Shown here: piece by piece, positions 1 to 52,842 of the stretch | Numbering within the stretch: position 1 is the stretch's first letter | Layout of the letters: the number at the start of each line of letters is the position of its first letter | Source of the DNA: a virus | Lineage: Duplodnaviria; Heunggongvirae; Uroviricota; Caudoviricetes | IMG/VR virus record: IMGVR_UViG_3300006153_000005 | Length of the DNA: 52,842 nt | Strand: one strand, 5' to 3' | The notes under the pieces: generated by a model | Seen by the model: the letters and a program-made list of their open reading frames with translations, nothing else | The model's database searches: none | Told to the model about the DNA's origin: nothing | Position numbers and translations under genes: made by a program

Positions 1-443
1 AACTTCCCATTGCCCGCCGCTGCCAAAGTAATTCCAGATACATCACCGACCGCCACAGGGTTGGGCGTCGCACTAAACTCATCGTCGGCGCTATCTGTAT
101 ATGCACTTGAAGTGGTGTACGGGAAAAACTTGTAGAAATACTCCACACCATCTGTCAAACCGCTATCACAGAAATAGCTGTTCTGATAAGCGTTTCTGGT
201 CTTGCTGTCTAAAACGACAGTACCGTCTCTGCGGCTCACCGGCGCACTACCCGCCTTGCGAACCAAAAGGGTTCCTCCCCAGCTTGCCAAAGGCGAACCG
301 GCAACAACCAGATCGTCAGGATCTGTCCATTTAACATAGACCTTTCCCGCCGCTGTCAATGTCTGAATGCCCGAAACTGCGGCCAGAGCAAGACCGCCGC
401 CGCTGCCGCCGCTGCCAGACGGGAAATTTCCAATAATAGGCAT
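1..443 (-). CDS. Tail fibre/receptor-binding protein, N-terminal part (fibronectin-III-like domain); runs off the left edge; missing from the ORF track
   Basis: ATG at 443 after RBS (AAGGAGGT); open frame to the window edge: MPIIGNFPSGSGGSGGGLALAAVSGIQTLTAAGKVYVKWTDPDD...DSGLTDGVEYFYKFFPY; position at the end of the tail operon. Confidence 0.75.
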   Translation of the reverse strand, partial: MPIIGNFPSGSGGSGGGLALAAVSGIQTLTAAGKVYVKWTDPDDLVVAGSPLASWGGTLLVRKAGSAPVSRRDGTVVLDSKTRNAYQNSYFCDSGLTDGVEYFYKFFPYTTSSAYTDSADDEFSATPNPVAVGDVSGITLAAAGNGK

Positions 444-461
444 AGTAACCTCCTTCTTTCT

Positions 462-866
462 TTATCCCAAAAGAATGATGATGACTGGGATATCACAATA
501 GGGCTTATCACCATTAGCAAAAATGGTTAGCGCACCATCAGTCTGGTCGCCAACCATCAGCTCTGCCATATAAACAGCATCAGTCTGTTCAAGTGTAAGA
601 TTTTGTCCAACACCAATAATGCCGTTTGTATCAGGTGTAAGCCCCTCGATTTCCAAAGTCTGTGAATACTTTGAACCTGTCCAAACCCAATCGGAAGATG
701 TTAATGAAGCCTGGAATGACTGACTTTTGATTGCTTTTTCAGCCAAGACCTCATCAATCATCTCCATATTGGAATTGACCAGGCCGTTTAGTTTTTCCCG
801 CCACTCTTTGAACTTGGCGGTATCATCTCCTTCGAGATAGAATCCATAGTTTTTTGTCGCGCTCAT
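462..866 (-). CDS. Tail-tip/fibre-associated protein; C-terminal domain paralogous to 884..1324
   Basis: ORF with RBS; shares EIEGLT...NG(I/V)(I/V)G...GDKP.DIP motif with the neighbouring gene. Confidence 0.6.
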   Translation of the reverse strand: MSATKNYGFYLEGDDTAKFKEWREKLNGLVNSNMEMIDEVLAEKAIKSQSFQASLTSSDWVWTGSKYSQTLEIEGLTPDTNGIIGVGQNLTLEQTDAVYMAELMVGDQTDGALTIFANGDKPYCDIPVIIILLG

Positions 867-883
867 ATTCCTTCCTCCTCTCG

Positions 884-1324
884 TTAATCGAGCAGGATAA
901 GGGTAATCGGGATGTCGTATGTCGGTTTATCACCACCATACGCAACCGTAAAAGACCCATCGGCCTGGCCGCAGATATACAGCTCCGCACTTGCCACAGT
1001 CTCACGTTCCGCCGTTGAAATGTCTTGAGATAAACCGACTACACCATTTTGATTTGCAGTTAGCCCCTCAATCTCAACAATTTGACGATTGTTTTCCCAT
1101 CCGGCAACGGTCAGTGTCGCATTGACTGAGCGACTAATTTCCCCAGAGATTCCGGGCAAATTTTCCACTTTATCGGACAAAGCGCCAATTTGTTGCGCCT
1201 GCTCTTCGATTGCATCAGCGGCGGTCTTAGCGACCTGACCGATCAAGGCGCTTTCCCGCAATCCAAACTGTTTCAAGTGCTCCAAATATGGAACCTTATT
1301 CACTGCCACAAGATTCACCTCCAC
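884..1324 (-). CDS. Tail-tip/fibre-associated protein; paralog of 462..866
   Basis: GTG start with RBS; shared C-terminal domain; tail operon context. Confidence 0.6.
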   Translation of the reverse strand: MEVNLVAVNKVPYLEHLKQFGLRESALIGQVAKTAADAIEEQAQQIGALSDKVENLPGISGEISRSVNATLTVAGWENNRQIVEIEGLTANQNGVVGLSQDISTAERETVASAELYICGQADGSFTVAYGGDKPTYDIPITLILLD

Positions 1325-1338
1325 CTATCCTAAATACA

Positions 1339-1368
1339 AAAGAGGAACGGCATATGCCGTTCCTCTTT
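1339..1368 (-). terminator. Intrinsic terminator (likely bidirectional)
   Basis: 12-bp inverted repeat AAAGAGGAACGG/CCGTTCCTCTTT, followed on the minus strand by a T-rich tract. Confidence 0.75.
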
Positions 1369-1387
1369 ATACAGCCATTATCTGAAA

Positions 1388-2170
1388 TTAGGCGCTAACC
1401 TCCGGAGTATCAGGAACACCGAAGATTTCATCCAGCATTTCCTTGACCTCAGCATCAGTGGCGATCTCCACCACGGTCACATCGGCACCGTCAACGCTGA
1501 TTGCACCAGCGGTAGTGCTTGCTTCAACCTTAGAAAAATCAGTAGCAGACTTGCCGCTGTCGGTCAAATTGCCATTAGCATCCAGGCCGGCAAAGTTGCC
1601 AGCGATAGCGCTGCCGACCTTATCAGCCTTGCCAGTGATATCAACCACATCGGACTTAGGCACATACAGGCCATCGTCTTTCTTCACCAGGGCGTTGTTT
1701 GCCTCAGCGGAGATATTCACATCCACGCTGATCTCATAGCCGCTCACAGTCACGGTAGCAGTGCCATCACCAGCCTTGGCCTTATAGGTGTCCACCAGAG
1801 CGGCCATATTTAGGAAAGAGTAGGTAATCGCATCGCTCCCGCCCTTGACGGCCAAAACCATAACAGGCTTGCCCTCCAGATTAGGGTCGGTCGCCCCAGC
1901 ATAAGTATCTGCATCAAAAGCAAACTCGCTCACAAACTGGGTCTTAGTCTGATCCAGGAACAGCTCTGTAGGGAAATCAAAGCTGAACGCAGGGGTGCCG
2001 CTCTTATCCTCGGTGGTGTACAGCTTGACGGTATTACCCGCCACCTCACCAGACTTAAACGACGTTGCAAGGCTGGCAATCTCTTCCTTAGTAGCAAAGT
2101 TTTCATTGATAGTGGTCGCCAAGGTCTTCAAATCCTGTAGTCTGGTCAGTTTCTTCACATCGTAACTCAT
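1388..2170 (-). CDS. Virion structural/tail-fibre-associated protein
   Basis: 260-aa ORF with RBS; acidic; C-terminal ATDAEVKEMLDEIFG motif shared with the next gene. Confidence 0.55.
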   Translation of the reverse strand: MSYDVKKLTRLQDLKTLATTINENFATKEEIASLATSFKSGEVAGNTVKLYTTEDKSGTPAFSFDFPTELFLDQTKTQFVSEFAFDADTYAGATDPNLEGKPVMVLAVKGGSDAITYSFLNMAALVDTYKAKAGDGTATVTVSGYEISVDVNISAEANNALVKKDDGLYVPKSDVVDITGKADKVGSAIAGNFAGLDANGNLTDSGKSATDFSKVEASTTAGAISVDGADVTVVEIATDAEVKEMLDEIFGVPDTPEVSA

Positions 2171-2222
2171 TGTCTTTTCCTCCTTGTTTTGTCATAGGTT
2201 TGTATTTTCTATCAGTTGACGG

Positions 2223-2645
2223 TCAACGACCGAAAACTTCTTTCAACATTTCTGCCACCTCCGCATCGGTGACAACCTGGTTTTCGTCTATGGTGCCATC
2301 TCCACTTTGTTCACCAAAGACTTCTCCAAGCATTTCATTGACTTCCTCGTCCGTTGTTACATCAGAGGGTTTAACACCGTCCCCATTTAGATCAACAGGA
2401 TCTGGAACCTTGTCGGGCGCTTTCTCAATCGTGAATGAAAGAACCTTTTTATCGTCGATATGGGGCACATATACTGCACCATCCGCACCGACGATTCTGC
2501 CAAGATTTTTTACTCGCCCATTATCCAGAGTAACGACTAACTCTCCACTGTCGTTAATTTCTAAGGAAGCAATGCCAACGCCATCTTTACCGCCAGAGCC
2601 ACTGCCTGCAATAAGCAAAGCGTCTCTTAAACTCAAATCTGCCAT
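2223..2645 (-). CDS. Tail-fibre-associated protein
   Basis: GKDGVGIASLEINDSGELVVTLDNG segment typical of phage fibre proteins; two xDxEVxEMLxEVFG repeats. Confidence 0.55.
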   Translation of the reverse strand: MADLSLRDALLIAGSGSGGKDGVGIASLEINDSGELVVTLDNGRVKNLGRIVGADGAVYVPHIDDKKVLSFTIEKAPDKVPDPVDLNGDGVKPSDVTTDEEVNEMLGEVFGEQSGDGTIDENQVVTDAEVAEMLKEVFGR

Positions 2646-2660
2646 CGTCGCACCTCCTCC

Positions 2661-2951
2661 CTAAAACATATAGTAAATATTAACATTTACCGTTTCTAAA
2701 AATTCCAGCGATGTAATATCAATCTGGTTCATACCCAACTCAAAAACGCCAGTAAACAACGGGATTTCCTTCCCGTTAATTTTTACTACTGTACCGGCAG
2801 GACAGGAGATACCGAACTTTTTCAGCACCATGTCCCCATATTTCAAAATGCTGTTCGGGTTATCCCTGATTTCGTTCTTTTTGAACGTCTCCAGCATATT
2901 GACGCCAGGTGTAACAGTTCCATTGAAGCTACCCAAATGCGCCTGAGACAT
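2661..2951 (-). CDS. Hypothetical protein (tail region)
   Basis: Start re-assigned to ATG 2951 (MSQAHLG) behind RBS GGAGGT. Confidence 0.55.
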   Translation of the reverse strand: MSQAHLGSFNGTVTPGVNMLETFKKNEIRDNPNSILKYGDMVLKKFGISCPAGTVVKINGKEIPLFTGVFELGMNQIDITSLEFLETVNVNIYYMF

Positions 2952-2976
2952 ATTTGACCTCCTTCCATCCATCAAC

Positions 2977-3909
2977 TCATGTAAGCTCGACCCAATCAAG
3001 CTCGTTAAGTGTCATATCGTCAATATCTCTTAACTCCAAATCATCAATTTCTCTAAGAAGTCGATATCGCTTTAGCCCAAAGTTTGCATCAGCAACATCA
3101 AGTGCCATACCGCAATCAGAAAGGTATAGCACTTTCACCAGCGTTCCTGTTGCACTCTCCATGAGCTGGATAATTGCCTCTGCTCTTTCAAACTTCTGAG
3201 AATTTGTCCCTTTCACATTAGCACCAATAGCAAGACCGTTATACCATCTACCAAGTGAATGCCGTATTTCTGTGCCGACGACCATTGCCATAAGTTCAAA
3301 TGCCGCACTCGCCTCAATCGTTAGTTGGTAACAAAGACTTTGAAGAGTCGCGCCCATTTCCAGTGCCGTATCTGTTTCAATGTAATTCCGCTGATTGACT
3401 TCACGAATATCGGAATCAAGAAAGAAACCGCTGTCGGCTCTAATCAAACTTGTCTTTTTAGTTCCTATCACATCTGCATTAAGCAGTAATGCCAAATTCA
3501 CTTTACCGGCAGACAACGCCACCTGCGTATCAATGTCTCCAGCAGTTAGGATAAGTCCATTGTTGAACTCATTCATAACCAGTTCGATAGTCTCTACAGC
3601 TGGTGTATCAAAAACGATTGGATCGTTTTGAATGTACAGGTTGTTATGCACCTCAATTTCTGCCGAAGCACCAAATGTCATCTCGATGCTCAACCGCTCT
3701 TTGCACAATTTTATCATCTCATCAATATGTGCAGTAAGCAGTGATCCAGTTTGAACCGCCACAAATTTATAAAGCGAATAGCTTTCAAGCGCAGCATTCA
3801 AAATAAGGCGATCTGTCACAGAGATACCGTCACGATATGGAATGGAGTAGATAAGCAAATCACATTCGATAATGTGCTTTTTCAAAAAAATATCAAACTC
3901 CTTTGACAT
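2977..3909 (-). CDS. Hypothetical virion/baseplate protein
   Basis: 310-aa ORF in tail operon with RBS. Confidence 0.55.
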   Translation of the reverse strand: MSKEFDIFLKKHIIECDLLIYSIPYRDGISVTDRLILNAALESYSLYKFVAVQTGSLLTAHIDEMIKLCKERLSIEMTFGASAEIEVHNNLYIQNDPIVFDTPAVETIELVMNEFNNGLILTAGDIDTQVALSAGKVNLALLLNADVIGTKKTSLIRADSGFFLDSDIREVNQRNYIETDTALEMGATLQSLCYQLTIEASAAFELMAMVVGTEIRHSLGRWYNGLAIGANVKGTNSQKFERAEAIIQLMESATGTLVKVLYLSDCGMALDVADANFGLKRYRLLREIDDLELRDIDDMTLNELDWVELT

Positions 3910-3933
3910 AGATCTACCCCACCTTTCTTTCTA

Positions 3934-4335
3934 TCACGTCGGGTTTTGCACAGACAGGTTCAGATATCCAGCCTTAATGGTCATAATAGTAGCCGCCTCC
4001 ACAGAGCGAGGAGTTGACAGTGCTCCATACTGAAGCAGATTTCCTCCATTCTGGGCGTCAAACACAACAAAATGTGTCACCGTACCCCAGCTTGCGGTAC
4101 TTTCGTTAAAATCAATGTTTGCTTCGTTTGTAACAACACCAGAAGCAGGTTCACTCAGCATATCGAGCTTAACCCTCGCATAGCCAGCACTACCAACCGG
4201 CTCGGAAACATTCGTACCGTTGAGATTGGGTGCAGTAGTGCTTAGGCCAATCCAGTATTCTGTAGGAATGGCCGGAGTTTCCTTCGTCCGATAAATATTA
4301 CCGGCAGCAAGATTCAGAAAATATGTCGTAGTCAT
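3934..4335 (-). CDS. Conserved phage tail-tip/fibre-base protein
   Basis: YWIGLSTTAP...GYARV...WGTVTHFVVFDAQNGGNLL pattern typical of small siphophage tail proteins. Confidence 0.65.
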   Translation of the reverse strand: MTTTYFLNLAAGNIYRTKETPAIPTEYWIGLSTTAPNLNGTNVSEPVGSAGYARVKLDMLSEPASGVVTNEANIDFNESTASWGTVTHFVVFDAQNGGNLLQYGALSTPRSVEAATIMTIKAGYLNLSVQNPT

Positions 4336-4384
4336 TTTGCATCCTCCTTGTTCTTTAATTTGTGTAACGCTATCAGATCATCTA

Positions 4385-4771
4385 CTATCGAATAAATGCT
4401 TGGTTAATATTTTTGATAATATGAATCAGCCCATGATTGGGAATTTCAACTTCACCAGAAATATCACGGATGGTAATTTGGTAGATATACTTACCCGCAG
4501 GCAGATTCACCGTCTCATCCGCCTCTAACGTAACACAAACCACATTGTTTACATCACCGTCTCTATTTGGATCTGGTCTAATCTCCATTTGCTTTGATAG
4601 GAGCGGCTTACCATTTTTATTTACAAAATTGATAATAGAAAAGTCCGCTACACAAGCGGACAAATCCTGTGGTTTCTTCGTTTTGAAAAAATAGCAATGA
4701 AAGATCAGATCCTGAGTCGATCCACCAACAAAATCAAATGCTGGTAGTGTATATGGGTTTGGAATGTGCAT
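4385..4771 (-). CDS. BppU-N-like baseplate/Ig-fold protein
   Basis: V.L...ET.NLPAGKYIYQITI pattern resembling BppU N-terminal domains; position after Tal. Confidence 0.5.
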   Translation of the reverse strand: MHIPNPYTLPAFDFVGGSTQDLIFHCYFFKTKKPQDLSACVADFSIINFVNKNGKPLLSKQMEIRPDPNRDGDVNNVVCVTLEADETVNLPAGKYIYQITIRDISGEVEIPNHGLIHIIKNINQAFIR

Positions 4772-4783
4772 ATCATCCCCTCC

Positions 4784-4981
4784 TTATTCTTCCGTTTTGC
4801 TTTGCTCCTCCTCCGATGCGTTCTCTGCCTCAATATCCTTTTGAAGCTCTTGCACTAAAAAACGCAGTTCCTTCAAAGTATCGCCCATCATAATAGCACC
4901 ATCACCACAGACTTGAATCTGTGCCAAACAGTTATGAATATTTGCGATATGCTGTACGATTTCAATTTTTGTCATTTTCAT
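4784..4981 (-). CDS. Small hypothetical protein
   Basis: 65-aa ORF with RBS GGAGGG, tightly packed in operon. Confidence 0.55.
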   Translation of the reverse strand: MKMTKIEIVQHIANIHNCLAQIQVCGDGAIMMGDTLKELRFLVQELQKDIEAENASEEEQSKTEE

Positions 4982-4989
4982 TACCCTCC

Positions 4990-5628
4990 TTAGTCGTTAA
5001 GCCAGTAATTCATGCAGCTTGTCAAAGTAGTAAAATACCAGCCGTACACGGTATCACCACGAAAAACAGTGTCAATTCCTGTTGAATAATGTAGTCCTAT
5101 ATTGTATCGAAGCGAATTGAATTTTGTTGCGGTTAAAGTCCTACTTCCAGAACTCATCAATGTACCTGCATATGAAGCGAATCTGTTGTTCCAAGAAAGA
5201 CCTTTGGCATCAAGGATTTCTTTAACCTTATTCACCATATCGTTCCATACAAGATATGAAAAACCGCTTACTTTGCCCTTATTTCTAACGGCAGAGTAAG
5301 CGGCGCTTGTTTGCGAAGCTGAGGCGTCTCCATTCGATCTTGACCAAGACCATGGCTCAACCTTTATCTCTGGACTATCCGTGGTAAAGTATCTTGTGCC
5401 AATCCATGTTGTATCGTCCAATTTGACATTGCAAGCATAGTCGGTGCTTGGCTTCAAACCACTAAACGACCTGGAAAGCGAAGACGAAGTAGCAGTATAT
5501 GTTCGGTCTACATAGACTGTACTTCCAGGATCTATTCTTACATAAAACCGAACTTTTTGCCCACTTTTCAACCCAGACACTCGCATCGTAACAGTGGTGT
5601 CGGTGCAAGATACAGTAAATGAAGCCAA
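4990..5628 (-). CDS. Tail protein with N-terminal fibronectin-III-like domain
   Basis: SFSGLKPSTDYACNV FN3 signature; position immediately after Tal. Confidence 0.6.
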   Translation of the reverse strand: MASFTVSCTDTTVTMRVSGLKSGQKVRFYVRIDPGSTVYVDRTYTATSSSLSRSFSGLKPSTDYACNVKLDDTTWIGTRYFTTDSPEIKVEPWSWSRSNGDASASQTSAAYSAVRNKGKVSGFSYLVWNDMVNKVKEILDAKGLSWNNRFASYAGTLMSSGSRTLTATKFNSLRYNIGLHYSTGIDTVFRGDTVYGWYFTTLTSCMNYWLND

Positions 5629-5642
5629 TTAACTCACCTGCC

Positions 5643-8600
5643 TTATCCGAATGTTGCCTCTAATGAGAGTCCTTCAATATGGGCGTTTTGGAAATTCAAA
5701 TACCCAGAAAAAGTAGTTCGTGGAAAAGCCCAGTAAGCATATGCACCATCTGGACTCCAGAACTCAACTTCCGGCCCGAAGCCAGTGTCAATGTAAGAAA
5801 TTGAAAGCATCTTGTAGAGATAGTTCCCAAAATAACCATACATACTGTATCCGCCAGTCCATTTACTATACCCAGCGGCATTTTTAGGTTTAACAATAAA
5901 CTCATCTGCGTAAATCGTTGGGCTGTAGATCTCAGTTCCATTGATAAATGTTCCGTTGTTGAACTCACCATTAGCAATTTTTCTTGCCAGTTTTTCAGCG
6001 TCAGAAGCATCTCTTGCGGCGGCTGCAGCATCCTCAGCGGCATCAGCAGCGGCATCATATGCGCCGTTAATTGTGTTTTGCAAGCTATAATTTAGATTGC
6101 TCCACTTAATTGCACCATTACTCAATGTCAGATTTCCAGTCATACTAACATTGCCAGCAGAATCCACCTTAAATTTCGGGTTAGATTTATTCGGAACATA
6201 AATAGCTGGGCCGATAATTTCTGCACCAGCAAGAGCTGTCAACGACCCACTGAGCTTTGCAGCGCTCAATGTTCCGCTGAAATCACCGTTCTTAGCGTGA
6301 AAATCACCGTTTTTCTTAACCCAAAACGGAGCGATAGAAGGATTACTTGCGCCCGCCCACAAAGCGTATTCTGAGTAATAGCTTGTTCCTCCGTTGATAG
6401 CTACACGTGTATTGCCTGACCCAGAATAAAGGTAGCTGTCAGCAATCGTAAATCCGCCAATCGTACCGCTCTTGGCGATCAGTTTTCCACGGAAGTAGGC
6501 ATTGCCAGTATTTACATCCAAATAGAAGTTCGCATTTGCCGGCATTCCCTCAGAGTCATAGGTAATACTGCCGGCCTTGTCCAGAAATTCAGGTGTCACA
6601 GTAGTACCATTTGTATTGAACAGGAGCTTTGTACCAGCCACAATACCATAATCGGGATCTACGATGATAAGTCCGTTGTTGCTCTGCAAAACAATCCGTG
6701 AATTATACAGCCATGCTCCGGTGCTATCCACTTGAAACATCATGGTGCCAGTCACGTTTCCATTTTCGTCAATCAACGGATTTTGAAGTACAAGGTTATT
6801 GCCGATAATCAGCTTACCAGCAATTAGTTCCGCGTTAACACCCCACTGCACTCCGGTTTCGGGAGACGCAAAGCGTCCAATCGCCAATTTTGCTGTTTTC
6901 CAGCCGTCATCTGTCATGGCAATCATATTGTCGATGATCCGCATCTGATATTTGGAATCACCACCAACATGAATGCCTGAACCGTTAAAGACAACCGTTT
7001 GGTTTTTCGCTGAAAGCACTGCGTCAACAGCACCTTTTTGCAAATCGTTCATAAAAATGTCGATCTCGGTTGCTTTGTCAGCAGTACGGTTATAGATATA
7101 CTTGCTGGCGTCAAAACTTCGGCTTGAACGAGTGGAGTTTCTGATATCCTCTGTCCAACTCTCCGCCCCATTCCGCAAACGGTAGCGGTTAGAAAACACC
7201 AGCTTGAACTCATTGATTTTCTCAAAGTTCAGCTCAAAACCGATAATCTTTGGCTTAACCAATCCCTCACTGCCCAATTCTAAATAGACCGCCTTGCCAA
7301 GTTCCAGCCTATTTTTGAACGGTTCAAATTTCTCGTGGTAAAGGAAATTGGCGCTATCTACGCTAAACTCATACACAGGCCATGCGTAATCGGAAAGAAC
7401 ATCCGTACCAAAGTCGTATAGCTCCATTGCAACAGAATATTGTTGAAACTCACTCACATTTACTGTAAAATATGAATCAGCATTGCTTGTACTGAAGCTC
7501 AGTCTTGTTCCTTTATATTCTGTAATTCCTTGCTCCGTCCTCACAGAAATATCACTGGAAAACCGTGATAACCTGCCAGCGATGGTCAAAAGTCCACTGC
7601 TAAATTTCCGATTGTTGTAGTTCGTATTTCCCAGATAGGCCGTCAATACATAGCTGCTGTCACCCTTTACATCCAAAGTGCCCCGCACGATTTCAGCGGA
7701 GACACCAGCGTTTCCAACCGTAACAGTACCGCCGGCCAAAGTGTACATTGTTTTTGCAAACTGGCTCAGTTCCACTCGTGCGATATTTGAAGCATTTATG
7801 GACACAGTGCCGCTTACCTTAGAAATTGCACCTGCCGCAGAAGTGTCCACATCCGTAGCAACAAATGTTTCCTCCTCTACGGTGCTTTCAATAAAATACT
7901 GGTTGAGGATTTTCTGTTCCTCCTGTGTGAAGTATGATGAAAATTCCAATCGTCCAGTAAGCCGTTTGATATCATTCATGTAGCTGTCAATTTCAACTTG
8001 TAGAGAGTTGATTTTGGCCTGTTGTGTGTCGATCTCATTCTGTTTTGCGGCAATCTGAGAATTGATACGATCCAAGTTTGCCTGTTGTGTTTGCTGTCCT
8101 CTTGCAGTGGTTTCTAGGGAAAACGCCTGAATAGTTACACTTTGCTGTGCTACCAGACTCTCCATCTCACCGTTCAATTCTACAAGATCGGACTCGGCCA
8201 TCAATTTCTGTGCTGTCAAAGAAGCCCGTGACGCAGCCAGCCCAGTATAATACTGCTGGTTCTCCGCAATTTCCAGCTGCCATCCCCGCACGCGGTCTGC
8301 CAATGTGGTATTGCTGTTCCCTACTTTGATGTCCAGATCCCCATTATAGAGAAAATAGCTCAAGTCCACAAGGTAGTCTGTCCCTGTGGGGTTTACATCC
8401 CGCACCGACAGACCATCCGAACCATAGAGATGTAGCTTTGTTACCATCTCCTCTGGGATTTCCTCAACACTAACTGCATCGACCAGATTGTTATAATTCA
8501 AATAGATGGGTAGGGTTTCCGGATTTTCGTTGGCATCATATACATTGATACTCTTATCGTACACATCAAACACAATGACACAGCGATACTTTTCCATGGC

Positions 8601-9122
8601 GTCTTCGTAACAAAAACCCAGAGCATCACTATCATACTGGTCAAATGTGCGGTAGCACCCAATCAGCCTTGGGGCCACATAGCCCACGTGCCATGTCCGA
8701 TCCAATTCTAAAATACGACCCAAAATCGTATCTGCTGAATTGACTGGATTCCAGAAATTATAAGTACCTTCTTCTAAAAATAGGTTTTTCTTCTGGAAAA
8801 GATATTCCAAAGAATATCCTGTAACGGTCTTTATTTCTGACACGCCATTGCCCTCTTTACTGGGAGAAGTCAACACATAGATGCCAAACTCCTCTGTATA
8901 AACCACCTTGAAACTTGAAACAGCGGCATAAAGGGGGTTGAGCATTCCATTTACTTGATACGGGATTGTAAATGAAATCGTGCTCAACTCTGCATAGTTG
9001 ATTGCAAAATTCAAATCATGTACATATGGAATTGGGCCAAGCTCTTTTCCGGCCAGAGTGCGAAGCCGAAGCATAGGCTGTTTTCTCTGTCCACTTTTAA
9101 TTTTGGCATAGTTTAGATACAT
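5643..9122 (-). CDS. Tail spike/Tal (baseplate hub, endopeptidase-family) protein
   Basis: 1159 aa; follows Dit; central coiled coil; GVQWGVNAELIAGKLIIG and SGTIGGFTI motifs common in Firmicute phage Tal proteins. Confidence 0.8.
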   Translation of the reverse strand: MYLNYAKIKSGQRKQPMLRLRTLAGKELGPIPYVHDLNFAINYAELSTISFTIPYQVNGMLNPLYAAVSSFKVVYTEEFGIYVLTSPSKEGNGVSEIKTVTGYSLEYLFQKKNLFLEEGTYNFWNPVNSADTILGRILELDRTWHVGYVAPRLIGCYRTFDQYDSDALGFCYEDAMEKYRCVIVFDVYDKSINVYDANENPETLPIYLNYNNLVDAVSVEEIPEEMVTKLHLYGSDGLSVRDVNPTGTDYLVDLSYFLYNGDLDIKVGNSNTTLADRVRGWQLEIAENQQYYTGLAASRASLTAQKLMAESDLVELNGEMESLVAQQSVTIQAFSLETTARGQQTQQANLDRINSQIAAKQNEIDTQQAKINSLQVEIDSYMNDIKRLTGRLEFSSYFTQEEQKILNQYFIESTVEEETFVATDVDTSAAGAISKVSGTVSINASNIARVELSQFAKTMYTLAGGTVTVGNAGVSAEIVRGTLDVKGDSSYVLTAYLGNTNYNNRKFSSGLLTIAGRLSRFSSDISVRTEQGITEYKGTRLSFSTSNADSYFTVNVSEFQQYSVAMELYDFGTDVLSDYAWPVYEFSVDSANFLYHEKFEPFKNRLELGKAVYLELGSEGLVKPKIIGFELNFEKINEFKLVFSNRYRLRNGAESWTEDIRNSTRSSRSFDASKYIYNRTADKATEIDIFMNDLQKGAVDAVLSAKNQTVVFNGSGIHVGGDSKYQMRIIDNMIAMTDDGWKTAKLAIGRFASPETGVQWGVNAELIAGKLIIGNNLVLQNPLIDENGNVTGTMMFQVDSTGAWLYNSRIVLQSNNGLIIVDPDYGIVAGTKLLFNTNGTTVTPEFLDKAGSITYDSEGMPANANFYLDVNTGNAYFRGKLIAKSGTIGGFTIADSYLYSGSGNTRVAINGGTSYYSEYALWAGASNPSIAPFWVKKNGDFHAKNGDFSGTLSAAKLSGSLTALAGAEIIGPAIYVPNKSNPKFKVDSAGNVSMTGNLTLSNGAIKWSNLNYSLQNTINGAYDAAADAAEDAAAAARDASDAEKLARKIANGEFNNGTFINGTEIYSPTIYADEFIVKPKNAAGYSKWTGGYSMYGYFGNYLYKMLSISYIDTGFGPEVEFWSPDGAYAYWAFPRTTFSGYLNFQNAHIEGLSLEATFG

Positions 9123-9140
9123 CTCTGACCTCCTCTCTTG

Positions 9141-9935
9141 TTATGCTCCAACATTATACAAATAGCGTCCGCTGATTGTAACAGTCCCGCTTCCATCGAA
9201 AATCAATTCATTATCTCCCGATGCTACCTCAAAGAATTGAAAATTGAAAAAGCTGTACAAGTCATAGCCATCAGTTTTTTCCACCATGACTTCATTTTCA
9301 TTGTCGATAAGAATTTGCAACCCGCCAGCTGGAAGACCTGACAAACGGAGTGTCTGCTTTGTAGTCTTGTTTGTGATTGCAAAATTTGTACAACCAGCCG
9401 CCAATTCAATTTTCAAATCTGGCTTCAAATTCTCTTTGATTGTGCTGTCATTATAGAAACGATATTCTGTTGTACCGTTAATTTGAATACGTTCCTCAAA
9501 CGGATAACTGTATCCATACGGGCAATCACACAGTACCTGTGCCTCAAAAGCGATTGGTAGCCACCCCACGCTGATTGGTGTTAGCTTTTGAATCAGACAC
9601 CGAAACTGAATATGCTCCATATCTGGCTGATCAATAGAAAGCCATTGATACTCCTGATATCCAGTCAGCCAATTTGAAACCTCTTGCAACTGGTAGCGAT
9701 CCATGTACTGCTCACTTCCAAAAATAAGTGTAAAGCTCAAAGGCTGGTCGTGATACCGTACACCAAAATGCAGCGGAGTAATCCGATTCGCAATTCTTGT
9801 CTCTACGATGTTAGCCTGATTCCCAAAATCGTTGTTATTATGTTTGTTGCTACCGATATCAGCAACAAACATTCCATACAATGAAGCCGGAGTATCTGCA
9901 AAAGTAAACTCATAGGTTCTATACACCCGCCACAC
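9141..9935 (-). CDS. Distal tail protein (Dit)
   Basis: Between TMP and Tal; PLSFTLIF, CDCPYGY, GDNELIF motifs; true start may be GTG 9926 by RBS spacing. Confidence 0.8.
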   Translation of the reverse strand: MWRVYRTYEFTFADTPASLYGMFVADIGSNKHNNNDFGNQANIVETRIANRITPLHFGVRYHDQPLSFTLIFGSEQYMDRYQLQEVSNWLTGYQEYQWLSIDQPDMEHIQFRCLIQKLTPISVGWLPIAFEAQVLCDCPYGYSYPFEERIQINGTTEYRFYNDSTIKENLKPDLKIELAAGCTNFAITNKTTKQTLRLSGLPAGGLQILIDNENEVMVEKTDGYDLYSFFNFQFFEVASGDNELIFDGSGTVTISGRYLYNVGA

Positions 9936-10007
9936 CTCCTCTCATCAAACCCACTTGACAGGCGGGCATACCAGACATGTCACCGTCTGGGCGGCTTCGT
10001 CAGCCTA

Positions 10008-10036
10008 AAATGGGTGGGAAGAAAATCTCCCCACCC
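10008..10036 (-). terminator. Putative terminator/attenuator hairpin after tape measure gene
   Basis: GGGTGGG/CCCACCC stem followed by ATTTT on the minus strand. Confidence 0.45.
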
Positions 10037-10044
10037 TGACTAAT

Positions 10045-13000
10045 TTAGATCCTGATTTTCAGAATCCGTGCAATTTGGTTGACCATATCACGAGTAACTT
10101 TGACATGACCGTTCACCGTTTCAGGACTTGCGTTGCCTTGAATAATGGTATCGCCAATATGAATTTCCACAGGCTGAGAACTATTGTTATACACATTGCT
10201 CACAGCACCAGCGCTGACCTTTGACAACTCGGGCAAAATAGGAGCATTAACATACCCAGGCATATCGCTAAATGCGGCGGACAGCTTACTCATTCGATTC
10301 ACCATCTCAGTTACTGTATTCCACATCGCTTCTGTCAATACCGGTTCGCCTTTTTCCAATTTTGCCATAATCTCATTGTCTTTGACTGATCCATCCACGC
10401 CAGCAAAACCACCCGTATGGTAAATGTACTTCTTATATTTATCGAACAGAAGCTCTTTCGACCCATCCATATACCAGGTTCCATTGTCCCGATGAGTGTA
10501 GACACCGTACTGCGCCAGTTGTTCACCAAGCCGCAAGCTATAATCGCTTAGTTCTTTCTTGCGAGCGTCACTGGCCGTATGATGCTCCTGGCTATTTGCG
10601 TACATTTGCTTAATAATGGCATGAATCATTTCATCATTTGAAGACTGGTTGCCATAATTCGTATTTCCAACAACGGTGTTCGGCTCTTTACCTGTAGCAC
10701 CCGCAGCATCCATATCAGCACCAATATTTTTGAGGGCAGACACATAGCTCCCATACCGTTGTGCCGCTGCCAGAGCGTTATCCCACGCAGTAGTTATCTC
10801 ACTGTTCAGCACACTTCCATATTGCGTGTTCCAATCAATCAGTTCGGAATACAGTGTATCCCAGTGGTTCTGAATATAGTCGATCGCCATGTCATAAAGT
10901 TTTTGATAAGAGGAAATGCTATCTTCCAGAATTGCAATTTCTTTATCCTTTTCTTGATGATAGGCGTCTTCCATATCATCCAAAGCGTTTTTGGTAGCAT
11001 CTAAAGCCTTATCTGCCTGTTCGTCTGCCAAGTCTTCCTGTAACTCAGCCATCTCCTCCAATAGCTTGGCCCGTTCCGCCTGCGCCTCTCGACTGTCATC
11101 CAAACTAAGCGCATCAATACGAGCTTGTAATTTAGCAATTTCTTTCAGCTTGTTAGCACGCTTTTTTTCGTAGTCGGCCTCATCCTTCGTAGCATCCAGC
11201 GACTCTTTTTTCTGGTCGATGATTTCAGAGTAAGCGTCTTTCATATCTTCCAGTGCGTCAATCTGATCGTTGATTCGTTGTTTCAACATATCCATAACGT
11301 ACTTTAAGATATCGTCAAGCCCAGACTGCATCTTTTTCAGCTCGTCAGTCACGCCGCCAGCAGTTTGCCCAATGCTTTGTACAGCGCTGTCAGCCAATGC
11401 ACGAATAGCATTGATGTTGTCCAGCGCTGCTTTATACTGATCTTGATCCAGCCCTGCCATAGCCAAACTTGCATACACGAAGCCCCATGTAGCGTCAGTC
11501 GCTTCCTCGGTAGCATACAGCAAATTGTTAAGGGTTTCGATATTCCCCTCCATTTTCGCGATACGCAAAGCCTCAATGTAAGACAAAGAACTCTCGATTG
11601 CAAGTTGCTGTGTCTTTGCCGCAATCACATCACGAATGCGCTCCTCATTGATGACCAGCTGGCCGTTTTCATCCATAAGATACGCCACATACTTCACACC
11701 TAATCCGATAATGTTCTGCAAAGTATCAACTGTAATGTATCCACTTTCCGCATACTCATCGGCGGCATCATGTAGGGTGTCGTAAACGTCTTGGATAGAA
11801 TCAACCGCCTTAGATGCCTCTTCCACAATAGCGTCAAGCAAAGAAAGAATCTCTTCACGGGAATCTTTCATACTGTGCTGCAACTCCCACCAGTTAGCAG
11901 AAGCATCCCGATTTTCTTCGTTTAGATCGGTCAGCGAACCGATTAAATCTTCCGTTTCCTTGCGAAGAGCGTTTGTCGCCTCTTGCAAGGTATCGTATTC
12001 TCCCTTGCTGTCGGCTGTCAGATCATTGAGACGCTCCATATTCTCAATCCAGAGTTCATTGGTATCTGCATTGTACTTCACAACAAAGCCCAACTCACGG
12101 AGCGCTGCAACGCCAGCTGTGATTGTGCTATCCCTCTGGTTGTTTAGATTGTGTAGAGCATCTTGTTCACGCTCGTAAGCGCCAATCAACTGTCGTTCCA
12201 ATAGGATCTTCTCTTTCAGATTATCAGACTCGTCGATTCTCGTCTCAATATTAGATCTGACTTCTTGAGCCTTGCGCAGACGCTCGATTGCTTCACGGTA
12301 TGCGTCAATGTCAGCAATATACTCTTCAACTTCCTTAGAAGATCCACCACCTGAGCCTCCACCGCCACCAGAGCCTAATCCACCCTTAAAATCTTTCAAG
12401 GGGATATTTTTCAACGCACGAAGCGCGGCAATTTGTCCATCAATCTGAGCAATCGCATTCTGGTAGCTGGAGATATCAAGCTGAATCTGCGAAATAAAAT
12501 CGTCCAGATTTGTTTGCTTGGCAGTATAGTTATAATCAGTACCTTGGAAACTCCCACTTGTTAGATTTAGAGAAATCCCACTACCGCCAACACCACCACC
12601 AGAGCCACCCTGAACACCGCTTGATCCAGCAACCTGACCACCAGCGACTCCAGCCATAGCCTTAGCAGCTTCTTGGCATTGTCTCGCAAAAGAAGCAACA
12701 TCCAGCTTCGCCTGTGTCATGTTGTTGTAAACAGCCTGTGCTGCCGCATATGCGGCCTGATTAAAGTTACCGTTTACATCAGTGCAGACCTCCATAGCAA
12801 CACGATCAAACTCTTCTGCGTTCTGGGCCATAGCTGCCGCCGCCAGCTTAAATGCAGTAGCTTCATCAATCCCTGCGTCAATCAGAGCTTGTGCTACAAT
12901 ATTGCCAGCGTTGATACGATACTCCGCCAGCTCTTTAGCAATCTGACCCTCTCCCTCACCTACATTTTGGGCGAGATCAAGTTGTGCCTGCGCTGCTTGA

Positions 13001-16000
13001 ACCTTCGCTTCCAACACGGCCTTATCCGCTTCCAGCTTGGCAACCTCTGCATCAATCTGTGCGTCCAACTCGGCCTTTTTTCCTTGAATAAACGAGTTGA
13101 CAACACCCTCGTTCAGAATAACCTGTCCATCAGCAGATACTTGAGCATTGTTGAGAATTTCAGGATAAACCTTAGCGAACTCCAAAGCCTTGTCCAATGA
13201 CAGCGAGAACCCATTTGCAACCTCAGCCTGCAGTTCTGCAAGGGTTTGGAACGAATCGGAGACAGAATCAATGGTGCTTGCTACGTTGGAAAAGTTGTTT
13301 AGTGCCGCACTATAAGCATCCAGACTTCCCGTGATATTTCCATACAACGACTCATAAATTGCCAGCTTATTTTGGTTAGCAGCAATAGCGTCGGTATTCT
13401 CATTGATTTCATTTGTTGCCTTAGCAATCAAATTACTCCATAGACCGCCATCACTACCAAGCTGACGTTGCTCCTCATAATAAGCAATATTCTCACGTAA
13501 AGCCTCATTTTGCTCTTCCAACGAGTCGATTTCCTTTTGGATTTCGGCCATCTCATTCTGCATTTTAACATTGGCGTTTTCTTTCCATGCCTCAGTATTG
13601 AGCTTGACAACCCCATTTTCTTCATAGAGATAATCAAGATAATTGTCCTCAGCAGAAGCCAGCTTTTCAATAGTATCAGCAGACAACCCTCCGCCGTCTG
13701 CCATCTCTTTTTGAGCCGCCTCCAAAACATCATAAGCTGATTTCAGTTTTGAAAGCACCTCTGGCAACTTTTGAAGCTGTGCAATATAGCGACCCGTCTC
13801 CTCAGAGGCTCCAGCCAAATCCTCAGCATAGAAAGCCGCGAAATGCGACTGGCTTTTCAGAACAGAGTCAACAGCGTTCGCAATATCTTGACTTGAGCCA
13901 ATAAATTCTCCGCTCTCCTCAGCCGCAGCTATCACGCTCTGCCGATAGTCGTTGAACTCATCTTCCGTAGACGGGATCTCATTTTCAATCAAGCCTTGCA
14001 ACATATACTGTTCAGCCAAATTGTTGTTCAACGACGAAATACTGTCCTGATAACTCTTTACTGCGGATGAGCATTTGTTGTAGGCATCAAATAGGGCATT
14101 GTAGACTTCGTTATCCGAACCAGCAGTTTCAGACACAATATCCAGCATTTTACCCAACCGCTCATAGGCGTTAATGACTCCCTCAACAGTTGAAAGATCA
14201 AAATCATCCTCACTGGGCAACCACAATTCCATACCACGTGGAGCAAATGAGCCATCCGAAATGTATCCAGCGTCAACCAGAGCTTGCAACCCTTTCCGGT
14301 TAATATCCGCTTCATCTGCTCCCCATGTTGTAATTATGTGGTTCATTGATTTGTTGGCGGGGCCAGAGCCTTTCCCAGTTGATAAAAGCTCATCTTTTTG
14401 AGCGTTAAGACCACCACGCAAATCGCGCTCAGACGCTTGGAGAGATTCTATCGCGGCTGCTTTAATTGCGTCCGTAAGGTTCCCGTACTCTTCGGTCAAC
14501 TCCTGGATTCGATCTTTTTCTATTCCGAGCTTGTCAATAAGCTCGTCTTGGGTAGAAAGCAAATCTTCCTTGACAGAATCATCTGTTTTAACAGCTTCGC
14601 TCAACTCCAAGTAGCGACCTGTCAAATCCACAATTTCATCGCTGAGTGTAGCCGCCGAGTTCGCAGCATCAATCGCCGCTTGACGAGCTTCCTCTTGCGC
14701 CTGCTTATAGCTCTGCCACGCCTGCACCAATGCCATAACCGCAGTTACCGCCAGCATAATCCACGTCATGGGATTAGTCGCCATAGCTGCAAGCGCTGCC
14801 TTGGCATTTGCGCCGACAACTTTCCATGAAAATGCTTGGGTTTCGTTTGCCGCAGCTTGTTCCAAAGATGCAATAATCGCCTGCTTTTGGGTAGCGGTCA
14901 ATTTGTTGGAATTTAGAATTTCCACCATCATTGCGGCAGAAAGCTGTTCCGTTGTTCTCTTTTCAGTGGCCTTTGCCATATTTTTAGCAAGGGCTGAAGC
15001 GGTCGCTTTATCCGTAGACGCTTTTTCGGCAAGCTCCTGGATTGTATATCTTTGGGCAGAAACAATTAGAGCAGACATCGTTGTGATCTGTTTCTTCTGC
15101 TCCGCAGTTAGTCCAAGTGCGCTCATAGCAGCTGCCTGTTGAGACTTGTCCAGCCCTATCAGTTTCGTAGCATAGAATTGTACGCTTGCCGCACTACCAT
15201 CCATAGCTACCCCAGATGCCTTAATTGCATTTACAGCAGGCAATACTGTAGTTTGTAAAGACCCCATCGTCGATCTGAACTTTGCAATCAGTGCAATGGT
15301 TGTGATAAGAGCACCAGATCCAAACAAACCAAGAGACTGTGTTAAACGGTCAATCACGTTAGAAACAGCAATCAGGCCGTCAACAACCAATTTCAAATCA
15401 TCGGTCTGAAATAGATTTTGGGCAACGCCAACCCAGGTCTGTTGTAGAGTATTGAGCTTGTATTCCAAAGACTGGGTAATCTTATCCATTTCGCGTTCTG
15501 CACTACCAGCACTATTCTCCATTGTTTCGATAGCTTTTTGAGCCTGCTCAAAATTGGAAAGAATAGCCGAACCAATCTGGCCTTGCCGTTTGCCGAACAA
15601 AACTTCCAGCAGTTGTGCCCTGTTCTTATCTGTCAGCTCATCCCAAATTGTTGCGATATCTTGAAGAATGTCATATGTGGAACGGTAAGTATCGGGATCG
15701 CCAACTTCAAACAGTCTAACACCTTGGTTATTATTGCTGGCAACTTTGGTAAGATCCGCAATATCCCCTGTCAATTCAGCGACATCGTTTGAATACTCTT
15801 CAAGTTCTTCGTCATACCCACGAATACGCATAGACACAGTTTTCAGAGCATTACCGACACTGGAGGCATCTCTTGTAATCTCCACAGCGGCAGTAGCCAG
15901 AGCCACAGTTTCCTCAAAAGTATTATTCGCCGCTTTCATTGCTGAAGAGCTTCTGGTCATAACCTCTACGATATCCTTATTGGAAACAGCAAATTTATTG

Positions 16001-18264
16001 CCAATATCATTAACCTTAGAGATGATACCGTCCAAGGAATCGTTTACGTCGATTTCATCAAACGCTTTCAAGGCGCTGACCAGACCATCTGTTGCCTGAG
16101 TAATGTCCATACCAGGAGAAATTGCCGCAAAAATTGCAGAGTTTTTAGACAACTCTGCGGCCTCGGCCATAGTATAACCCAAACGTGCCCACTCAGCGGT
16201 TTGAGAGATGACCGCCTCTGTCGTTACTCCAAGTGCCTTTGCTGTATCGTTTGCAGTAGCGTAGAAATTGCGATACTCCGCCTCTGTTGCCACTGTAACC
16301 TTACGCAAATCCACCATAGCCGTATCCAGGTCGATAATCGTTGAAATCGCAGACCTCAGCAAACGAAAGGCTCTGAACAGTAGCGTTGTAGCTGAAACCC
16401 ACTGCAATACCTTACCGACATTGTTCTTCAGAACATCGCCAAGGGATTGCATATTCTTCCCTGCCGCCTTAACCTCAGACTTAAACGCACTGAATTGTGC
16501 TGTCCACTTAGTCAAATCTGCCTGGCTGTTTACTCGTCTGAGATTTGCTTCCAACTGCTGGAACTGTGCGTTCAATCCAGGATCTTTTTTTAAGGCACTC
16601 CACGTTCTTCCAACGGTTGCCAAATCCGCTTTTGCCTTTTCCAGACTTTGAGTGAATCTAAAATCGTTGACCTCGCCACGTTGGACACGCATCAGCTCAG
16701 ACATCTCTTTGCTGCACGCTCCAATTAGTTGTTGCAGCCGTTCATATGTCTGAACCTTTTCCCGATCGCCCATATTCGAGCTATATTGCGACGCCAGTTC
16801 CCGAAGCTGTCTCATATTCCGAGTAACAGACTCCGTGGGTTGCACCAGCTGATTATATTTAGTTTGCAAATCAGCGATAGTGCTCGGAATGCGCTGCATA
16901 GCGGCATCGTATTCTCTCGCCTTATCCGCAATTTCCATCTGGGTATATACCAGCTGAGAACCATTCAAAAGGCGGCTCTGTTCAAGAGCCGCCGCCTGTT
17001 GTGCGTATTGAACGATATCCACATAAGGAACCAGTTGTCCCTCCAAGGTAGTTCTCTGGTTCTGTAGGACTGCAAGCTGCCCCTGCAAAGCAACCAACTT
17101 ATTCTGATCGGCTTTGGGGTCTAACTTCACCATTTGAGCTTGCACAGAGGTAATCTGTTTATCCAAACCAATCAACTGAGTGTATATAGCATTGACACCA
17201 CGTAGCCGCTCTTGAAACACAGACACATCGTTATTCAGCTGGTCAAAGCTGTTAAGAAATGTCACAAGCTCATCTTTAGTGCCAACATTTTGCAAAGAGG
17301 TCTTCAGTCCGTCGATTTTCGTCTTAAATGTCTCGGTGAGCGTTCCCGCAGCCTCCAGCCGTTTTTCCAAAGCCTCCAAACCGGAAAGCTGGTCGCCCTT
17401 GATTGAACCGATGTCTTTTGTCCTCAGCTTGGTCGCTACATACTCCGCATTCTGATACTCTTTTACAAGTCGTTGCAGATTAGCAATCTGCGCCTCCAGG
17501 CTGGAACGCTGCACATTGTCCAAACGCCCCTCAGCAGAAATCATATTCTGAATTTGAGCATTAAGAGCAGTATAGGTATTATTCAGCGTTTCCAAATGTG
17601 AACTATCCTTGATCGGCTTTACAGAGGTGGAACCAGCATAAGCAGCCTGGACATCGGCCAAAATAGACAACTGCCGATTTAAGTATGAAACTCGTGATTC
17701 ATTATCCTTTTGCGCCTGCTTTGCAATTTGCTCCTGGACATTCCGCTGGCGTTCAAGATTGGCTGTCACATTGGTCAAGTGGGTGTTGATTTCGCCCGTC
17801 TCAGTGTTGTAGGTCTGCAAATAAGTGACCGTGCGCTGCATCTGATCTGTGCCCTGAATAGTCAGGTTCAGCATTCGCTCCTCTTCACCGTTGACTGCTT
17901 GCCACCGCCCAGTAATCCGATCAATCTGAATGCCCATCTTATCCAGCTGGTCGGTCATGGCGCGAGAAATATCAGGACTGACCTTCAAGTTGTTTAGCTC
18001 TTGCCGGATTTTTGCAACAGAGCTTTGATCCAAATTCAACGTAACGCCGATACCTTGTGTTTTCGTTGCCTGAGCGATCTGCCGACTTACTTTTTGGGCT
18101 TCAGACTGAATGTTAGAGCTATCCAGAGAAACGCCAACCTTGATAGTGCTTTTCGAGTTGATCATCTTCGCAATATTAGGAAGCTGCGCTGAAATTCGTT
18201 GTGCGGAAGCCTGTTCGTCGGCCTCCAGTTCGCTCGTCAATACAATCTTCAGATCTTCGTCCAT
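10045..18264 (-). CDS. Tail tape measure protein (TP901-type core)
   Basis: 2739 aa, largely helical; LDTAMVDLRKVT...EWARLGY...VGNALKTVSMRIRG core; C-terminal YHTGG...EIMAKLEKGEP. Confidence 0.95.
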   Translation of the reverse strand: MDEDLKIVLTSELEADEQASAQRISAQLPNIAKMINSKSTIKVGVSLDSSNIQSEAQKVSRQIAQATKTQGIGVTLNLDQSSVAKIRQELNNLKVSPDISRAMTDQLDKMGIQIDRITGRWQAVNGEEERMLNLTIQGTDQMQRTVTYLQTYNTETGEINTHLTNVTANLERQRNVQEQIAKQAQKDNESRVSYLNRQLSILADVQAAYAGSTSVKPIKDSSHLETLNNTYTALNAQIQNMISAEGRLDNVQRSSLEAQIANLQRLVKEYQNAEYVATKLRTKDIGSIKGDQLSGLEALEKRLEAAGTLTETFKTKIDGLKTSLQNVGTKDELVTFLNSFDQLNNDVSVFQERLRGVNAIYTQLIGLDKQITSVQAQMVKLDPKADQNKLVALQGQLAVLQNQRTTLEGQLVPYVDIVQYAQQAAALEQSRLLNGSQLVYTQMEIADKAREYDAAMQRIPSTIADLQTKYNQLVQPTESVTRNMRQLRELASQYSSNMGDREKVQTYERLQQLIGACSKEMSELMRVQRGEVNDFRFTQSLEKAKADLATVGRTWSALKKDPGLNAQFQQLEANLRRVNSQADLTKWTAQFSAFKSEVKAAGKNMQSLGDVLKNNVGKVLQWVSATTLLFRAFRLLRSAISTIIDLDTAMVDLRKVTVATEAEYRNFYATANDTAKALGVTTEAVISQTAEWARLGYTMAEAAELSKNSAIFAAISPGMDITQATDGLVSALKAFDEIDVNDSLDGIISKVNDIGNKFAVSNKDIVEVMTRSSSAMKAANNTFEETVALATAAVEITRDASSVGNALKTVSMRIRGYDEELEEYSNDVAELTGDIADLTKVASNNNQGVRLFEVGDPDTYRSTYDILQDIATIWDELTDKNRAQLLEVLFGKRQGQIGSAILSNFEQAQKAIETMENSAGSAEREMDKITQSLEYKLNTLQQTWVGVAQNLFQTDDLKLVVDGLIAVSNVIDRLTQSLGLFGSGALITTIALIAKFRSTMGSLQTTVLPAVNAIKASGVAMDGSAASVQFYATKLIGLDKSQQAAAMSALGLTAEQKKQITTMSALIVSAQRYTIQELAEKASTDKATASALAKNMAKATEKRTTEQLSAAMMVEILNSNKLTATQKQAIIASLEQAAANETQAFSWKVVGANAKAALAAMATNPMTWIMLAVTAVMALVQAWQSYKQAQEEARQAAIDAANSAATLSDEIVDLTGRYLELSEAVKTDDSVKEDLLSTQDELIDKLGIEKDRIQELTEEYGNLTDAIKAAAIESLQASERDLRGGLNAQKDELLSTGKGSGPANKSMNHIITTWGADEADINRKGLQALVDAGYISDGSFAPRGMELWLPSEDDFDLSTVEGVINAYERLGKMLDIVSETAGSDNEVYNALFDAYNKCSSAVKSYQDSISSLNNNLAEQYMLQGLIENEIPSTEDEFNDYRQSVIAAAEESGEFIGSSQDIANAVDSVLKSQSHFAAFYAEDLAGASEETGRYIAQLQKLPEVLSKLKSAYDVLEAAQKEMADGGGLSADTIEKLASAEDNYLDYLYEENGVVKLNTEAWKENANVKMQNEMAEIQKEIDSLEEQNEALRENIAYYEEQRQLGSDGGLWSNLIAKATNEINENTDAIAANQNKLAIYESLYGNITGSLDAYSAALNNFSNVASTIDSVSDSFQTLAELQAEVANGFSLSLDKALEFAKVYPEILNNAQVSADGQVILNEGVVNSFIQGKKAELDAQIDAEVAKLEADKAVLEAKVQAAQAQLDLAQNVGEGEGQIAKELAEYRINAGNIVAQALIDAGIDEATAFKLAAAAMAQNAEEFDRVAMEVCTDVNGNFNQAAYAAAQAVYNNMTQAKLDVASFARQCQEAAKAMAGVAGGQVAGSSGVQGGSGGGVGGSGISLNLTSGSFQGTDYNYTAKQTNLDDFISQIQLDISSYQNAIAQIDGQIAALRALKNIPLKDFKGGLGSGGGGGSGGGSSKEVEEYIADIDAYREAIERLRKAQEVRSNIETRIDESDNLKEKILLERQLIGAYEREQDALHNLNNQRDSTITAGVAALRELGFVVKYNADTNELWIENMERLNDLTADSKGEYDTLQEATNALRKETEDLIGSLTDLNEENRDASANWWELQHSMKDSREEILSLLDAIVEEASKAVDSIQDVYDTLHDAADEYAESGYITVDTLQNIIGLGVKYVAYLMDENGQLVINEERIRDVIAAKTQQLAIESSLSYIEALRIAKMEGNIETLNNLLYATEEATDATWGFVYASLAMAGLDQDQYKAALDNINAIRALADSAVQSIGQTAGGVTDELKKMQSGLDDILKYVMDMLKQRINDQIDALEDMKDAYSEIIDQKKESLDATKDEADYEKKRANKLKEIAKLQARIDALSLDDSREAQAERAKLLEEMAELQEDLADEQADKALDATKNALDDMEDAYHQEKDKEIAILEDSISSYQKLYDMAIDYIQNHWDTLYSELIDWNTQYGSVLNSEITTAWDNALAAAQRYGSYVSALKNIGADMDAAGATGKEPNTVVGNTNYGNQSSNDEMIHAIIKQMYANSQEHHTASDARKKELSDYSLRLGEQLAQYGVYTHRDNGTWYMDGSKELLFDKYKKYIYHTGGFAGVDGSVKDNEIMAKLEKGEPVLTEAMWNTVTEMVNRMSKLSAAFSDMPGYVNAPILPELSKVSAGAVSNVYNNSSQPVEIHIGDTIIQGNASPETVNGHVKVTRDMVNQIARILKIRI

Positions 18265-18292
18265 CTTTTCTCACCACCCTTTATTTCAAAAA

Positions 18293-18790
18293 TCATTTCA
18301 CTTTGACACCCTGCCTTTGTAATCCTGCTTTCAAAGCAGTGATGTGTGCTTTACTTGCTTTTAGGTGTTCAATCGTTTTTGCAGTAAAAGGACGCGGCCC
18401 CATATAGGCCGCGCCTTGTTTCGGAAAGTCGTATTGATAAAACTTGTACCCATGCCCGTACTCGATTAGTTCGGGAAGATTTTTCCCGGTCGTCACCTGT
18501 CCCTCGCTCATACAGCCGCCCGGATTCGGATCGGTTAAGTTGACTACCGCCATAACTCCACCACGGGATGTTCCTCCCTCAATTTCAATGTTATAAGGGT
18601 CAGCCATACCGCCATATTCTCCGCGTCTGCGATACATTCGAGGCGTATAGACTTTATAGATAACCTCGTAAATGGTGGCGGCTTCTTCGTCTTGAATCTC
18701 TTTGAATACTTCATTATTCATGGCATCGTCAATCTTTCCCATCAATTTTTTGTTCGCTGCCGCAAGAGCTTCACGAATAGTCGTACCCAT
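18293..18790 (-). CDS. Hypothetical tail protein (possibly HK97 gp10-like)
   Basis: 165 aa; PRPFTAKTIEHL near the C-terminus resembles the gp10-like family; directly upstream of TMP. Confidence 0.45.
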   Translation of the reverse strand: MGTTIREALAAANKKLMGKIDDAMNNEVFKEIQDEEAATIYEVIYKVYTPRMYRRRGEYGGMADPYNIEIEGGTSRGGVMAVVNLTDPNPGGCMSEGQVTTGKNLPELIEYGHGYKFYQYDFPKQGAAYMGPRPFTAKTIEHLKASKAHITALKAGLQRQGVKVK

Positions 18791-18807
18791 GCCGCCACCT
18801 CCTTCTT

Positions 18808-19434
18808 TTACTCTTTCTTCCCCTCGTGGAGTTTAAGTAATCCTTGCAAAATGCCGCCCTCGTCTAACCCCTTTGTCGCAACAGACAGATCACCTGCAAA
18901 CTGCATCAGGTCGCTCACATTCAGACTATCCACCTTTGTAGTCAGAGCCACAATCAAATCACGCAGAGCGTTCTCCGTTGTGTTACCACTCAAAGTACAG
19001 CCCTTCTTCCAGTCGATAGCTTGAGTACAGAGGGCAACCATTTCACCCAACATAGCCTGATACCCCTCATTCTGCACGGCATCCAGATTGAGAGCCAAAT
19101 ACAGCTCGTTCATGCCGTTCAAATCCAATGCCGCAGCGCCCTCATCGTCTGTTTCGTTTTTGAGAGTCAGGGGCGGAAGGTTCGTACACATCTGCATAAT
19201 TGTGGCCCGCAGCATAGGGGAAACATACTCAGGCCGGAATTTGCCCGTAGAATCAAAACAACCGGAAATCACCCGATTGATAAAGGTGGTTTTCTCACTT
19301 ACTGTCAACGCTGTGTGAAAGGCCACTTCAAAAGAACTGTCTCCCATGGTGAATGTCTGGGTATATGCGTCTTCACGCTTGTGCTCTTTTAGAAAGGCTT
19401 TTACAGTATTCACTGCGATTTTCTTCATTATCAT
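18808..19434 (-). CDS. Hypothetical protein (candidate tail assembly chaperone)
   Basis: 208-aa ORF upstream of TMP; function by position only. Confidence 0.45.
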   Translation of the reverse strand: MIMKKIAVNTVKAFLKEHKREDAYTQTFTMGDSSFEVAFHTALTVSEKTTFINRVISGCFDSTGKFRPEYVSPMLRATIMQMCTNLPPLTLKNETDDEGAAALDLNGMNELYLALNLDAVQNEGYQAMLGEMVALCTQAIDWKKGCTLSGNTTENALRDLIVALTTKVDSLNVSDLMQFAGDLSVATKGLDEGGILQGLLKLHEGKKE

Positions 19435-19446
19435 AATCCTCCAGAA

Positions 19447-20181
19447 TCAGTTCATTTTCATAGCCAGATTGTAAGTCAAATCATCCGCGTGTTGACTGAT
19501 CCAGCCACGATAGTTCTTTTCCAGACGGCAAACTGCCGTCCGCTCATCATTGTTAAACCACTCCATGTAAGGCACAAATCCAGAACGCTCCGGATTGGAA
19601 ATAAGGTCGTTCTGTCCGTCATGTCCGATAACAATTACTTTGCAGCTATCATGGACACGTGTTAGCACTTTTTTTAACTCATCAAAGTAGAAATTCTGGG
19701 CTTCATCTACAATAACTACCTTGTTCTCAAAGTTCGTGCCTCGCAGAAAAGTGTGTGTCAAACATTCGATGTAGGCGCTCTGGTACTTCTCGTTGATAGA
19801 ACTGTCATAAAATGCGGTGTTCCGATTCACACCTATCTTATCTAACGCTTCATAAAACGGCTCGAAATACGGTTCGGATTTTTCTTCGATAGTTCCCTTT
19901 AGGAAACCTTGTTTTTGTTCCTGTGTCGGTGAAGCGATATACACAATGCCTTGGCTTCTGCCATACTCATATAGAAGATTGGCCGTGGCAGTAGCAATAA
20001 GTGTTTTTCCTGTACCTGCCTTGGCGTTACAGAAAACAACCAGTTTCTCCTTGCTCCAAATCGCATCCCGAAAAATCTTTTGCTGTTCATCCAGCCTCAG
20101 CCCATAAAACGGGTGTTCAGAAAGGGTAATAGGAACATCATGAATGCTCACGCCAATATTTTTCCGCGCCATATTTTTCAC
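19447..20181 (-). CDS. phoH: PhoH-family ATPase
   Basis: Walker A AKAGTGKT; LRGTNFENKVVIVDEAQN; GHDGQND. Confidence 0.9.
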   Translation of the reverse strand: MKNMARKNIGVSIHDVPITLSEHPFYGLRLDEQQKIFRDAIWSKEKLVVFCNAKAGTGKTLIATATANLLYEYGRSQGIVYIASPTQEQKQGFLKGTIEEKSEPYFEPFYEALDKIGVNRNTAFYDSSINEKYQSAYIECLTHTFLRGTNFENKVVIVDEAQNFYFDELKKVLTRVHDSCKVIVIGHDGQNDLISNPERSGFVPYMEWFNNDERTAVCRLEKNYRGWISQHADDLTYNLAMKMN

Positions 20182-20184
20182 TCC

Positions 20185-20832
20185 TTAAAGAATGGTATCA
20201 ATGTCTGTCACAATCTCATCAGCGATTCCCAACTTAATCATTTCTTCACTGAACATAAACCAGTCTCGCCGGTAGTTCTTGTCATAAACATCCTCCGTAA
20301 TGTGAGTGCTGGAAATGATATACGCTTTCATCCGCACCTCCAGCTCCTTGGTAAATTCCAAGTTATCCAACATTTTGCCAATACTGCCGATTGCACCAGA
20401 AGATCCATCGTGAATAAGACAACTGGTATGAGGGAAGATATACCGTTTGTGACCGGCCATCAGCAAAAGGCCACCAGCACTATAAACTCGTCCCATGCCA
20501 ATGGTATAAACGGGGGTTTTAGATAAGTGGATCATATCAATGATGTGTAGCACTGTATCCACACTGCCGCCGTCTGAATTGATAAGGATTTTGATAGGCC
20601 GACGATCCTTCGGTTCAATGCCTCTATCCTCTGCATTCCACTTTCGGATGTAAAGCGCAATGTCGACTGTGGCATCATCAATTTCGTCGTTCCAGAGAAT
20701 TTCCCTCTTTTTCAGCCGACGATAGTATTCAAGCAAGGAAGGTTCAGGAAGCACATCCTCCATCAAATCCTGAATGTCCTCAAAGTCCTCGGCAAATTCA
20801 CCACAAATACGATTCTTCATGTTTGCACTCAT
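20185..20832 (-). CDS. clpP: ClpP-family serine protease
   Basis: INSDGGSV, VYSAG (catalytic Ser), LIHDG (His), RDWFM (Asp), LGIADEI. Confidence 0.9.
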   Translation of the reverse strand: MSANMKNRICGEFAEDFEDIQDLMEDVLPEPSLLEYYRRLKKREILWNDEIDDATVDIALYIRKWNAEDRGIEPKDRRPIKILINSDGGSVDTVLHIIDMIHLSKTPVYTIGMGRVYSAGGLLLMAGHKRYIFPHTSCLIHDGSSGAIGSIGKMLDNLEFTKELEVRMKAYIISSTHITEDVYDKNYRRDWFMFSEEMIKLGIADEIVTDIDTIL

Positions 20833-21362
20833 GTTTTCTCTCCTTTTGATATTTCCAAATTGTTTACGACATAGTGACCAATACAGATTGCATCCGAAAG
20901 GTTGTCATTATCAGTCTCGATTCCGAACTTTTCCCGCACAAATTGCAGAGAAAGAATTTTGGAACTTTTCTTTGGTTCAAGCTCCACCTCTTTTACCTTG
21001 GATTTGATTTCCTTGGTAGTTCTGCCTCGTGCTTTACAAAAATTTTGCCATTGCGTTGGTGCTACAAGACCATAAAGGTATTCGTTTTTCTCACACAGAT
21101 TTACGAGTACACCCTGCAACTGTGCCAGTTTCTTGAAAGATTGCACATTCTTTCTCAACTGAATGTCCTCAAAGAAAACCGCATCAATGCAGCGCGTGTG
21201 TATCACTTCATTTATCAACGCCTCGATGTGCAAAATTGCCTGTTCAAATGTATGATTTTTGCTCTCAAAAGCCCACGTCCCATAGTCAACCAGAGACTTT
21301 TCTTCATAATCGAAAACAGCCCACGCACCATGTCTGGCCTGATCAACGGCCAGGATATTCAC
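20829..21362 (-). CDS. RuvC-like Holliday junction resolvase
   Basis: ILAVDQA, FFEDIQ, DNLSDAICIG acidic tetrad pattern of the RuvC fold. Confidence 0.8.
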   Translation of the reverse strand: MNILAVDQARHGAWAVFDYEEKSLVDYGTWAFESKNHTFEQAILHIEALINEVIHTRCIDAVFFEDIQLRKNVQSFKKLAQLQGVLVNLCEKNEYLYGLVAPTQWQNFCKARGRTTKEIKSKVKEVELEPKKSSKILSLQFVREKFGIETDNDNLSDAICIGHYVVNNLEISKGEKT

Positions 21363-21430
21363 CTCTACTCACCTCCAAATCGAAAAAGGAGGCGCTGCAG
21401 CCTATTTTCTGCAACGCCTCTTCTTTATTC

Positions 21431-21793
21431 TTATTCACTTACCTCAGCATCATCTGTTGAATGCAACTGCTTTTCATCCTTCTTCTCAACGACCGCCTGA
21501 CCAGCGGGAACAGCTTTCTTTCTCGTCCCATTCATACCTTTCACTTTTGAGGCGATTTCCACCATGAGCATTTTCACACTCGGCAAAAGGCCGTCTGTCT
21601 CTCGAATATTCACACCACGTTTGCTAAGAGCATGATAGGCTTTCACAGCATCGTGATCGCCCTGATATTCCATCAAGACATTGAGAATATAGTAATGGTC
21701 GGCGGTGTCGGTCAGAGCACGCCAGCTATGAACCTTTTCACAGGAATAGCAATACTCGTACTCTGCACCGCACACCCGGCAATGACGCTTCAT
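21431..21793 (-). CDS. Hypothetical Zn-finger protein
   Basis: CRVCGAEYEYCYSC (two CxxC) at the N-terminus. Confidence 0.6.
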   Translation of the reverse strand: MKRHCRVCGAEYEYCYSCEKVHSWRALTDTADHYYILNVLMEYQGDHDAVKAYHALSKRGVNIRETDGLLPSVKMLMVEIASKVKGMNGTRKKAVPAGQAVVEKKDEKQLHSTDDAEVSE

Positions 21794-21796
21794 CGC

Positions 21797-22591
21797 TTAC
21801 ACGCCCACGCCAACTGCCTTACCGATGAGGATGTAGCACAGCTCTTCCTCCTCGGAGCAGTAATCCTTCATGGCGGAAATGCTGAAGGGGTGGGTGCCCT
21901 CGGTGGTCAGATTCAGACTGAAGTTGTTGTCCAGCTTACCCTTGGAAATCACAATAGTGATAGCAGCGGTCACACCACACACATCTTCAGCCAGGATCTT
22001 GGCAATATACTTGGCATTCTTGTTGAAGGTTTCAGAGCTGTCGGTCACACGAACGGCCTCGTCCGTCTCGTACTGATACAGCACGCCAATACGACTTCCG
22101 GTATAGGTATCAGGCAGCGTGATAACATTTCCGGTAATCTTGGCGTTTTCATCAGCAGTACCGACTTCAATGGGATCGCCCAGAGACTTGTCCTTGTTGA
22201 TCGCGTACACCACACTGGGGGTAGTCGTCGGGGTATAAGCCATGGTAGCTTTCTTTTCACCACTGTCCTCCACAATCGTGATGATCTCGAAATCCTCACC
22301 CTTGATCTTCTTGTCGGCGGTCGCCACCTGAACCTCAGTACCCAGCTGAGAAGCCATCAGGCCAAGCTCCAGCTTAGAACTTTCGCCGGACAGAGTGAAA
22401 CCCTTGGCGGTATCAAAACGTGAGATTAGAATACCACGCTCGTCGGTCTTATCCACAGATTCGCCAGTGAACTCAGCCTGGGGGCTTTCGATGTTTCTGA
22501 GCACCCAATTCACCATACCAGACTCCAGATCTACCTCGGTTAGACGGAGAAATCTGTTGATAACAGCACTCTTAATGTCAAAATTAGGCAT
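21797..22591 (-). CDS. Major tail (tube) protein
   Basis: 264 aa, acidic, strongly biased (highly expressed) codon usage; position after neck genes. Confidence 0.7.
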   Translation of the reverse strand: MPNFDIKSAVINRFLRLTEVDLESGMVNWVLRNIESPQAEFTGESVDKTDERGILISRFDTAKGFTLSGESSKLELGLMASQLGTEVQVATADKKIKGEDFEIITIVEDSGEKKATMAYTPTTTPSVVYAINKDKSLGDPIEVGTADENAKITGNVITLPDTYTGSRIGVLYQYETDEAVRVTDSSETFNKNAKYIAKILAEDVCGVTAAITIVISKGKLDNNFSLNLTTEGTHPFSISAMKDYCSEEEELCYILIGKAVGVGV

Positions 22592-22623
22592 AATTAACCA
22601 TCCTTTCTTGTTAGCCGCAGGTG

Positions 22624-23343
22624 TCAGTCAGACATCCATTCAAGCTCTTTTTTGTTGATTTTTTTCATATCAACGCAACCACTATAAATTCCAAGCATTG
22701 TGAAATAGTAATGGTCACGCTTTTGCATACGCATAATACTGTCCATAAACACTCCGATAGGTGCATCCCAAACAGTATCCCATCGAAATTGAGATCCAGG
22801 CAGGTTTATTGCCGAAGAAACAAGTGGTTTCAGCATGGACTTGAACGGCTTGTTTGCTGCGTCCTCGCGATCATCCCGATCCGCCTCGATCATAATATCT
22901 CTGGTATAATCGTCATACGGCTTCACTTCATTCTTTTTGAACTGATGGATATGCCGTAGATAATCAGTTAGCAACTTGTAAACCGCACGGTCGATTACCG
23001 CCCCATCCCGATTCACAAGAACAAAATCTTTGAGGTTCTTTGAGGGCATAGGTTGAAACGAAGCCACATCTAAATCCCCAAACAGTATCTTCGTGTCACG
23101 CAACTGGATAGCTCTAAACGTAGACACAAACAACTCATACTCGTCTATCCTATCCCAATAAGTATTCATAGCGTCCCATATCTCTACCTTACGGTCAGCG
23201 GGTGTTGCACAAATTGTCTGTGCAAGTCCAAAATACTGCTGCTCCCCATAATGGTAGATCTCCCTCAATGTTGGGTTCCTCACTCCAATTTTTGGTGTAA
23301 TTTTGTACGCTTCGCCTGTCAGCGCAGTTAGACTATCAATCAT
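22624..23343 (-). CDS. Hypothetical morphogenesis protein
   Basis: 239-aa ORF overlapping the upstream stop codon; neck/tail context. Confidence 0.55.
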   Translation of the reverse strand: MIDSLTALTGEAYKITPKIGVRNPTLREIYHYGEQQYFGLAQTICATPADRKVEIWDAMNTYWDRIDEYELFVSTFRAIQLRDTKILFGDLDVASFQPMPSKNLKDFVLVNRDGAVIDRAVYKLLTDYLRHIHQFKKNEVKPYDDYTRDIMIEADRDDREDAANKPFKSMLKPLVSSAINLPGSQFRWDTVWDAPIGVFMDSIMRMQKRDHYYFTMLGIYSGCVDMKKINKKELEWMSD

Positions 23344-23846
23344 AACAGTTCTGCGCTCCTATTCCTCTCGTGAGTGATATATGGGATTTGCCACCCAGAA
23401 TATCCTTCGTTAAACTGAACCTCATCTGCTGTGCTCAGAACAATTCCTCCCAGCCCAAACAAAGGTTCCTCTCCGTTATTCAGAATACAATCAACCTCAT
23501 CTGCCAGCAGATCCGCTCTGGAACCCTGCAGCAAGTCAATTTGGTGTTCGTTACAGATGATATAGACGGTGATCCCCGTCTCCTTCACCACATTCGAGTC
23601 GGTATATACCACACGGCTACGCATCGTAATGAAGTTTTTATCTACTGTTTGTGTATCTGGGACATAAAAGTGAGTTTTGATAAGAGACGCCGCAGGACTT
23701 TTGCTTCCCGTTCTGATATTCTCAAACTCCACTACATTATTGCCCACATTACAAAGCAGGTTTACCACTGCCTGATTTTGTAGCAGCTTACGCTTCAAAA
23801 GGATTTTTTGCTGAATCATCGCGTCAAAATGCGGCACTCTCTTCAC
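23340..23846 (-). CDS. Putative tail terminator/completion protein
   Basis: 168 aa; position between neck genes and tail tube gene. Confidence 0.45.
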   Translation of the reverse strand: MKRVPHFDAMIQQKILLKRKLLQNQAVVNLLCNVGNNVVEFENIRTGSKSPAASLIKTHFYVPDTQTVDKNFITMRSRVVYTDSNVVKETGITVYIICNEHQIDLLQGSRADLLADEVDCILNNGEEPLFGLGGIVLSTADEVQFNEGYSGWQIPYITHERNRSAELL

Positions 23847-23850
23847 CTCC

Positions 23851-24903
23851 CTACCAATTCACGATTTGAATAGTAATGACAGCCTCACACGCGAGTTCGT
23901 CATTGATCGCTTTGATTTCAATTTGCTTTCCAACATAAGATGGATCGCTCTTTGCCTGTAATGTAATTACACCATCTTCCTCTGCGATAATACTGACTGC
24001 ACCGCCAAAGTCGCATTCCAAGTGGTATTGAGGTGGATCAATAGGATCTCCATCAGCCGTCAAACAACGAACCTGTACTTGCTTTGTTTCGCCACTTGCC
24101 AATCTGAAGTCTCCGTCCAAATCAGTCAATATGAGAGAAGCCGTTGACCCTGGTACTTCCTCTACACCACCAGAGGTAGCAGCATGATAATCTGCAATCA
24201 TCAGTTCAACACTGTCTGTTGCGGTATTCAGCTGGTCTTGCAGCACTGACCATTGAATTAACCCATCCTCCTCACGCTCACTGCCTACCGCATAAGAAAC
24301 AGGATCTACCCTTGTAATACGATAGACACTTGGCTTGTCACGTCTTTTATCCATGATAAAGCGGAAATTGTCATCCAGCAAAATCGTCTCTTGGTTAAAT
24401 GGGAGATAAATTAAATGCTGATCTTCTCCAACATTCATGTGGGTCTTTTCCAACTCACCTGTACCGTACTGTGTACTATTGGTGCTAAATACTGGATAGT
24501 CTACAATCTCACCAGTCAGCGGGGAAACAAATCGAATGGAATGTTTGCATTTCCACAATACCGCTTTTTCGTAAATACGGTTGTTGTCTGGCAACGCACT
24601 GACCAGCCAGAATGCTCCATCGTATTTCACATACTGCCCGCACTTCAAAATTCCAATATTACAGAGAATTTGTCGTACTGTCGTGCTGTTGTAAACATCG
24701 CTGGTCTTATTTTGAACGATTGCTCTTACCTGTTGTGGCTGGGCATATACAGCCTTATCATAGATCAACACATCGGCCCCGATAAAAGAGTCAAGCACCT
24801 CCTGAAAGCCATCCTGACCATATGCCCAAAACTCATCATCCTCAAAACCGCTGTTGAAAAGGGGGCGTGTCATCCGATACCAGCTCTTGGATTCCTCTGA
24901 CAT
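23851..24903 (-). CDS. Putative head-closure/neck protein with C-terminal Ig-like domain
   Basis: 350 aa; LKCGQYVKYDGAFWLV motif; beta-rich C-terminus; position after adaptor. Confidence 0.5.
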   Translation of the reverse strand: MSEESKSWYRMTRPLFNSGFEDDEFWAYGQDGFQEVLDSFIGADVLIYDKAVYAQPQQVRAIVQNKTSDVYNSTTVRQILCNIGILKCGQYVKYDGAFWLVSALPDNNRIYEKAVLWKCKHSIRFVSPLTGEIVDYPVFSTNSTQYGTGELEKTHMNVGEDQHLIYLPFNQETILLDDNFRFIMDKRRDKPSVYRITRVDPVSYAVGSEREEDGLIQWSVLQDQLNTATDSVELMIADYHAATSGGVEEVPGSTASLILTDLDGDFRLASGETKQVQVRCLTADGDPIDPPQYHLECDFGGAVSIIAEEDGVITLQAKSDPSYVGKQIEIKAINDELACEAVITIQIVNW

Positions 24904-24914
24904 ATTACCACCCC

Positions 24915-25319
24915 TTATCCATACGTATGATCTTTCTGCCGATGGAGCAGTCTTTCAACCAAAGCAATCTGATCGTCAAGCTCCTGCTTGGTCACACGCT
25001 TTGTAGCATCCTGCCCTGTCAGCTGTACATCTTTACCGTAAATACCATTCAAGGCCATGACACGGCTCAATTCCCTTTGCAGATAAGACACATACATCAT
25101 CTGCGCCAGCGTCCGGCAAACGGTTCTATCCAGTTTGCCGGCAAACTTTTGTGTTTTCTCGTTATACCGCAAGTCGCAGCTTAAATTCAACTCATAATCT
25201 GCAACCGCTGTGGCAAGCCATTCTGCCTCTAATCCTTCTGGGATTTCAAATTTCGTCAAAGGCATGGAATGGAAGGTTTTCTCAATATCCGCAAAGGTTG
25301 TTCTCTTAGCGTTAGGCAT
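24915..25319 (-). CDS. Putative head-tail adaptor
   Basis: 134 aa, helical; second gene after capsid. Confidence 0.5.
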   Translation of the reverse strand: MPNAKRTTFADIEKTFHSMPLTKFEIPEGLEAEWLATAVADYELNLSCDLRYNEKTQKFAGKLDRTVCRTLAQMMYVSYLQRELSRVMALNGIYGKDVQLTGQDATKRVTKQELDDQIALVERLLHRQKDHTYG

Positions 25320-25345
25320 ATTCCATACCCTCTCCTCTCTCAGAC

Positions 25346-25816
25346 CTAAACGGCGGCAGTTTCAGCCAGAGCACGTAGGGCATCCACCTTCCACGCCTCA
25401 ACATCATCTGACCCGGCCTGCTGTGCCAACTCTACCAGCATCTTCTTCTCAGCATCGGTTGTTACCATTGCTTTAAGCTGCTCGTTGAACTTGGCCTTAG
25501 TACGGATATTCAGCAATGCCTTGACAGCATCCAGGTTCAGCAGAGCAGGAGCGTCTGTCTCCACACTTTCCAGGCCGAAAAGCTGCTTACGTTGCTCATC
25601 ATTGACAATCTGAATACGAGCATGGTTGCCCATACCGTCTGTGCCAGTGAACATCCTATTCCCAGTTTGAATCTGTGCCTGAACCTCCTCGAATGACAGC
25701 AGAGGCCAGTTCTTCGCGTTCGCGGGGATCTCAACATCACCCTGCCCAGCTTTACGCCAGAAAGAGAGAGGCCAAGCGCACAGATTATTTACCAGGACAT
25801 TGTTATTTGTTGCCAT
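25346..25816 (-). CDS. Hypothetical protein after major capsid gene
   Basis: 156-aa ORF with RBS AAGGAG. Confidence 0.6.
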   Translation of the reverse strand: MATNNNVLVNNLCAWPLSFWRKAGQGDVEIPANAKNWPLLSFEEVQAQIQTGNRMFTGTDGMGNHARIQIVNDEQRKQLFGLESVETDAPALLNLDAVKALLNIRTKAKFNEQLKAMVTTDAEKKMLVELAQQAGSDDVEAWKVDALRALAETAAV

Positions 25817-25842
25817 AACGATTCTCCTTGTTATTGAAAATT

Positions 25843-25864
25843 AGGGAGGGTTTTACCCCTCCCT
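25843..25864 (-). terminator. Intrinsic terminator after major capsid gene
   Basis: AGGGAGGG/CCCTCCCT stem flanked by A/T tracts. Confidence 0.7.
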
Positions 25865-25892
25865 TTTAGTTTTCTTTGATTTAGTTCGTCGC

Positions 25893-26999
25893 TTAGGCGG
25901 TGGGTGCCTCAAAGTTGGTGTCGGAAATCAGACCGATCTGATCCTCCATACCCTCCGCAACACCAGCGCCCAGTTCCATGTCGAAGCGGGTCAGATGCTG
26001 CCGAGTCACGATGTCGTCACCAGTCATAGTGGTCAGACCACCACGCAGGAAGACCTGCAGCGGGGACACAGCGCCACGGGGCAGGAAGAACAGCAGACCT
26101 TGGGGCATATACAGATCGTAGTCGGTGCCCGCAGCATTCAGCTTCGTCCAGTTAATTGCGTTGGGCAGCTCGGTCACGATTGCGCCGTTGTACAAATTGA
26201 CAAGTCCAGTCTTACGAATCTCCTCAGCGACAATAGTGTTTGCGTACCGCGTCTCGTCAGCTGCCAGAGACTTGAACCCAGCAAAATCGTTAAACTGGCT
26301 AACCACAGAGTAGTCACCAGCGATGTTGACCTTGCCGTACCGACGCATGGACTTCAGCATATTGTCAACGCCGGTCTTGGTAATACCGGTGGACTCAGCA
26401 AAGTGCTTCACGCCCTTAGCGTTCTTCAGCGCATTGTACAGAACAGTCATCACATAATAGACAGCCTTATTCTGCATATCAGTCTGCACCTGGTTCATAC
26501 CCTCGGCAATATTGCCGTCGAAATTGCCGCTCTGAAGCTCACGGTAATCAACAGCAAAGCCACCAGAAATAGTCTGGGTGCCGATGGGGTACTCACGCCA
26601 ATTCCAAGCCGCAAACGGCACATCAGCACTGGAAGCCTGGAAACGAGAATCCACGCTCTCATACTTATAGGTCTTCATCATAGGAGCTTCGTGGTATCCG
26701 ATCCGACGATAAGTACCCATAAAGTCGAATAGGCGCACAGCCTCCAGCAGTTTCGGCTCAATAGCGAAACGGACAATGGTATTGATTTCGCTCTGTGCGG
26801 CAAGATCGCCAGCCAAAGCCTTAGAAGACAGCTCCTTCAGCGTTGCCACAGATTTGTCCAAAACCTTGGCATCCACATTGGGCTTCATGCCCGCTGCGAG
26901 AGCAGAAAACACCTCGACAACAGGGGAGTTCTGCTTAACACGCCCAGTGTCAACAACAACCTGAGCATTGTTCATATTGATTTCATAAATCGGGTTCAT
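25893..26999 (-). CDS. Major capsid protein (HK97 fold expected)
   Basis: 368 aa from ATG 26999 (RBS AAGGAGG); biased codon usage; follows scaffold and decoration genes; terminator downstream. Confidence 0.8.
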   Translation of the reverse strand: MNPIYEINMNNAQVVVDTGRVKQNSPVVEVFSALAAGMKPNVDAKVLDKSVATLKELSSKALAGDLAAQSEINTIVRFAIEPKLLEAVRLFDFMGTYRRIGYHEAPMMKTYKYESVDSRFQASSADVPFAAWNWREYPIGTQTISGGFAVDYRELQSGNFDGNIAEGMNQVQTDMQNKAVYYVMTVLYNALKNAKGVKHFAESTGITKTGVDNMLKSMRRYGKVNIAGDYSVVSQFNDFAGFKSLAADETRYANTIVAEEIRKTGLVNLYNGAIVTELPNAINWTKLNAAGTDYDLYMPQGLLFFLPRGAVSPLQVFLRGGLTTMTGDDIVTRQHLTRFDMELGAGVAEGMEDQIGLISDTNFEAPTA

Positions 27000-27016
27000 G
27001 TTTTCTCCCTCCTTCA

Positions 27017-27475
27017 TTATTGCACGCGGATAACGGCCAGAATACCCTTACCCATATACGCGGTCTTCTCGATGACCTCAAAGTACACCTTGTAGCCGTC
27101 ACTTGTGCCCTTTACAATCAGGCCATCAGTGCCAAACACCAGGGTATCGCCAGCGTCAACACTGTCAACACCGCCGTTGATCTCATAGTCGGCAAACTCC
27201 ATCTCCATGTTTGCCACGGAAGTCAAATCGTCAGCACGAACATATTCGCCCTCCTTGACCTCCACAGTCTCACTGTAATTGTGCATCTCAGGCTTATCGT
27301 TAATATTGGTAACGATGCGGTGGCACGCCTTAGCCTCATCCGCACTGGCAGGCAAATTAGCCGTCTTAGCAGCGCGATCCAGAATCACGCCCATACCCAC
27401 CTTCAGATCGACAGCAGCTTTGCAGTAGCCGACGTTCTGAACATTCTTGAAATAACCGATAGTCTTTGCTTTCAT
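27017..27475 (-). CDS. Putative capsid decoration/cement protein
   Basis: 152 aa immediately upstream of capsid gene; highly expressed codon bias. Confidence 0.6.
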   Translation of the reverse strand: MKAKTIGYFKNVQNVGYCKAAVDLKVGMGVILDRAAKTANLPASADEAKACHRIVTNINDKPEMHNYSETVEVKEGEYVRADDLTSVANMEMEFADYEINGGVDSVDAGDTLVFGTDGLIVKGTSDGYKVYFEVIEKTAYMGKGILAVIRVQ

Positions 27476-27494
27476 TTCCTCTCACTTTCCTTTC

Positions 27495-28691
27495 TTAGAA
27501 TACATCGACTTCACCGTCGTCAGCTTCCAGCTTAGTGCTGTCTGTCATAGCGAAAACATCAATTTCACTGGCAGCGTTGGTTTCTGCAACCGACTTCTCG
27601 CGTGACAAGCGCACCATCTCAGTACAAATCTTGCCCACGATAGCATTGATTTCCACACTTCCGGGGTTCTCATTGAAAGCGTCGATCTCCTCTTTTGCGA
27701 TCGCCTGCTGCTCCTCGGTGTAAGGTGCCAATGCTGCATTTAGCTCGGCTTTGGCAGCTTCGCTTTCAAGCTGGGCGATCTTGGCGTTAGCCTCACTCAA
27801 ACTGGCTTCTGCCGTCTCCTTGGCGGCATTTGCCTCAGTCAGTCCAGCCTCAGCAGCGGCTTGTGCGGCATTTGCCGCCTCAAAGTCGGCCCGCAGCTGT
27901 GCGATTTCGGCCTCCTTGAGTTTGATGTCCGCCTGGAGCTGGGCAATCTCAGCATCCTTTGCCTCAACCTTTGCCCAGTATTCATCCCACTTGGAATTGG
28001 ACTCGGAAACAGCTCCGGAGATGACCGCCATCAATTCATTTTTCAGCTTCTCATCCATGGTACTTTCCTCCTTTTGTTGCTTTTTATTATTTAACTCCAT
28101 CACGATAGCGGCCTCATCAGCCGGTTTGACGCTAAGGATTGCATAGCCACTGTAATCATAGATTTGCGGAATACGACCCTGCTCTTTCCAACCGCCGGAG
28201 TAAATAATGTATCCATCATGCTCGGCTTTACCAACAATTTCGACAGATCCCTTAATAGTGGATTCTGCCATATGCTCACGCAGCCAAGCTACAAACTTTG
28301 GATAACGCATCTCGTCCAGTGTTCCCTCAGCAATCAACACTCGCTTCGTTACACCATCAATTTCAACGTCATCAATATACGCCCTGTCAAAATGCCCCAC
28401 CATAGTAGCATCCTCAAACAAAGGCAAGTTATCTTGTACACGAATCTCAGTCATTCCGTGCCCATAAGGAATGTCTCTATCATCTGTCAGAAACTCAACG
28501 GTAATTGACATACCTACTACAGAATGCAGGTTAGCTTGTACATATTTCTCAATCCACGAGATTCCATTCTCCTGCCACGTAGAATCGTCTGGAAAGATTT
28601 CATGCAGGATGACCTTGATAGGCCGTCTGCCTGCAATCTTGCTTTCGCTGGAAATCTCATAACAAATTGGATAAAAAAACTTCTCAGCCAT
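27495..28691 (-). CDS. Prohead protease/scaffold fusion
   Basis: Globular N-terminal half (GHFDRA, KGSVEI, YSGYAIL) plus Ala/Glu-rich coiled-coil C-terminus; between portal and capsid. Confidence 0.65.
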   Translation of the reverse strand: MAEKFFYPICYEISSESKIAGRRPIKVILHEIFPDDSTWQENGISWIEKYVQANLHSVVGMSITVEFLTDDRDIPYGHGMTEIRVQDNLPLFEDATMVGHFDRAYIDDVEIDGVTKRVLIAEGTLDEMRYPKFVAWLREHMAESTIKGSVEIVGKAEHDGYIIYSGGWKEQGRIPQIYDYSGYAILSVKPADEAAIVMELNNKKQQKEESTMDEKLKNELMAVISGAVSESNSKWDEYWAKVEAKDAEIAQLQADIKLKEAEIAQLRADFEAANAAQAAAEAGLTEANAAKETAEASLSEANAKIAQLESEAAKAELNAALAPYTEEQQAIAKEEIDAFNENPGSVEINAIVGKICTEMVRLSREKSVAETNAASEIDVFAMTDSTKLEADDGEVDVF

Positions 28692-28707
28692 ACTTCTTCA
28701 CCTCCCT

Positions 28708-30390
28708 TTACGTATCAGAAGGAGATGGACTTGCATTTCCATTATTAGCCGTTGTAGATGCGGTGCTTGCATTTTGTGGCGCATCACCGCTGGTACTTTT
28801 ATCTACATCGCCATCTGGAGCGTCTTTACCCGTCACAGTAAACGAAGTTTTATGGACTGGGTAGCGATTTTCAAAATCTTCCTCCAACTCCAAGTCCATG
28901 AGAGAGAGATAGTCGTCAGCATTGATACCCGTTGCTGCAATCCATGCAAGCAAGCTCCCTTTGCCACGCGCATACAGATCAGAGAAATATTTTACCTGCT
29001 TCTCCCGATTAGCAAATGTAATAGGCAGGACCCTAAACTCTACGCGATAACTGCTATCACGAATTACATTATAGTTTAAGCACTTGTTCAACTCCTCAAC
29101 AATAGCCTCAATCCATGTAAAAACATTGTTTGCCACAATCTCCAGATTCAGCATGGCCGTAGCATAGTTGCTTGTGGAACTGCTTCCGCTTAGAGCCGCC
29201 GCGCCCACACCGATAGCCTCGTTCACATCTTCTTTGATCGCATTCTCGTTATCCTCGTCCAGCAAGTCAATATTGACTGGCAGGCTATCCATTTTTGTGC
29301 CTGCCGCCAAAGAGAAAAATGCAATGCCGCTGGAATTTGTGCGCTGTGTCAGAGCTTGTCTTACCGTGTTATGCTGATTTTCCTGTTGCTTCTGAGATAG
29401 AGCGGAAGTACCCTTATCTTTCCCCTCTGGAAATGTCTCGTAGTAAATCTGATTGTTTACCTTATCCAACACATGACGCTTGGTATTGATAAAATACTTG
29501 GCATAATCAATATCATCCAAAGCCGCAACAGCAAACGGAACGCCATACGGATCGTTCTGACTGCTTTTAATTTTGGTTACAATCGTTTTGCGCCAATCCA
29601 ACCTCAGCCATGTAGCGCCGTTTTCAAACCCACCATTGTGATACTTTTCCCAGCCGTCTTGAATTTGCCGAGGAAATCCACGTAATTTCCGCTTGCGCTC
29701 GTCATCCAACATACCATCAAAATACCGCAGATCAAACGCTACCTCGTAGCAGTTATTCCTACGGCCAATAATTCTTACATATTCAATAGGAAGAGAGATA
29801 ACTACCGTGTTGACGCCAGCAGAGTTGATATCAGTAATGCCATTGATATCCGCATCCGTCAGCGCCAACCTCCGCTCTACAGGAATAGTGCGGGTTTCCA
29901 TGTACCCTACATACATTCCTTCGTTGGCATTATGAAAAACAGCGTCACGAATCACCTCTTTGTAGCGCATAGAACGAAGAACACTATTCATCCGATCAGC
30001 ATTAGTGCGATAGCCTTTACGTTGACCACCGGACTTTTTGGGTCTTGCCGTCACAATGTAATCCAGAGAGTGAAGACTTGTCAGGGCGTCAATCGCAGTG
30101 CCAACCGTCCCATTGGAGTAATACGCCCAACGTGCCCACTGACGCAGCTCAGTAATGTATCTCATAGGTTCTTGCGCCATTCTGATAATCTGCTCCGTAG
30201 AATATGGTGCTGTCTTAGAGCTTCCACAACCGACCGCATTCAAATAGGCCGCTCCGAGTTGAGTGTTGAACTCATGTAAAACTGCTTCCACTGTAGAGGA
30301 AATCGCATTCTGCTCAGTAGTATCTCTTGGATGATTTTCCCCGCCTGTCAGTCTGGTCAGCCATGACCGAAATCTTGATTCACCTGCCAT
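28708..30390 (-). CDS. Portal protein
   Basis: 560 aa directly after terminase large subunit; PYGVPFAVAAL, LNKCLN motifs. Confidence 0.8.
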   Translation of the reverse strand: MAGESRFRSWLTRLTGGENHPRDTTEQNAISSTVEAVLHEFNTQLGAAYLNAVGCGSSKTAPYSTEQIIRMAQEPMRYITELRQWARWAYYSNGTVGTAIDALTSLHSLDYIVTARPKKSGGQRKGYRTNADRMNSVLRSMRYKEVIRDAVFHNANEGMYVGYMETRTIPVERRLALTDADINGITDINSAGVNTVVISLPIEYVRIIGRRNNCYEVAFDLRYFDGMLDDERKRKLRGFPRQIQDGWEKYHNGGFENGATWLRLDWRKTIVTKIKSSQNDPYGVPFAVAALDDIDYAKYFINTKRHVLDKVNNQIYYETFPEGKDKGTSALSQKQQENQHNTVRQALTQRTNSSGIAFFSLAAGTKMDSLPVNIDLLDEDNENAIKEDVNEAIGVGAAALSGSSSTSNYATAMLNLEIVANNVFTWIEAIVEELNKCLNYNVIRDSSYRVEFRVLPITFANREKQVKYFSDLYARGKGSLLAWIAATGINADDYLSLMDLELEEDFENRYPVHKTSFTVTGKDAPDGDVDKSTSGDAPQNASTASTTANNGNASPSPSDT

Positions 30391-30404
30391 AAATCTTCAC
30401 CTCC

Positions 30405-32213
30405 TTAATTGTAAAATGTTACATATTCGTATTCTGAACTATCCGAAAATAGATCCTGCTCCAAAAGCTCAATGAAATAGTTGCCATAAGATACCGAAGT
30501 ATACCGGTCTTTCCGTGCTCCAGACCGTTCTTCAATTTTAATAAGCCCAGTTTGATTTTGCACCGTATACTCCAGCCCAATCATTTCATTGATTAGTGCT
30601 ACAGTTTCCAAGAAAGGACGCTCATAAAAAAGCTGAGTTTCGACATCTGCTGTCTCATAGTCCGGAACAATTCGCTGTAGTTCCTCCACACCCTCTTGAT
30701 TGGGCACCATTAGCTCAATCATTTTACTGTTGAGTGTATTTTTCATACATACAGCGATTTTACTGTTCGTTTCCAACTGGGCTTTAATAGAGTAAACTAC
30801 TTCTTTCTGACCGGCAATTACGATACGAGATCTTAGGTTATCGTCGTTCATGCACGACCAAGGCTCATATTCTACATTGCGTTCTACATCATATAGAACC
30901 TTCGCTAAGGCATCGTAAATAGCAATACCTGCATTTCTGGTATCCAATACACAGTAGTCCGCATCAAAGTCTGTAAATAGTTGTTTGATCCGAATGGCCT
31001 GCTTGGTTGTTTCAAATTCCGTTTGAGGTTCCATATACACCACTTGCCGGCGATACCCTTGCTTAACTTCAATGTGTTCTCCGTTCACATCAGAAGTCTT
31101 GTATTCCATACTTTCTGGCAAAGCACGAATACAAGAGAAAATAGAGTTATCGTTGCTGTCTCCCCCCTCAGTGGCAATATCACAAGATATAATACGGATT
31201 TCTCCTTGCTGCCGAGGAATAGCATAGAGATTTCTTGCCCGCATCAAAACATCCTCGTTTTTCCGTGGATAGAATGGACGTTTTAGGCAACGGTTCTTAT
31301 TCAACATCTCGTAAGTAAAGTAAGCGTGGGCGTTTTCGGCAATCATTTGGTTTTCGTACTCGATTGCCCATGCTACACTATCCAGTTTGTTCCGTTCTTT
31401 GATAAGGAACGCCCTTGGTTTGATTGCGTGTTTCAACGAAATGCTATAATCCATGCCAATCAGAATAGCAGAATCTTTTTTCAACATATCTTTCACGATG
31501 ATCTTCATCTGATCCCACATCCAATGGTTTTTATACCATGCAGAACTGATATAGACCTCTTTCGGCTCCTCGATCAAAGAACTGTATTCCTCATACTTCA
31601 AAATACATGGAACCTGCCGCACATATAGAAAAGGAGAGAGAACGGTATCAATTATGTTTTTCAGAATCATACGGAACTCTTCATAAATCATTACAGTCGC
31701 ACGGTGTCCACGAGCATTGTCATTGGCCGGCACCACAATAATAGAGCTTCCATTATGGAAGAAAACCTCAATTTCATTCTGATTATCACGGATGCGCTCA
31801 ATCTCCGCCTGCAACAACGGAGATCGAGGTAGAATTTCCTTCTGGATTTTCTCAGACACAATCAGCTTTGCCTGTCCCTTCGTGGCTGAAGCTACGACGA
31901 TTTTCGCACCTGGTCGCAAAATTGCTTCCTTACAAGCATAAATCGCAATGATAAAGGATTTTGCGGCACTCCGCGCTGCAACCAGACAAATACTTGGAAA
32001 GATATCCATTAGAAACAAGATAATGTGTTGATAAAGGTGAAGAGTAATCCCAAAATAATACTGTACGAAACGGCTTGGGTTTCTTCTCCAAAAGGTAATC
32101 CAATCCATTAGTTTCTGTACTCTATGGGGATCTCCCAGATAGTTTGAGGATGAAAAATGCTCATGTACATGACGCTGCCGTTCATCCATAACTTTTTCGT
32201 AATTCATGCTCAC
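30405..32213 (-). CDS. terL: Terminase large subunit
   Basis: Walker A AARSAAKS, RGHRA, Walker B YEEFR, nuclease SCDIA and KDRY. Confidence 0.9.
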   Translation of the reverse strand: MSMNYEKVMDERQRHVHEHFSSSNYLGDPHRVQKLMDWITFWRRNPSRFVQYYFGITLHLYQHIILFLMDIFPSICLVAARSAAKSFIIAIYACKEAILRPGAKIVVASATKGQAKLIVSEKIQKEILPRSPLLQAEIERIRDNQNEIEVFFHNGSSIIVVPANDNARGHRATVMIYEEFRMILKNIIDTVLSPFLYVRQVPCILKYEEYSSLIEEPKEVYISSAWYKNHWMWDQMKIIVKDMLKKDSAILIGMDYSISLKHAIKPRAFLIKERNKLDSVAWAIEYENQMIAENAHAYFTYEMLNKNRCLKRPFYPRKNEDVLMRARNLYAIPRQQGEIRIISCDIATEGGDSNDNSIFSCIRALPESMEYKTSDVNGEHIEVKQGYRRQVVYMEPQTEFETTKQAIRIKQLFTDFDADYCVLDTRNAGIAIYDALAKVLYDVERNVEYEPWSCMNDDNLRSRIVIAGQKEVVYSIKAQLETNSKIAVCMKNTLNSKMIELMVPNQEGVEELQRIVPDYETADVETQLFYERPFLETVALINEMIGLEYTVQNQTGLIKIEERSGARKDRYTSVSYGNYFIELLEQDLFSDSSEYEYVTFYN

Positions 32214-33190
32214 TCCTCCGATCCAGACAGGTTAAACTCCTTATCCATTTCTTTGGAGCCAGTTAAAAGGTTGTTGAGTGGCCGTAACATGAACCTTTGA
32301 ATGTACTCTTTTAGATGGTCATAATCAGCATAAATCGCCTTATCCTTATAGAAGTCAGCCGGACAATGTTCCTCAATATCCCGAATCATCACACCCAAAG
32401 GACTGAGCTGCATTTCTGCTTCTGCTTTCTTCTTACGATCTTCAATCTCCGTTGTGGCCGCTTCGATAAACGCCTTGTAGGAATTTGCAAGAGCACCAAC
32501 ACCTGCCGCACTATTTTTCACACTGTTTTGTAAATTCAGCTTCAAATAGCAGATGGAAACATAAAGCTCATCCTGTCGTTTATCCACAGGCGCACCACAG
32601 CGATCTACCCAGCTGTCATATTCTCCTTGCAGGGTATCATAATCACCATCAGAGAATCCCAATCCAAATCTGCGGATCACCTCGATATTAGTTGTAATAT
32701 CGTCATTGTCCTCCGCCTCTTGTACAGTCGCAGCATTTTCAACCTCAGCCTCAAAGCGCCTGATTAGCGTATCGGAATATGTGGACTCTTTGCTGCTCTG
32801 CTTAATATTCAGCTTAGAGATATATCCACTCATGCGATTGCGATTGGCACTGATTTTTCGTGAAGCGGCCCATGCTGTTTCGTCCACACATAGATCAATA
32901 ATCTGACACACGCGCTCCATTGCAGAATCCTCATCCTTATCAAAGAACGGGATATTCTCTTCAAACATTTCTGCCACGCATTTACGACAGTAAACTACAT
33001 AACCGTTGTTCCCCTTAAACAGTGGGGACTTAGAAGGAGAAAAATTTCCCTCTTGCTTTGTGTACTCATGGCCGCAGCGTGGACAGCGATATACCCTATC
33101 CTCAACAACACGCGGCTCGGCCTCGCTCGGTTTTGCATCCTTATTCACTTTCAAAGGAGTAGGTTTCTTTAGCTGTTTCTTTGCCGCCAT
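32210..33190 (-). CDS. Putative terminase small subunit (Zn finger)
   Basis: CPRC...CRKC; overlaps terL start; position. Confidence 0.6.
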   Translation of the reverse strand: MAAKKQLKKPTPLKVNKDAKPSEAEPRVVEDRVYRCPRCGHEYTKQEGNFSPSKSPLFKGNNGYVVYCRKCVAEMFEENIPFFDKDEDSAMERVCQIIDLCVDETAWAASRKISANRNRMSGYISKLNIKQSSKESTYSDTLIRRFEAEVENAATVQEAEDNDDITTNIEVIRRFGLGFSDGDYDTLQGEYDSWVDRCGAPVDKRQDELYVSICYLKLNLQNSVKNSAAGVGALANSYKAFIEAATTEIEDRKKKAEAEMQLSPLGVMIRDIEEHCPADFYKDKAIYADYDHLKEYIQRFMLRPLNNLLTGSKEMDKEFNLSGSEE

Positions 33191-33216
33191 ACTGCGACCT
33201 CCCTTCTTAATATGAC

Positions 33217-33252
33217 AAAACCTCGGAAATCCGAAGATCCCGAGGTTTTTTT
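33217..33252. terminator. Bidirectional terminator-like hairpin between RNA island and packaging genes
   Basis: AAAACCTCGG/CCGAGGTTTT 10-bp stem; T7 tract on plus strand, T4 on minus strand. Confidence 0.65.
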
Positions 33253-33271
33253 AGTCGTTATAGTATTTTGC

Positions 33272-33347
33272 TGGTGCGCCTAAAGGGACTCGAACCCCCG
33301 GCCAACTGGTTAAAAGCCAGCTGCTCTACCAACTGAGCTACAGGCGC
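33272..33347 (-). tRNA. tRNA-Lys(UUU)
   Basis: Cloverleaf; anticodon loop CTTTTAA; TTCGAGT T-loop; encoded CCA. Confidence 0.97.
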
Positions 33348-33354
33348 ATATATA

Positions 33355-33645
33355 AGGGTGGGTAGGGTCTGTGTGGCCGTATCCCACTGGCCTACCCTCA
33401 CTGATACGGGTGCAAAACATACTTTTTCAGGCTCTCGAAGTCCCGTTGGGGTATGTTAGCCCGCCGCGCTCCTGATCGGCTATGCCGCTTTGCTTACAGC
33501 GTTTAGGTTATCTATCGCGTTTTGCCTGCGCCGGAATTTCACCGGAGGGAGCGACCCCTATGCTACCCACACTCGGTCAATTTTTATTTTACCGACGTGT
33601 CAGAACCGTCACACGTCATCCAGGGTAGAGGTGTGCCTTTTCAGG
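33355..33645 (-). ncRNA. Large ornate RNA, 3' domain (GOLLD-like)
   Basis: Hairpins GACGUGU/ACACGUC, CCGG-UGAAAUU-CCGG, CAUAC/GUAUG; long-range GUGGGUAG(33570-63)/CUACCCAC(33365-58); crossing CAGGC/GCCUG; no credible ORF. Confidence 0.6.
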
Positions 33646-33646
33646 C

Positions 33647-33723
33647 TGGTGGGTTGAGAAGGTAACGATCCTTCATCCTACGGTTTTTCAGACCGTCGCT
33701 CAGACCTCATAAGCCATCAACCC
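33647..33723 (-). tRNA. tRNA-Phe(GAA), atypical T-loop
   Basis: Cloverleaf; loop CTGAAAA; T-loop ATCGTTA; CCA. Confidence 0.85.
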
Positions 33724-33856
33724 ATATATGCGCATTTTTGTTTAACGGTAATCACAGGTCAGCGCATAAGACCACCGCCCGTTTCGTAGGGGTAACGCCT
33801 TTTCGTACCGTTTATCATAGGGTCGTTAGAAAATGGTAAATATCAACACATCCCGT

Positions 33857-33947
33857 TGGCGACGGAGGTGGGATTTGAACCCACGGACGGCTCATCACCG
33901 CCTCCAGTTTTCAGGACTGGTGCCATCAACCACTCGGCCACTCCGCC
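33857..33947 (-). tRNA. tRNA-Ser(UGA), C33
   Basis: Long variable arm; G73; anticodon loop CCTGAAA; CCA. Confidence 0.92.
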
Positions 33948-33998
33948 ATTTGAACCCGACCTTGTTTTAGTTGCATATCGGGTAGCAACAAACACTTG

Positions 33999-34085
33999 TG
34001 GTAGGGGAGGTGGGAATCGAACCCACTCAGCCCGAAAGCAACGGATTTACAGTCCGCCCCAGCTCTCCAACTCTGGCGCTCCCCT
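33999..34085 (-). tRNA. tRNA-Tyr(GUA)
   Basis: Class II cloverleaf; loop CTGTAAA; CCA. Confidence 0.95.
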
Positions 34086-34091
34086 ATATAA

Positions 34092-34430
34092 ATTGCATAA
34101 GTGACTCCACTCCCAGCCTCACCACACACCTTTACGCTGTGCCATATTTCAGCCTTTCTATCGGGGAGCAGGGGGATTAGTGTTTCCCATCTGAGTCTAC
34201 CAAGGTATTTCGATGTACATGACATCCGTTGCACATATCCACGCTTCCGCAGTTACGTGGCTGTTGCCATCTGTGTGCGGCTATGGCCTGTGCGCAGCTT
34301 CCGCAACGCCCTCGATAGTACAACGCTACCTAACCGCTCTTTCTTTTATGCCCAGTCACTCCCTCACAGGAGGCCACCTTGGATTACGACCGCCACTCAC
34401 AGCCGTGATATGTTATCTCAATCGGGCAAA
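34092..34430 (-). ncRNA. Large ornate RNA, 5' domain (GOLLD-like)
   Basis: Multiple hairpins; long-range GUGACU/AGUCAC and crossing CCAAGGU/ACCUUGG; 11/12-bp helix to the 33625-33636 segment. Confidence 0.5.
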
Positions 34431-34432
34431 TA

Positions 34433-34508
34433 TGGAGCTGGTGCAGGGACTCGAACCCAGAACCCACCGCTTACAAAACGGTTGCTCTACCATTAGAGCT
34501 ACACCAGC
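34433..34508 (-). tRNA. tRNA-Thr(UGU)
   Basis: Cloverleaf; loop TTTGTAA; CCA. Confidence 0.96.
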
Positions 34509-34511
34509 AAA

Positions 34512-34587
34512 TGGAGCTGACGCAGAGACTCGAACTCTGAACCCGCTGCTTACGAAACAACTGCTCTACCATTGGAGCTACGTCAGC
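34512..34587 (-). tRNA. tRNA-Thr(CGU)
   Basis: Cloverleaf; loop TTCGTAA; CCA; near-paralog of the adjacent Thr tRNA. Confidence 0.95.
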
Positions 34588-34588
34588 A

Positions 34589-34662
34589 TGGCAGGGGCCG
34601 AAAGATTTGAACTCTCACCAAAAGTTTTGGAGACTTTCATGCTACCGTTACACCAGACCCCT
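34589..34662 (-). tRNA. tRNA-Trp(CCA)
   Basis: Cloverleaf; loop CTCCAAA; G73; CCA. Confidence 0.95.
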
Positions 34663-34665
34663 ATA

Positions 34666-34741
34666 TGGCGACCTCGGCGGGTTTCGATCCCGCTACCTCC
34701 AGCGTGACAGGCTGGCGCTCTTCCGATTGAGCTACGAGGCC
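34666..34741 (-). tRNA. tRNA-Asp(GUC), T-loop begins with A
   Basis: Cloverleaf; loop CTGTCAC; T-loop ATCGAAA; CCA. Confidence 0.93.
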
Positions 34742-34744
34742 ATT

Positions 34745-34975
34745 TTACTTATCCCAAGGTATTTTATCATCTAAATCCAGGGGAGACTTCGCTGTACTAA
34801 TTTGTTCATATCCGTCTTCAACCTTGCGCCATAAAGTAAACCGCATCCTTTCCAGACATTGAGTTATGAAATATTCCTGTCCGGTTGTCGTAATACAATG
34901 AACACCAGTCCCATTCTCAGAAGAAGGAAATTTTCTCACGATTTTCGGTTTATTATCAGCAGATCCTCTTGCCAT
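34745..34975 (-). CDS. Small hypothetical protein embedded in tRNA array
   Basis: ATG 34975 (MARGSADNKPK) behind RBS AAGAGGAG; fills the gap between tRNA-Glu and tRNA-Asp. Confidence 0.7.
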   Translation of the reverse strand: MARGSADNKPKIVRKFPSSENGTGVHCITTTGQEYFITQCLERMRFTLWRKVEDGYEQISTAKSPLDLDDKIPWDK

Positions 34976-34990
34976 AGCTACTCCTCTTTT

Positions 34991-35067
34991 TGGTGATGCC
35001 GGAGAGATTTGAACTCTCAAACTCCGCCTTGAGAGGGCGGCGACTCTACCAATTCGTCCACGGCACC
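34991..35067 (-). tRNA. tRNA-Glu(CUC)
   Basis: Cloverleaf; loop CTCTCAA; CCA. Confidence 0.94.
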
Positions 35068-35072
35068 AAGTA

Positions 35073-35149
35073 TGGTACTCCCAGCGAGGCTCGAACTCGC
35101 ATTACCGGCTTGAAAGGCCAGCCTCCTATTCCAGTTAGAGGATGGGAGC
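35073..35149 (-). tRNA. tRNA-Glu(UUC)
   Basis: Cloverleaf; loop CTTTCAA; CCA. Confidence 0.94.
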
Positions 35150-35157
35150 ATATATTA

Positions 35158-35296
35158 AGATGTGGGCGAGGATTTGCACCTCACATAACCCAGCCAGAGC
35201 TGGAGTCCTCCGGTTGTATCGTCTTTGTCAAACGCCGCACAGCTCTCCACCACTGTCTTACGACTCCATAGCGTCTACCTATTCCGCCACCACATC
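35158..35296 (-). ncRNA. tRNA-like RNA with expanded anticodon arm and no encoded CCA
   Basis: Acceptor GAUGUGG/CCACAUC; Leu-type D arm GCGGAAUAGGUAGACGC; UGGAG/CUCCA stem enclosing ~58 nt; T arm GAGG-UGCAAAU-CCUC. Confidence 0.75.
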
Positions 35297-35298
35297 TT

Positions 35299-35372
35299 TG
35301 GCAGGGGTGGCTGGAATCGAACCAACGATGCGGGAGTCAAAGTCCCGTGCCTTACCATTTGGCGACACCCCT
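35299..35372 (-). tRNA. tRNA-Gln(UUG)
   Basis: Cloverleaf; loop CTTTGAC; G73; CCA. Confidence 0.95.
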
Positions 35373-35381
35373 AAATCGCTA

Positions 35382-35410
35382 TTGTATTTTTCTCAGAAAT
35401 ATGGTATAAA
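35382..35410 (+). promoter_or_regulatory. sigma70-type promoter of the antisense small gene
   Basis: TTGTAT-N17-TATAAA with extended -10 TG. Confidence 0.7.
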
Positions 35411-35444
35411 CTTCTTGTAGCAAACTTTATAAGGAGGCGTAACC

Positions 35445-35642
35445 ATGGCTGAGGAAAAGAAAACCGTTACTCGTAGGAAACGCACACCGGAACAACGTAT
35501 CAAGGACATCGACGCCCAGATCGCAAAGCTACAAGCAGAAAAAGCAGAGCTTGAAAAGCCAATCAAAATCCAACAGATCCTGGCAAAAGCATCCGATATG
35601 TCTCCCGAAGAAATCGCTGAAAAGCTCGGTATTGAGCTGTGA
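35445..35642 (+). CDS. Small coiled-coil protein, stand-alone unit antisense to the tRNA array
   Basis: RBS AAGGAGG; own promoter and terminator; MAEEKKTVTRRKRTPEQRIKDIDAQIAKLQAEK. Confidence 0.85.
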   Translation: MAEEKKTVTRRKRTPEQRIKDIDAQIAKLQAEKAELEKPIKIQQILAKASDMSPEEIAEKLGIEL

Positions 35643-35649
35643 TTTCTCT

Positions 35650-35675
35650 CCCCGCCGAAAGGCGGGGTTTCTTTA
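35650..35675 (+). terminator. Intrinsic terminator
   Basis: CCCCGCC-GAAA-GGCGGGG followed by TTTCTTT. Confidence 0.85.
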
Positions 35676-35751
35676 TGGAGATACCGATAGGATTTGAACC
35701 TACGATCCTGGGGTTGCGGCCCAGAGCCTTACCAATCTTGGCTACGGTATC
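35676..35751 (-). tRNA. tRNA-Cys(GCA), C33
   Basis: Cloverleaf; loop CCGCAAC; U73; CCA. Confidence 0.93.
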
Positions 35752-35865
35752 ATAACGGGCCTAACAGCGTGTATCGTTGCCTTATGCAATCACTGTTTCC
35801 ACTCTGAATAGAGCGTGTCAGGGTTTCTGGTTTTCCCTCCGCCTACTATAAACCCTTGTTCGGCT

Positions 35866-35951
35866 TGGTGCTGGTGGTGGGACTTGAACCCACACGCCAT
35901 TTCTGGCAACAGATTTTGAGTCTGCCTCGTCTGCCATTCCAACACACCAGC
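35866..35951 (-). tRNA. tRNA-Leu(CAA)
   Basis: Class II cloverleaf; loop CTCAAAA; CCA. Confidence 0.95.
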
Positions 35952-35959
35952 GTGTTTCC

Positions 35960-36024
35960 TACGGAGCACATTTTGGGTTGTCAATTAAAAGTTGATTCCA
36001 AAAAAAAGTTGCTGTTAGTGCTCC
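35960..36024 (-). ncRNA. ACAGCAA stem repeat, copy 1 (displays a Lys(UUU)-type anticodon loop)
   Basis: GGAGCAC-UAACAGCAA-...-UCAA[CUUUUAA]UUGA-...-GUGCUCC-GUAG. Confidence 0.6.
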
Positions 36025-36026
36025 AA

Positions 36027-36110
36027 TGGTAGGGATAGTGGGAGTCGAACCCACACGCGAACTGCGTCGGAACCTAAATCCGGTGCGTCTGCCAATTCCG
36101 CCATATCCCC
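36027..36110 (-). tRNA. tRNA-Leu(UAG)
   Basis: Class II cloverleaf; loop TTTAGGT; CCA. Confidence 0.95.
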
Positions 36111-36334
36111 ATAAAACCATCCAAGGCAATCTGATCGTCACCAGTTGCAAGGAGCTGCGGCCAGCTCCACATGGCTGGTAATATCCCACTTGGCTCTACG
36201 TTCACTAACGGTTTGTGGGCAACCAACAGGTATTTTTCCCTGCTCCCATCCCTCCACTATTTGCTAAAGATGCCAGGGGAGCCGGCACCTATCATCATAT
36301 CTGCCAAAGTAGAGAAGTCACAGATATAATAGAT

Positions 36335-36410
36335 TGGAGTGAGAAACGGGACTTGAACCCGCAACATCCGACTTGGAAGGACGGCGCTCTACCAGTTGAG
36401 CTATTCCCAC
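36335..36410 (-). tRNA. tRNA-Gly(UCC)
   Basis: Cloverleaf; loop CTTCCAA; U73; CCA. Confidence 0.96.
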
Positions 36411-36567
36411 ATATTGACCTACTCACACCGTAGGCCATGGTGCCAACTCTCTGCTGTTGGGACGCAGCGGTTTCGCTTGAAACCTGCTAAAAGTTTTCAC
36501 TGCCAGATTGTGAACATTTCTATTCCCCATTCAGTTTACAGTCTCCGCTCTGTTTGTGGGGTGGGCA

Positions 36568-36643
36568 TGGTGGCGGGAGTGGGACTCGAACCCACGATCT
36601 CCAACTTATGAGGATGACGAGATGACCGCTTCTCTATCCCGCT
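36568..36643 (-). tRNA. tRNA-Met(CAU), initiator-like but atypical
   Basis: A1xC72 mismatch and fMet-like D arm, but the anticodon stem UCAUC/GUUGG lacks the three G-C pairs; CCA. Confidence 0.85.
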
Positions 36644-36719
36644 ATATGTTGGCAGTTCTAAAAACAGCACCGATGTAGACATCAGTTGCCTGTAAACTCT
36701 CTGCCATGTTTTGAGCTAC

Positions 36720-36796
36720 TGGCTGGCAGGGTGGGACTCGAACCCACGACCCTCTGATTAACAGTCAGATGCTACTGCCATCTGAGCTACCCGCCA
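36720..36796 (-). tRNA. tRNA-Asn(GUU)
   Basis: Cloverleaf; loop CTGTTAA; G73; CCA. Confidence 0.95.
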
Positions 36797-36806
36797 ATAC
36801 TTAGGC

Positions 36807-36953
36807 TACGAGACGCGAAAAAAATGGAGGTGGTTATCCTTGTCGGACTTAAAAAACATTTGATAGAATATTTTGAAAATTTGCTGTGCGCGTCTCACAG
36901 GACACTTTTTTTCTTTTTTACCTTAAAAAATTATAAATTGCTGTTAGTGTCCC
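36807..36953 (-). repeat. ACAGCAA stem repeats, copies 2 and 3 in tandem
   Basis: GGGACAC-UAACAGCAA...GUGUCCU-GU (36897-36953) and GAGACGCG-CACAGCAA...CGCGUCUC-GUAG (36807-36896). Confidence 0.6.
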
Positions 36954-36959
36954 TATGTA

Positions 36960-37384
36960 TGGTGGAGCCGAGGGGATTCGCACCCCTGTCCGAAATTCCT
37001 ACATGAGCAAGACCTTCTTACACAATAGACGATTTTCCAGCGATGCCTTGCGGCGGGCACTTGCGATACCGTCAAATCTTTCCTAGGGCGTACTGGTTTG
37101 TACACCTCCACCACCTTGTCTTTATTTTACAGAAGCACAAGGAGAAACTGCACGTGCTGGATGATTCTTTAACCGCAGACGCTTACCCATATCCAGCTGG
37201 TGCGTCGTTTTGGAATCCAGCCACCAATCAGGCAGCAGCCCTCTCAGCCACAAAAGCAGCAAAAGCGGGGTGGATCATTACAACAGATTCAGTGTTGTCA
37301 TTTCATTTTTAGGTATGCCTTTAGGCGGTCATCTACCTGTGAGTCTTGCACTCTCAAAACCCCGTCGAATCTAAAAACGGCCCC
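36960..37384 (-). ncRNA. ssrA: tmRNA
   Basis: 5' GGGGCCG..GAUUCGAC; G3.U70; 3' T arm plus ACCA; tag frame 37299-37228 = DNTESVVMIHPAFAAFVAERAAA*. Confidence 0.95.
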
Positions 37385-37407
37385 ATATAGAATTGTCAAA
37401 GTACCTA

Positions 37408-37483
37408 TGGTCGGGACGAGAAGAATTGAACTTCTGACCGCACGATTATCAGTCGTGTGCTCTACCAACTGAGCTATATCCCG
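37408..37483 (-). tRNA. tRNA-Ile(GAU)
   Basis: Cloverleaf; loop CTGATAA; CCA. Confidence 0.96.
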
Positions 37484-37597
37484 ATTTAGCGATATGCGTC
37501 CGAAGAACCTCGTTCATGACCGATAGGTTTCTGACAGGAATAGTAGTTAAGTAATGAACTGAACCACACAAGCGTCAGCATAACCAACATATCTTGC

Positions 37598-37673
37598 TGG
37601 TGGAATTAGGGAGGATCGAACTCCCGACCTCCTGCTTGCAAAACAGGCGCTCTCCCAACTGAGCTACAACCCC
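37598..37673 (-). tRNA. tRNA-Ala(UGC)
   Basis: Cloverleaf; G3.U70; loop TTTGCAA; CCA. Confidence 0.97.
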
Positions 37674-37699
37674 ATACATTGATTTTGTTTGTTTCTAAG

Positions 37700-38332
37700 G
37701 AAAATTTAATCTTTCCATCATACTCACCACTGGGCCTTCGCCCTACCTCCATAATCTTCTTCATTGTTCCGCCACCAGGGAGACAAGTCTGAGCTTCGGG
37801 GAGCGACCCCTAACTTCTTGCCCCAGCGCCATAGCGCCACCTCCTACGTGAGCCTGTTTACTCACAAATTTCACCGTTCGTTCAGAAAAGTTTTGAATTA
37901 AATACTTACTTTTATAGTAATTTCTTCAAAAGATTTTGCAATCTGTCCTACGGCTACTCTAACCAGTGACTTTCGTTATAGCCGGATTTCTCCGACATCA
38001 AGACAGGAGCGCATTGTTGGTTTTACCTCCGTATCTCTCGGCTACCACACCGAGCTACTGCAAGGCTTATTCTCCACAGGAGCGTCTATTGTTGCGCCCG
38101 AAAGTTCTGTGCGTTATGAAGCGATAACTCTTGGCGACATATGTTTCTGTTGGCGGTTTCCGCCTCCCCACCGTACATCACTGTACAGTAGCGGCCTCAC
38201 TTGAAAGGTATCCCTATGCTACGATGTCCATAGACAATCGCCAAGTCAAACCGAAAATACCATACGCCTCGGAGTGCTGACACACTTTGTTCACCGAGTT
38301 AGTAATAAGCATGATGCAAAGATTAAATTTTC
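37700..38332 (-). ncRNA. Large ornate RNA, ROOL-like (633 nt)
   Basis: 5' and 3' ends pair over 32 nt (31 pairs, 4 of them G.U on the minus strand); dense internal hairpins; no ORF; tRNA-array context; size fits ROOL. Confidence 0.72.
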
Positions 38333-38343
38333 AAGGAACATTG

Positions 38344-38411
38344 ATTTTGTTCGCCGCTATGGTTATAGTATAGCACGCTCTGAACCAGATGTCAATAGCG
38401 GCGAACAAAAT
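38344..38411 (-). promoter_or_regulatory. sigma70 promoter of the RNA island, bracketed by a perfect 17-bp inverted repeat
   Basis: TTGACA(38395-90)-N17-TATACT(38372-67) with extended TG; arms ATTTTGTTCGCCGCTAT (38344-60) and ATAGCGGCGAACAAAAT (38395-411). Confidence 0.85.
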
Positions 38412-38415
38412 TTTT

Positions 38416-38733
38416 TCAATTTTTTTCTGCTCTGCTCAACAAGCGGAGTTTCCCAGGGTCGTTAGCCTTTACAGCCTCTTTCAAATTATCACCAGGACGG
38501 AACACAACCACCCGATAATCGTCCATTTGTCTTTGCTTTTTGGTATGGATGTCTCGCACAAGACATCCTTTCCTTGTCTTCACCTCAAATGTCCCAAATC
38601 CCCGAATTGTTACTTTCTCGCCATGAGCCAACGCCTCTGCAATGACATGGAACACATCGTTGATTACAGCACCAGCCTGATTTTTGTAATAGTCCATCTC
38701 GGACAAGGCAACTACAAGATCGTTTTTGAGCAC
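38416..38733 (-). CDS. hup: HU/IHF-family DNA-binding protein
   Basis: ALAHGEKVTIRGFGTFEVKTRK...VVFRPG...LKEAV signature. Confidence 0.92.
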   Translation of the reverse strand: MLKNDLVVALSEMDYYKNQAGAVINDVFHVIAEALAHGEKVTIRGFGTFEVKTRKGCLVRDIHTKKQRQMDDYRVVVFRPGDNLKEAVKANDPGKLRLLSRAEKN

Positions 38734-38744
38734 ATGATCACTCC

Positions 38745-39983
38745 TCAGTTCAGTTTGATCTGATAATATGCGTCAGCGCCAATCCCAGGCGTAAACACCA
38801 TCATCAGTTGACCCGGAGTGGAATATAACCGCTTCCCGTTCGCATACTCGTCAGTTCCGCAAAGGCACCTTACGATCATGCTCTCAATGCCCAATTCCTC
38901 AAATTCCTCTTTGTGGTGCTTATCAGCAAGGATAACATAATCAATTCCAGAGCCATATTTCTTCACAAACAGAGTGTTCAACGTCCTGCCGGCGTTCTTC
39001 ACACTGTCAAGGTCGCCGTGAGTGGCGCAAATCTGATAACCACACACATTAAAGTATAGAAATTCGTAATACTCAGCTTGGGGAAATTGAATGTCGCCCC
39101 TATCACCCAGTCGTTGTTCCAGCCACCAAGGAATCAGACGCTCCATGTTATCCGCGTGAATGCTGTCTTGTTTATTCTGGACGGTGCGCAAATGATTTCC
39201 GTAGGTTGCGTGTACCACCGTTTCGTCAACTACATCTGCCAGAGCAGCCACTGCTTGGGCAATAATTTCCGACACCTGCATCACCTGATCGCACACCAAC
39301 TCTTCAGAGGCAACACGGGCACTGGTGTGAATCGCACCGTGGGCCATATCCCCCAGCAGAAGGATATGAAGCCTCCGACAGCGATGCAGTCTGATCCGTT
39401 CGATTGCCGTTTCCACCAACCGTTCCACACGACAGCGGCACACTTCGGTATTATAACGCTCCCAGATGTTATCTGTCACCATACCATAGTGCCAATCCGC
39501 AAACACAATAACCGCTTCGTTATCACCATAGGCGTAAACGGAAGATTTGTCTATATTCAGAGGCGTAGACTCGTTCAATGCCGCAGCCGCCTCCACAAGA
39601 CGGTCTTCCAGATTTTCAGTCCGTCCAATGCGGTCAACCAGCTTGTTAAACTCACGCCGCTGATCAAAGAGCCGTTTAGATTCTTTTCTGGCTTCAGCAA
39701 TTTTGATATCAAGCTCTCCCAGATATTGCTCTTTATCCGGTCGGTCTACCGCTGCATACTTTCGCTTAAAGTGTTGGGCGACGGCATAGCCAGAGTATGG
39801 CGTAACAGACGCCGCTTTCCTCAGACTATCCCGATGACAGTCCAGCTGAGTCGCCTCTACGATATCTTCCCAGTCCAGGTCGTCCGGTTTCTGCTCCATC
39901 TTAATTTCAATCAGACGAAGCCCATACTCGTAAAGATCTTCACCATCTTTTTGCTCGTACTTAGGGTTCACGAATTGTTTCAC
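38745..39983 (-). CDS. Calcineurin-like metallophosphoesterase/nuclease (SPbeta YonJ-like position)
   Basis: DWH, GD, GNH, HGD, DKHH motifs. Confidence 0.85.
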   Translation of the reverse strand: MKQFVNPKYEQKDGEDLYEYGLRLIEIKMEQKPDDLDWEDIVEATQLDCHRDSLRKAASVTPYSGYAVAQHFKRKYAAVDRPDKEQYLGELDIKIAEARKESKRLFDQRREFNKLVDRIGRTENLEDRLVEAAAALNESTPLNIDKSSVYAYGDNEAVIVFADWHYGMVTDNIWERYNTEVCRCRVERLVETAIERIRLHRCRRLHILLLGDMAHGAIHTSARVASEELVCDQVMQVSEIIAQAVAALADVVDETVVHATYGNHLRTVQNKQDSIHADNMERLIPWWLEQRLGDRGDIQFPQAEYYEFLYFNVCGYQICATHGDLDSVKNAGRTLNTLFVKKYGSGIDYVILADKHHKEEFEELGIESMIVRCLCGTDEYANGKRLYSTPGQLMMVFTPGIGADAYYQIKLN

Positions 39984-40174
39984 CTCTCTTCTGTCGGCGG
40001 CAATTCTATCTGTCGCTCAATTATTAGTGTAATATTGGGTACTCCACTCCACCGTTTTAGAATTTCCTCTATGCTGTAGGTGTTTACTTTATCCCTGTGA
40101 AATTCCGTCAAGGTTCCGTCAGAACAGTCGATTGTGACATTTGTATATTGTTCTCTTTGCTCCTGAAAGGCCAT
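39980..40174 (-). CDS. YonK-like small protein
   Basis: 64 aa; YSIEEILKRWSG...ITLIIERQIELP resembles SPbeta YonK; adjacent to the phosphoesterase as in SPbeta. Confidence 0.55.
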   Translation of the reverse strand: MAFQEQREQYTNVTIDCSDGTLTEFHRDKVNTYSIEEILKRWSGVPNITLIIERQIELPPTEER

Positions 40175-40410
40175 CAACACTCACCACTCTGGCTTTTTCT
40201 TCGCGCATCCCGTAGCGCACGTTGGCGGTCAAACTCCTTCACCCTTTCTGCAGCCGCAGAATTACTGTCGGCAATCGGACGCATCAGCTCCTCGCTCTCC
40301 GTACAGAAATAGTGATGCCGTTTGGAATCTTGCTTCATGGTACGGGGAAATTTATAATGCGGGAACAGTTTGACCAGTAGGTCTTTCTCTTGCTTGGTAA
40401 TCGAAATCAC
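40174..40410 (-). CDS. Small hypothetical protein
   Basis: GTG start with RBS; stop overlaps the next start (TGATG). Confidence 0.65.
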   Translation of the reverse strand: MISITKQEKDLLVKLFPHYKFPRTMKQDSKRHHYFCTESEELMRPIADSNSAAAERVKEFDRQRALRDARRKSQSGEC

Positions 40411-40472
40411 GAAAAACTCATCCTTTTCATATAGATTCGAGGGGCTTGATTTTGTTCGTTACTTCCCCTTCA

Positions 40473-40539
40473 TAATTTGACCACAAAAATGCTATTCCTA
40501 ACCGCCGAGCAACCTCGGCGGTTAGGTGTGGTCAAATTA
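40473..40539. terminator. Long bulged hairpin (terminator or processing site) after the RNA polymerase gene
   Basis: 13-bp outer and 13-bp inner perfect stems with an 11-nt bulge and CAAC loop. Confidence 0.6.
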
Positions 40540-40587
40540 GAATTTTTCTACCAAAAAGCAATAATTCACACCCGGATTTGTGCTTTT

Positions 40588-43422
40588 TCAACGAATACAG
40601 TCGGCCAAATTCGCCGGAATCACCATCTCTCTGCGGAATCGGAAGTCATAGATTTCGATACTTCCTGCGATATTTTCATCTTCTACCAGCAACGGGATTG
40701 GTGTCCGGCTTTGCTCGATCAAATTCAAGAAGTCCTGATTGGGCAAAGAAAATAGCGCATAGAAAAGAGTCCTTGAAATTTCCTTGTTGGCTGGATCTTC
40801 GATTGCCAATAGTAAGCGGTATGCCGTATGACGATTTAGTTTGAGCTTTTCAATGTAGCTCAGGTATTCCTGTCTAACCTCGTTTACCAGAATCGCCTTA
40901 CCGTAGTTATCCAGATCGTCGTCTGTACCGTTCCAAATCATTTGAATCTTGGATCTCATATCACGCACAAACTCCAGGATACGGTCTACCTGCGGATATT
41001 TGACAGAACGAGCGGAATATTCATCTTTGGGCATCAGCAATGCAGAAAACGGCACATAATCACGATGAACATGATTGACACGGAAAGTATTCAGACTGTG
41101 CTGTAGGTAGTCCATCGTAGTATCGTGGAATTTGTAATTCTTCCGATCACTGTCATAATACCCTTTCATACGGGCAATCTTTCCGAAAAAGTTGGGTTTG
41201 ATTTGCCTACCATCATCATCTCGTGCCTCGTGCTTCTTTCTCAGCCTTTTAATCTCCGCTACACTATCTACGGCGTATTCCCGTTTGGCTTTGTCGATTT
41301 CGATGTTAGAAAGCACATCCAACTGGGCAATTTCACAGTAAAGCTCCTCCACCTCGGAGAAGTCTGCGCCGCTGTTCAGTGCATCCCATAGTTTAGTATT
41401 CAGCTCTTGCGAGAGATTTACAATCTCACCAATCTTGTTGACCGATGTTTTGATGTCCAAATCGGACTGATCCGCACGAGTGTAATGCCGCACAATCTTC
41501 TTGGCGTCAACCAGACTTGTAGGAACCAAGAAGCGATTATAATTCCTCTCTGCGGCACCAATTAGGATGGGATTGTCAGTTAAAAGCATAGTATCCGAGT
41601 CAAAATCAGCACCGGATAAACGGAATAAGATATTCTCCTCAATACTGTTGACACACACGACTTCTTTAGTGAGATTGAAAAAACGCTCAATTTCTGAATT
41701 TTCACGGTTTTTTGTCAACAGAATATTCCCCATTGTTACATGAGGACTGCGGGAGCCAAGAATGGTCTGATTGAAGCGAAAGCGCTTGCTATAAATATTG
41801 CCAGCTCCAATTTGGCTTGTGCCATCAAACGACCCAATAGCCGCATACAGCATTTCCATCGGATTACCCAGCAAAGTAGAGTAATTGCCGTCAACCAAAA
41901 TATGACCTCTGCGAATGTCCTTTTTGAACGCTTTGCTTATGTCGTGCTTGAAGTCTTCATACAGACGGGTATTTGCAAATTTATCTGTAACCCCTAACAT
42001 CTGATAGACGATATCATTTGTGGTTGGTGCTGCGTTAATCGGCTTATCAACACCAGAATAACGGATATGATACCGCAATACTGCCGGGTCATTCTGAATC
42101 ATTCTCAGATAGTCCAACGACGGTTTCACCAACAAATCTACTTCCTGTTGCGTCATCTGCAAAGTATTCAGCAGCTGGTAATGAATCTGAACCATACGTC
42201 CATCAAAGAAGTCCGTAGGCTTCTCATATTTCACCACACCAAAATCACCGTCATCTTCTAAGAGCCTCAGCCACGTTTCCAACGGGCCAAACTTTACATA
42301 CTTGATGCTGCTTGGCGTCGTGATGATTTTGATGTCACTAATCGAATTTGCGAGAGTAAACCCGTTTAGCTGGGACACCTCTGTGATTCCTTGAGCAGCA
42401 AAAAACTCCTGAATATTGCAGTTGAAGCAAGCCGACTTGAAGAAGCGGTTGCGGAGCAGGATCATTCCGTGTTCACCATACTCTGCCATTGCACTCTTGT
42501 CTATCAAAGACTGTCCATCCCAGATGCTATTCTCAACTTCAACATCTTCTGGCTGAGATGATAGCCACCCATCATCCCCAACTCTGGTGGCGATTACTCG
42601 ATCTTTGAACTTACTGGTATAATCGTCAATCACCAGGAAGTTTTCGGGACGAAGTGGAATTGTACCAATGATACTGCTCAACGTCAGAGCAATGTAAGCC
42701 TCAAATCCGGCCAGGTCAAGGTCTTGCCCATCTCGGATGTGTAAACCGCACTGCTCCCATTTGTGCATACGAGGATAAAGCCGTTCATCAATAAAGAGGC
42801 ACTTGCCAACCCGACCGCTGCCAGCAGAACGCTTAAACCTCCGAAAACGAATACCGTCACACACAAAGCCATCATGGTACAACCGACTCCGTAACTGGGC
42901 AGCGGTAAAGACAACTTTCATACTTTTTCCCAGCTTGTAAACACCGTCCTCAAACACAAACAGATTCCCCAAGACTGAAGACTCCACAGGCTGATCCACT
43001 GGGTTATCTACTCGAACAGCGATCAATTCTCCGTCCTTTATGCAGATATTGTCTACCAACTCTACATCAGACGGGAGATAACCGTATTTGATATAGGTTT
43101 TATCGAAAAAACGGTTAAACTCCTTGACACTGTACTTAAACGTTACATTGATGACTCGACGGCAATATTCTTTGCCTCGTTTGAAGAAAGTAAAGTCCAT
43201 TCTACGGTAGATTTTCTCAAAGACCTCACGCATTTTAATAAGATCCAGACTGTAATCCAGCGTATTCACAAACCGTTTCGTATTAAATTCACCACGATTG
43301 TCTCCGCTACTATACCTCACGGTATATTCCGTACAACAATCATTGGAATAGTTGGACAAAAACAAATCCTTTGCGTCCGCAGACACGATGTACACTGAAT
43401 TATTGATAGGTCTACCCTCCAT
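40588..43422 (-). CDS. yonO: Single-subunit RNA polymerase of the eukaryotic-RdRP-like / SPbeta YonO family
   Basis: 944 aa; RSPH (first barrel) and LSGADFDSD (catalytic DxDxD); location upstream of late genes as in SPbeta. Confidence 0.88.
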   Translation of the reverse strand: MEGRPINNSVYIVSADAKDLFLSNYSNDCCTEYTVRYSSGDNRGEFNTKRFVNTLDYSLDLIKMREVFEKIYRRMDFTFFKRGKEYCRRVINVTFKYSVKEFNRFFDKTYIKYGYLPSDVELVDNICIKDGELIAVRVDNPVDQPVESSVLGNLFVFEDGVYKLGKSMKVVFTAAQLRSRLYHDGFVCDGIRFRRFKRSAGSGRVGKCLFIDERLYPRMHKWEQCGLHIRDGQDLDLAGFEAYIALTLSSIIGTIPLRPENFLVIDDYTSKFKDRVIATRVGDDGWLSSQPEDVEVENSIWDGQSLIDKSAMAEYGEHGMILLRNRFFKSACFNCNIQEFFAAQGITEVSQLNGFTLANSISDIKIITTPSSIKYVKFGPLETWLRLLEDDGDFGVVKYEKPTDFFDGRMVQIHYQLLNTLQMTQQEVDLLVKPSLDYLRMIQNDPAVLRYHIRYSGVDKPINAAPTTNDIVYQMLGVTDKFANTRLYEDFKHDISKAFKKDIRRGHILVDGNYSTLLGNPMEMLYAAIGSFDGTSQIGAGNIYSKRFRFNQTILGSRSPHVTMGNILLTKNRENSEIERFFNLTKEVVCVNSIEENILFRLSGADFDSDTMLLTDNPILIGAAERNYNRFLVPTSLVDAKKIVRHYTRADQSDLDIKTSVNKIGEIVNLSQELNTKLWDALNSGADFSEVEELYCEIAQLDVLSNIEIDKAKREYAVDSVAEIKRLRKKHEARDDDGRQIKPNFFGKIARMKGYYDSDRKNYKFHDTTMDYLQHSLNTFRVNHVHRDYVPFSALLMPKDEYSARSVKYPQVDRILEFVRDMRSKIQMIWNGTDDDLDNYGKAILVNEVRQEYLSYIEKLKLNRHTAYRLLLAIEDPANKEISRTLFYALFSLPNQDFLNLIEQSRTPIPLLVEDENIAGSIEIYDFRFRREMVIPANLADCIR

Positions 43423-43759
43423 TCTTTATCCGAACCAAATCACCGTACCAGAATAGCCACTTGGGTTCCTCCACCAGTTCAATGATTGCGGAAAATCCAT
43501 CCTCCCGCTTCCGATATAAGCGAACAGTGAATACCTTATCCCTACTGGACTCAACAAAAGCCTGATACTCCTCTGTCGTTTGGGCATAGTCCTCACGCTT
43601 GGTGATACGGTCAACATCCAATTTAACCAAATCACCTTCATGCAATGGGTTCTCAATCTCCTGAGAGAGCTTGTTGAGTTTATCCGCCGCGTGCTCCCGC
43701 ACGCTCTTTTTGTGTTTCTTTTGAAACGCTCTACGTTGTTCACGATTCACTGACATCAA
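43412..43759 (-). CDS. Hypothetical protein
   Basis: 115-aa ORF overlapping both neighbours. Confidence 0.6.
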   Translation of the reverse strand: MMSVNREQRRAFQKKHKKSVREHAADKLNKLSQEIENPLHEGDLVKLDVDRITKREDYAQTTEEYQAFVESSRDKVFTVRLYRKREDGFSAIIELVEEPKWLFWYGDLVRIKNGG

Positions 43760-43940
43760 CCTCCCCGTCAGAATAATCGTTGATCATCTTTTGATACTCC
43801 TCCGCATTCTCTTTCAAGATGCGGGAATAATAATTCTCGTTCTCCTCTGATTCGTCAGCCGGTGTATAGTCCGAGCAGTACCCAGGACACTCACCGCCAC
43901 ACTGATCTTTCCAGATACATTCTTGATTAGCGGTGTTCAT
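43740..43940 (-). CDS. Small Cys-rich hypothetical protein
   Basis: CIWKDQCGGECPGYC; coupled to the upstream stop codon. Confidence 0.6.
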   Translation of the reverse strand: MNTANQECIWKDQCGGECPGYCSDYTPADESEENENYYSRILKENAEEYQKMINDYSDGEVDVSES

Positions 43941-44269
43941 TTGCTACCTCCTTCCGTTGTCTCCACCGCTGCGTCAGCTTTCCTTAAATCCTCCAAACGC
44001 TTCTGTCTTGCCAATTCAAGTCTTGCCTTTGACGCCGCAATTTGCTCCGCCGATAGATTGCTTTTCTTCTTCGGCCTGATTCTAAACCAGTCAGCCGGGA
44101 GTTGAACCAAAATACTCCCGTCATTGTTTACGTGCCGAATATCCACTTCGCCCGGATATTCTTCATGTAATCGTTGAATCTCCCTAATCCACTTCTTTTC
44201 AGATGTAGAAAAGGTAGCTGTCTTTTCTCCGTAAATATGATCCCATGCAGTTTCTTTGATGTCTTCCAT
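43937..44269 (-). CDS. Hypothetical protein
   Basis: 110-aa ORF with RBS. Confidence 0.6.
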   Translation of the reverse strand: MEDIKETAWDHIYGEKTATFSTSEKKWIREIQRLHEEYPGEVDIRHVNNDGSILVQLPADWFRIRPKKKSNLSAEQIAASKARLELARQKRLEDLRKADAAVETTEGGSK

Positions 44270-44287
44270 AACTTCACCGCCTTGATT

Positions 44288-45508
44288 TTATTCGTCGTTA
44301 TCGGAGGAAGAAAGATCAATCAACCACTGCTTCAGTAGTTCTCGCATACGCCGGCTAGGAACATAAATCCAGATTTCTTTCCCGTCACGAATTGCAGACC
44401 GCCAAATCCACTGAATCATTTCGCCCAAAGCATACTCATTCTCTTTCACTTCTACGCCATGATCCATAAAGTAATTCTTCATCAGGGGGTTATAGAACAC
44501 ATTGACGCAGTAGGCCAGATGATCCCTACCACGATATATGTTTGTCGCTCGGATGTTGTACGAGAGAAATCCTTTGGTATAACCCTTACCTTTCAAGATG
44601 TCCTGATAGTTTTTGAAAGTAGTCCATAGATTTTGTCCGGTCGAAGAGCCAAACCGATTCGTGAACACGTTTACAAGATTGTTTCTCATCTGGCGAAGCT
44701 GAGGTTGACCTTTTGCTTTTCGCGCCCGATCATACCACGAGGAAGACAGACTTGCATACTGATCTCCAATCTTATTCAGCTTTGTGTCCTCTAAGATGTG
44801 GATTTTTTCATGCAAAGTCTTCACATACTCTGGCATATGCACATAGTCCGTAAAATGGTACTCACCACGCTCATACACCGTCCCGATTTTCTGAACCTCG
44901 ATTCCCGCCATGTCGAAGTAGTATTTTTGCATTTGAGCGTCGAACATATAGGTCAAAATAATAACATCCTGAAAAGCGTGAAAAACTTCGATAGGATACA
45001 GCCAAAGCATCAGGCACTCTTTGTAGAGAATGACATTGCCAGTCATACACATATCCCGCAAGTCTTCAAAACGGCCCTCGTAATCTTCTTTGACCCACCG
45101 CACTCGGCAGTCATCGTCCACCTCAATCATCTCAGTGCGAAGCATTTTCAAGTCTTTTTGGGATATTTCAAGGTTTTGCGCCACCTGGAACACCTCATCC
45201 AGAATGAGTTTATACCCTCCGTCCCGAATGAGTGAAATTGTCTCAGTGGTATACATCTCAAACAGAGAGTGAGTGCTGGCAATATTGCACCTCTCCGCCA
45301 ACAGCCGGTGTAAATCCCCCAGCTTCCGGTTCCCTTTGTTCTGCGGATCTTTGAAATCCCGCACGGCACAGCTCCGTTTGATACGCTCCACCTCATCCAG
45401 ATATGGAGTAATGAAGATATATCGGCTCTCCTCGTCACTGTTCATTAGGGTAATCGCGCTCTCGGTCTTGCCAGCTCCCATAATCATATCGCACACTTTA
45501 ACCGTCAC
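44288..45508 (-). CDS. P-loop NTPase, SF2 helicase-like
   Basis: N-terminal MGAGKT Walker A; LILDEV Walker B; ILTY; QWIWRSAIR. Confidence 0.75.
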   Translation of the reverse strand: MTVKVCDMIMGAGKTESAITLMNSDEESRYIFITPYLDEVERIKRSCAVRDFKDPQNKGNRKLGDLHRLLAERCNIASTHSLFEMYTTETISLIRDGGYKLILDEVFQVAQNLEISQKDLKMLRTEMIEVDDDCRVRWVKEDYEGRFEDLRDMCMTGNVILYKECLMLWLYPIEVFHAFQDVIILTYMFDAQMQKYYFDMAGIEVQKIGTVYERGEYHFTDYVHMPEYVKTLHEKIHILEDTKLNKIGDQYASLSSSWYDRARKAKGQPQLRQMRNNLVNVFTNRFGSSTGQNLWTTFKNYQDILKGKGYTKGFLSYNIRATNIYRGRDHLAYCVNVFYNPLMKNYFMDHGVEVKENEYALGEMIQWIWRSAIRDGKEIWIYVPSRRMRELLKQWLIDLSSSDNDE

Positions 45509-46350
45509 GCCTCCACCCCCTTTGCAATCTGCCGGTAATGGAAGAATTGAATCTGCTGAACATATCCAGCATATCCAGCGTACTTACTGGGGTCAAAGTC
45601 ACCATGATAAATGTCGTCAATCAACCGATTGATCCATACATCTCTGGGGTAGCTGTCCATACGGTGTAGGCCGAAGAGCATAACGCAATTTGCTACTTTC
45701 TCACCTACCCCGTTCAGATCCAGCAGTGTCTTCTTAGCCTCATTATCATCCTGCGCCGCAAGACCAATCCAAAAATCAGGCTGATAATTACAAAGCTCTT
45801 TGACATACTTCTCCCTGTATCCCAGGGATGCACAGGCCAGATCCTTTCCTCTCAACTGTTCCGCAGTAGGGAAACTGTAAATCTCGTGACCGGCCACCTC
45901 TCCCAGCTGTGTACCAAAGTTTTGGCATAGGCACTCCACCGCACTCCTGATCCTGGGAATGTTGTTACGCTGGGAAATCACAAAAGTAACGACCATTTCC
46001 CACAAGTCCTGCCGCAAGATTCTGATTCCGCCGCCCCTCTGAATTGCTTCAATCAAAAACAGATCGTCGGCCATCTGTCGCTGATATACTCCATAATCTT
46101 CGCTCAGGTCGAAGTATGCCAACCACACATCCCGAAAATCTTCCCAAGTACAGCGGAACACATACCCGCCGTTGCTTTGACAGTCAATCTTTACAAAATG
46201 CTGCCCTGTTATCGCCAGAAAGCTACCATCGGGAAGTGACTGAATCCGAAAACATTGGCCGGACTCGGCGATTTGCCCTATATCGAACTGTGGGGCACTC
46301 AGCAAAACACCGTTACTGACTAAGTGGCAGATTGCTTTTTCTCCATTCAT
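45505..46350 (-). CDS. ogg: 8-oxoguanine DNA glycosylase (HhH-GPD, Ogg family)
   Basis: ESGQCFR, ISQRNNIPRI, LGYREKY, GVGEKVANCV (HhH Lys), YPRDVWI (catalytic Asp). Confidence 0.88.
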   Translation of the reverse strand: MNGEKAICHLVSNGVLLSAPQFDIGQIAESGQCFRIQSLPDGSFLAITGQHFVKIDCQSNGGYVFRCTWEDFRDVWLAYFDLSEDYGVYQRQMADDLFLIEAIQRGGGIRILRQDLWEMVVTFVISQRNNIPRIRSAVECLCQNFGTQLGEVAGHEIYSFPTAEQLRGKDLACASLGYREKYVKELCNYQPDFWIGLAAQDDNEAKKTLLDLNGVGEKVANCVMLFGLHRMDSYPRDVWINRLIDDIYHGDFDPSKYAGYAGYVQQIQFFHYRQIAKGVEA

Positions 46351-46696
46351 TTAGCTCACTCCTTTCTTCAAGATATTTGCGGATAACATCAAGCCCACAG
46401 TAGACCAAATCACAATACGGTTTGGAACCGTCGCCGTCATAATGTGTGATTGCCTTACAAACCTCGTCCACCGTCAGATCTTTTGGCACCCACTTGAACA
46501 TATCCAGCACGCTCTCCATCTTTTCCATGAGACGAATGTTGTCCGCACAGGTCTTGATTTGGCTCTTCGCCAGTGTCAACATGGTCATCGGGTCAATACC
46601 ATATAGAGCTGCGGCGTCGTGGTAGATCTGAACCTCCGCTACCAGTCGTTCACATTTCTCTTTCAGCTCTTTCACAGCTTCGTCATGCTCAATCAT
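46313..46696 (-). CDS. Hypothetical protein
   Basis: ORF with RBS; overlaps neighbours. Confidence 0.55.
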   Translation of the reverse strand: MIEHDEAVKELKEKCERLVAEVQIYHDAAALYGIDPMTMLTLAKSQIKTCADNIRLMEKMESVLDMFKWVPKDLTVDEVCKAITHYDGDGSKPYCDLVYCGLDVIRKYLEERSELNEWRKSNLPLSQ

Positions 46697-46865
46697 ATTC
46701 ACCACCCCTTTCCTTTCTGATTTCGTCTTTCACCTGCCGACGCAATTTTCGCTTTGCATCCCGCTTGTCGCTCCTCAACTGGTTCAGCCGTGCGTGTTGG
46801 CAGTACATATACCGGGCAAACCCGTCAATGCTGAAGAGCTTTCTGTACTCATTACCTTTACTCAT
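46689..46865 (-). CDS. Small basic hypothetical protein
   Basis: Start re-assigned to ATG 46865 (MSKGNEY) overlapping the upstream stop. Confidence 0.55.
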   Translation of the reverse strand: MSKGNEYRKLFSIDGFARYMYCQHARLNQLRSDKRDAKRKLRRQVKDEIRKERGGEYD

Positions 46866-47223
46866 CACCCGCCCCCTCCTCTTTGCCATAAAGCTCCTCA
46901 CCCAAGCGGTTATACTCTGTAAAGATTGCGTCGAATGCCGCATTCCATATCTCATCGTGCTCGTGCTCCACACCGACCGCAACATGAGCAAGCTCATGGG
47001 CAAATGTCTCTACACAGACATTGATGGAGTGCTCCGCAAAGATGACGATTTGCGGGATCTCTCCCTCGACAAAGTGCGTAAATCCATACTCTTCCTTGTG
47101 GTCGTCATCTTCATGCTGGTCAAAGAACGCCGTGAAAGGCTTATCATATAGGTTTTTATAAGCCTGACACACCAGAGCGAAAGGATCGTTGACAAAGGGA
47201 CTGATAAAAGCTACCATACTCAC
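46858..47223 (-). CDS. Zincin-like metallopeptidase domain protein
   Basis: FAHELAHV (HExxH). Confidence 0.65.
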   Translation of the reverse strand: MSMVAFISPFVNDPFALVCQAYKNLYDKPFTAFFDQHEDDDHKEEYGFTHFVEGEIPQIVIFAEHSINVCVETFAHELAHVAVGVEHEHDEIWNAAFDAIFTEYNRLGEELYGKEEGAGDE

Positions 47224-47264
47224 AACATCACCTCGATTTTGTTTGTCGTTAATATAAATTCAAA

Positions 47265-47612
47265 TCAGCGTTGTCGCTCAAAATAGAACACTATCTTCTT
47301 TGGCGTTGGTGTCACCGTGCCGAATCGGACTGCCTGCCTATATGTGTAGTAATCCCGCGCCAAGGTATCAGGCGTCGATTCTAATATCTTTCGCCAACCC
47401 TCCAAAGAGTTGCCACGTTTATAGTGGTTGCAGCTACGACAGGCCGGTAACATATTCGCCAAATCGTCCTCACCATCGCTCCGAAGCGCAAGTACATGGT
47501 CTACCTGCATATCCTCAAACGCCAGTTCTTCCCCACAGTATGCACAGTGACCACCCATCTTGTCATAAATGGTACGGCGCTCGGTTTGAGTCAACTTCCG
47601 ACGATTTGCCAT
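47265..47612 (-). CDS. HNH endonuclease
   Basis: CAYCG...VDHV...NMLPACRSCNHYK. Confidence 0.9.
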   Translation of the reverse strand: MANRRKLTQTERRTIYDKMGGHCAYCGEELAFEDMQVDHVLALRSDGEDDLANMLPACRSCNHYKRGNSLEGWRKILESTPDTLARDYYTYRQAVRFGTVTPTPKKIVFYFERQR

Positions 47613-48382
47613 TACTTCACATCCTTCCAAAAGCAATAGAGACATTGGTGTGGACATGGCTTTCGGCTATTCAGCAGTTCTTTCTTTCCTGAGTAGCAAA
47701 GACAATCCCGTCTTTGGTATCCAGCGGCATCCATGTCGTCGCCCACTGTCAATCCCATCAGCTGGATATCATATTCGGAGACGCAACCGCACCGAATAGC
47801 CTCCGTCAGTGTGGGTTCTGCACAAGCCTCAACTCTCAACGGTACATCGGGTAATGCGCTTTCCCACAGGAGCTTCCATCCACGCAAAACATGATTTGCA
47901 TATTCGATAGTTTCCTTATCAGGCGAGAACCCTCCACCATACAAACTCGGAAGTCCGCAGTCTGCAAACCGTTTTCTTACATGAGGGTACATATCAATAA
48001 GACTCACCCGATAGCGCGAAAACCCGTGTTCTGTAAACATCCCAAAGACCCTTGTGGCCCGCATCATACCCTTTACAGTGGGGATCATCGGGTCAATTCT
48101 CACCACGACTCTTTCTTTCGGAAACCCGGAGCCTATCAACTGCAAGGCTGCTTCCATCTGCTCTTCTGGGTGAGGTACATTCGGTTCAACAACTGTACCA
48201 CCATACCCCGTACAGGTTACATGAATAACTACATTTGGCAAGCCCTTTACCGCTTCAATGAACGCCGGTGTGACACGCTTTGTAATAAGCACCGCGCCAT
48301 CTACAGTATTTAGCTTGTCTTTCCATGAGAGATCCAGTCCAGCGTCACCGCCGTCTGTTGCTCCAATCTTATACTTAGCCAT
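47612..48382 (-). CDS. DUF1848-like / spore-photoproduct-lyase-related Fe-S protein
   Basis: LITK, VVVRIDPMI, ACAE, C-terminal CPHQCLYC cluster motif; start 48382 behind RBS GGAGGA. Confidence 0.6.
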   Translation of the reverse strand: MAKYKIGATDGGDAGLDLSWKDKLNTVDGAVLITKRVTPAFIEAVKGLPNVVIHVTCTGYGGTVVEPNVPHPEEQMEAALQLIGSGFPKERVVVRIDPMIPTVKGMMRATRVFGMFTEHGFSRYRVSLIDMYPHVRKRFADCGLPSLYGGGFSPDKETIEYANHVLRGWKLLWESALPDVPLRVEACAEPTLTEAIRCGCVSEYDIQLMGLTVGDDMDAAGYQRRDCLCYSGKKELLNSRKPCPHQCLYCFWKDVK

Positions 48383-48956
48383 TGAATTGTCCTCCAGCAG
48401 CGGTGTATCGTTCAATGATCTCGTCCAATGTCCTGGGTGTGTAATCCATCCAAGGCATCATACAGCCAACATTGTACATATTGCACTGCTTTTCGTACAG
48501 ATCCCGCATAAGGAACTTGTTATGCTCCATCATATTCGCTTCAAACGAAATATGGACATGACCGTACAGGTGATACCAACCGCAGAAGTGGTTCTTGAAA
48601 CACGGAATCGGGTAGTGGCATAGGACAATCTTTCTGCCAGCGTCGTCTACCTCCTTGTAGTCGGCCACCTCATCAAAGCACTTTGCTACGCGATCACTCA
48701 GCTTCTCCGGATCGTGGTTGCCTCGGATCAACACCTTATGACCATGCAGACGGCTCAGAATGTTGAACCACATCTCTTCGCCTTTCCAGCAGAAGTCCCC
48801 CAAGATGTATACCGTATCAGACGGATCAACCGCCGCGTTCCACCGCTCCACCAGCTCATTGTCCATTTCCTCGGTGGTGAAGAACGGTCGGTTGTCGTAT
48901 TTGAGAATGTTCTTGTGCCCAAAATGGGTGTCTGCGATGTAAAAATTCTTTGCCAC
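48375..48956 (-). CDS. Calcineurin-like phosphoesterase (small phage type)
   Basis: ADTHFGH, ILGDF, RGNHD, LCHYP, LYGHVH. Confidence 0.9.
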   Translation of the reverse strand: MAKNFYIADTHFGHKNILKYDNRPFFTTEEMDNELVERWNAAVDPSDTVYILGDFCWKGEEMWFNILSRLHGHKVLIRGNHDPEKLSDRVAKCFDEVADYKEVDDAGRKIVLCHYPIPCFKNHFCGWYHLYGHVHISFEANMMEHNKFLMRDLYEKQCNMYNVGCMMPWMDYTPRTLDEIIERYTAAGGQFNG

Positions 48957-49277
48957 TTATAGCACCTCCATTTTCGGTTAAAAATGTTCGGATTTTAGAG
49001 GCGGTCAAAATCGGTTTATGACTTCCAAGGTTATAAATTCGGTTTTTGACGCCCCTCAAAGCCTTGATATTACTGGTTTTTTCAAAATCGTCCCTTAGAA
49101 GGGGAAGGGGTATTTTCGCTACGCTCAAAAATCACGAAAAAGTTGTGAAAATCGTATTCTCTGAATTTGAAAAAATGCGGCTTATCCTGCCTCGCTTCGC
49201 TCGGCAGTTGCTGGAAACTTATCGCAGGATAAGCCCCCCCCTCTGCACTCCGATAGTAGGAGCTGACTGGGGTAAAG

Positions 49278-50117
49278 CTACCGTACATCAGCGGACGCCA
49301 GTTCCGGTTCCAGCATTCCCATCAGGTCGATGGAAACCTTATGGTAGGATTTCTTCTCTTCCTCATCAGCGATACCGATGTAGCGCATGGTAATTAAGGC
49401 GGAGGAATGTCCAAATAGTCTTTGAAGAAATACAATATCGTGATTGCTCTGGTAGTGGAAGTAGCCAAAGGTCTTGCGTAGGGTGTGAGTCCCGATGTTC
49501 TGCTTCAGTCCGCAAGCCTTAGCAGCGTCTTTCAGAATCTTACGAAGAGTATCAACCTCTACATGGTAATTTCCATCTATGTCCTTGATGTTATCTGTGC
49601 GAACCTTGCCATCTCTGTCTTTACGAGCTTGGCACTCCCTGGACGGAAATAGGTAGGTGTCTCTGCATAGGCTGGGGCTTTTTATAGGAAAGTACCAGTC
49701 AAGAGCCTTAACACAAGAGGAGTTAAGGTACATTCCCCGTCGCTTATGCACCTTATTCTGATAGACACTCATCTTATCCGTAGTGTCAGAGAAATCGTCA
49801 GAGACATATTTCAATTCTCCATTAGGGAAAAAGATGTCAGAGTGCTTCAGTTCCAGAAGCTCGTTGGCTCTTAGGCCAAGGTTGATCCCAAGGATAAAGC
49901 CAAGGAGATATTTGCGATCTGCGTTATGGTAGAGCCAAGAAGCCATAGCATTCAGATCCTCCTGACGCTTGATGGGAAATACGGTCTGCTCTCCACCAGC
50001 ACGATAGTTAGGCTTCCGAGGAGGAATATTGGGAAATAGCTGGATAACCTTAGTGCTGGTGTGGGAGGCCACAGGGATGGTAGCTTCATGCTCGAAGAGC
50101 GACAACTGAGTATTCAT
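49278..50117 (-). CDS. Tyrosine recombinase/integrase
   Basis: GLRANEL (R), HTLRK (HxxR), FGHS (H), RYIG (Y). Confidence 0.92.
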   Translation of the reverse strand: MNTQLSLFEHEATIPVASHTSTKVIQLFPNIPPRKPNYRAGGEQTVFPIKRQEDLNAMASWLYHNADRKYLLGFILGINLGLRANELLELKHSDIFFPNGELKYVSDDFSDTTDKMSVYQNKVHKRRGMYLNSSCVKALDWYFPIKSPSLCRDTYLFPSRECQARKDRDGKVRTDNIKDIDGNYHVEVDTLRKILKDAAKACGLKQNIGTHTLRKTFGYFHYQSNHDIVFLQRLFGHSSALITMRYIGIADEEEKKSYHKVSIDLMGMLEPELASADVR

Positions 50118-50178
50118 CGAAAACCCTCCATTTTATTCGTCACTACGGACGGGGAAATTCGTGGTTTCCCACAGTTCT

Positions 50179-50207
50179 ATTATACTCTATTTTGATCAAA
50201 ATGTCAA
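50179..50207 (-). promoter_or_regulatory. Consensus sigma70 promoter of the recombinase unit, with a palindromic operator in the spacer
   Basis: TTGACA-N17-TATAAT; ATTTTGATCAAAAT palindrome at 50189-50202. Confidence 0.85.
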
Positions 50208-50469
50208 CAATAACTTTGATTTAGTTCTTCATTATTCGGAAGAAATGGCGAGTTTGCGGGTAGGTTAGGTGGACAATTTAAGTCGAAACAAATGCTAATA
50301 TGATAATTTTTATGTAAGGTTTAACTCTTCTAAGGTTCGAGTTTGTACGGCTGTAAGGCCGAGCGATGAATCGAACGGGTGAGAGGGGTTTCGTGTGGAG
50401 AGGAGGGTACTGGAGACATATCGTAGATATGGCGTGAAGTTCAAAATGTAGAGGCTCCCCTCGGTCATG

Positions 50470-51110
50470 GTGGGCGGTGCTGGCAGGTGGGGCGGGCTTT
50501 TCCCGTGTAAATTCGGGGTTATTGGGGGCGGGTTCTGTTTTCTCTCCAAAAGCAGAATTGAAACGACGGCAGCACAGCGGCGGCGGCTGGCCTGAGATGG
50601 TGACGGCGGGCAGGCTGTACGGCAGACGGGCGGCAGGTGGGTCGGGGTGTTGCTGGGGTTCGGTATATTATGACTTTGAAGGCGGGCGGCTCTGTGCTTC
50701 CGGCTTGCTCCTCACTCTTTCCCCTTCTCCCCTCTCCCACTCTGCTCTGCTGGGCTGTCTCGCGGCGGCTGGGTGGAATGCTGGGACGGGTTCAGGCTGG
50801 GCGGCTTCTGGGAGATCGTCGGCGGCTCTCCGGCTGGGGCGGGGCTGGTAGGCTCCAGGCCGCTGGGGTAGGTGCTGGGGTGTTCTTCGCTTCCGCTTCT
50901 CTCCCTCTCTCCGTCTCTCTCCGTGCGTCCTCTGCTGCTGGCCTTGTCTCTGTCCCTCTGGGCGTATTGCTGTCTGTGCCCATGCTGGGCAGGGGCTGCG
51001 GGTGCTGGGCTGTCCTCTGTGGCTGTGCCTCTGCTGGGGCACTGTGGCAAGCTGGGCGCGGCTCTCTGGGGTGATGCTGGGCGGCAGATCAGGCAGGCGG
51101 GCACATGGCA
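50470..51110. other. GC-rich, strand-asymmetric non-coding region between divergent units
   Basis: Plus strand nearly devoid of A, with many G-runs; predicted ORFs are low-complexity and lack RBS. Confidence 0.6.
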
Positions 51111-51183
51111 AAATACACAAATACAAGGCTGTATCTTTGGCTATTTTTCACCCCTTAAAATATCTTAATGACGAACAAAATCG

Positions 51184-51213
51184 TTGACAAACTGGAAAAG
51201 GATATGGTATAAT
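51184..51213 (+). promoter_or_regulatory. sigma70 promoter of the rightward unit
   Basis: TTGACA-N18-TATAAT with extended TG; operator-like ACGAACAAAATC immediately upstream. Confidence 0.8.
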
Positions 51214-51314
51214 AGGGTATACCCAAAAGGGGGGTGGGCAGTCCGGGCGGCTTTTGCCGTCGTGCTCCTTCCCTTTAAGGGCGAATAAAATCATTGCAAA
51301 GGGGTATACATATT

Positions 51315-52106
51315 ATGAAAAAGTCTTTCAATCTCTCCGCCATTATGGGCCGTGCCTGGGCTATCCGCAAAAGCGCCGCCGCTGAAATGGGTTGCAAGGT
51401 TTCCGAGGTCGTTTTTTCTCTGTGTCTGAAGCAGGCGTGGGCCGAGGCTGAAGGCGTCAACGCTGAGATCAACGCCGCCGCCGTGGTCGCTGAGTGGGCC
51501 GCTACCACTCCCGAAAAGCAAGTTGAATGGCTCCAGCGCTGTGTCGTGCGGGCCGCGAAAGACGTTATCGGCTACAGCACTGAAGATCACTATCACCAGT
51601 TCAACGAGTGCGCCGCCTGGGGGCTGCGTGGGCACCAGTTCGACGAGTTCACCGATGAGGCATACTGCAGGCTGTTCGATGCCTTTGACCGTCTGCCCAT
51701 CACCAACGAGCGCCGCGCCGCTAAAGGGTTGCGCCCGCGCTCCCTGAAGTCCCTTGTCTACAACGCCGCAAAAGCTGCCATTATGAAAATCTGGGAAGAT
51801 GACCGGAAACATGGCCGCGCAGTGCAAGACCCTGAGATCATGAACGATAACGGCGAGATCGAAAGCTACATTGAAACGAGAGTAAGCGCGGGCGGCTCTG
51901 TGAACACGGAGACAAGCGCCATCATCCGGGCCGATCTGGAACGGTTCACGGCTGGACGGGATGAGATCGACCGGAAGATCATCGAGCTTGTGCAAGAGAA
52001 TTATACGGAACGCCAGATCGCCGATGTTGTCAAAATCTCCAATGTGGCCGTACACAAGCGGATTGTGAAAATCCGGGCGGCTCTCCAGAACGTCGGGATT
52101 GCCTGA
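51315..52106 (+). CDS. Sigma-factor-like protein (C-terminal sigma70 region-4 HTH)
   Basis: DEIDRKIIEL...YTERQIADVVKISNVAVHKRIVKI; extra N-terminal MKKSFNLSAIMGRAWAIRK domain. Confidence 0.7.
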   Translation: MKKSFNLSAIMGRAWAIRKSAAAEMGCKVSEVVFSLCLKQAWAEAEGVNAEINAAAVVAEWAATTPEKQVEWLQRCVVRAAKDVIGYSTEDHYHQFNECAAWGLRGHQFDEFTDEAYCRLFDAFDRLPITNERRAAKGLRPRSLKSLVYNAAKAAIMKIWEDDRKHGRAVQDPEIMNDNGEIESYIETRVSAGGSVNTETSAIIRADLERFTAGRDEIDRKIIELVQENYTERQIADVVKISNVAVHKRIVKIRAALQNVGIA

Positions 52107-52222
52107 AAAAATTTCAAATTTAGGTTAGCAACGAACAAAATCAAGCTGTAATTAGAATAAAGGGCGGGCCGGTGGAAATCACCACCACCGGCTCCCCCAA
52201 AAATTGAAAGGGGTTACATATC

Positions 52223-52582
52223 ATGACTATCAACAACGCCAAACTGAAAGCCTGCATCAAGCTCTCCAGCAAAGTTACCGTTTACGTGCCCGCCACAAAC
52301 GGAGTGGCCGACGCCGCCGACAATACGGAACAGGTGAAGAAAACCGCCGCGCTGCTGGCCGATCTTTTCGGCGGCTCCACCTCTACCGCCGCGCTGGGCT
52401 ATTGGCTCTCTCCCGTGGCCGGCCTGGTCGCTGAGAATACCACCGTTGTTTTCGCCTACGCCAGCGATGCGGATTTGCAGAACGGGATCGCCGCCGTGGT
52501 CGATCACTGCGAGGCGCTGAAGCAGGAGATGGGACAAGAGGCCGTCGCGCTGGAAATCAACGGCGAGATGTACTTCATCTAA
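52223..52582 (+). CDS. Hypothetical protein (small alpha/beta fold)
   Basis: 119-aa ORF, RBS GAAAGGGG, GC3-rich codons. Confidence 0.7.
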   Translation: MTINNAKLKACIKLSSKVTVYVPATNGVADAADNTEQVKKTAALLADLFGGSTSTAALGYWLSPVAGLVAENTTVVFAYASDADLQNGIAAVVDHCEALKQEMGQEAVALEINGEMYFI

Positions 52583-52648
52583 CAGAACAGAAACGGCGGG
52601 CGGATGCTGCGAGGTGTCCGCCCGCTGAACATGGAAGGAGTTGAACAC

Positions 52649-52825
52649 ATGAAAAAGTTTGTGCTGGACTATGCCGCCGATGTTATGGAGCGGATAGCGG
52701 GAAATACTCTGATGAAAGAGGAACACAAGGCCGAAAAATTCCGCAACGTGGCGCGGGCGCTCAGTCTCTACAATCGGGAGATCATCACGACGGATGAGAC
52801 AATCAAGGCGATTCTGGAGGCATAA
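52649..52825 (+). CDS. Small hypothetical protein
   Basis: Start re-assigned to ATG 52649 behind GGAAGGAG. Confidence 0.65.
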   Translation: MKKFVLDYAADVMERIAGNTLMKEEHKAEKFRNVARALSLYNREIITTDETIKAILEA

Positions 52826-52842
52826 AGACGGCGGGCCCGGGA

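Follow-up and report, generated by a model that had tools for sequence, protein, structure and literature searches.

In the tRNA cluster of phage T4, the tRNAs are accompanied by two stable RNAs, species 1 and 2 (rnaC and rnaD), which are small, co-transcribed with the phage tRNAs and freed by tRNA processing. Structured noncoding RNAs of another kind, the Y-RNA-like (YrlA) RNAs, are found in Rsr/RtcB RNA-repair operons, of which RlaP is a component. Larger assemblies have been defined as tRNA array units, with at least 20 tRNA genes at a density of at least 2 per kb (PMC4758250). Such units are known from mycobacteria and from mycobacterial phages and plasmids, some of them with a tmRNA or GOLLD, and anti-defence or translation support has been proposed as their role (PMC5966550, PMC12803027, PMC4758250). 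Phage tRNAs have also been proposed to counter tRNA-targeting defences (PMC10264068, PMC11464382). Both ROOL and GOLLD are found near phage tRNA islands (bioRxiv 10.1101/2024.12.08.627333; PMC5737381). Cryo-EM of other ROOL members revealed a protein-free multimeric nanocage, and GOLLD combines a 5′ region that varies with a 3′ region that is conserved, joined by a linker in which tRNAs are sometimes found (bioRxiv 10.1101/2024.12.08.627333).

We analyzed a 52,842-nt stretch of phage DNA (the window), which contains terminase, portal and integrase genes. The minus strand from 33272 to 38322 holds an island of about 5 kb with 19 CCA-encoding tRNAs, a tmRNA and a ROOL RNA. The island sits in a prophage or temperate phage of gut Oscillospiraceae. 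Overall, it is of a known kind, a phage tRNA array that includes ROOL and tmRNA, and it additionally carries several RNA families that are apparently undescribed. The slot that it occupies, between HU/exonuclease genes and the terminase module, is hypervariable. Among relatives its contents are shuffled: tRNA numbers range from 1 to about 24, ROOL and tmRNA may each be present or absent, and some relatives have protein cargo in place of RNA cargo. This shuffling of a hypervariable slot favors a collection of modules, each useful by itself, over a single co-adapted machine.

The strong sigma70 promoter proposed in the initial annotation is confirmed as a near-consensus sigma-70 promoter at the 5′ end of the island (38395–38367, minus strand; TTGACA-17-TATACT plus an extended TG, 11/12 matches). 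A perfect 17-bp inverted repeat surrounds the promoter (38344..38411, minus strand), and the arms of this repeat covary in relatives (5/17 pairs, 0/300 shuffles, in only four sequences). An HU gene followed by a near-consensus promoter is seen in several divergent lineages. At the 3′ end, an intrinsic terminator downstream of tRNA-Lys (33215..33251, minus strand), conserved in 16 sequences, closes the island and is followed by the RBS of a phrog_3314 gene.

Expression was assessed from metatranscriptome contigs of four studies, which carry neither strand nor end nor processing-site information. The 35.9–40.5 kb contig was 10–60 times deeper than late-gene contigs in three of the four, and in run X19 a ROOL-only contig reached a depth of 4879, compared to ~14 for late genes. 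The 33.4–34.6 kb stretch was about 10 times deeper than its neighbors in two studies. Together, these depths suggest that the island is expressed and that ROOL is especially abundant. Contigs extend without a break from ~40.5 kb across the HU gene and on into the island, and in three studies contig depth drops 5–60 fold near 35.9 kb. Because of this fall in depth and the bridging from upstream genes, a model with one promoter and one precursor is too simple. The single-promoter view of the island is borne out in its promoter and terminator, and one uniform 5-kb transcript is at most a possibility. In metatranscriptome X15, depth was flat, which may reflect DNA carry-over.

All 19 tRNA genes claimed for the minus strand (33272..37673) were recovered by ARAGORN and Rfam models, and CCA is encoded in 19/19. 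The set comprises Ala, Ile, Asn, Met, Gly, Leu (two), Cys, Gln, Glu (two), Asp, Trp, Thr (two), Tyr, Ser, Phe and Lys, with C33 in tRNAs Ser-UGA and Cys-GCA. Counted with the tmRNA and a tRNA-like RNA over 5.1 kb, the density is 3.7 per kb. Relative to the array-unit definition, this density is reached and the 19 tRNAs are one short of the number; relatives hold up to 22–24.

The tmRNA (36960..37384, minus strand) aligns to RF00023 over model positions 1–374 of 374 with 72 bits, above the gathering score of 47. In its acceptor, 5′ GGGGCCG pairs with CGGCTCC, then ACCA, with a G3·U70 pair, and the tag frame encodes 23 residues, ending in ERAAA-stop. The prediction of a tmRNA is upheld by these features and, judged from its sequence, the molecule looks chargeable. 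ARAGORN did not call the copy in the window and called homologs in two relatives (L014 and L034). The proposed tRNA-like RNA (35150..35298, minus strand) is likewise borne out, by conserved acceptor (class-II-type), D and T arms and by an acceptor stem that covaries within its family. An insert of ~53 nt takes the place of the anticodon loop, no CCA is encoded, and inserts in the family are variable, from ~45 to ~150 nt. Neither ARAGORN nor the Rfam tRNA model calls this RNA.

The first RNA of the island, annotated initially as ROOL-like, is a full-length member of RF03087 (37713..38322, minus strand; 610 nt), covering model positions 1–574 of 574 with 348.5 bits against a gathering score of 99.1. 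tRNA-Ala begins 39 nt downstream. Homologs with 74–84% identity are present in L011–L015 and L034, and the L013 copy scores 387 bits.

A second giant RNA, resembling GOLLD, had also been claimed. In that reading, ROOL and a GOLLD-like RNA in one operon make up a coordinated system of cages or decoys, with the Thr-Tyr and Phe-Lys spacers as the two GOLLD domains and three tRNAs in the linker between them. The layout is superficially right, since known GOLLD linkers sometimes carry tRNAs, and both spacers are structured RNAs. However, the RF02032 covariance model, which spans the universally conserved 3′ region of GOLLD, gave no match on the island at E≤5, none on the exact stretch (33300–34480) at E≤10 under the most permissive filter settings, and none at E≤10 in the phage record of the window and four related records, five in all. 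The suggested cmscan comparison with Rfam thus matched ROOL, tmRNA and the tRNAs, but not GOLLD. The longest uninterrupted spacer of the island is 347 nt, versus ~800 nt or more for GOLLD. The region instead contains two independent RNAs, RNA-A and RNA-B. Their assignment as GOLLD 5′ and 3′ domains was rejected, as each occurs alone and their order is reversible: RNA-A lacks RNA-B in L012/L048 and is alone in other phage lineages, RNA-B lacks RNA-A in L014, L018, L022, L057, L063 and L087, and the two are adjacent in reversed order in L023/L024. A GOLLD-based system is already largely refuted, and we give it very little credence.

RNA-A (34098..34428, minus strand) is a conserved, multi-branched RNA of ~331 nt. 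RNAalifold on 13 sequences yielded 83 pairs, 11 of them compensatory, and the fold is 98.8% paired across 22 distinct sequences. Double-sided changes occur in 7 pairs (3.3 ± 1.0 expected; 0/500 shuffles; slide controls 0–3), a covariation that is modest because the sequences are very similar. A copy at 68% identity keeps the fold via 10 double compensations, and hairpin indels have lengths that are not multiples of 3. RNA-B has a 147-nt core of seven helices (33414..33559, minus strand) inside the 299-nt Phe-Lys spacer. Its covariance model, R1, found 26 copies, which are 99% paired, with double-sided changes in 17/31 pairs compared to 5.8 ± 1.6; 0/500 shuffles reach 17 pairs, slides give 0–4, and 7/7 helices covary. 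Divergent RNA-B copies retain helices 1–3. RNA-B has no match in Rfam, and searches of both RNAs against Rfam 15 returned nothing but noise at E≤10, even when filtering was loosest; the core sequences of both are absent from the full texts searched. RNA-A and RNA-B are real structured RNAs without an Rfam 15 match.

Three further spacers also covary. The Ala-Ile spacer (37484..37597, minus strand) encodes an RNA of ~105 nt with a closing stem and three arms; among its 15–16 distinct sequences, 28 pairs are 99.8% paired and 10 are double-sided (0/300 shuffles, slides 0–1). The Met-Gly RNA (36411..36567, minus strand; 8 sequences, 34 pairs) has 11 double-sided pairs versus 6.7 ± 1.4 in shuffles (0/300; slides 0–2). 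Its antisense folds about equally well, and the strand call comes from context. The Ser-Phe RNA (33724..33856, minus strand; 8 sequences, 35 pairs) has 7 double-sided pairs versus 2.3 ± 1.2 in shuffles (0/300), with a consensus-MFE z of −3.3 for sense and −0.9 for antisense.

The remaining spacers are mixed. Two hairpins lie between tmRNA and tRNA-Asn (36797..36959, minus strand), with the pattern stem + (U/C)AACAGCAA + U/A-rich insert + stem, and a third copy of the (U/C)AACAGCAA hairpin lies in the Leu-Leu spacer (35952–36026, minus strand). The 7-bp stem of this third copy is kept in 12 sequences, and its 4 covarying pairs are reached by 41/300 shuffles; covariation was not significant against shuffles for the Leu-Leu hairpin or the tmRNA-Asn and Tyr-Ser spacers. 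The Asn-Met spacer, with four sequences only, has 4 covarying pairs (3/300 shuffles), and usable full-length homologs were lacking for the Gly-Leu and Leu-Cys spacers. The statement that nearly every spacer folds into its own element is therefore true in part: RNA-A, RNA-B and the Ala-Ile, Met-Gly and Ser-Phe spacers covary in homologs, three do not significantly, and two encode proteins.

With these two protein genes, the island is not purely RNA. P0001 (34745..34975, minus strand; 76 aa) has an RBS, GAGGAG, 6 nt from its ATG. Nearly all relatives carry an intact homolog, even where the slot has a single tRNA, and the protein belongs to an unnamed-protein family with no Pfam domain. P0002 is an antisense 65-aa minigene (35445..35642, plus strand; AAGGAGG, 7 nt, ATG) with an intrinsic terminator at 35650–35667 (plus strand). 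It is conserved in L018/L022 with 54% amino-acid identity, likewise antisense, and a family search gave no significant match. This antisense cassette, together with its GC hairpin, may act as an attenuator of the array.

Could the spacer structures be only cis-acting processing or insulating elements, which guide RNase P and 3′ nucleases, prevent tRNA misfolding or protect ends, and have no function after release? The intervening RNAs meet tRNA ends exactly, starting directly after a CCA and ending at +1 of the next tRNA; small repeated ACAGCAA hairpins lie immediately 3′ of CCA ends, and short hairpins make up many spacers. However, other neighboring tRNAs in the array cope with spacers of only 1–5 nt, and the invariant stretches of RNA-A and RNA-B are longer than an insulator needs. 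RNA-A also occurs without any tRNA within 5 kb at 15 distinct loci in two other phage lineages, one genome contig has a divergent copy with no tRNA within 3.3 kb, and one RNA-B copy (L151) is located away from tRNAs. A purely insulating role is thus unlikely.

Outside tRNA arrays, RNA-A is found in other phages beside genes for RlaP, CCA-adding enzyme, Thg1 and RNA ligase, a link to RNA repair that comprises three or four gene neighborhoods, the biggest group of 14 loci being one phage lineage. Another neighborhood has only a Band-7 gene and a sub-threshold match to an RNA-ligase OB-fold. In L118 and the L119 group, RNA-A is directly upstream of a co-oriented protein gene with an RBS, as would be expected of a cis-regulatory leader, riboswitch-like or protein-binding, that was later captured by a tRNA array. 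Yet the downstream genes differ by context (RlaP, an unnamed 145-aa protein, Band-7), a tRNA rather than an ORF follows RNA-A in 11 array loci, and 300–375 nt with closed ends would be unusually large for a leader. We consider such an origin improbable, more so than the insulating role.

A possible reading, which we advance tentatively, is that RNA-A represents a new class of large (300–375 nt), highly conserved, pseudoknot-capable phage RNA that serves as a mobile module in tRNA maintenance and RNA repair, and that phage tRNA arrays of gut Clostridia are a reservoir of undescribed RNA classes. If so, RNA-A is a component found either within tRNA arrays or beside RlaP, CCA-adding enzyme, Thg1 or RNA ligase, and may act as a scaffold, decoy or substrate mimic against tRNA-targeting host defences. 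The arrays would then store several structured RNA classes, RNA-B and the Ala-Ile RNA among them, that are freed by tRNA processing.

For the island as a whole, the probable explanation is that a temperate phage carries it as accessory RNA cargo, that tRNA processing frees the RNAs and that the cargo supports translation. Our analysis shows at least five further structured RNAs in this cargo: RNA-A, RNA-B and the Ala-Ile, Met-Gly and Ser-Phe RNAs. Host RNase P and 3′-end nucleases would cut the precursor at each tRNA and the tmRNA, so that ROOL and the spacer RNAs are set free as separate molecules with stable folds; the CCA-to-+1 spacer boundaries agree with this part of the initial proposal, as they would let tRNA processing free the intervening RNAs. 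The cargo would sustain translation during infection, with phage tRNAs replacing or outnumbering those host tRNAs that tRNA-targeting defences deplete or cleave, and with the tmRNA rescuing stalled ribosomes. We infer the roles of the unclassified RNAs from context; RNA-A may work in the sphere of tRNA maintenance and repair. The coordinated translation-protection or decoy system of the initial proposal is an inference. The modules of the island are individually mobile and do not belong to a single machine, and RNA-A and RNA-B are both distinct from GOLLD.

Compared to GOLLD (>800 nt), the island shares the phage tRNA-array setting and large structured RNAs flanking tRNAs, whereas RNA-A (331 nt) and the RNA-B core (147 nt) are independent, reorderable and without a model match. 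RNA-A resembles YrlA in accompanying RNA-repair genes, and tRNA mimicry is also a theme of the island, but RNA-A is ~3 times larger. The Rfam YrlA model gave only sub-threshold matches on the island, overlapping real tRNAs (25 bits versus 69), and the short flanks of RNA-A that were available showed no Ro/Rsr gene. Unlike T4 species 1 and 2, the island RNAs are more numerous, larger (up to 331 nt) and unrelated in sequence, and RNA-A occurs outside arrays as well. ROOL itself does not differ from known ROOLs. Like those of other prophages, it is full-length, directly upstream of tRNAs and apparently co-transcribed with them, and, like the Ligilactobacillus salivarius ROOL with its reported 16S-like abundance, it looks very abundant in one metatranscriptome. 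What is new is that it follows a dedicated promoter ahead of all other RNAs of the island, and that relatives with otherwise the same synteny may have it or lack it. Like the mycobacterial array units, the island packs tRNAs densely on a mobile element along with a tmRNA and a large noncoding RNA, and anti-defence or translation support is the proposed role of both. It differs from them in its Oscillospiraceae host, its 19 tRNAs, a ROOL in place of GOLLD, at least five RNAs without an Rfam family and two interleaved protein genes.

The minus strand of the island carries 19 tRNA genes (33272–37673, ARAGORN), all confirmed by Rfam at gathering thresholds, in agreement with the count in the initial annotation. 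The proposed tmRNA (36960–37384, minus strand) was likewise recovered by Rfam, at 72 bits against a gathering score of 47, and the RNA described as ROOL-like proved to be a full-length ROOL RNA (37713–38322, minus strand; 348.5 bits against 99.1, covering model positions 1–574 of 574). CCA is encoded in every tRNA and in the tmRNA. Every spacer starts directly behind a CCA and ends at the first base of the next tRNA. Cleavage of the precursor by tRNA-processing enzymes would free the tRNAs, the tmRNA, ROOL and several stable accessory RNAs. Two tRNAs, tRNA-Ser(UGA) (33857–33947) and tRNA-Cys(GCA) (35676–35751), carry C33 in place of U33, a residue near-universal in tRNAs. This substitution would fit the idea that phage tRNAs evade nucleases through changes in the anticodon loop.

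Transcription from a single promoter had been proposed, and a strong candidate is present. A promoter scan placed TTGACA-17-TATACT with an extended TG at 38395–38367 on the minus strand (11/12 matches), and the sequence signal of an intrinsic terminator follows tRNA-Lys on the same strand. A perfect 17-bp inverted repeat brackets the promoter (38344–38411). Its arms covary in three relatives (5/17 pairs), indicating that the symmetry itself is under selection; the repeat might serve as the operator of a dimeric regulator or form a hairpin within read-through transcripts.

Six metatranscriptome runs contain 82–99% of the sampled words of the island. In three of four studies (29–43 kb mapped), the contig over 35.9–40.5 kb had a depth of 165–1018, compared to 14–25 for the late genes, and one study yielded a ROOL-only contig at depth 4879. 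The 33.4–34.6 kb region, with three tRNAs and the two structured RNAs discussed below, reached 130–155 in two studies, compared to 9–29 for neighbouring contigs. These depths are per contig, without strand or transcript ends, and are supportive of expression rather than proof of it; one flat run (X15) and uncovered parts were given no weight. Some contigs bridge genes upstream and the island itself, and coverage declines at about 35.9 kb, so one promoter driving one transcript is too simple.

The initial annotation also claimed a GOLLD-like RNA, which is wrong. Rfam searches returned no GOLLD match on the island at E≤5, none at E≤10 on 33300–34480 with the most permissive filters, and none at E≤10 in the phage record itself and four related records. 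The longest uninterrupted spacer is 347 nt. We considered GOLLD as one RNA over 33355–34430, with the Thr-Tyr and Phe-Lys spacers forming two domains across three tRNAs. Such a layout is architecturally reasonable, since the GOLLD linker sometimes contains tRNAs (bioRxiv 10.1101/2024.12.08.627333). It was rejected because the two elements, here termed RNA-A (Thr-Tyr spacer) and RNA-B (Phe-Lys spacer), are independent. RNA-A occurs without RNA-B at two of the loci compared (L012, L048), RNA-B without RNA-A at six (L014, L018, L022, L057, L063, L087), and the two are adjacent in reversed order at L023 and L024. Whole-length RNAduplex of RNA-A against RNA-B gave z = −2.1 relative to mononucleotide shuffles; as a forced global duplex, this value is neutral on inter-domain pairing.

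As separate elements, both are supported as structured RNAs. The RNA-B core (33414–33559, minus strand) has a seven-helix consensus. A first alignment of 15 distinct sequences showed the seven helices, with double-sided changes at 12/31 pairs, and a covariance model built from these sequences found 26 copies among the loci compared. In the 26-copy alignment, 99% of cells pair and all seven helices covary, with double-sided changes at 17/31 pairs compared to 5.8 ± 1.6 in shuffles (0/500) and 0–4 in register slides. RNA-B is present in two of 150 host-family genomes searched, one per species. Helices 1–3 are retained in these divergent copies, as are the conserved loops. One copy belongs to a different tRNA array, and the other has no tRNA within 3 kb.

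Pattern scans of viral and metagenome collections recovered RNA-A (34098–34428, minus strand) as 22 distinct sequences, found in the gut of mice and of humans. Eight further matches (L092, L097, L107, L113, L114, L120, L126 and L127) were unrelated coding DNA and were excluded after alignment. RNAalifold predicts a closed, multi-branched fold of 73–83 pairs with long-range helices, and 98.8% of cells in the 22-sequence alignment pair. Seven pairs have double-sided changes, compared to 3.3 ± 1.0 in shuffles (0/500) and 0–3 in register slides, as computed in Python. The extreme conservation of the sequence limits covariation. An out-of-sample test came from a host-family genome whose copy is 68% identical: pairing is preserved there at 39 pairs with no change, at 9 by one-sided changes and at 10 by double changes. 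Long plus-strand ORFs over RNA-A are a by-product of the high nucleotide conservation and are broken by indels; the hairpin indels have lengths not divisible by three, and RNA-A is therefore non-coding. RNA-A has no Rfam match, and its core sequences were absent from a full-text literature search. Pairing is possible between its 3′ tail (GUCACU) and the loop of its second 5′ hairpin (AGUGGC). Both sides are altered in the divergent copy of genome G064 (AGCGGC, GUCGCU), by eye one compensatory change, and this two-sided change suggests that a pseudoknot may close RNA-A.

The gene neighbourhood of RNA-A connects tRNA arrays with RNA-repair gene cassettes. Its 26 distinct loci fall into three contexts. 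Eleven are part of this phage family's tRNA arrays. At one (L118), RNA-A immediately precedes the genes for RlaP, a CCA-adding enzyme and a Thg1-like enzyme. The remaining 14, from another phage lineage, have no tRNA within 5 kb; wherever the locus extends far enough, an RNA ligase (PF09414 with the PHA02142 OB fold) is found nearby. The chromosomal copy precedes a Band-7 gene, behind which begins an ORF with a weak, sub-threshold match to the PHA02142 OB fold. RNA-repair domains were not found among the early-region ORFs scanned in the window itself.

Nearly every spacer had been expected to fold into its own element. Five covary: RNA-A, RNA-B, and the Ala-Ile, Met-Gly and Ser-Phe spacers, the last three with double-sided changes at 10/28, 11/34 and 7/35 pairs, respectively (0/300 shuffles each). 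Two spacers are instead protein genes, and covariation was not significant in three, the Leu-Leu hairpin and the tmRNA-Asn and Tyr-Ser spacers. The Asn-Met spacer had four sequences only, and Gly-Leu and Leu-Cys were without usable full-length homologs. The predicted tRNA-like RNA was recovered in the Gln-Glu spacer: its acceptor stem covaries, its D and T arms are conserved and it has no CCA; throughout its family, a variable insert of 45–150 nt replaces the anticodon arm. Locus L013 carries two further members, of 225 nt (417–641) and 116 nt (15055–15170), the shorter with a second T-arm-like hairpin within its insert. Three hairpins with a common ACAGCAA motif, located after the tmRNA and after tRNA-Leu(UAG) (36797–36959, 35952–36026), share a module of a 7–8 bp stem, (U/C)AACAGCAA, a U/A-rich insert, the complementary strand and GU(A/G)G. 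Their covariation is not significant. Two of the three lie directly behind a CCA end, and the motif may therefore be a processing signal.

A coding-potential scan of the spacers found only two RBS-led ORFs clear of RNA genes, P0001 and P0002, neither with a significant Pfam or PHROG family. P0001 (34745–34975, sense, minus strand; 76 aa), whose relatives are unnamed proteins, is intact in almost all related phages, including those with a single tRNA, and is duplicated in L048 and L068. No other occupant of the slot between the HU and phrog_3314 genes is as constant, and the tRNA array seems to have expanded around this gene. P0002 is an antisense minigene (within 35373–35675; 65 aa) with a strong RBS, AAGGAGG, and its own GC-rich terminator. 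In three studies, contig depth drops by a factor of 5–60 immediately upstream of this minigene, so the P0002 cassette may attenuate the array.

The flanking genes, an HU-like protein and exonuclease upstream, a phrog_3314 protein, large terminase and portal downstream, and an integrase 11 kb away, identify a temperate phage. Its DNA was found in mouse and rat gut metagenomes. Megablast against GenBank phages gave tRNA-sized matches only, and matches to the closest genome compared (G001) were confined to tRNAs. Related prophages reside in Oscillospiraceae such as Dysosmobacter and Hominicoprocola. Among more than 50 relatives, the slot can be as short as 0.9 kb, with one tRNA, or as long as 6.6 kb, and ROOL and tmRNA are each optional. 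Other relatives carry drum RNA (68 bits) or 6A RNA (47 bits) there, or, judged by sequence, putative protein cargo: a GIY-YIG endonuclease, a TnpB-like transposase, a DUF6273 protein and an RNA-ligase-like ORF. In L043, a group I intron (72 bits) precedes the slot, and an ORF inside the slot looks TnpB-type by sequence; the drum, 6A and intron RNAs lie at L043:12218–12329, L043:8406–8775 and L057:12866–12914. These varying contents show that the island is a mosaic of mobile modules.

Most likely, this is a phage translation-support island. Phage tRNAs have been proposed to act against tRNA-targeting defences (PMC10264068, PMC11464382). The RNA-repair neighbours of RNA-A and the C33 in two anticodon loops fit such a role, whose functional steps we infer. 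The structures of ROOL and GOLLD are solved and their functions are not; the main lead is their association with phage tRNA islands. The more than 50 syntenic relatives, with their varied combinations of ROOL, tmRNA and accessory RNAs, constitute a natural experiment on the roles of these RNAs, and related prophages in the cultured strains Dysosmobacter segnis BX15 and Hominicoprocola fusiformis CLA-AA-H269 open these questions to bench work. As a kind, the island is already known. At least two well-supported structured RNAs of the locus match no Rfam family, and the island RNAs outside Rfam are real and appear to be undescribed.

What the first reader, a model, noticed from the sequence alone, without database searches (positions are those of the whole stretch)
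35960..36953. Three ACAGCAA stem repeats placed directly after CCA ends, one displaying a perfect tRNA-Lys anticodon loop
Each unit is a 7-8-bp GC-rich stem, then (U/C)(A)ACAGCAA, a U-rich variable insert, the complementary strand, and GU(A/G). The stems differ in sequence yet all pair, which amounts to internal covariation. Copy 1 carries UCAA[CUUUUAA]UUGA, the same 7-nt loop as this phage's tRNA-Lys(UUU). Copies 2 and 3 carry weaker Leu-like loops (UUAAGGU; UUUAAGU). tRNA-Lys(UUU) is the target of the anticodon nucleases PrrC and PARIS AriB, so these could be anticodon-stem-loop decoys on a common protein-binding scaffold. I recall similar ACAGCAA stems near Ro60/TROVE genes but cannot verify that here.
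Basis: partly seen in the sequence, partly recalled or inferred. Interest (0 to 1): 0.75.

Follow-up and report, generated by a model that had tools for sequence, protein, structure and literature searches.

The report
Phage Ro60-like protein's partner small RNAs
Three small hairpin RNAs wedged between the tRNA genes of a mouse-gut phage belong to an apparently undescribed RNA family (a short clamp helix followed by ACAGCAA) that travels with a Ro60-shaped phage protein, and one of them displays a conserved copy of the lysine-tRNA anticodon arm.

Summary
On the minus strand lie three units: A 36899-36953, B 36810-36896 and C 35962-36025. Each is a 7-8-bp clamp helix, then ACAGCAA, a variable insert, the closing strand and GU. 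A and C start 6 and 1-2 nt after a CCA end; B follows A.

They sit at the same array positions in related phages, with covarying stems. The same handle is strongly and strand-specifically enriched next to genes for a DUF2828/vWA protein: 217 units against 6 on the opposite strand across 80 viral loci, 6 of 6 cultured phages and 10 of 10 bacterial loci. An RNA-first search of 150 genomes landed only just upstream of that gene. My model of the protein matches only Ro60 structures over its full length.

Copy C's lysine anticodon-like hairpin is conserved with compensatory stem changes, and switches to the asparagine loop in two lineages. Across the family, CU-NNN-AA loops are about 27-fold enriched. 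The Leu-like loops of A and B are not supported.

Most likely these are Y-RNA-like partners of the Ro60-like protein that display tRNA parts. A decoy role against anticodon nucleases is untested. This scan has noted the same family before on other DNA. I found no Rfam family or paper describing it.

The parts
36899..36953 (-). Unit A: clamp GGGACACU/AGUGUCCU, UA-ACAGCAA (36938-36944), 31-nt A/U-rich insert with a U6/A6 hairpin; begins 6 nt after the tmRNA CCA
   Evidence: R1 55.6 bits; Rfam RF01414 30.9 bits, below the 41.5 cut-off; orthologues with covarying stems
36810..36896 (-). Unit B: clamp GAGACGCG/CGCGUCUC, C-ACAGCAA (36881-36887), 63-nt insert; begins 2 nt after unit A and ends 13 nt before tRNA-Asn
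   Evidence: (z -3.26); every one of 16 distinct spacers upstream of tRNA-Asn(GUU) in related arrays holds such a unit
35962..36025 (-). Unit C: clamp (U)GGAGCAC/GUGCUCC(G), UA-ACAGCAA (36009-36015), insert with an anticodon-arm-like hairpin; lies between tRNA-Leu(UAG) and tRNA-Leu(CAA)
   Evidence: R1 64.9 bits; in relatives the spacer is either 75-80 nt with the unit or 3-4 nt without it
35981..35995 (-). Inner hairpin of unit C: UCAA-CUUUUAA-UUGA, with a 7-nt loop identical to the tRNA-Lys(UUU) anticodon loop
   Evidence: loop kept in 6 lineages; CUGUUAA (Asn) in L035 and L064; AUUUUAA in L023; stem AUCAA/UUGAU becomes AUAGA/UCUAU in L058 (two compensatory pairs)
36960..37384 (-). tmRNA whose CCA end precedes unit A
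   Evidence: RF00023, 72 bits
36027..36110 (-). tRNA-Leu(UAG) whose CCA end precedes unit C
35866..35951 (-). tRNA-Leu(CAA), 10 nt downstream of unit C; its RNase P site would define the 3' side of the released RNA (inferred)
36720..36796 (-). tRNA-Asn(GUU), 13 nt downstream of unit B
33272..33347 (-). Phage tRNA-Lys(UUU), whose anticodon loop CUUUUAA is copied in unit C
38367..38395 (-). Sigma-70-type promoter (TTGACA-17-TATACT, TG extended) heading the RNA island
33221..33236 (-). Terminator-like hairpin closing the island after tRNA-Lys

Best explanation
Units A, B and C are three genes of a small-RNA family defined by a 'handle': a 6-9-bp helix that joins the two ends of the RNA, followed on the 5' side by single-stranded (UA)ACAGCAA.

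They are transcribed with ROOL, the tmRNA and 19 tRNAs from one promoter. They are probably cut out as 55-90-nt RNAs by the enzymes that mature the neighbouring tRNAs, with the clamp helix protecting their ends. This step is inferred.

The handle is most likely the docking site of the phage's DUF2828/vWA protein, a ring-shaped structural relative of Ro60. In collinear relatives that protein is encoded about 45 kb from the array, beside more such RNAs and RNA-repair genes (RNA ligase, PNK/HD phosphatase, RlaP). Binding is inferred from linkage and has not been shown.

The variable insert is a display module. In unit C it is a mimic of the tRNA-Lys(UUU) anticodon arm, or tRNA-Asn in some relatives. 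The particle would therefore present tRNA parts to a tRNA-recognising factor, much as bacterial Y RNAs (YrlA) pair a Ro60-binding stem with a tRNA-like domain.
For: Shown directly:
- Anatomy and folds of the three units.
- Orthologues at the same array positions with covarying clamps: 97.7% of cells paired, 6 of 8 pairs changed on both sides, slid controls 27-60% paired.
- A synteny-based count free of stem selection: 16 of 16 spacers before tRNA-Asn hold units, and unit C is present or cleanly absent.

Linkage to the protein:
- In 80 viral DUF2828 loci, ACAGCAA occurs 476 times on the gene strand, 37 times on the opposite strand, and 64 times on average for permuted controls. Stem units number 217, 6 and 11 respectively. 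Of the 217, 192 lie within 2 kb upstream, and 76 of 80 loci have at least one.
- 6 of 6 cultured phages from six host genera have same-strand units beside the gene.
- An RNA-first search with model R2 in 150 bacterial genomes hit 4 genomes, each 150-400 nt upstream of a DUF2828 ORF. All 10 DUF2828 loci in those genomes carry a unit.
- Related phages with array units carry the gene in 4 of 4 records that are at least 90% complete. Five relatives without the gene have no unit anywhere.

Protein fold: the AF2 model has pLDDT 81.6, and its top 13 PDB matches are all Ro60/TROVE over about 510-590 columns (9KOP E 4.8e-8).

Display module: 7-nt loops number 159 against 74 in shuffles; CU-NNN-AA loops 23 against 0.85 expected; stems are mostly 5 bp. 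The unit C hairpin is conserved with compensatory changes.

Transcription hint: contigs from three metatranscriptome studies bridge the units, and carry higher mean depth than the contigs of flanking genes in the same runs.

One promoter and one terminator bracket the island.
Against: - No binding data exist; the linkage could reflect another shared factor.
- The DUF2828-less relatives also have very small tRNA sets, so that contrast is a single clade difference rather than independent events.
- The RNA evidence is contigs only. It shows no ends, strand or discrete species, and run X1 looks like DNA.
- Units A and B show no recognisable tRNA part.
- Some orthologues break the anticodon-loop rules: A32 in L023, and A33 in the G003 paralogue (L069:15217-15287).
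Confidence: 0.6

Rival explanations
1. Anticodon-nuclease decoys. The units, above all C, soak up or inhibit host anticodon nucleases that cut tRNA-Lys(UUU), such as PrrC, RloC or PARIS AriB, and so protect translation during infection. The handle serves only for stability or for loading.
For: - Unit C's loop is identical to the tRNA-Lys loop, is conserved, and sits on an anticodon-arm-sized stem.
- Anticodon-type loops are enriched across the family.
- In relatives the gene set beside the DUF2828 gene is an RNA-repair kit: RNA ligase, PNK/HD and RlaP. This is the classic counter to anticodon nucleases.
- The phage also carries its own tRNA-Lys.
Against: - Only one of the three units has such a loop.
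- The loop switches to Asn or loses Y32/U33 in some lineages.
- The mimicked anticodons are diverse: Lys, Ser, Cys, Asn, Tyr, Ile, Met. No single nuclease fits that range.
- PrrC-type enzymes depend on base modifications that a 4-5-bp mini-hairpin may not acquire (established knowledge, not tested here).
- No nuclease was tested.
Confidence: 0.15
2. Passive processing or spacer hairpins. The clamps merely organise cleavage of the polycistronic tRNA precursor, or protect neighbouring tRNAs from exonucleases, and the excised pieces have no function of their own.
For: The units abut tRNA ends: 1-6 nt after a CCA and 10-13 nt before the next tRNA. Related arrays can lack unit C without other change.
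Against: - The invariant single-stranded ACAGCAA is not needed for a hairpin.
- Of 201 family units, 152 have no tRNA 3' end within 150 nt upstream.
- In Listeria, Campylobacter, Enterococcus and Mycobacterium phages the units sit beside the DUF2828 gene rather than between tRNAs.
- The inner hairpin of C is conserved with covariation.
Confidence: 0.1
3. The handle is read by something other than the DUF2828 protein, for example a host factor or a ribonuclease. On this view, the linkage to the gene arises mainly because the gene's own leader and neighbours carry regulatory copies.
For: Many DUF2828 genes have a mini stem-ACAGCAA hairpin in their own 5' leader (L160:2396-2430). That looks like an operator and would by itself create some linkage.
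Against: An operator recognised by the gene's own product is the simplest reading of that leader hairpin, and it supports direct binding. Units far from the gene, as in this window, still co-occur with it genome by genome.
Confidence: 0.1
4. A chance resemblance among A/U-rich spacers.
For: ACAGCAA is only 7 nt, and permissive stem rules give about 18% false stems for control 7-mers.
Against: - Three of three motifs in the island carry 7-8-bp GC-rich clamps.
- The units are syntenic and covarying in relatives.
- There is a 36-fold strand bias next to DUF2828 genes.
Confidence: 0.01

Closest known systems
Bacterial and phage Y RNAs bound by Ro60/Rsr (YrlA/YrlB, Rfam RF02553; Yrl1/Yrl2 of Thermus phage phiLo; PMC4201824, PMC12135203)
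   Same: - Small RNAs whose two ends form a stem next to a short conserved protein-contact motif.
- A second module that mimics tRNA.
- Genes clustered with a Ro60-fold ring protein (HEAT-repeat ring plus vWA), and often with RNA-repair genes.
   Different: - The protein is DUF2828/DUF7788. It is not detected by Pfam TROVE or by sequence search against PDB Ro60s, and is related by fold only.
- The motif is single-stranded ACAGCAA after the 5' strand, not GNCGAA or GGUCCGA within a bulged helix.
- These three copies lie in the main tRNA array, far from the gene.
- They display an anticodon arm, or nothing recognisable, rather than the T/D-arm domain of YrlA.
- The best YrlA score here is 25 bits against a cut-off of 69, and that match overlaps tRNA-Asn.
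Dictyostelium Class I RNAs (Rfam RF01414; PMC7919456)
   Same: - Near-identical design: a 6-bp terminal stem that varies in sequence but always pairs.
- A motif directly after the 5' strand: CCUUACAGCAA in Dictyostelium, (C)UAACAGCAA here.
- An A/U-rich variable region, a length of about 55-65 nt, and a C(U)GU tail.
- Unit A aligns end to end at 30.9 bits.
   Different: - The score is below Rfam's cut-off of 41.5. Units B and C gave no match, and none of 14 related loci passed.
- The host is a phage of gut bacteria.
- There is no DUSE promoter; these units are processed from a tRNA operon.
- The known Dictyostelium partner is the RRM protein Rnp1A.
- The authors report the class as unique to dictyostelids.
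- Homology versus convergence remains undecided.
tRNA-linked ornate phage RNAs in the same operon (ROOL, Rfam RF03087)
   Same: Non-coding RNAs co-transcribed with phage tRNA arrays. ROOL heads this very island.
   Different: ROOL is about 600 nt and forms protein-free cages. The units here are 55-90-nt hairpins with a protein-linked handle.

Membership tests
Stem-ACAGCAA small RNAs linked to DUF2828 (no published name found) | Terminal helix of 6-9 bp joining the 5' and 3' ends, variable in sequence but always pairing | tested here: met
   Units A, B and C each have 7-8 bp. Across 22 orthologues and paralogues, 97.7% of cells pair and 6 of 8 pairs change on both sides.
Stem-ACAGCAA small RNAs linked to DUF2828 (no published name found) | ACAGCAA 0-3 nt after the 5' strand, followed by a variable insert, with G or GU after the 3' strand | tested here: met
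   Linkers are UA, C and UA; tails are GU, GUAG and GUAG.
Stem-ACAGCAA small RNAs linked to DUF2828 (no published name found) | A DUF2828/vWA gene in the same genome | tested here: inconclusive
The window's own assembly is not held. Collinear relatives G003, G004, G006 and G007 carry it, and five relatives without units lack it.
Dictyostelium Class I RNA (RF01414) | Score at or above Rfam's gathering cut-off of 41.5 bits | tested here: not met
   Unit A scores 30.9 bits. Units B and C give no match at E up to 10. None of 14 related loci passes.
Dictyostelium Class I RNA (RF01414) | Short stem plus the 11-nt motif next to its 5' strand, and a CUGU end | tested here: met
   The alignment shows the stem, CU-ACAGCAAUU and the CUG tail for unit A. 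B and C share ACAGCAA and a GU tail.
Dictyostelium Class I RNA (RF01414) | Own DUSE promoter about 60 nt upstream; dictyostelid genome | tested here: not met
   The units lie inside a bacterial-type tRNA operon with one sigma-70-like promoter at 38395-38367.
Y RNA / YrlA (RF02553) | GNCGAAN0-1G (or GGUCCGA) Ro-contact motif near the 5' end | tested here: not met
   None of the three units has it at the 5' stem. GUCCGA inside unit B's insert is not conserved in orthologues.
Y RNA / YrlA (RF02553) | tRNA-like T and D arm domain; Rfam score of at least 69 bits | tested here: not met
   The best YrlA match is 25.1 bits at 36672-36775, overlapping tRNA-Asn and not a unit. Other family members do carry T arms (L058, L073, L159).
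Y RNA / YrlA (RF02553) | Bound by a Ro60-family protein | not testable with these tools
   Only linkage to a Ro60-fold protein is shown.
Anticodon stem-loop mimic | 5-bp stem and a 7-nt loop with Y32, U33 and R37, identical to a real anticodon loop | tested here: met
   This holds for unit C only: 4 bp here and 5 bp in most orthologues, loop CUUUUAA as in the phage tRNA-Lys. For units A and B it is not met.

The most novel reading that the evidence does not exclude
The clamp-plus-ACAGCAA handle is the universal recognition element of the DUF2828/DUF7788 branch of Ro60-like proteins in phages, bacteria and eukaryotes. On that reading the 'orphan' Class I RNAs of Dictyostelium are its eukaryotic members, that is, Y-RNA analogues. 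In phages the particle would use displayed anticodon arms (Lys, Asn, Ser, Cys and others) to intercept host tRNA-cleaving defence nucleases, or to guide repair of the tRNAs they cut.
Probability: 0.12. Interest if true: 0.9.

Novelty: new variant of a known kind. Interest (0 to 1): 0.68.

Why it matters
Ro60-Y RNA particles are a classic but poorly understood RNA-surveillance system. This work points to a second, much more widespread phage and bacterial branch of it: 711 cultured phage records carry the protein. That branch has its own simple RNA handle, and the handle makes partner RNAs predictable from sequence.

This window adds three points:
- Partner RNAs can be scattered in the main tRNA operon, far from the protein gene.
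- They are positioned so that tRNA processing would release them.
- One of them carries a conserved lysine (or asparagine) anticodon-arm mimic.

Together these make a concrete, testable link between Ro60-like particles, phage tRNA arrays, RNA-repair genes and host anticodon nucleases.

The near-identity of the handle to Dictyostelium Class I RNAs, which are reported as unique to social amoebae and have no known mechanism, offers a possible route to their function.

Tried and rejected
- blastn of the island against cultured phages found only tRNA matches.
- The nearest held records, G001 and G002, share other parts of the window but not this region. They have no TROVE match.
- Pfam TROVE gave nothing in five related phage genomes. 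A profile of the protein found no PDB sequence match. The Ro60 relation is visible by fold only.
- Records behind loci from the look-up of encoding contigs could not be searched, so I could not reach the DUF2828 gene of the window's own genome.
My stem scanner first missed B because of a G-U limit.
- Terminator reading rejected: no minus-strand terminator-like site coincides with a unit, and the tails are GUAG rather than U runs.
- The Leu-like loops of A and B were rejected.
- The RNA libraries were available only as contigs. They cannot show ends, strand or discrete small RNAs, and run X1 is flat like DNA.
- AlphaFold-DB cluster hits came without organism names, so I could not test whether Dictyostelium has a DUF2828/DUF7788 protein.
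- No paper in the held library links ACAGCAA, DUF2828 or Class I RNAs to phages.
- No protein-RNA docking tool was available.
Full report
**Setting.** The window is a phage or prophage found in mouse-gut samples (runs). It carries terminase, portal, tape-measure and integrase genes. On the minus strand, 33272-38322 forms one RNA island. It holds ROOL (37713-38322), a tmRNA (36960-37384) and 19 tRNAs. A strong sigma-70-type promoter lies at 38395-38367 and a terminator-like hairpin at 33236-33221.

**The observation.**
- Unit A (36953-36899) is GGGACACU, A, ACAGCAA, a 31-nt A/U-rich insert, then AGUGUCCU and GU.
- Unit B (36896-36810) is GAGACGCG, C, ACAGCAA, a 63-nt insert, then CGCGUCUC and GUAG.
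- Unit C (36025-35962) is U-GGAGCAC, UA, ACAGCAA, a 39-nt insert, then GUGCUCC-G and UAG.

The predicted folds close each unit with its clamp. ACAGCAA occurs exactly three times in the island, and each occurrence has a GC-rich clamp of 7-8 bp. Control 7-mers of the same composition acquire a permissive stem in about 18% of cases. A starts 6 nt after the tmRNA CCA. C starts 1-2 nt after the CCA of tRNA-Leu(UAG) and ends 10 nt before tRNA-Leu(CAA). B follows A by 2 nt and ends 13 nt before tRNA-Asn. 'After CCA ends' is therefore right for A and C only. The hairpin UCAA-CUUUUAA-UUGA lies at 35995-35981, and its loop equals that of the phage tRNA-Lys(UUU).

**Known families.** Rfam has no family for these units at its thresholds. 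At relaxed thresholds, unit A aligns end to end with the Dictyostelium Class I RNA model at 30.9 bits, against a cut-off of 41.5. The alignment covers the stem, CU-ACAGCAAUU and the CUG tail. B and C give no match, and none of 14 related loci passes the cut-off. The published description of Class I RNAs is a 6-bp terminal stem of variable sequence, an 11-nt motif next to its 5' strand, a variable remainder, a CUGU end and a length of about 60 nt, reported as unique to dictyostelids (PMC7919456). That is strikingly the same design, but membership by score is not met.

**Orthologues.** I used the exonuclease gene upstream of the island as bait and fetched 53 related viral loci. Units A, B and C recur at the same array positions with different but pairing clamps. 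On an alignment of 22 units, 97.7% of cells pair and 6 of 8 pairs show changes on both sides. Sliding the partner strand drops pairing to 27-60%. Those units had been chosen for having a stem, so I also counted by synteny.
- All 16 distinct spacers upstream of tRNA-Asn(GUU) contain ACAGCAA with a clamp.
- The spacer before tRNA-Leu(CAA) is either 75-80 nt with unit C or 3-4 nt without it.

Unit C therefore behaves as a discrete cassette. The gene upstream of unit A differs between phages (tmRNA here, tRNA-Pro in relatives), and so does the one upstream of unit C (tRNA-Leu or tRNA-Gly). The 1-6-nt distance from a CCA end is kept all the same.

**The protein.** The closest complete relative, G003, is 138 kb with terminal repeats and is collinear with the window. 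It has a second cluster of units at 93.9-95.3 kb. That cluster lies directly upstream of a 519-aa protein with the Pfam domains DUF2828 and DUF7788 and a weak vWA signal. Downstream follow a class-V aminotransferase, an RNA ligase, an RlaP-type nucleotidyltransferase and a kinase/HD phosphatase. Pfam TROVE does not detect this protein, and neither does a sequence profile against the PDB. An AlphaFold2 model built on 24 homologues (pLDDT 81.6) has Ro60/TROVE structures as all of its 13 best PDB matches, over essentially its full length. These include Thermus phage phiLo Ro60, Xenopus and human Ro60, and Deinococcus Rsr. The best reviewed AlphaFold entries are Ro60 proteins and telomerase p80. 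It is therefore a Ro60-shaped protein from a sequence family with no functional literature.

**Linkage of handle and protein, tested four ways.**
1. In 80 viral loci fetched with the protein, ACAGCAA occurs 476 times on the gene strand, 37 times on the other strand, and 64 times on average for 40 permuted control motifs. Clamp-bearing units number 217, 6 and 11 respectively. Of the 217, 192 lie in the 2 kb upstream of the gene, and 76 of 80 loci have at least one.
2. The protein occurs in 711 cultured phage records. All six I opened carry same-strand units beside the gene. They were Listeria LMSP-25, E. coli AYO145A (Felix O1-like), Campylobacter CPX, Mycobacterium Finnry, Sinorhizobium phiM12 and Enterococcus EF1.
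3. An RNA-first search with model R2, built from 64 diverse units, over 150 bacterial genomes hit four genomes. Every hit lies 150-400 nt upstream of a DUF2828 ORF on the same strand. All ten DUF2828 loci in those genomes have a unit by the descriptor scan.
4. Within this phage group, genomes with array units carry the gene in 4 of 4 records that are at least 90% complete. Five relatives without the gene have no unit anywhere.

The fourth contrast is weak on its own. The gene-less relatives also have only 1-6 tRNAs, so it may be a single evolutionary event.

**The anticodon question.** The inner hairpin of unit C is conserved in its orthologues. The loop is CUUUUAA in six lineages, CUGUUAA (the tRNA-Asn loop) in L035 and L064, and AUUUUAA in L023. 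In the distant L058 the stem AUCAA/UUGAU becomes AUAGA/UCUAU, two compensatory pairs, while the loop stays CUUUUAA. A paralogue next to the G003 gene has UGAA-CAUUUAA-UUCA, which is again compensatory but lacks U33.

I clustered family inserts into 133 groups. Hairpins with 7-nt loops number 159, against 74 in shuffles, while other loop sizes except 9 are at background. Loops of the form CU-NNN-AA number 23, against 0.85 expected from permuting each loop (maximum 4 in 1000 permutations). Anticodon-like loops sit mostly on 5-bp stems, the length of a real anticodon stem, and 18 more loops look like T loops. The anticodons seen are UUU, UGA, GCA, GCU, GUU, GUA, UCA, GGA, GAU and CAU. Units A and B do not share the feature. 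A's inner hairpin has a purine-rich loop of varying size, and B's insert is poorly conserved.

**Expression.** Thirteen runs recorded as RNA, from mouse-gut or related samples, hold the stretch. I laid four of them on 30000-42000. Contigs from three studies bridge the units: X5 at 35911-37704, X6 at 35911-37673, and X4 at 35328-36400 and 36385-37673. The contigs carrying the island have a higher mean depth than those carrying the flanking genes in the same runs. The fourth run, X1, is flat like DNA. These are contigs, so they show presence in RNA libraries and hint at transcription. They say nothing about ends or discrete small RNAs.

**Interpretation.** The best-supported reading is that A, B and C are partner RNAs of the Ro60-like DUF2828 protein. 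That makes them functional analogues of Y RNAs.
- The clamp plus ACAGCAA would be the protein handle.
- The insert would be the displayed cargo.
- Release would be a by-product of tRNA maturation.

Binding, release and the purpose of the display are inferred. A decoy or tether for enzymes that read the anticodon arm, whether defence nucleases, modification enzymes or repair enzymes, is plausible given the neighbouring RNA-repair genes in relatives. It remains untested. The units fail the defining sequence features of YrlA-type Y RNAs (the GNCGAA motif, the T/D-arm domain and the Rfam score, PMC4201824). They also fail Rfam's threshold for Class I RNAs. I therefore file them under neither family, but as a new variant of the Ro60-Y RNA kind.

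**Relation to earlier work in this scan.** Earlier notes describe the same handle-protein pairing on many other genomes, and on another window of this genome. I found the Class I resemblance independently and re-tested the pairing with my own data. What this window adds:
- copies that lie remote from the gene, inside the main tRNA/tmRNA operon;
- the cassette-like presence or absence of unit C;
- the conserved Lys/Asn anticodon-arm mimic;
- a quantitative test of loop enrichment.

I found no Rfam family and no paper in the held library that describes the family.

Noticed in passing
L077:3935-3968, L080:3935-3970, L089:3935-3968, L160:2396-2430: Many DUF2828 genes carry a 32-36-nt mini stem-ACAGCAA hairpin in their own 5' leader, 15-60 nt before the start codon. 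This is a candidate operator for autoregulation by the protein.
   Followed up: partly
L158:2359-2422, L159:4196-4278, L079:2343-2403: A Ser(GCU)-type loop CUGCUAA on a 5-bp stem recurs inside units of Campylobacter phage CPX, Mycobacterium phage Finnry and a gut phage. The same tRNA arm is mimicked in very distant phages.
   Followed up: no
L073:22386-22511, L159:4053-4181, L058:14475-14587: Some family members enclose a whole or permuted tRNA-like body (T arm, D arm) inside the ACAGCAA clamp, which is reminiscent of YrlA.
   Followed up: no
window 36650-36707 (-): A conserved hairpin, GGCAGA...ACUGCC, lies between tRNA-Asn and tRNA-Met (MFE z -2.6). The stem covaries in G003 (GACGG/CCGUC). 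It is a different element from the ACAGCAA units.
   Followed up: partly
window 36111-36334 and 36411-36567 (-): Two long inter-tRNA spacers fold moderately well (z -2.4 and -2.1), and the second is conserved in G003. They may be further unknown RNAs.
   Followed up: partly
window 37723-38313: One metatranscriptome contig (X4, depth 3420) joins the end of ROOL back to its start ('goes back 591'). This could be a circular or tandem ROOL molecule or an assembly artefact. ROOL-bearing contigs have by far the highest depth in three RNA studies.
   Followed up: no
window 37673: RNA contigs from two studies (X4, X6) end exactly at the 5' end of tRNA-Ala. This is a weak hint of RNase P cleavage.
   Followed up: no
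L069:15615-16568 and L159:1-933: An SPFH/Band-7 membrane protein gene lies just upstream of the unit cluster and DUF2828 gene, both in the gut phage G003 and in Mycobacterium phage Finnry.
   Followed up: no
L074:3334-3447, 3661-3775, 3781-3898; L077:3572-3685: tRNA matches of 114-124 nt lie directly upstream of DUF2828 genes. They are tRNA-shaped RNAs with insertions of about 40 nt.
   Followed up: no

Follow-up and report, generated by a model that had tools for sequence, protein, structure and literature searches.

The window, that is, the whole stretch of 52,842 nt of DNA analysed in this study (IMG/VR record IMGVR_UViG_3300006153_000005), is phage DNA with all of its genes on the minus strand, including genes for a large terminase, a portal protein and a tape-measure protein of 2739 aa. 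Related phages reach approximately 138 kb with terminal repeats. Relatives were also found inside the genomes of Butyricicoccus, Dysosmobacter, Hominicoprocola and the isolate D16-76, all belonging to the Oscillospirales (Clostridia), and the phage family therefore appears to be temperate. The locus examined here is a 633-nt non-coding interval lying between an exonuclease gene (recognised by PHROG only) and an HU-type DNA-binding gene on its upstream side and a long array of stable RNA genes on its downstream side (Table 1). Read in the direction of transcription, the array consists of tRNA-Ala, tRNA-Ile, a 425-nt tmRNA and 17 more tRNAs.

Within the 6-kb island, a single promoter comes close to the consensus (TTGACA-17-TGcTATACT). 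It lies directly ahead of the interval, with a predicted transcription start near 38360, and the same -35 and extended -10 elements are kept in relatives with and without the RNA described below. The promoter is bracketed by an inverted repeat whose left arm overlaps the -35 element and whose arm sequences have diverged among relatives both with and without that RNA; the repeat may represent an operator, or a bidirectional terminator for read-through from upstream.

Several further features of the array were observed. The phage-encoded tmRNA (36960-37384) scores 72 bits against Rfam, and an overlapping 'tmRNA_permuted' match (37252-37469), which spans the 5' part of the tmRNA together with tRNA-Ile, looks like an artefact of the adjacent tRNA. 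Several of the array spacers (33272-37600) are 150-350 nt long and contain no ORF, most of the tRNAs are preceded by ...UAU or AUAU, and there may be further structured RNAs among the tRNAs. Just downstream of the array, a 326-aa protein (32210-33190) has a weak, sub-threshold match to the Lar restriction-alleviation domain (22.9 bits, against a cut-off of 28.6).

Table 1. Positions of the features at the ROOL locus, in coordinates of the 52,842-nt window
Feature	Position	Strand	Basis or remark
Inverted repeat, 16 nt (arms 38410..38395 and 38360..38345), around promoter	38345..38410	.	Inverted repeat in relatives too
Sigma-70-type promoter: TTGACA, 17-nt spacer, TG-extended TATACT	38367..38395	-	11/12 consensus matches plus TG
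Leader copy 1 (AACAAAATCAATGT), 5 nt upstream of ROOL	38338..38351	-	Exact 14-mer
ROOL RNA gene, including full 32-bp closing helix P1	37700..38332	-	Rfam RF03087, helix count, covariation
5' arm of closing helix P1	38301..38332	-	Helix count; covarying pairs in relatives
GGUA loop, homologous to env-120 G307-A310, one side of kissing loop B4	38043..38046	-	Mapped on alignment A1
AACC strand, homologous to env-120 U332-C335, B4 partner	38019..38022	-	3/4 Watson-Crick pairs kept
AU-rich variable linker	37890..37942	-	Little conservation and many indels (A1 columns ~428-492)
3' arm of closing helix P1	37700..37731	-	Helix count; covariation
Leader copy 2 (same 14-mer), between ROOL (10 nt away) and tRNA-Ala (2 nt away)	37676..37689	-	
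tRNA-Ala(UGC), 26 nt downstream of ROOL	37598..37673	-	ARAGORN, Rfam
Co-oriented array, 19 tRNAs and 425-nt tmRNA (36960-37384)	33272..37673	-	ARAGORN, Rfam
Terminator-like hairpin and U-run after last tRNA (Lys)	33216..33245	-	

Identity and fold of the RNA

A scan of the whole window with Rfam 15 returned a single large-RNA match, to ROOL (RF03087), on the minus strand at 38322..37713 (348.5 bits, E-value 7.4e-80). This score is 3.5 times the gathering cut-off of the family (99.1 bits), all of the 574 model positions (1-574) are covered, and the conserved ROOL motifs all align to the model, including ACAAUAGACG, UUCUGAA, GUGAAA, GCUCAGAC and GUAGGGCGAAGGCCC. The match spans 610 nt, or 633 nt when the full closing helix P1 is counted, which is approximately 10 bp longer at each end than in the Rfam model; this fits the size of ROOL RNAs (~550-660 nt, average 581). 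No ORF of 60 aa or more overlaps 37700-38332 on either strand, the longest reaching 53 aa (plus strand) and 38 aa (minus strand), and the indels that distinguish the ROOL copies of relatives are large and not multiples of three. At gathering thresholds, GOLLD (RF01998) had no match in the window or in seven related loci. A preliminary description of the interval, made from the sequence alone, had read it as a minus-strand RNA, had related it to ROOL by its size, terminal stem and tRNA/phage context, had reported no interior ORF, and had named a search with the Rfam model as a way to check the assignment; all of these points hold. The interval is very probably a genuine ROOL gene, encoded on the minus strand of a temperate, ~138-kb phage family of gut Oscillospirales, here from the mouse gut. 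It is an ordinary, high-scoring member of the family described by Weinberg et al. 2017 (PMC5737381), in a setting that has also been described already (Weinberg 2017; Kretsch 2025).

The two arms of the closing helix, each 32 nt long and 569 nt apart, form 27 Watson-Crick pairs, four G.U pairs and one G-G mismatch when read as minus-strand RNA, while the same five positions are all mismatched when the helix is read as plus-strand RNA. The helix had been described in just these terms, with one G-G mismatch and four G.U pairs specific to the minus strand, and the four interior hairpins named with it were likewise all recovered in the minus-strand RNA: GGCGGAAACCGCC at 38152-38164, GUACAGUGAUGUAC at 38173-38186, CUCGG/CCGAG at 38294-38298/38268-38272 (with a second such pair at 38050-38054/38037-38041) and GGGCGAAGGCCC at 37732-37743. 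Compared with dinucleotide shuffles, the minimum free energy of the minus strand (-219.8 kcal/mol) has a z-score of -6.6 and that of the plus strand (-160.6 kcal/mol) a z-score of -3.0, and the fold of 37700-38332 exceeds chance.

Six distinct ROOL copies, the one in the window and five further distinct sequences from seven carrier records, were aligned; they are 75-97% identical. Their RNAalifold consensus, made without the Rfam model, is a multi-junction fold of 182 pairs, 48-50 of which show compensatory double changes, and P1 itself contains pairs that covary among relatives (for example alignment columns 6/705, 8/703, 14/697 and 17/694). Across the six copies, the consensus fold has an energy of -188.8 kcal/mol on the ROOL strand compared to -104.4 kcal/mol on the opposite strand, and 177 G.U cells compared to 43. 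At the DNA level, ROOL is 84-88% identical between phages, while the adjacent exonuclease and HU genes are 72-78% identical, and this higher conservation argues for selection on the RNA. Sliding identity across the exonuclease gene, ROOL and the tmRNA revealed no sharp recombination breakpoint at the ROOL borders, and a recent transfer of ROOL was rejected on this ground.

Distribution among relatives and the duplicated leader

Through the neighbouring exonuclease gene, 53 related phage loci were gathered, and 50 of the records were scanned with the ROOL model. ROOL was present in seven of these 50 records and is an accessory module in this phage family. It is dispensable, since the 43 records without it keep the same promoter and array; in these relatives the tRNA array begins 400-430 nt after the exonuclease gene, directly behind that promoter. 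In the window and three relatives (L012, L013 and L032) the array opens with ROOL, while a tRNA-Thr lies ahead of it in three others (L009, L010 and L046) and two tRNAs, plus a third predicted by Rfam only, lie ahead of it in L011. The preliminary description had called ROOL the first transcript of the island. In the window this stands by position, as no other gene lies between ROOL and the one near-consensus promoter, and it is matched by an RNA-library contig that begins next to that promoter and continues across ROOL into the array; it does not extend to the relatives in general, as tRNAs precede ROOL in four of the seven carriers. In a tree of the exonuclease, the carriers form two well-supported clades within an unresolved polytomy, a topology that would still allow a single gain of ROOL.

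Individual relatives showed other features within the same region. In L011, a gene for a 285-aa DUF6273 protein (12510-13367) lies directly after ROOL, inside the tRNA array, and L040 has an extra ORF in an enlarged slot. Among the relatives without ROOL, the array of L016 contains a borderline tRNA-Sec match (15264-15352; 48.9 bits, against a cut-off of 47) and that of L055 a '6A RNA' match (12866-12914; 47.3 bits, against 41.2). None of the proteins encoded nearby (the HU-type protein, the exonuclease, the DUF6273 protein of L011 and the extra ORF of L040) provided a functional lead.

Beyond this family, ROOL was found in one of 151 sampled genomes of the order (L076), where it forms an independent locus within a tRNA array and is co-oriented with the tRNAs; the immediate flanks of that copy contain no repeat. 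Searches of the phage record collection yielded no blastn match to the element and, by megablast with 15 kb around it, tRNA-sized matches only, and an exact 22-nt ROOL motif had no matches in viral contigs. The nearest records, G001 and G002, contain no ROOL match: the fragment in G002 is identical but stops short of ROOL, and what G001 has in common with the region is limited to tRNA-like pieces.

The ROOL gene is bracketed by two copies of a 14-nt sequence, AACAAAATCAATGT, the first of which belongs to the leader that follows the promoter. This sequence occurs only twice in the window, even when one mismatch is allowed, and none of 5000 shuffles reached a repeat of 14 nt. Local alignment indicated that, in each of the five carrier lineages, the spacer immediately downstream of ROOL contains a repeat of the post-promoter leader of its own phage. 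The match is 14/14 in the window and also 14/14, with a different sequence, in L067/L068, and 20/24 in L066 (0/300 shuffles in each of these three cases), 13/15 in L062 (10/300 shuffles), and 16/17 plus a gap in L063 (6/300 shuffles), where it reaches into the first 6 nt of the tRNA-Thr of that phage. Such a likeness to the leader is absent from the other 15 spacers of the window (scores of at most 16, compared to 28), and the arrays without ROOL have no second leader copy. Removing one repeat together with the intervening DNA recreates the empty site of the relatives. In L062 and L066 the two leader copies differ from each other in a manner common to both phages, which points to an old, vertically inherited duplication. 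In the window, as in L067/L068, the two copies match perfectly within a genome but have different sequences between genomes, a pattern that needs re-duplication or homogenisation. The published literature searched contained no mention of flanking leader repeats at ROOL. The repeats look like a scar of insertion or recombination, or else a shared processing site. Inversion of the promoter/ROOL segment was considered and rejected, as the far leader copy complements the left arm of the promoter-bracketing repeat over only ~8 nt and the RNA contigs contain no strand-switch joints.

A rival reading is that ROOL is mainly a selfish or mobile cassette, either DNA or derived from RNA, which inserts in the leaders of phage tRNA arrays, duplicating them, and persists although the phage gains nothing from it. 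Its patchy spread, in seven of 50 related records and one of 151 genomes of the order, speaks for such an element, as do the finding of a leader repeat in every one of the five carrier lineages, the restriction of the exact 14-mer to the two ROOL borders of the window, and the lack of a second leader copy both in the other spacers and in arrays without ROOL. However, no transposase, integrase or reverse transcriptase is encoded in or next to the module, and ROOL is more conserved than its flanking genes, with covariation in its helices and in an inter-subunit contact (see below), so that selection appears to act on the RNA itself. In addition, a single gain is compatible with the exonuclease tree, and the repeat could equally well be the scar of one recombination event. 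It is thus unlikely that ROOL is maintained in this manner. We regard as similarly doubtful the specific route in which a mobile ROOL cassette would have entered the 5' leader while a second copy of the transcript leader, spanning about +1 to the first tRNA, was produced; the mechanism could be RNA-mediated or otherwise target-duplicating. If ROOL were mobile, the identical but lineage-specific repeats of the window and of L067/L068 would represent repeated insertion, or excision followed by re-insertion, and would provide a first handle on the spread of ROOL among phages as well as a natural on/off polymorphism for functional tests. If it is general, the leader duplication would bear on the gain and loss of the ROOL module.

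Expression, biogenesis and role

The exact ROOL sequence is present in mouse-gut metagenomes and in six metatranscriptome runs from four studies, and one run per study was compared over positions 31000-42000. The RNA evidence consists of assembled contigs, which report presence and enrichment rather than ends, strand or abundance. In run X20, a lone 601-nt contig (37713-38313, depth 43) nearly coincides with the ROOL model match and is essentially the sole piece of the phage recovered. In X16, a contig extends from the promoter side through ROOL to tRNA-Gly (36227-38373) at a depth of 37, compared to 8-13 for the upstream genes. In X15, a contig covering 35907-40461 has a depth of approximately 1018, compared to 15 and 3 on its flanks, and reads through from the upstream genes. 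The depth in X19 is flat (~8 across the whole region) and uninformative on transcription; the signal in this run may be DNA carry-over. Judged from these contigs, ROOL appears to be expressed in the mouse gut.

A likely route to the mature RNA can be proposed. Transcription would begin at about 38360 and ROOL would be made as the 5' part of a polycistronic precursor of stable RNAs, from which a cut by RNase P at tRNA-Ala would free its 3' end. The closing helix P1 would shield both ends of the RNA, and because its ends are protected in this way ROOL would accumulate. According to the summary of Ling et al. given in PMC12515178, a tRNA precursor fused to the 3' end of ROOL leaves the cage formed by the RNA undisturbed, and the fusion described there corresponds to the natural arrangement in the window. 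The ROOL of L. salivarius is non-essential, has high stability and reaches the abundance of 16S rRNA (PMC5643018), and published ideas on the function of ROOL include the encapsulation of tRNAs, ribosomal particles or other cargo (PMC12286853). ROOL might act as an accessory factor on the translation apparatus or the tRNA pool while the phage grows, for instance through the sequestration or sheltering of cargo that is ribosomal or of tRNA size, a suggestion that we put forward as tentative at best.

It is also conceivable that ROOL acts in cis, as a structured leader that serves as a processing or stability scaffold for the tRNA/tmRNA precursor, instead of as a free cage RNA. Its place between the promoter and the first tRNA, with which it is probably co-transcribed, accords with such a role, as does the uniform depth of the X16 contig from ROOL to tRNA-Gly together with the position of the only strong promoter upstream. 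Nevertheless, in 43 related records the same promoter drives the same array although ROOL is absent, the RNA follows one to three tRNAs or precedes a protein gene in relatives that carry it, the L. salivarius ROOL lies outside any tRNA array (PMC5643018), and X20 recovers ROOL alone, without the array. A role confined to the leader is consequently highly improbable. The least credible alternative, that the interval is a chance palindrome-rich spacer, another large RNA (GOLLD, a group II intron or the like) or a small-protein gene, is refuted by ROOL being the sole Rfam family to match here and doing so far above its cut-off, by the absence of an ORF of at least 60 aa together with indels that break any reading frame of threes among relatives, and by the compensatory nature of the substitutions in the helices.

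The window ROOL is not an element of a new type, but its natural setting is a convenient one: its promoter is clear, it heads a phage tRNA/tmRNA operon, and among close relatives it is present in some and absent from others at one site. Some of these relatives are prophages of cultured Oscillospirales. What the present analysis adds to the description of the family is evidence of expression in vivo, a presence/absence polymorphism at a fixed site, covariation of the B4 contact (see below) within one phage group, and the bracketing duplication of the leader.

Comparison with known cage-forming RNAs

ROOL RNAs occur typically, though not invariably, in phages and prophages near tRNA islands and form RNA-only cages (PMC5737381, PMC5643018, PMC12286853, PMC12990946). 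Few other natural RNAs have been shown to assemble, without protein, into a cage that exceeds the ribosome in size. Three to four ROOL RNAs have been solved by cryo-EM, and the published ones assemble as octamers or as a hexamer (PMC12286853; PMC12990946): that of E. faecalis is an octamer, while that of L. salivarius, according to the structure cited in PMC12990946, is a hexamer owing to its ultrashort apical stem. We infer cage formation by the window ROOL from these homologues only; by analogy, it would self-assemble without protein into a hollow dihedral cage, either octameric or hexameric, with its AU-rich linker inside. The linker aligns to the unstructured A/U-rich loop of the Rfam ROOL model and corresponds to the disordered linker found inside the cage of the solved structures. 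The apical stem of the window ROOL is only 4 bp long, shorter than P7 of the env-120 ROOL; with a stem this short, a hexamer is a candidate alongside the octamer.

The bridges between subunits of the env-120 octamer have been listed by Kretsch et al. 2025 (Supplemental Table 2; PMC12286853), and their positions were transferred to the window copy through short motifs only, onto alignment A1. By this mapping, the B4 kissing loop of env-120 (GGUA 307-310 with UACC 332-335) has its counterpart in GGUA at 38046..38043 and AACC at 38022..38019. Two of the pairs are invariant G-C, the third covaries (U-A in four of the six copies and C-G in two), and the fourth is A-A in all six copies. The window copy thus has a mismatch at one of the four pairs of env-120, while the three pairs that it keeps match the 3-bp J11/9-L11' contact of the E. 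faecalis ROOL (PMC12990946). Two further loops are conserved among the copies: a GAAA loop, whose counterpart donates the A-minor contact of bridge B2, and a UCGCU loop, in which the GC at the centre might make the symmetric pair of B6. Bridge B1 (env-120 A38-C41 with G465-U468) was not located in the window copy by motif mapping; a candidate is the loop GUCA, with invariant candidate partners and a pairing of at most 3 bp (UCA/UGA).

Overall, the window ROOL resembles env-120 and the rest of the family in its length of approximately 600 nt, its long closing helix, its shared motifs and hairpins, its variable internal linker, its phage origin, its position in a tRNA array, and its conserved and covarying B4 kissing loop. 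The L. salivarius ROOL, which is the 'long abundant ncRNA' of Cousin et al. 2017 (PMC5643018), belongs to the same family and is likewise present or absent among close relatives; it is highly expressed in the gut and non-essential (PMC5643018). However, it is located on a megaplasmid beside an HTH gene instead of in a phage tRNA array, and it is a hexamer owing to its apical stem, where the RNA described here may form either a hexamer or an octamer. GOLLD (RF01998) is alike in being a large, ornate RNA of phages and prophages that lies in tRNA arrays and forms an RNA-only cage, with a sequence and fold that are unrelated to those of ROOL.
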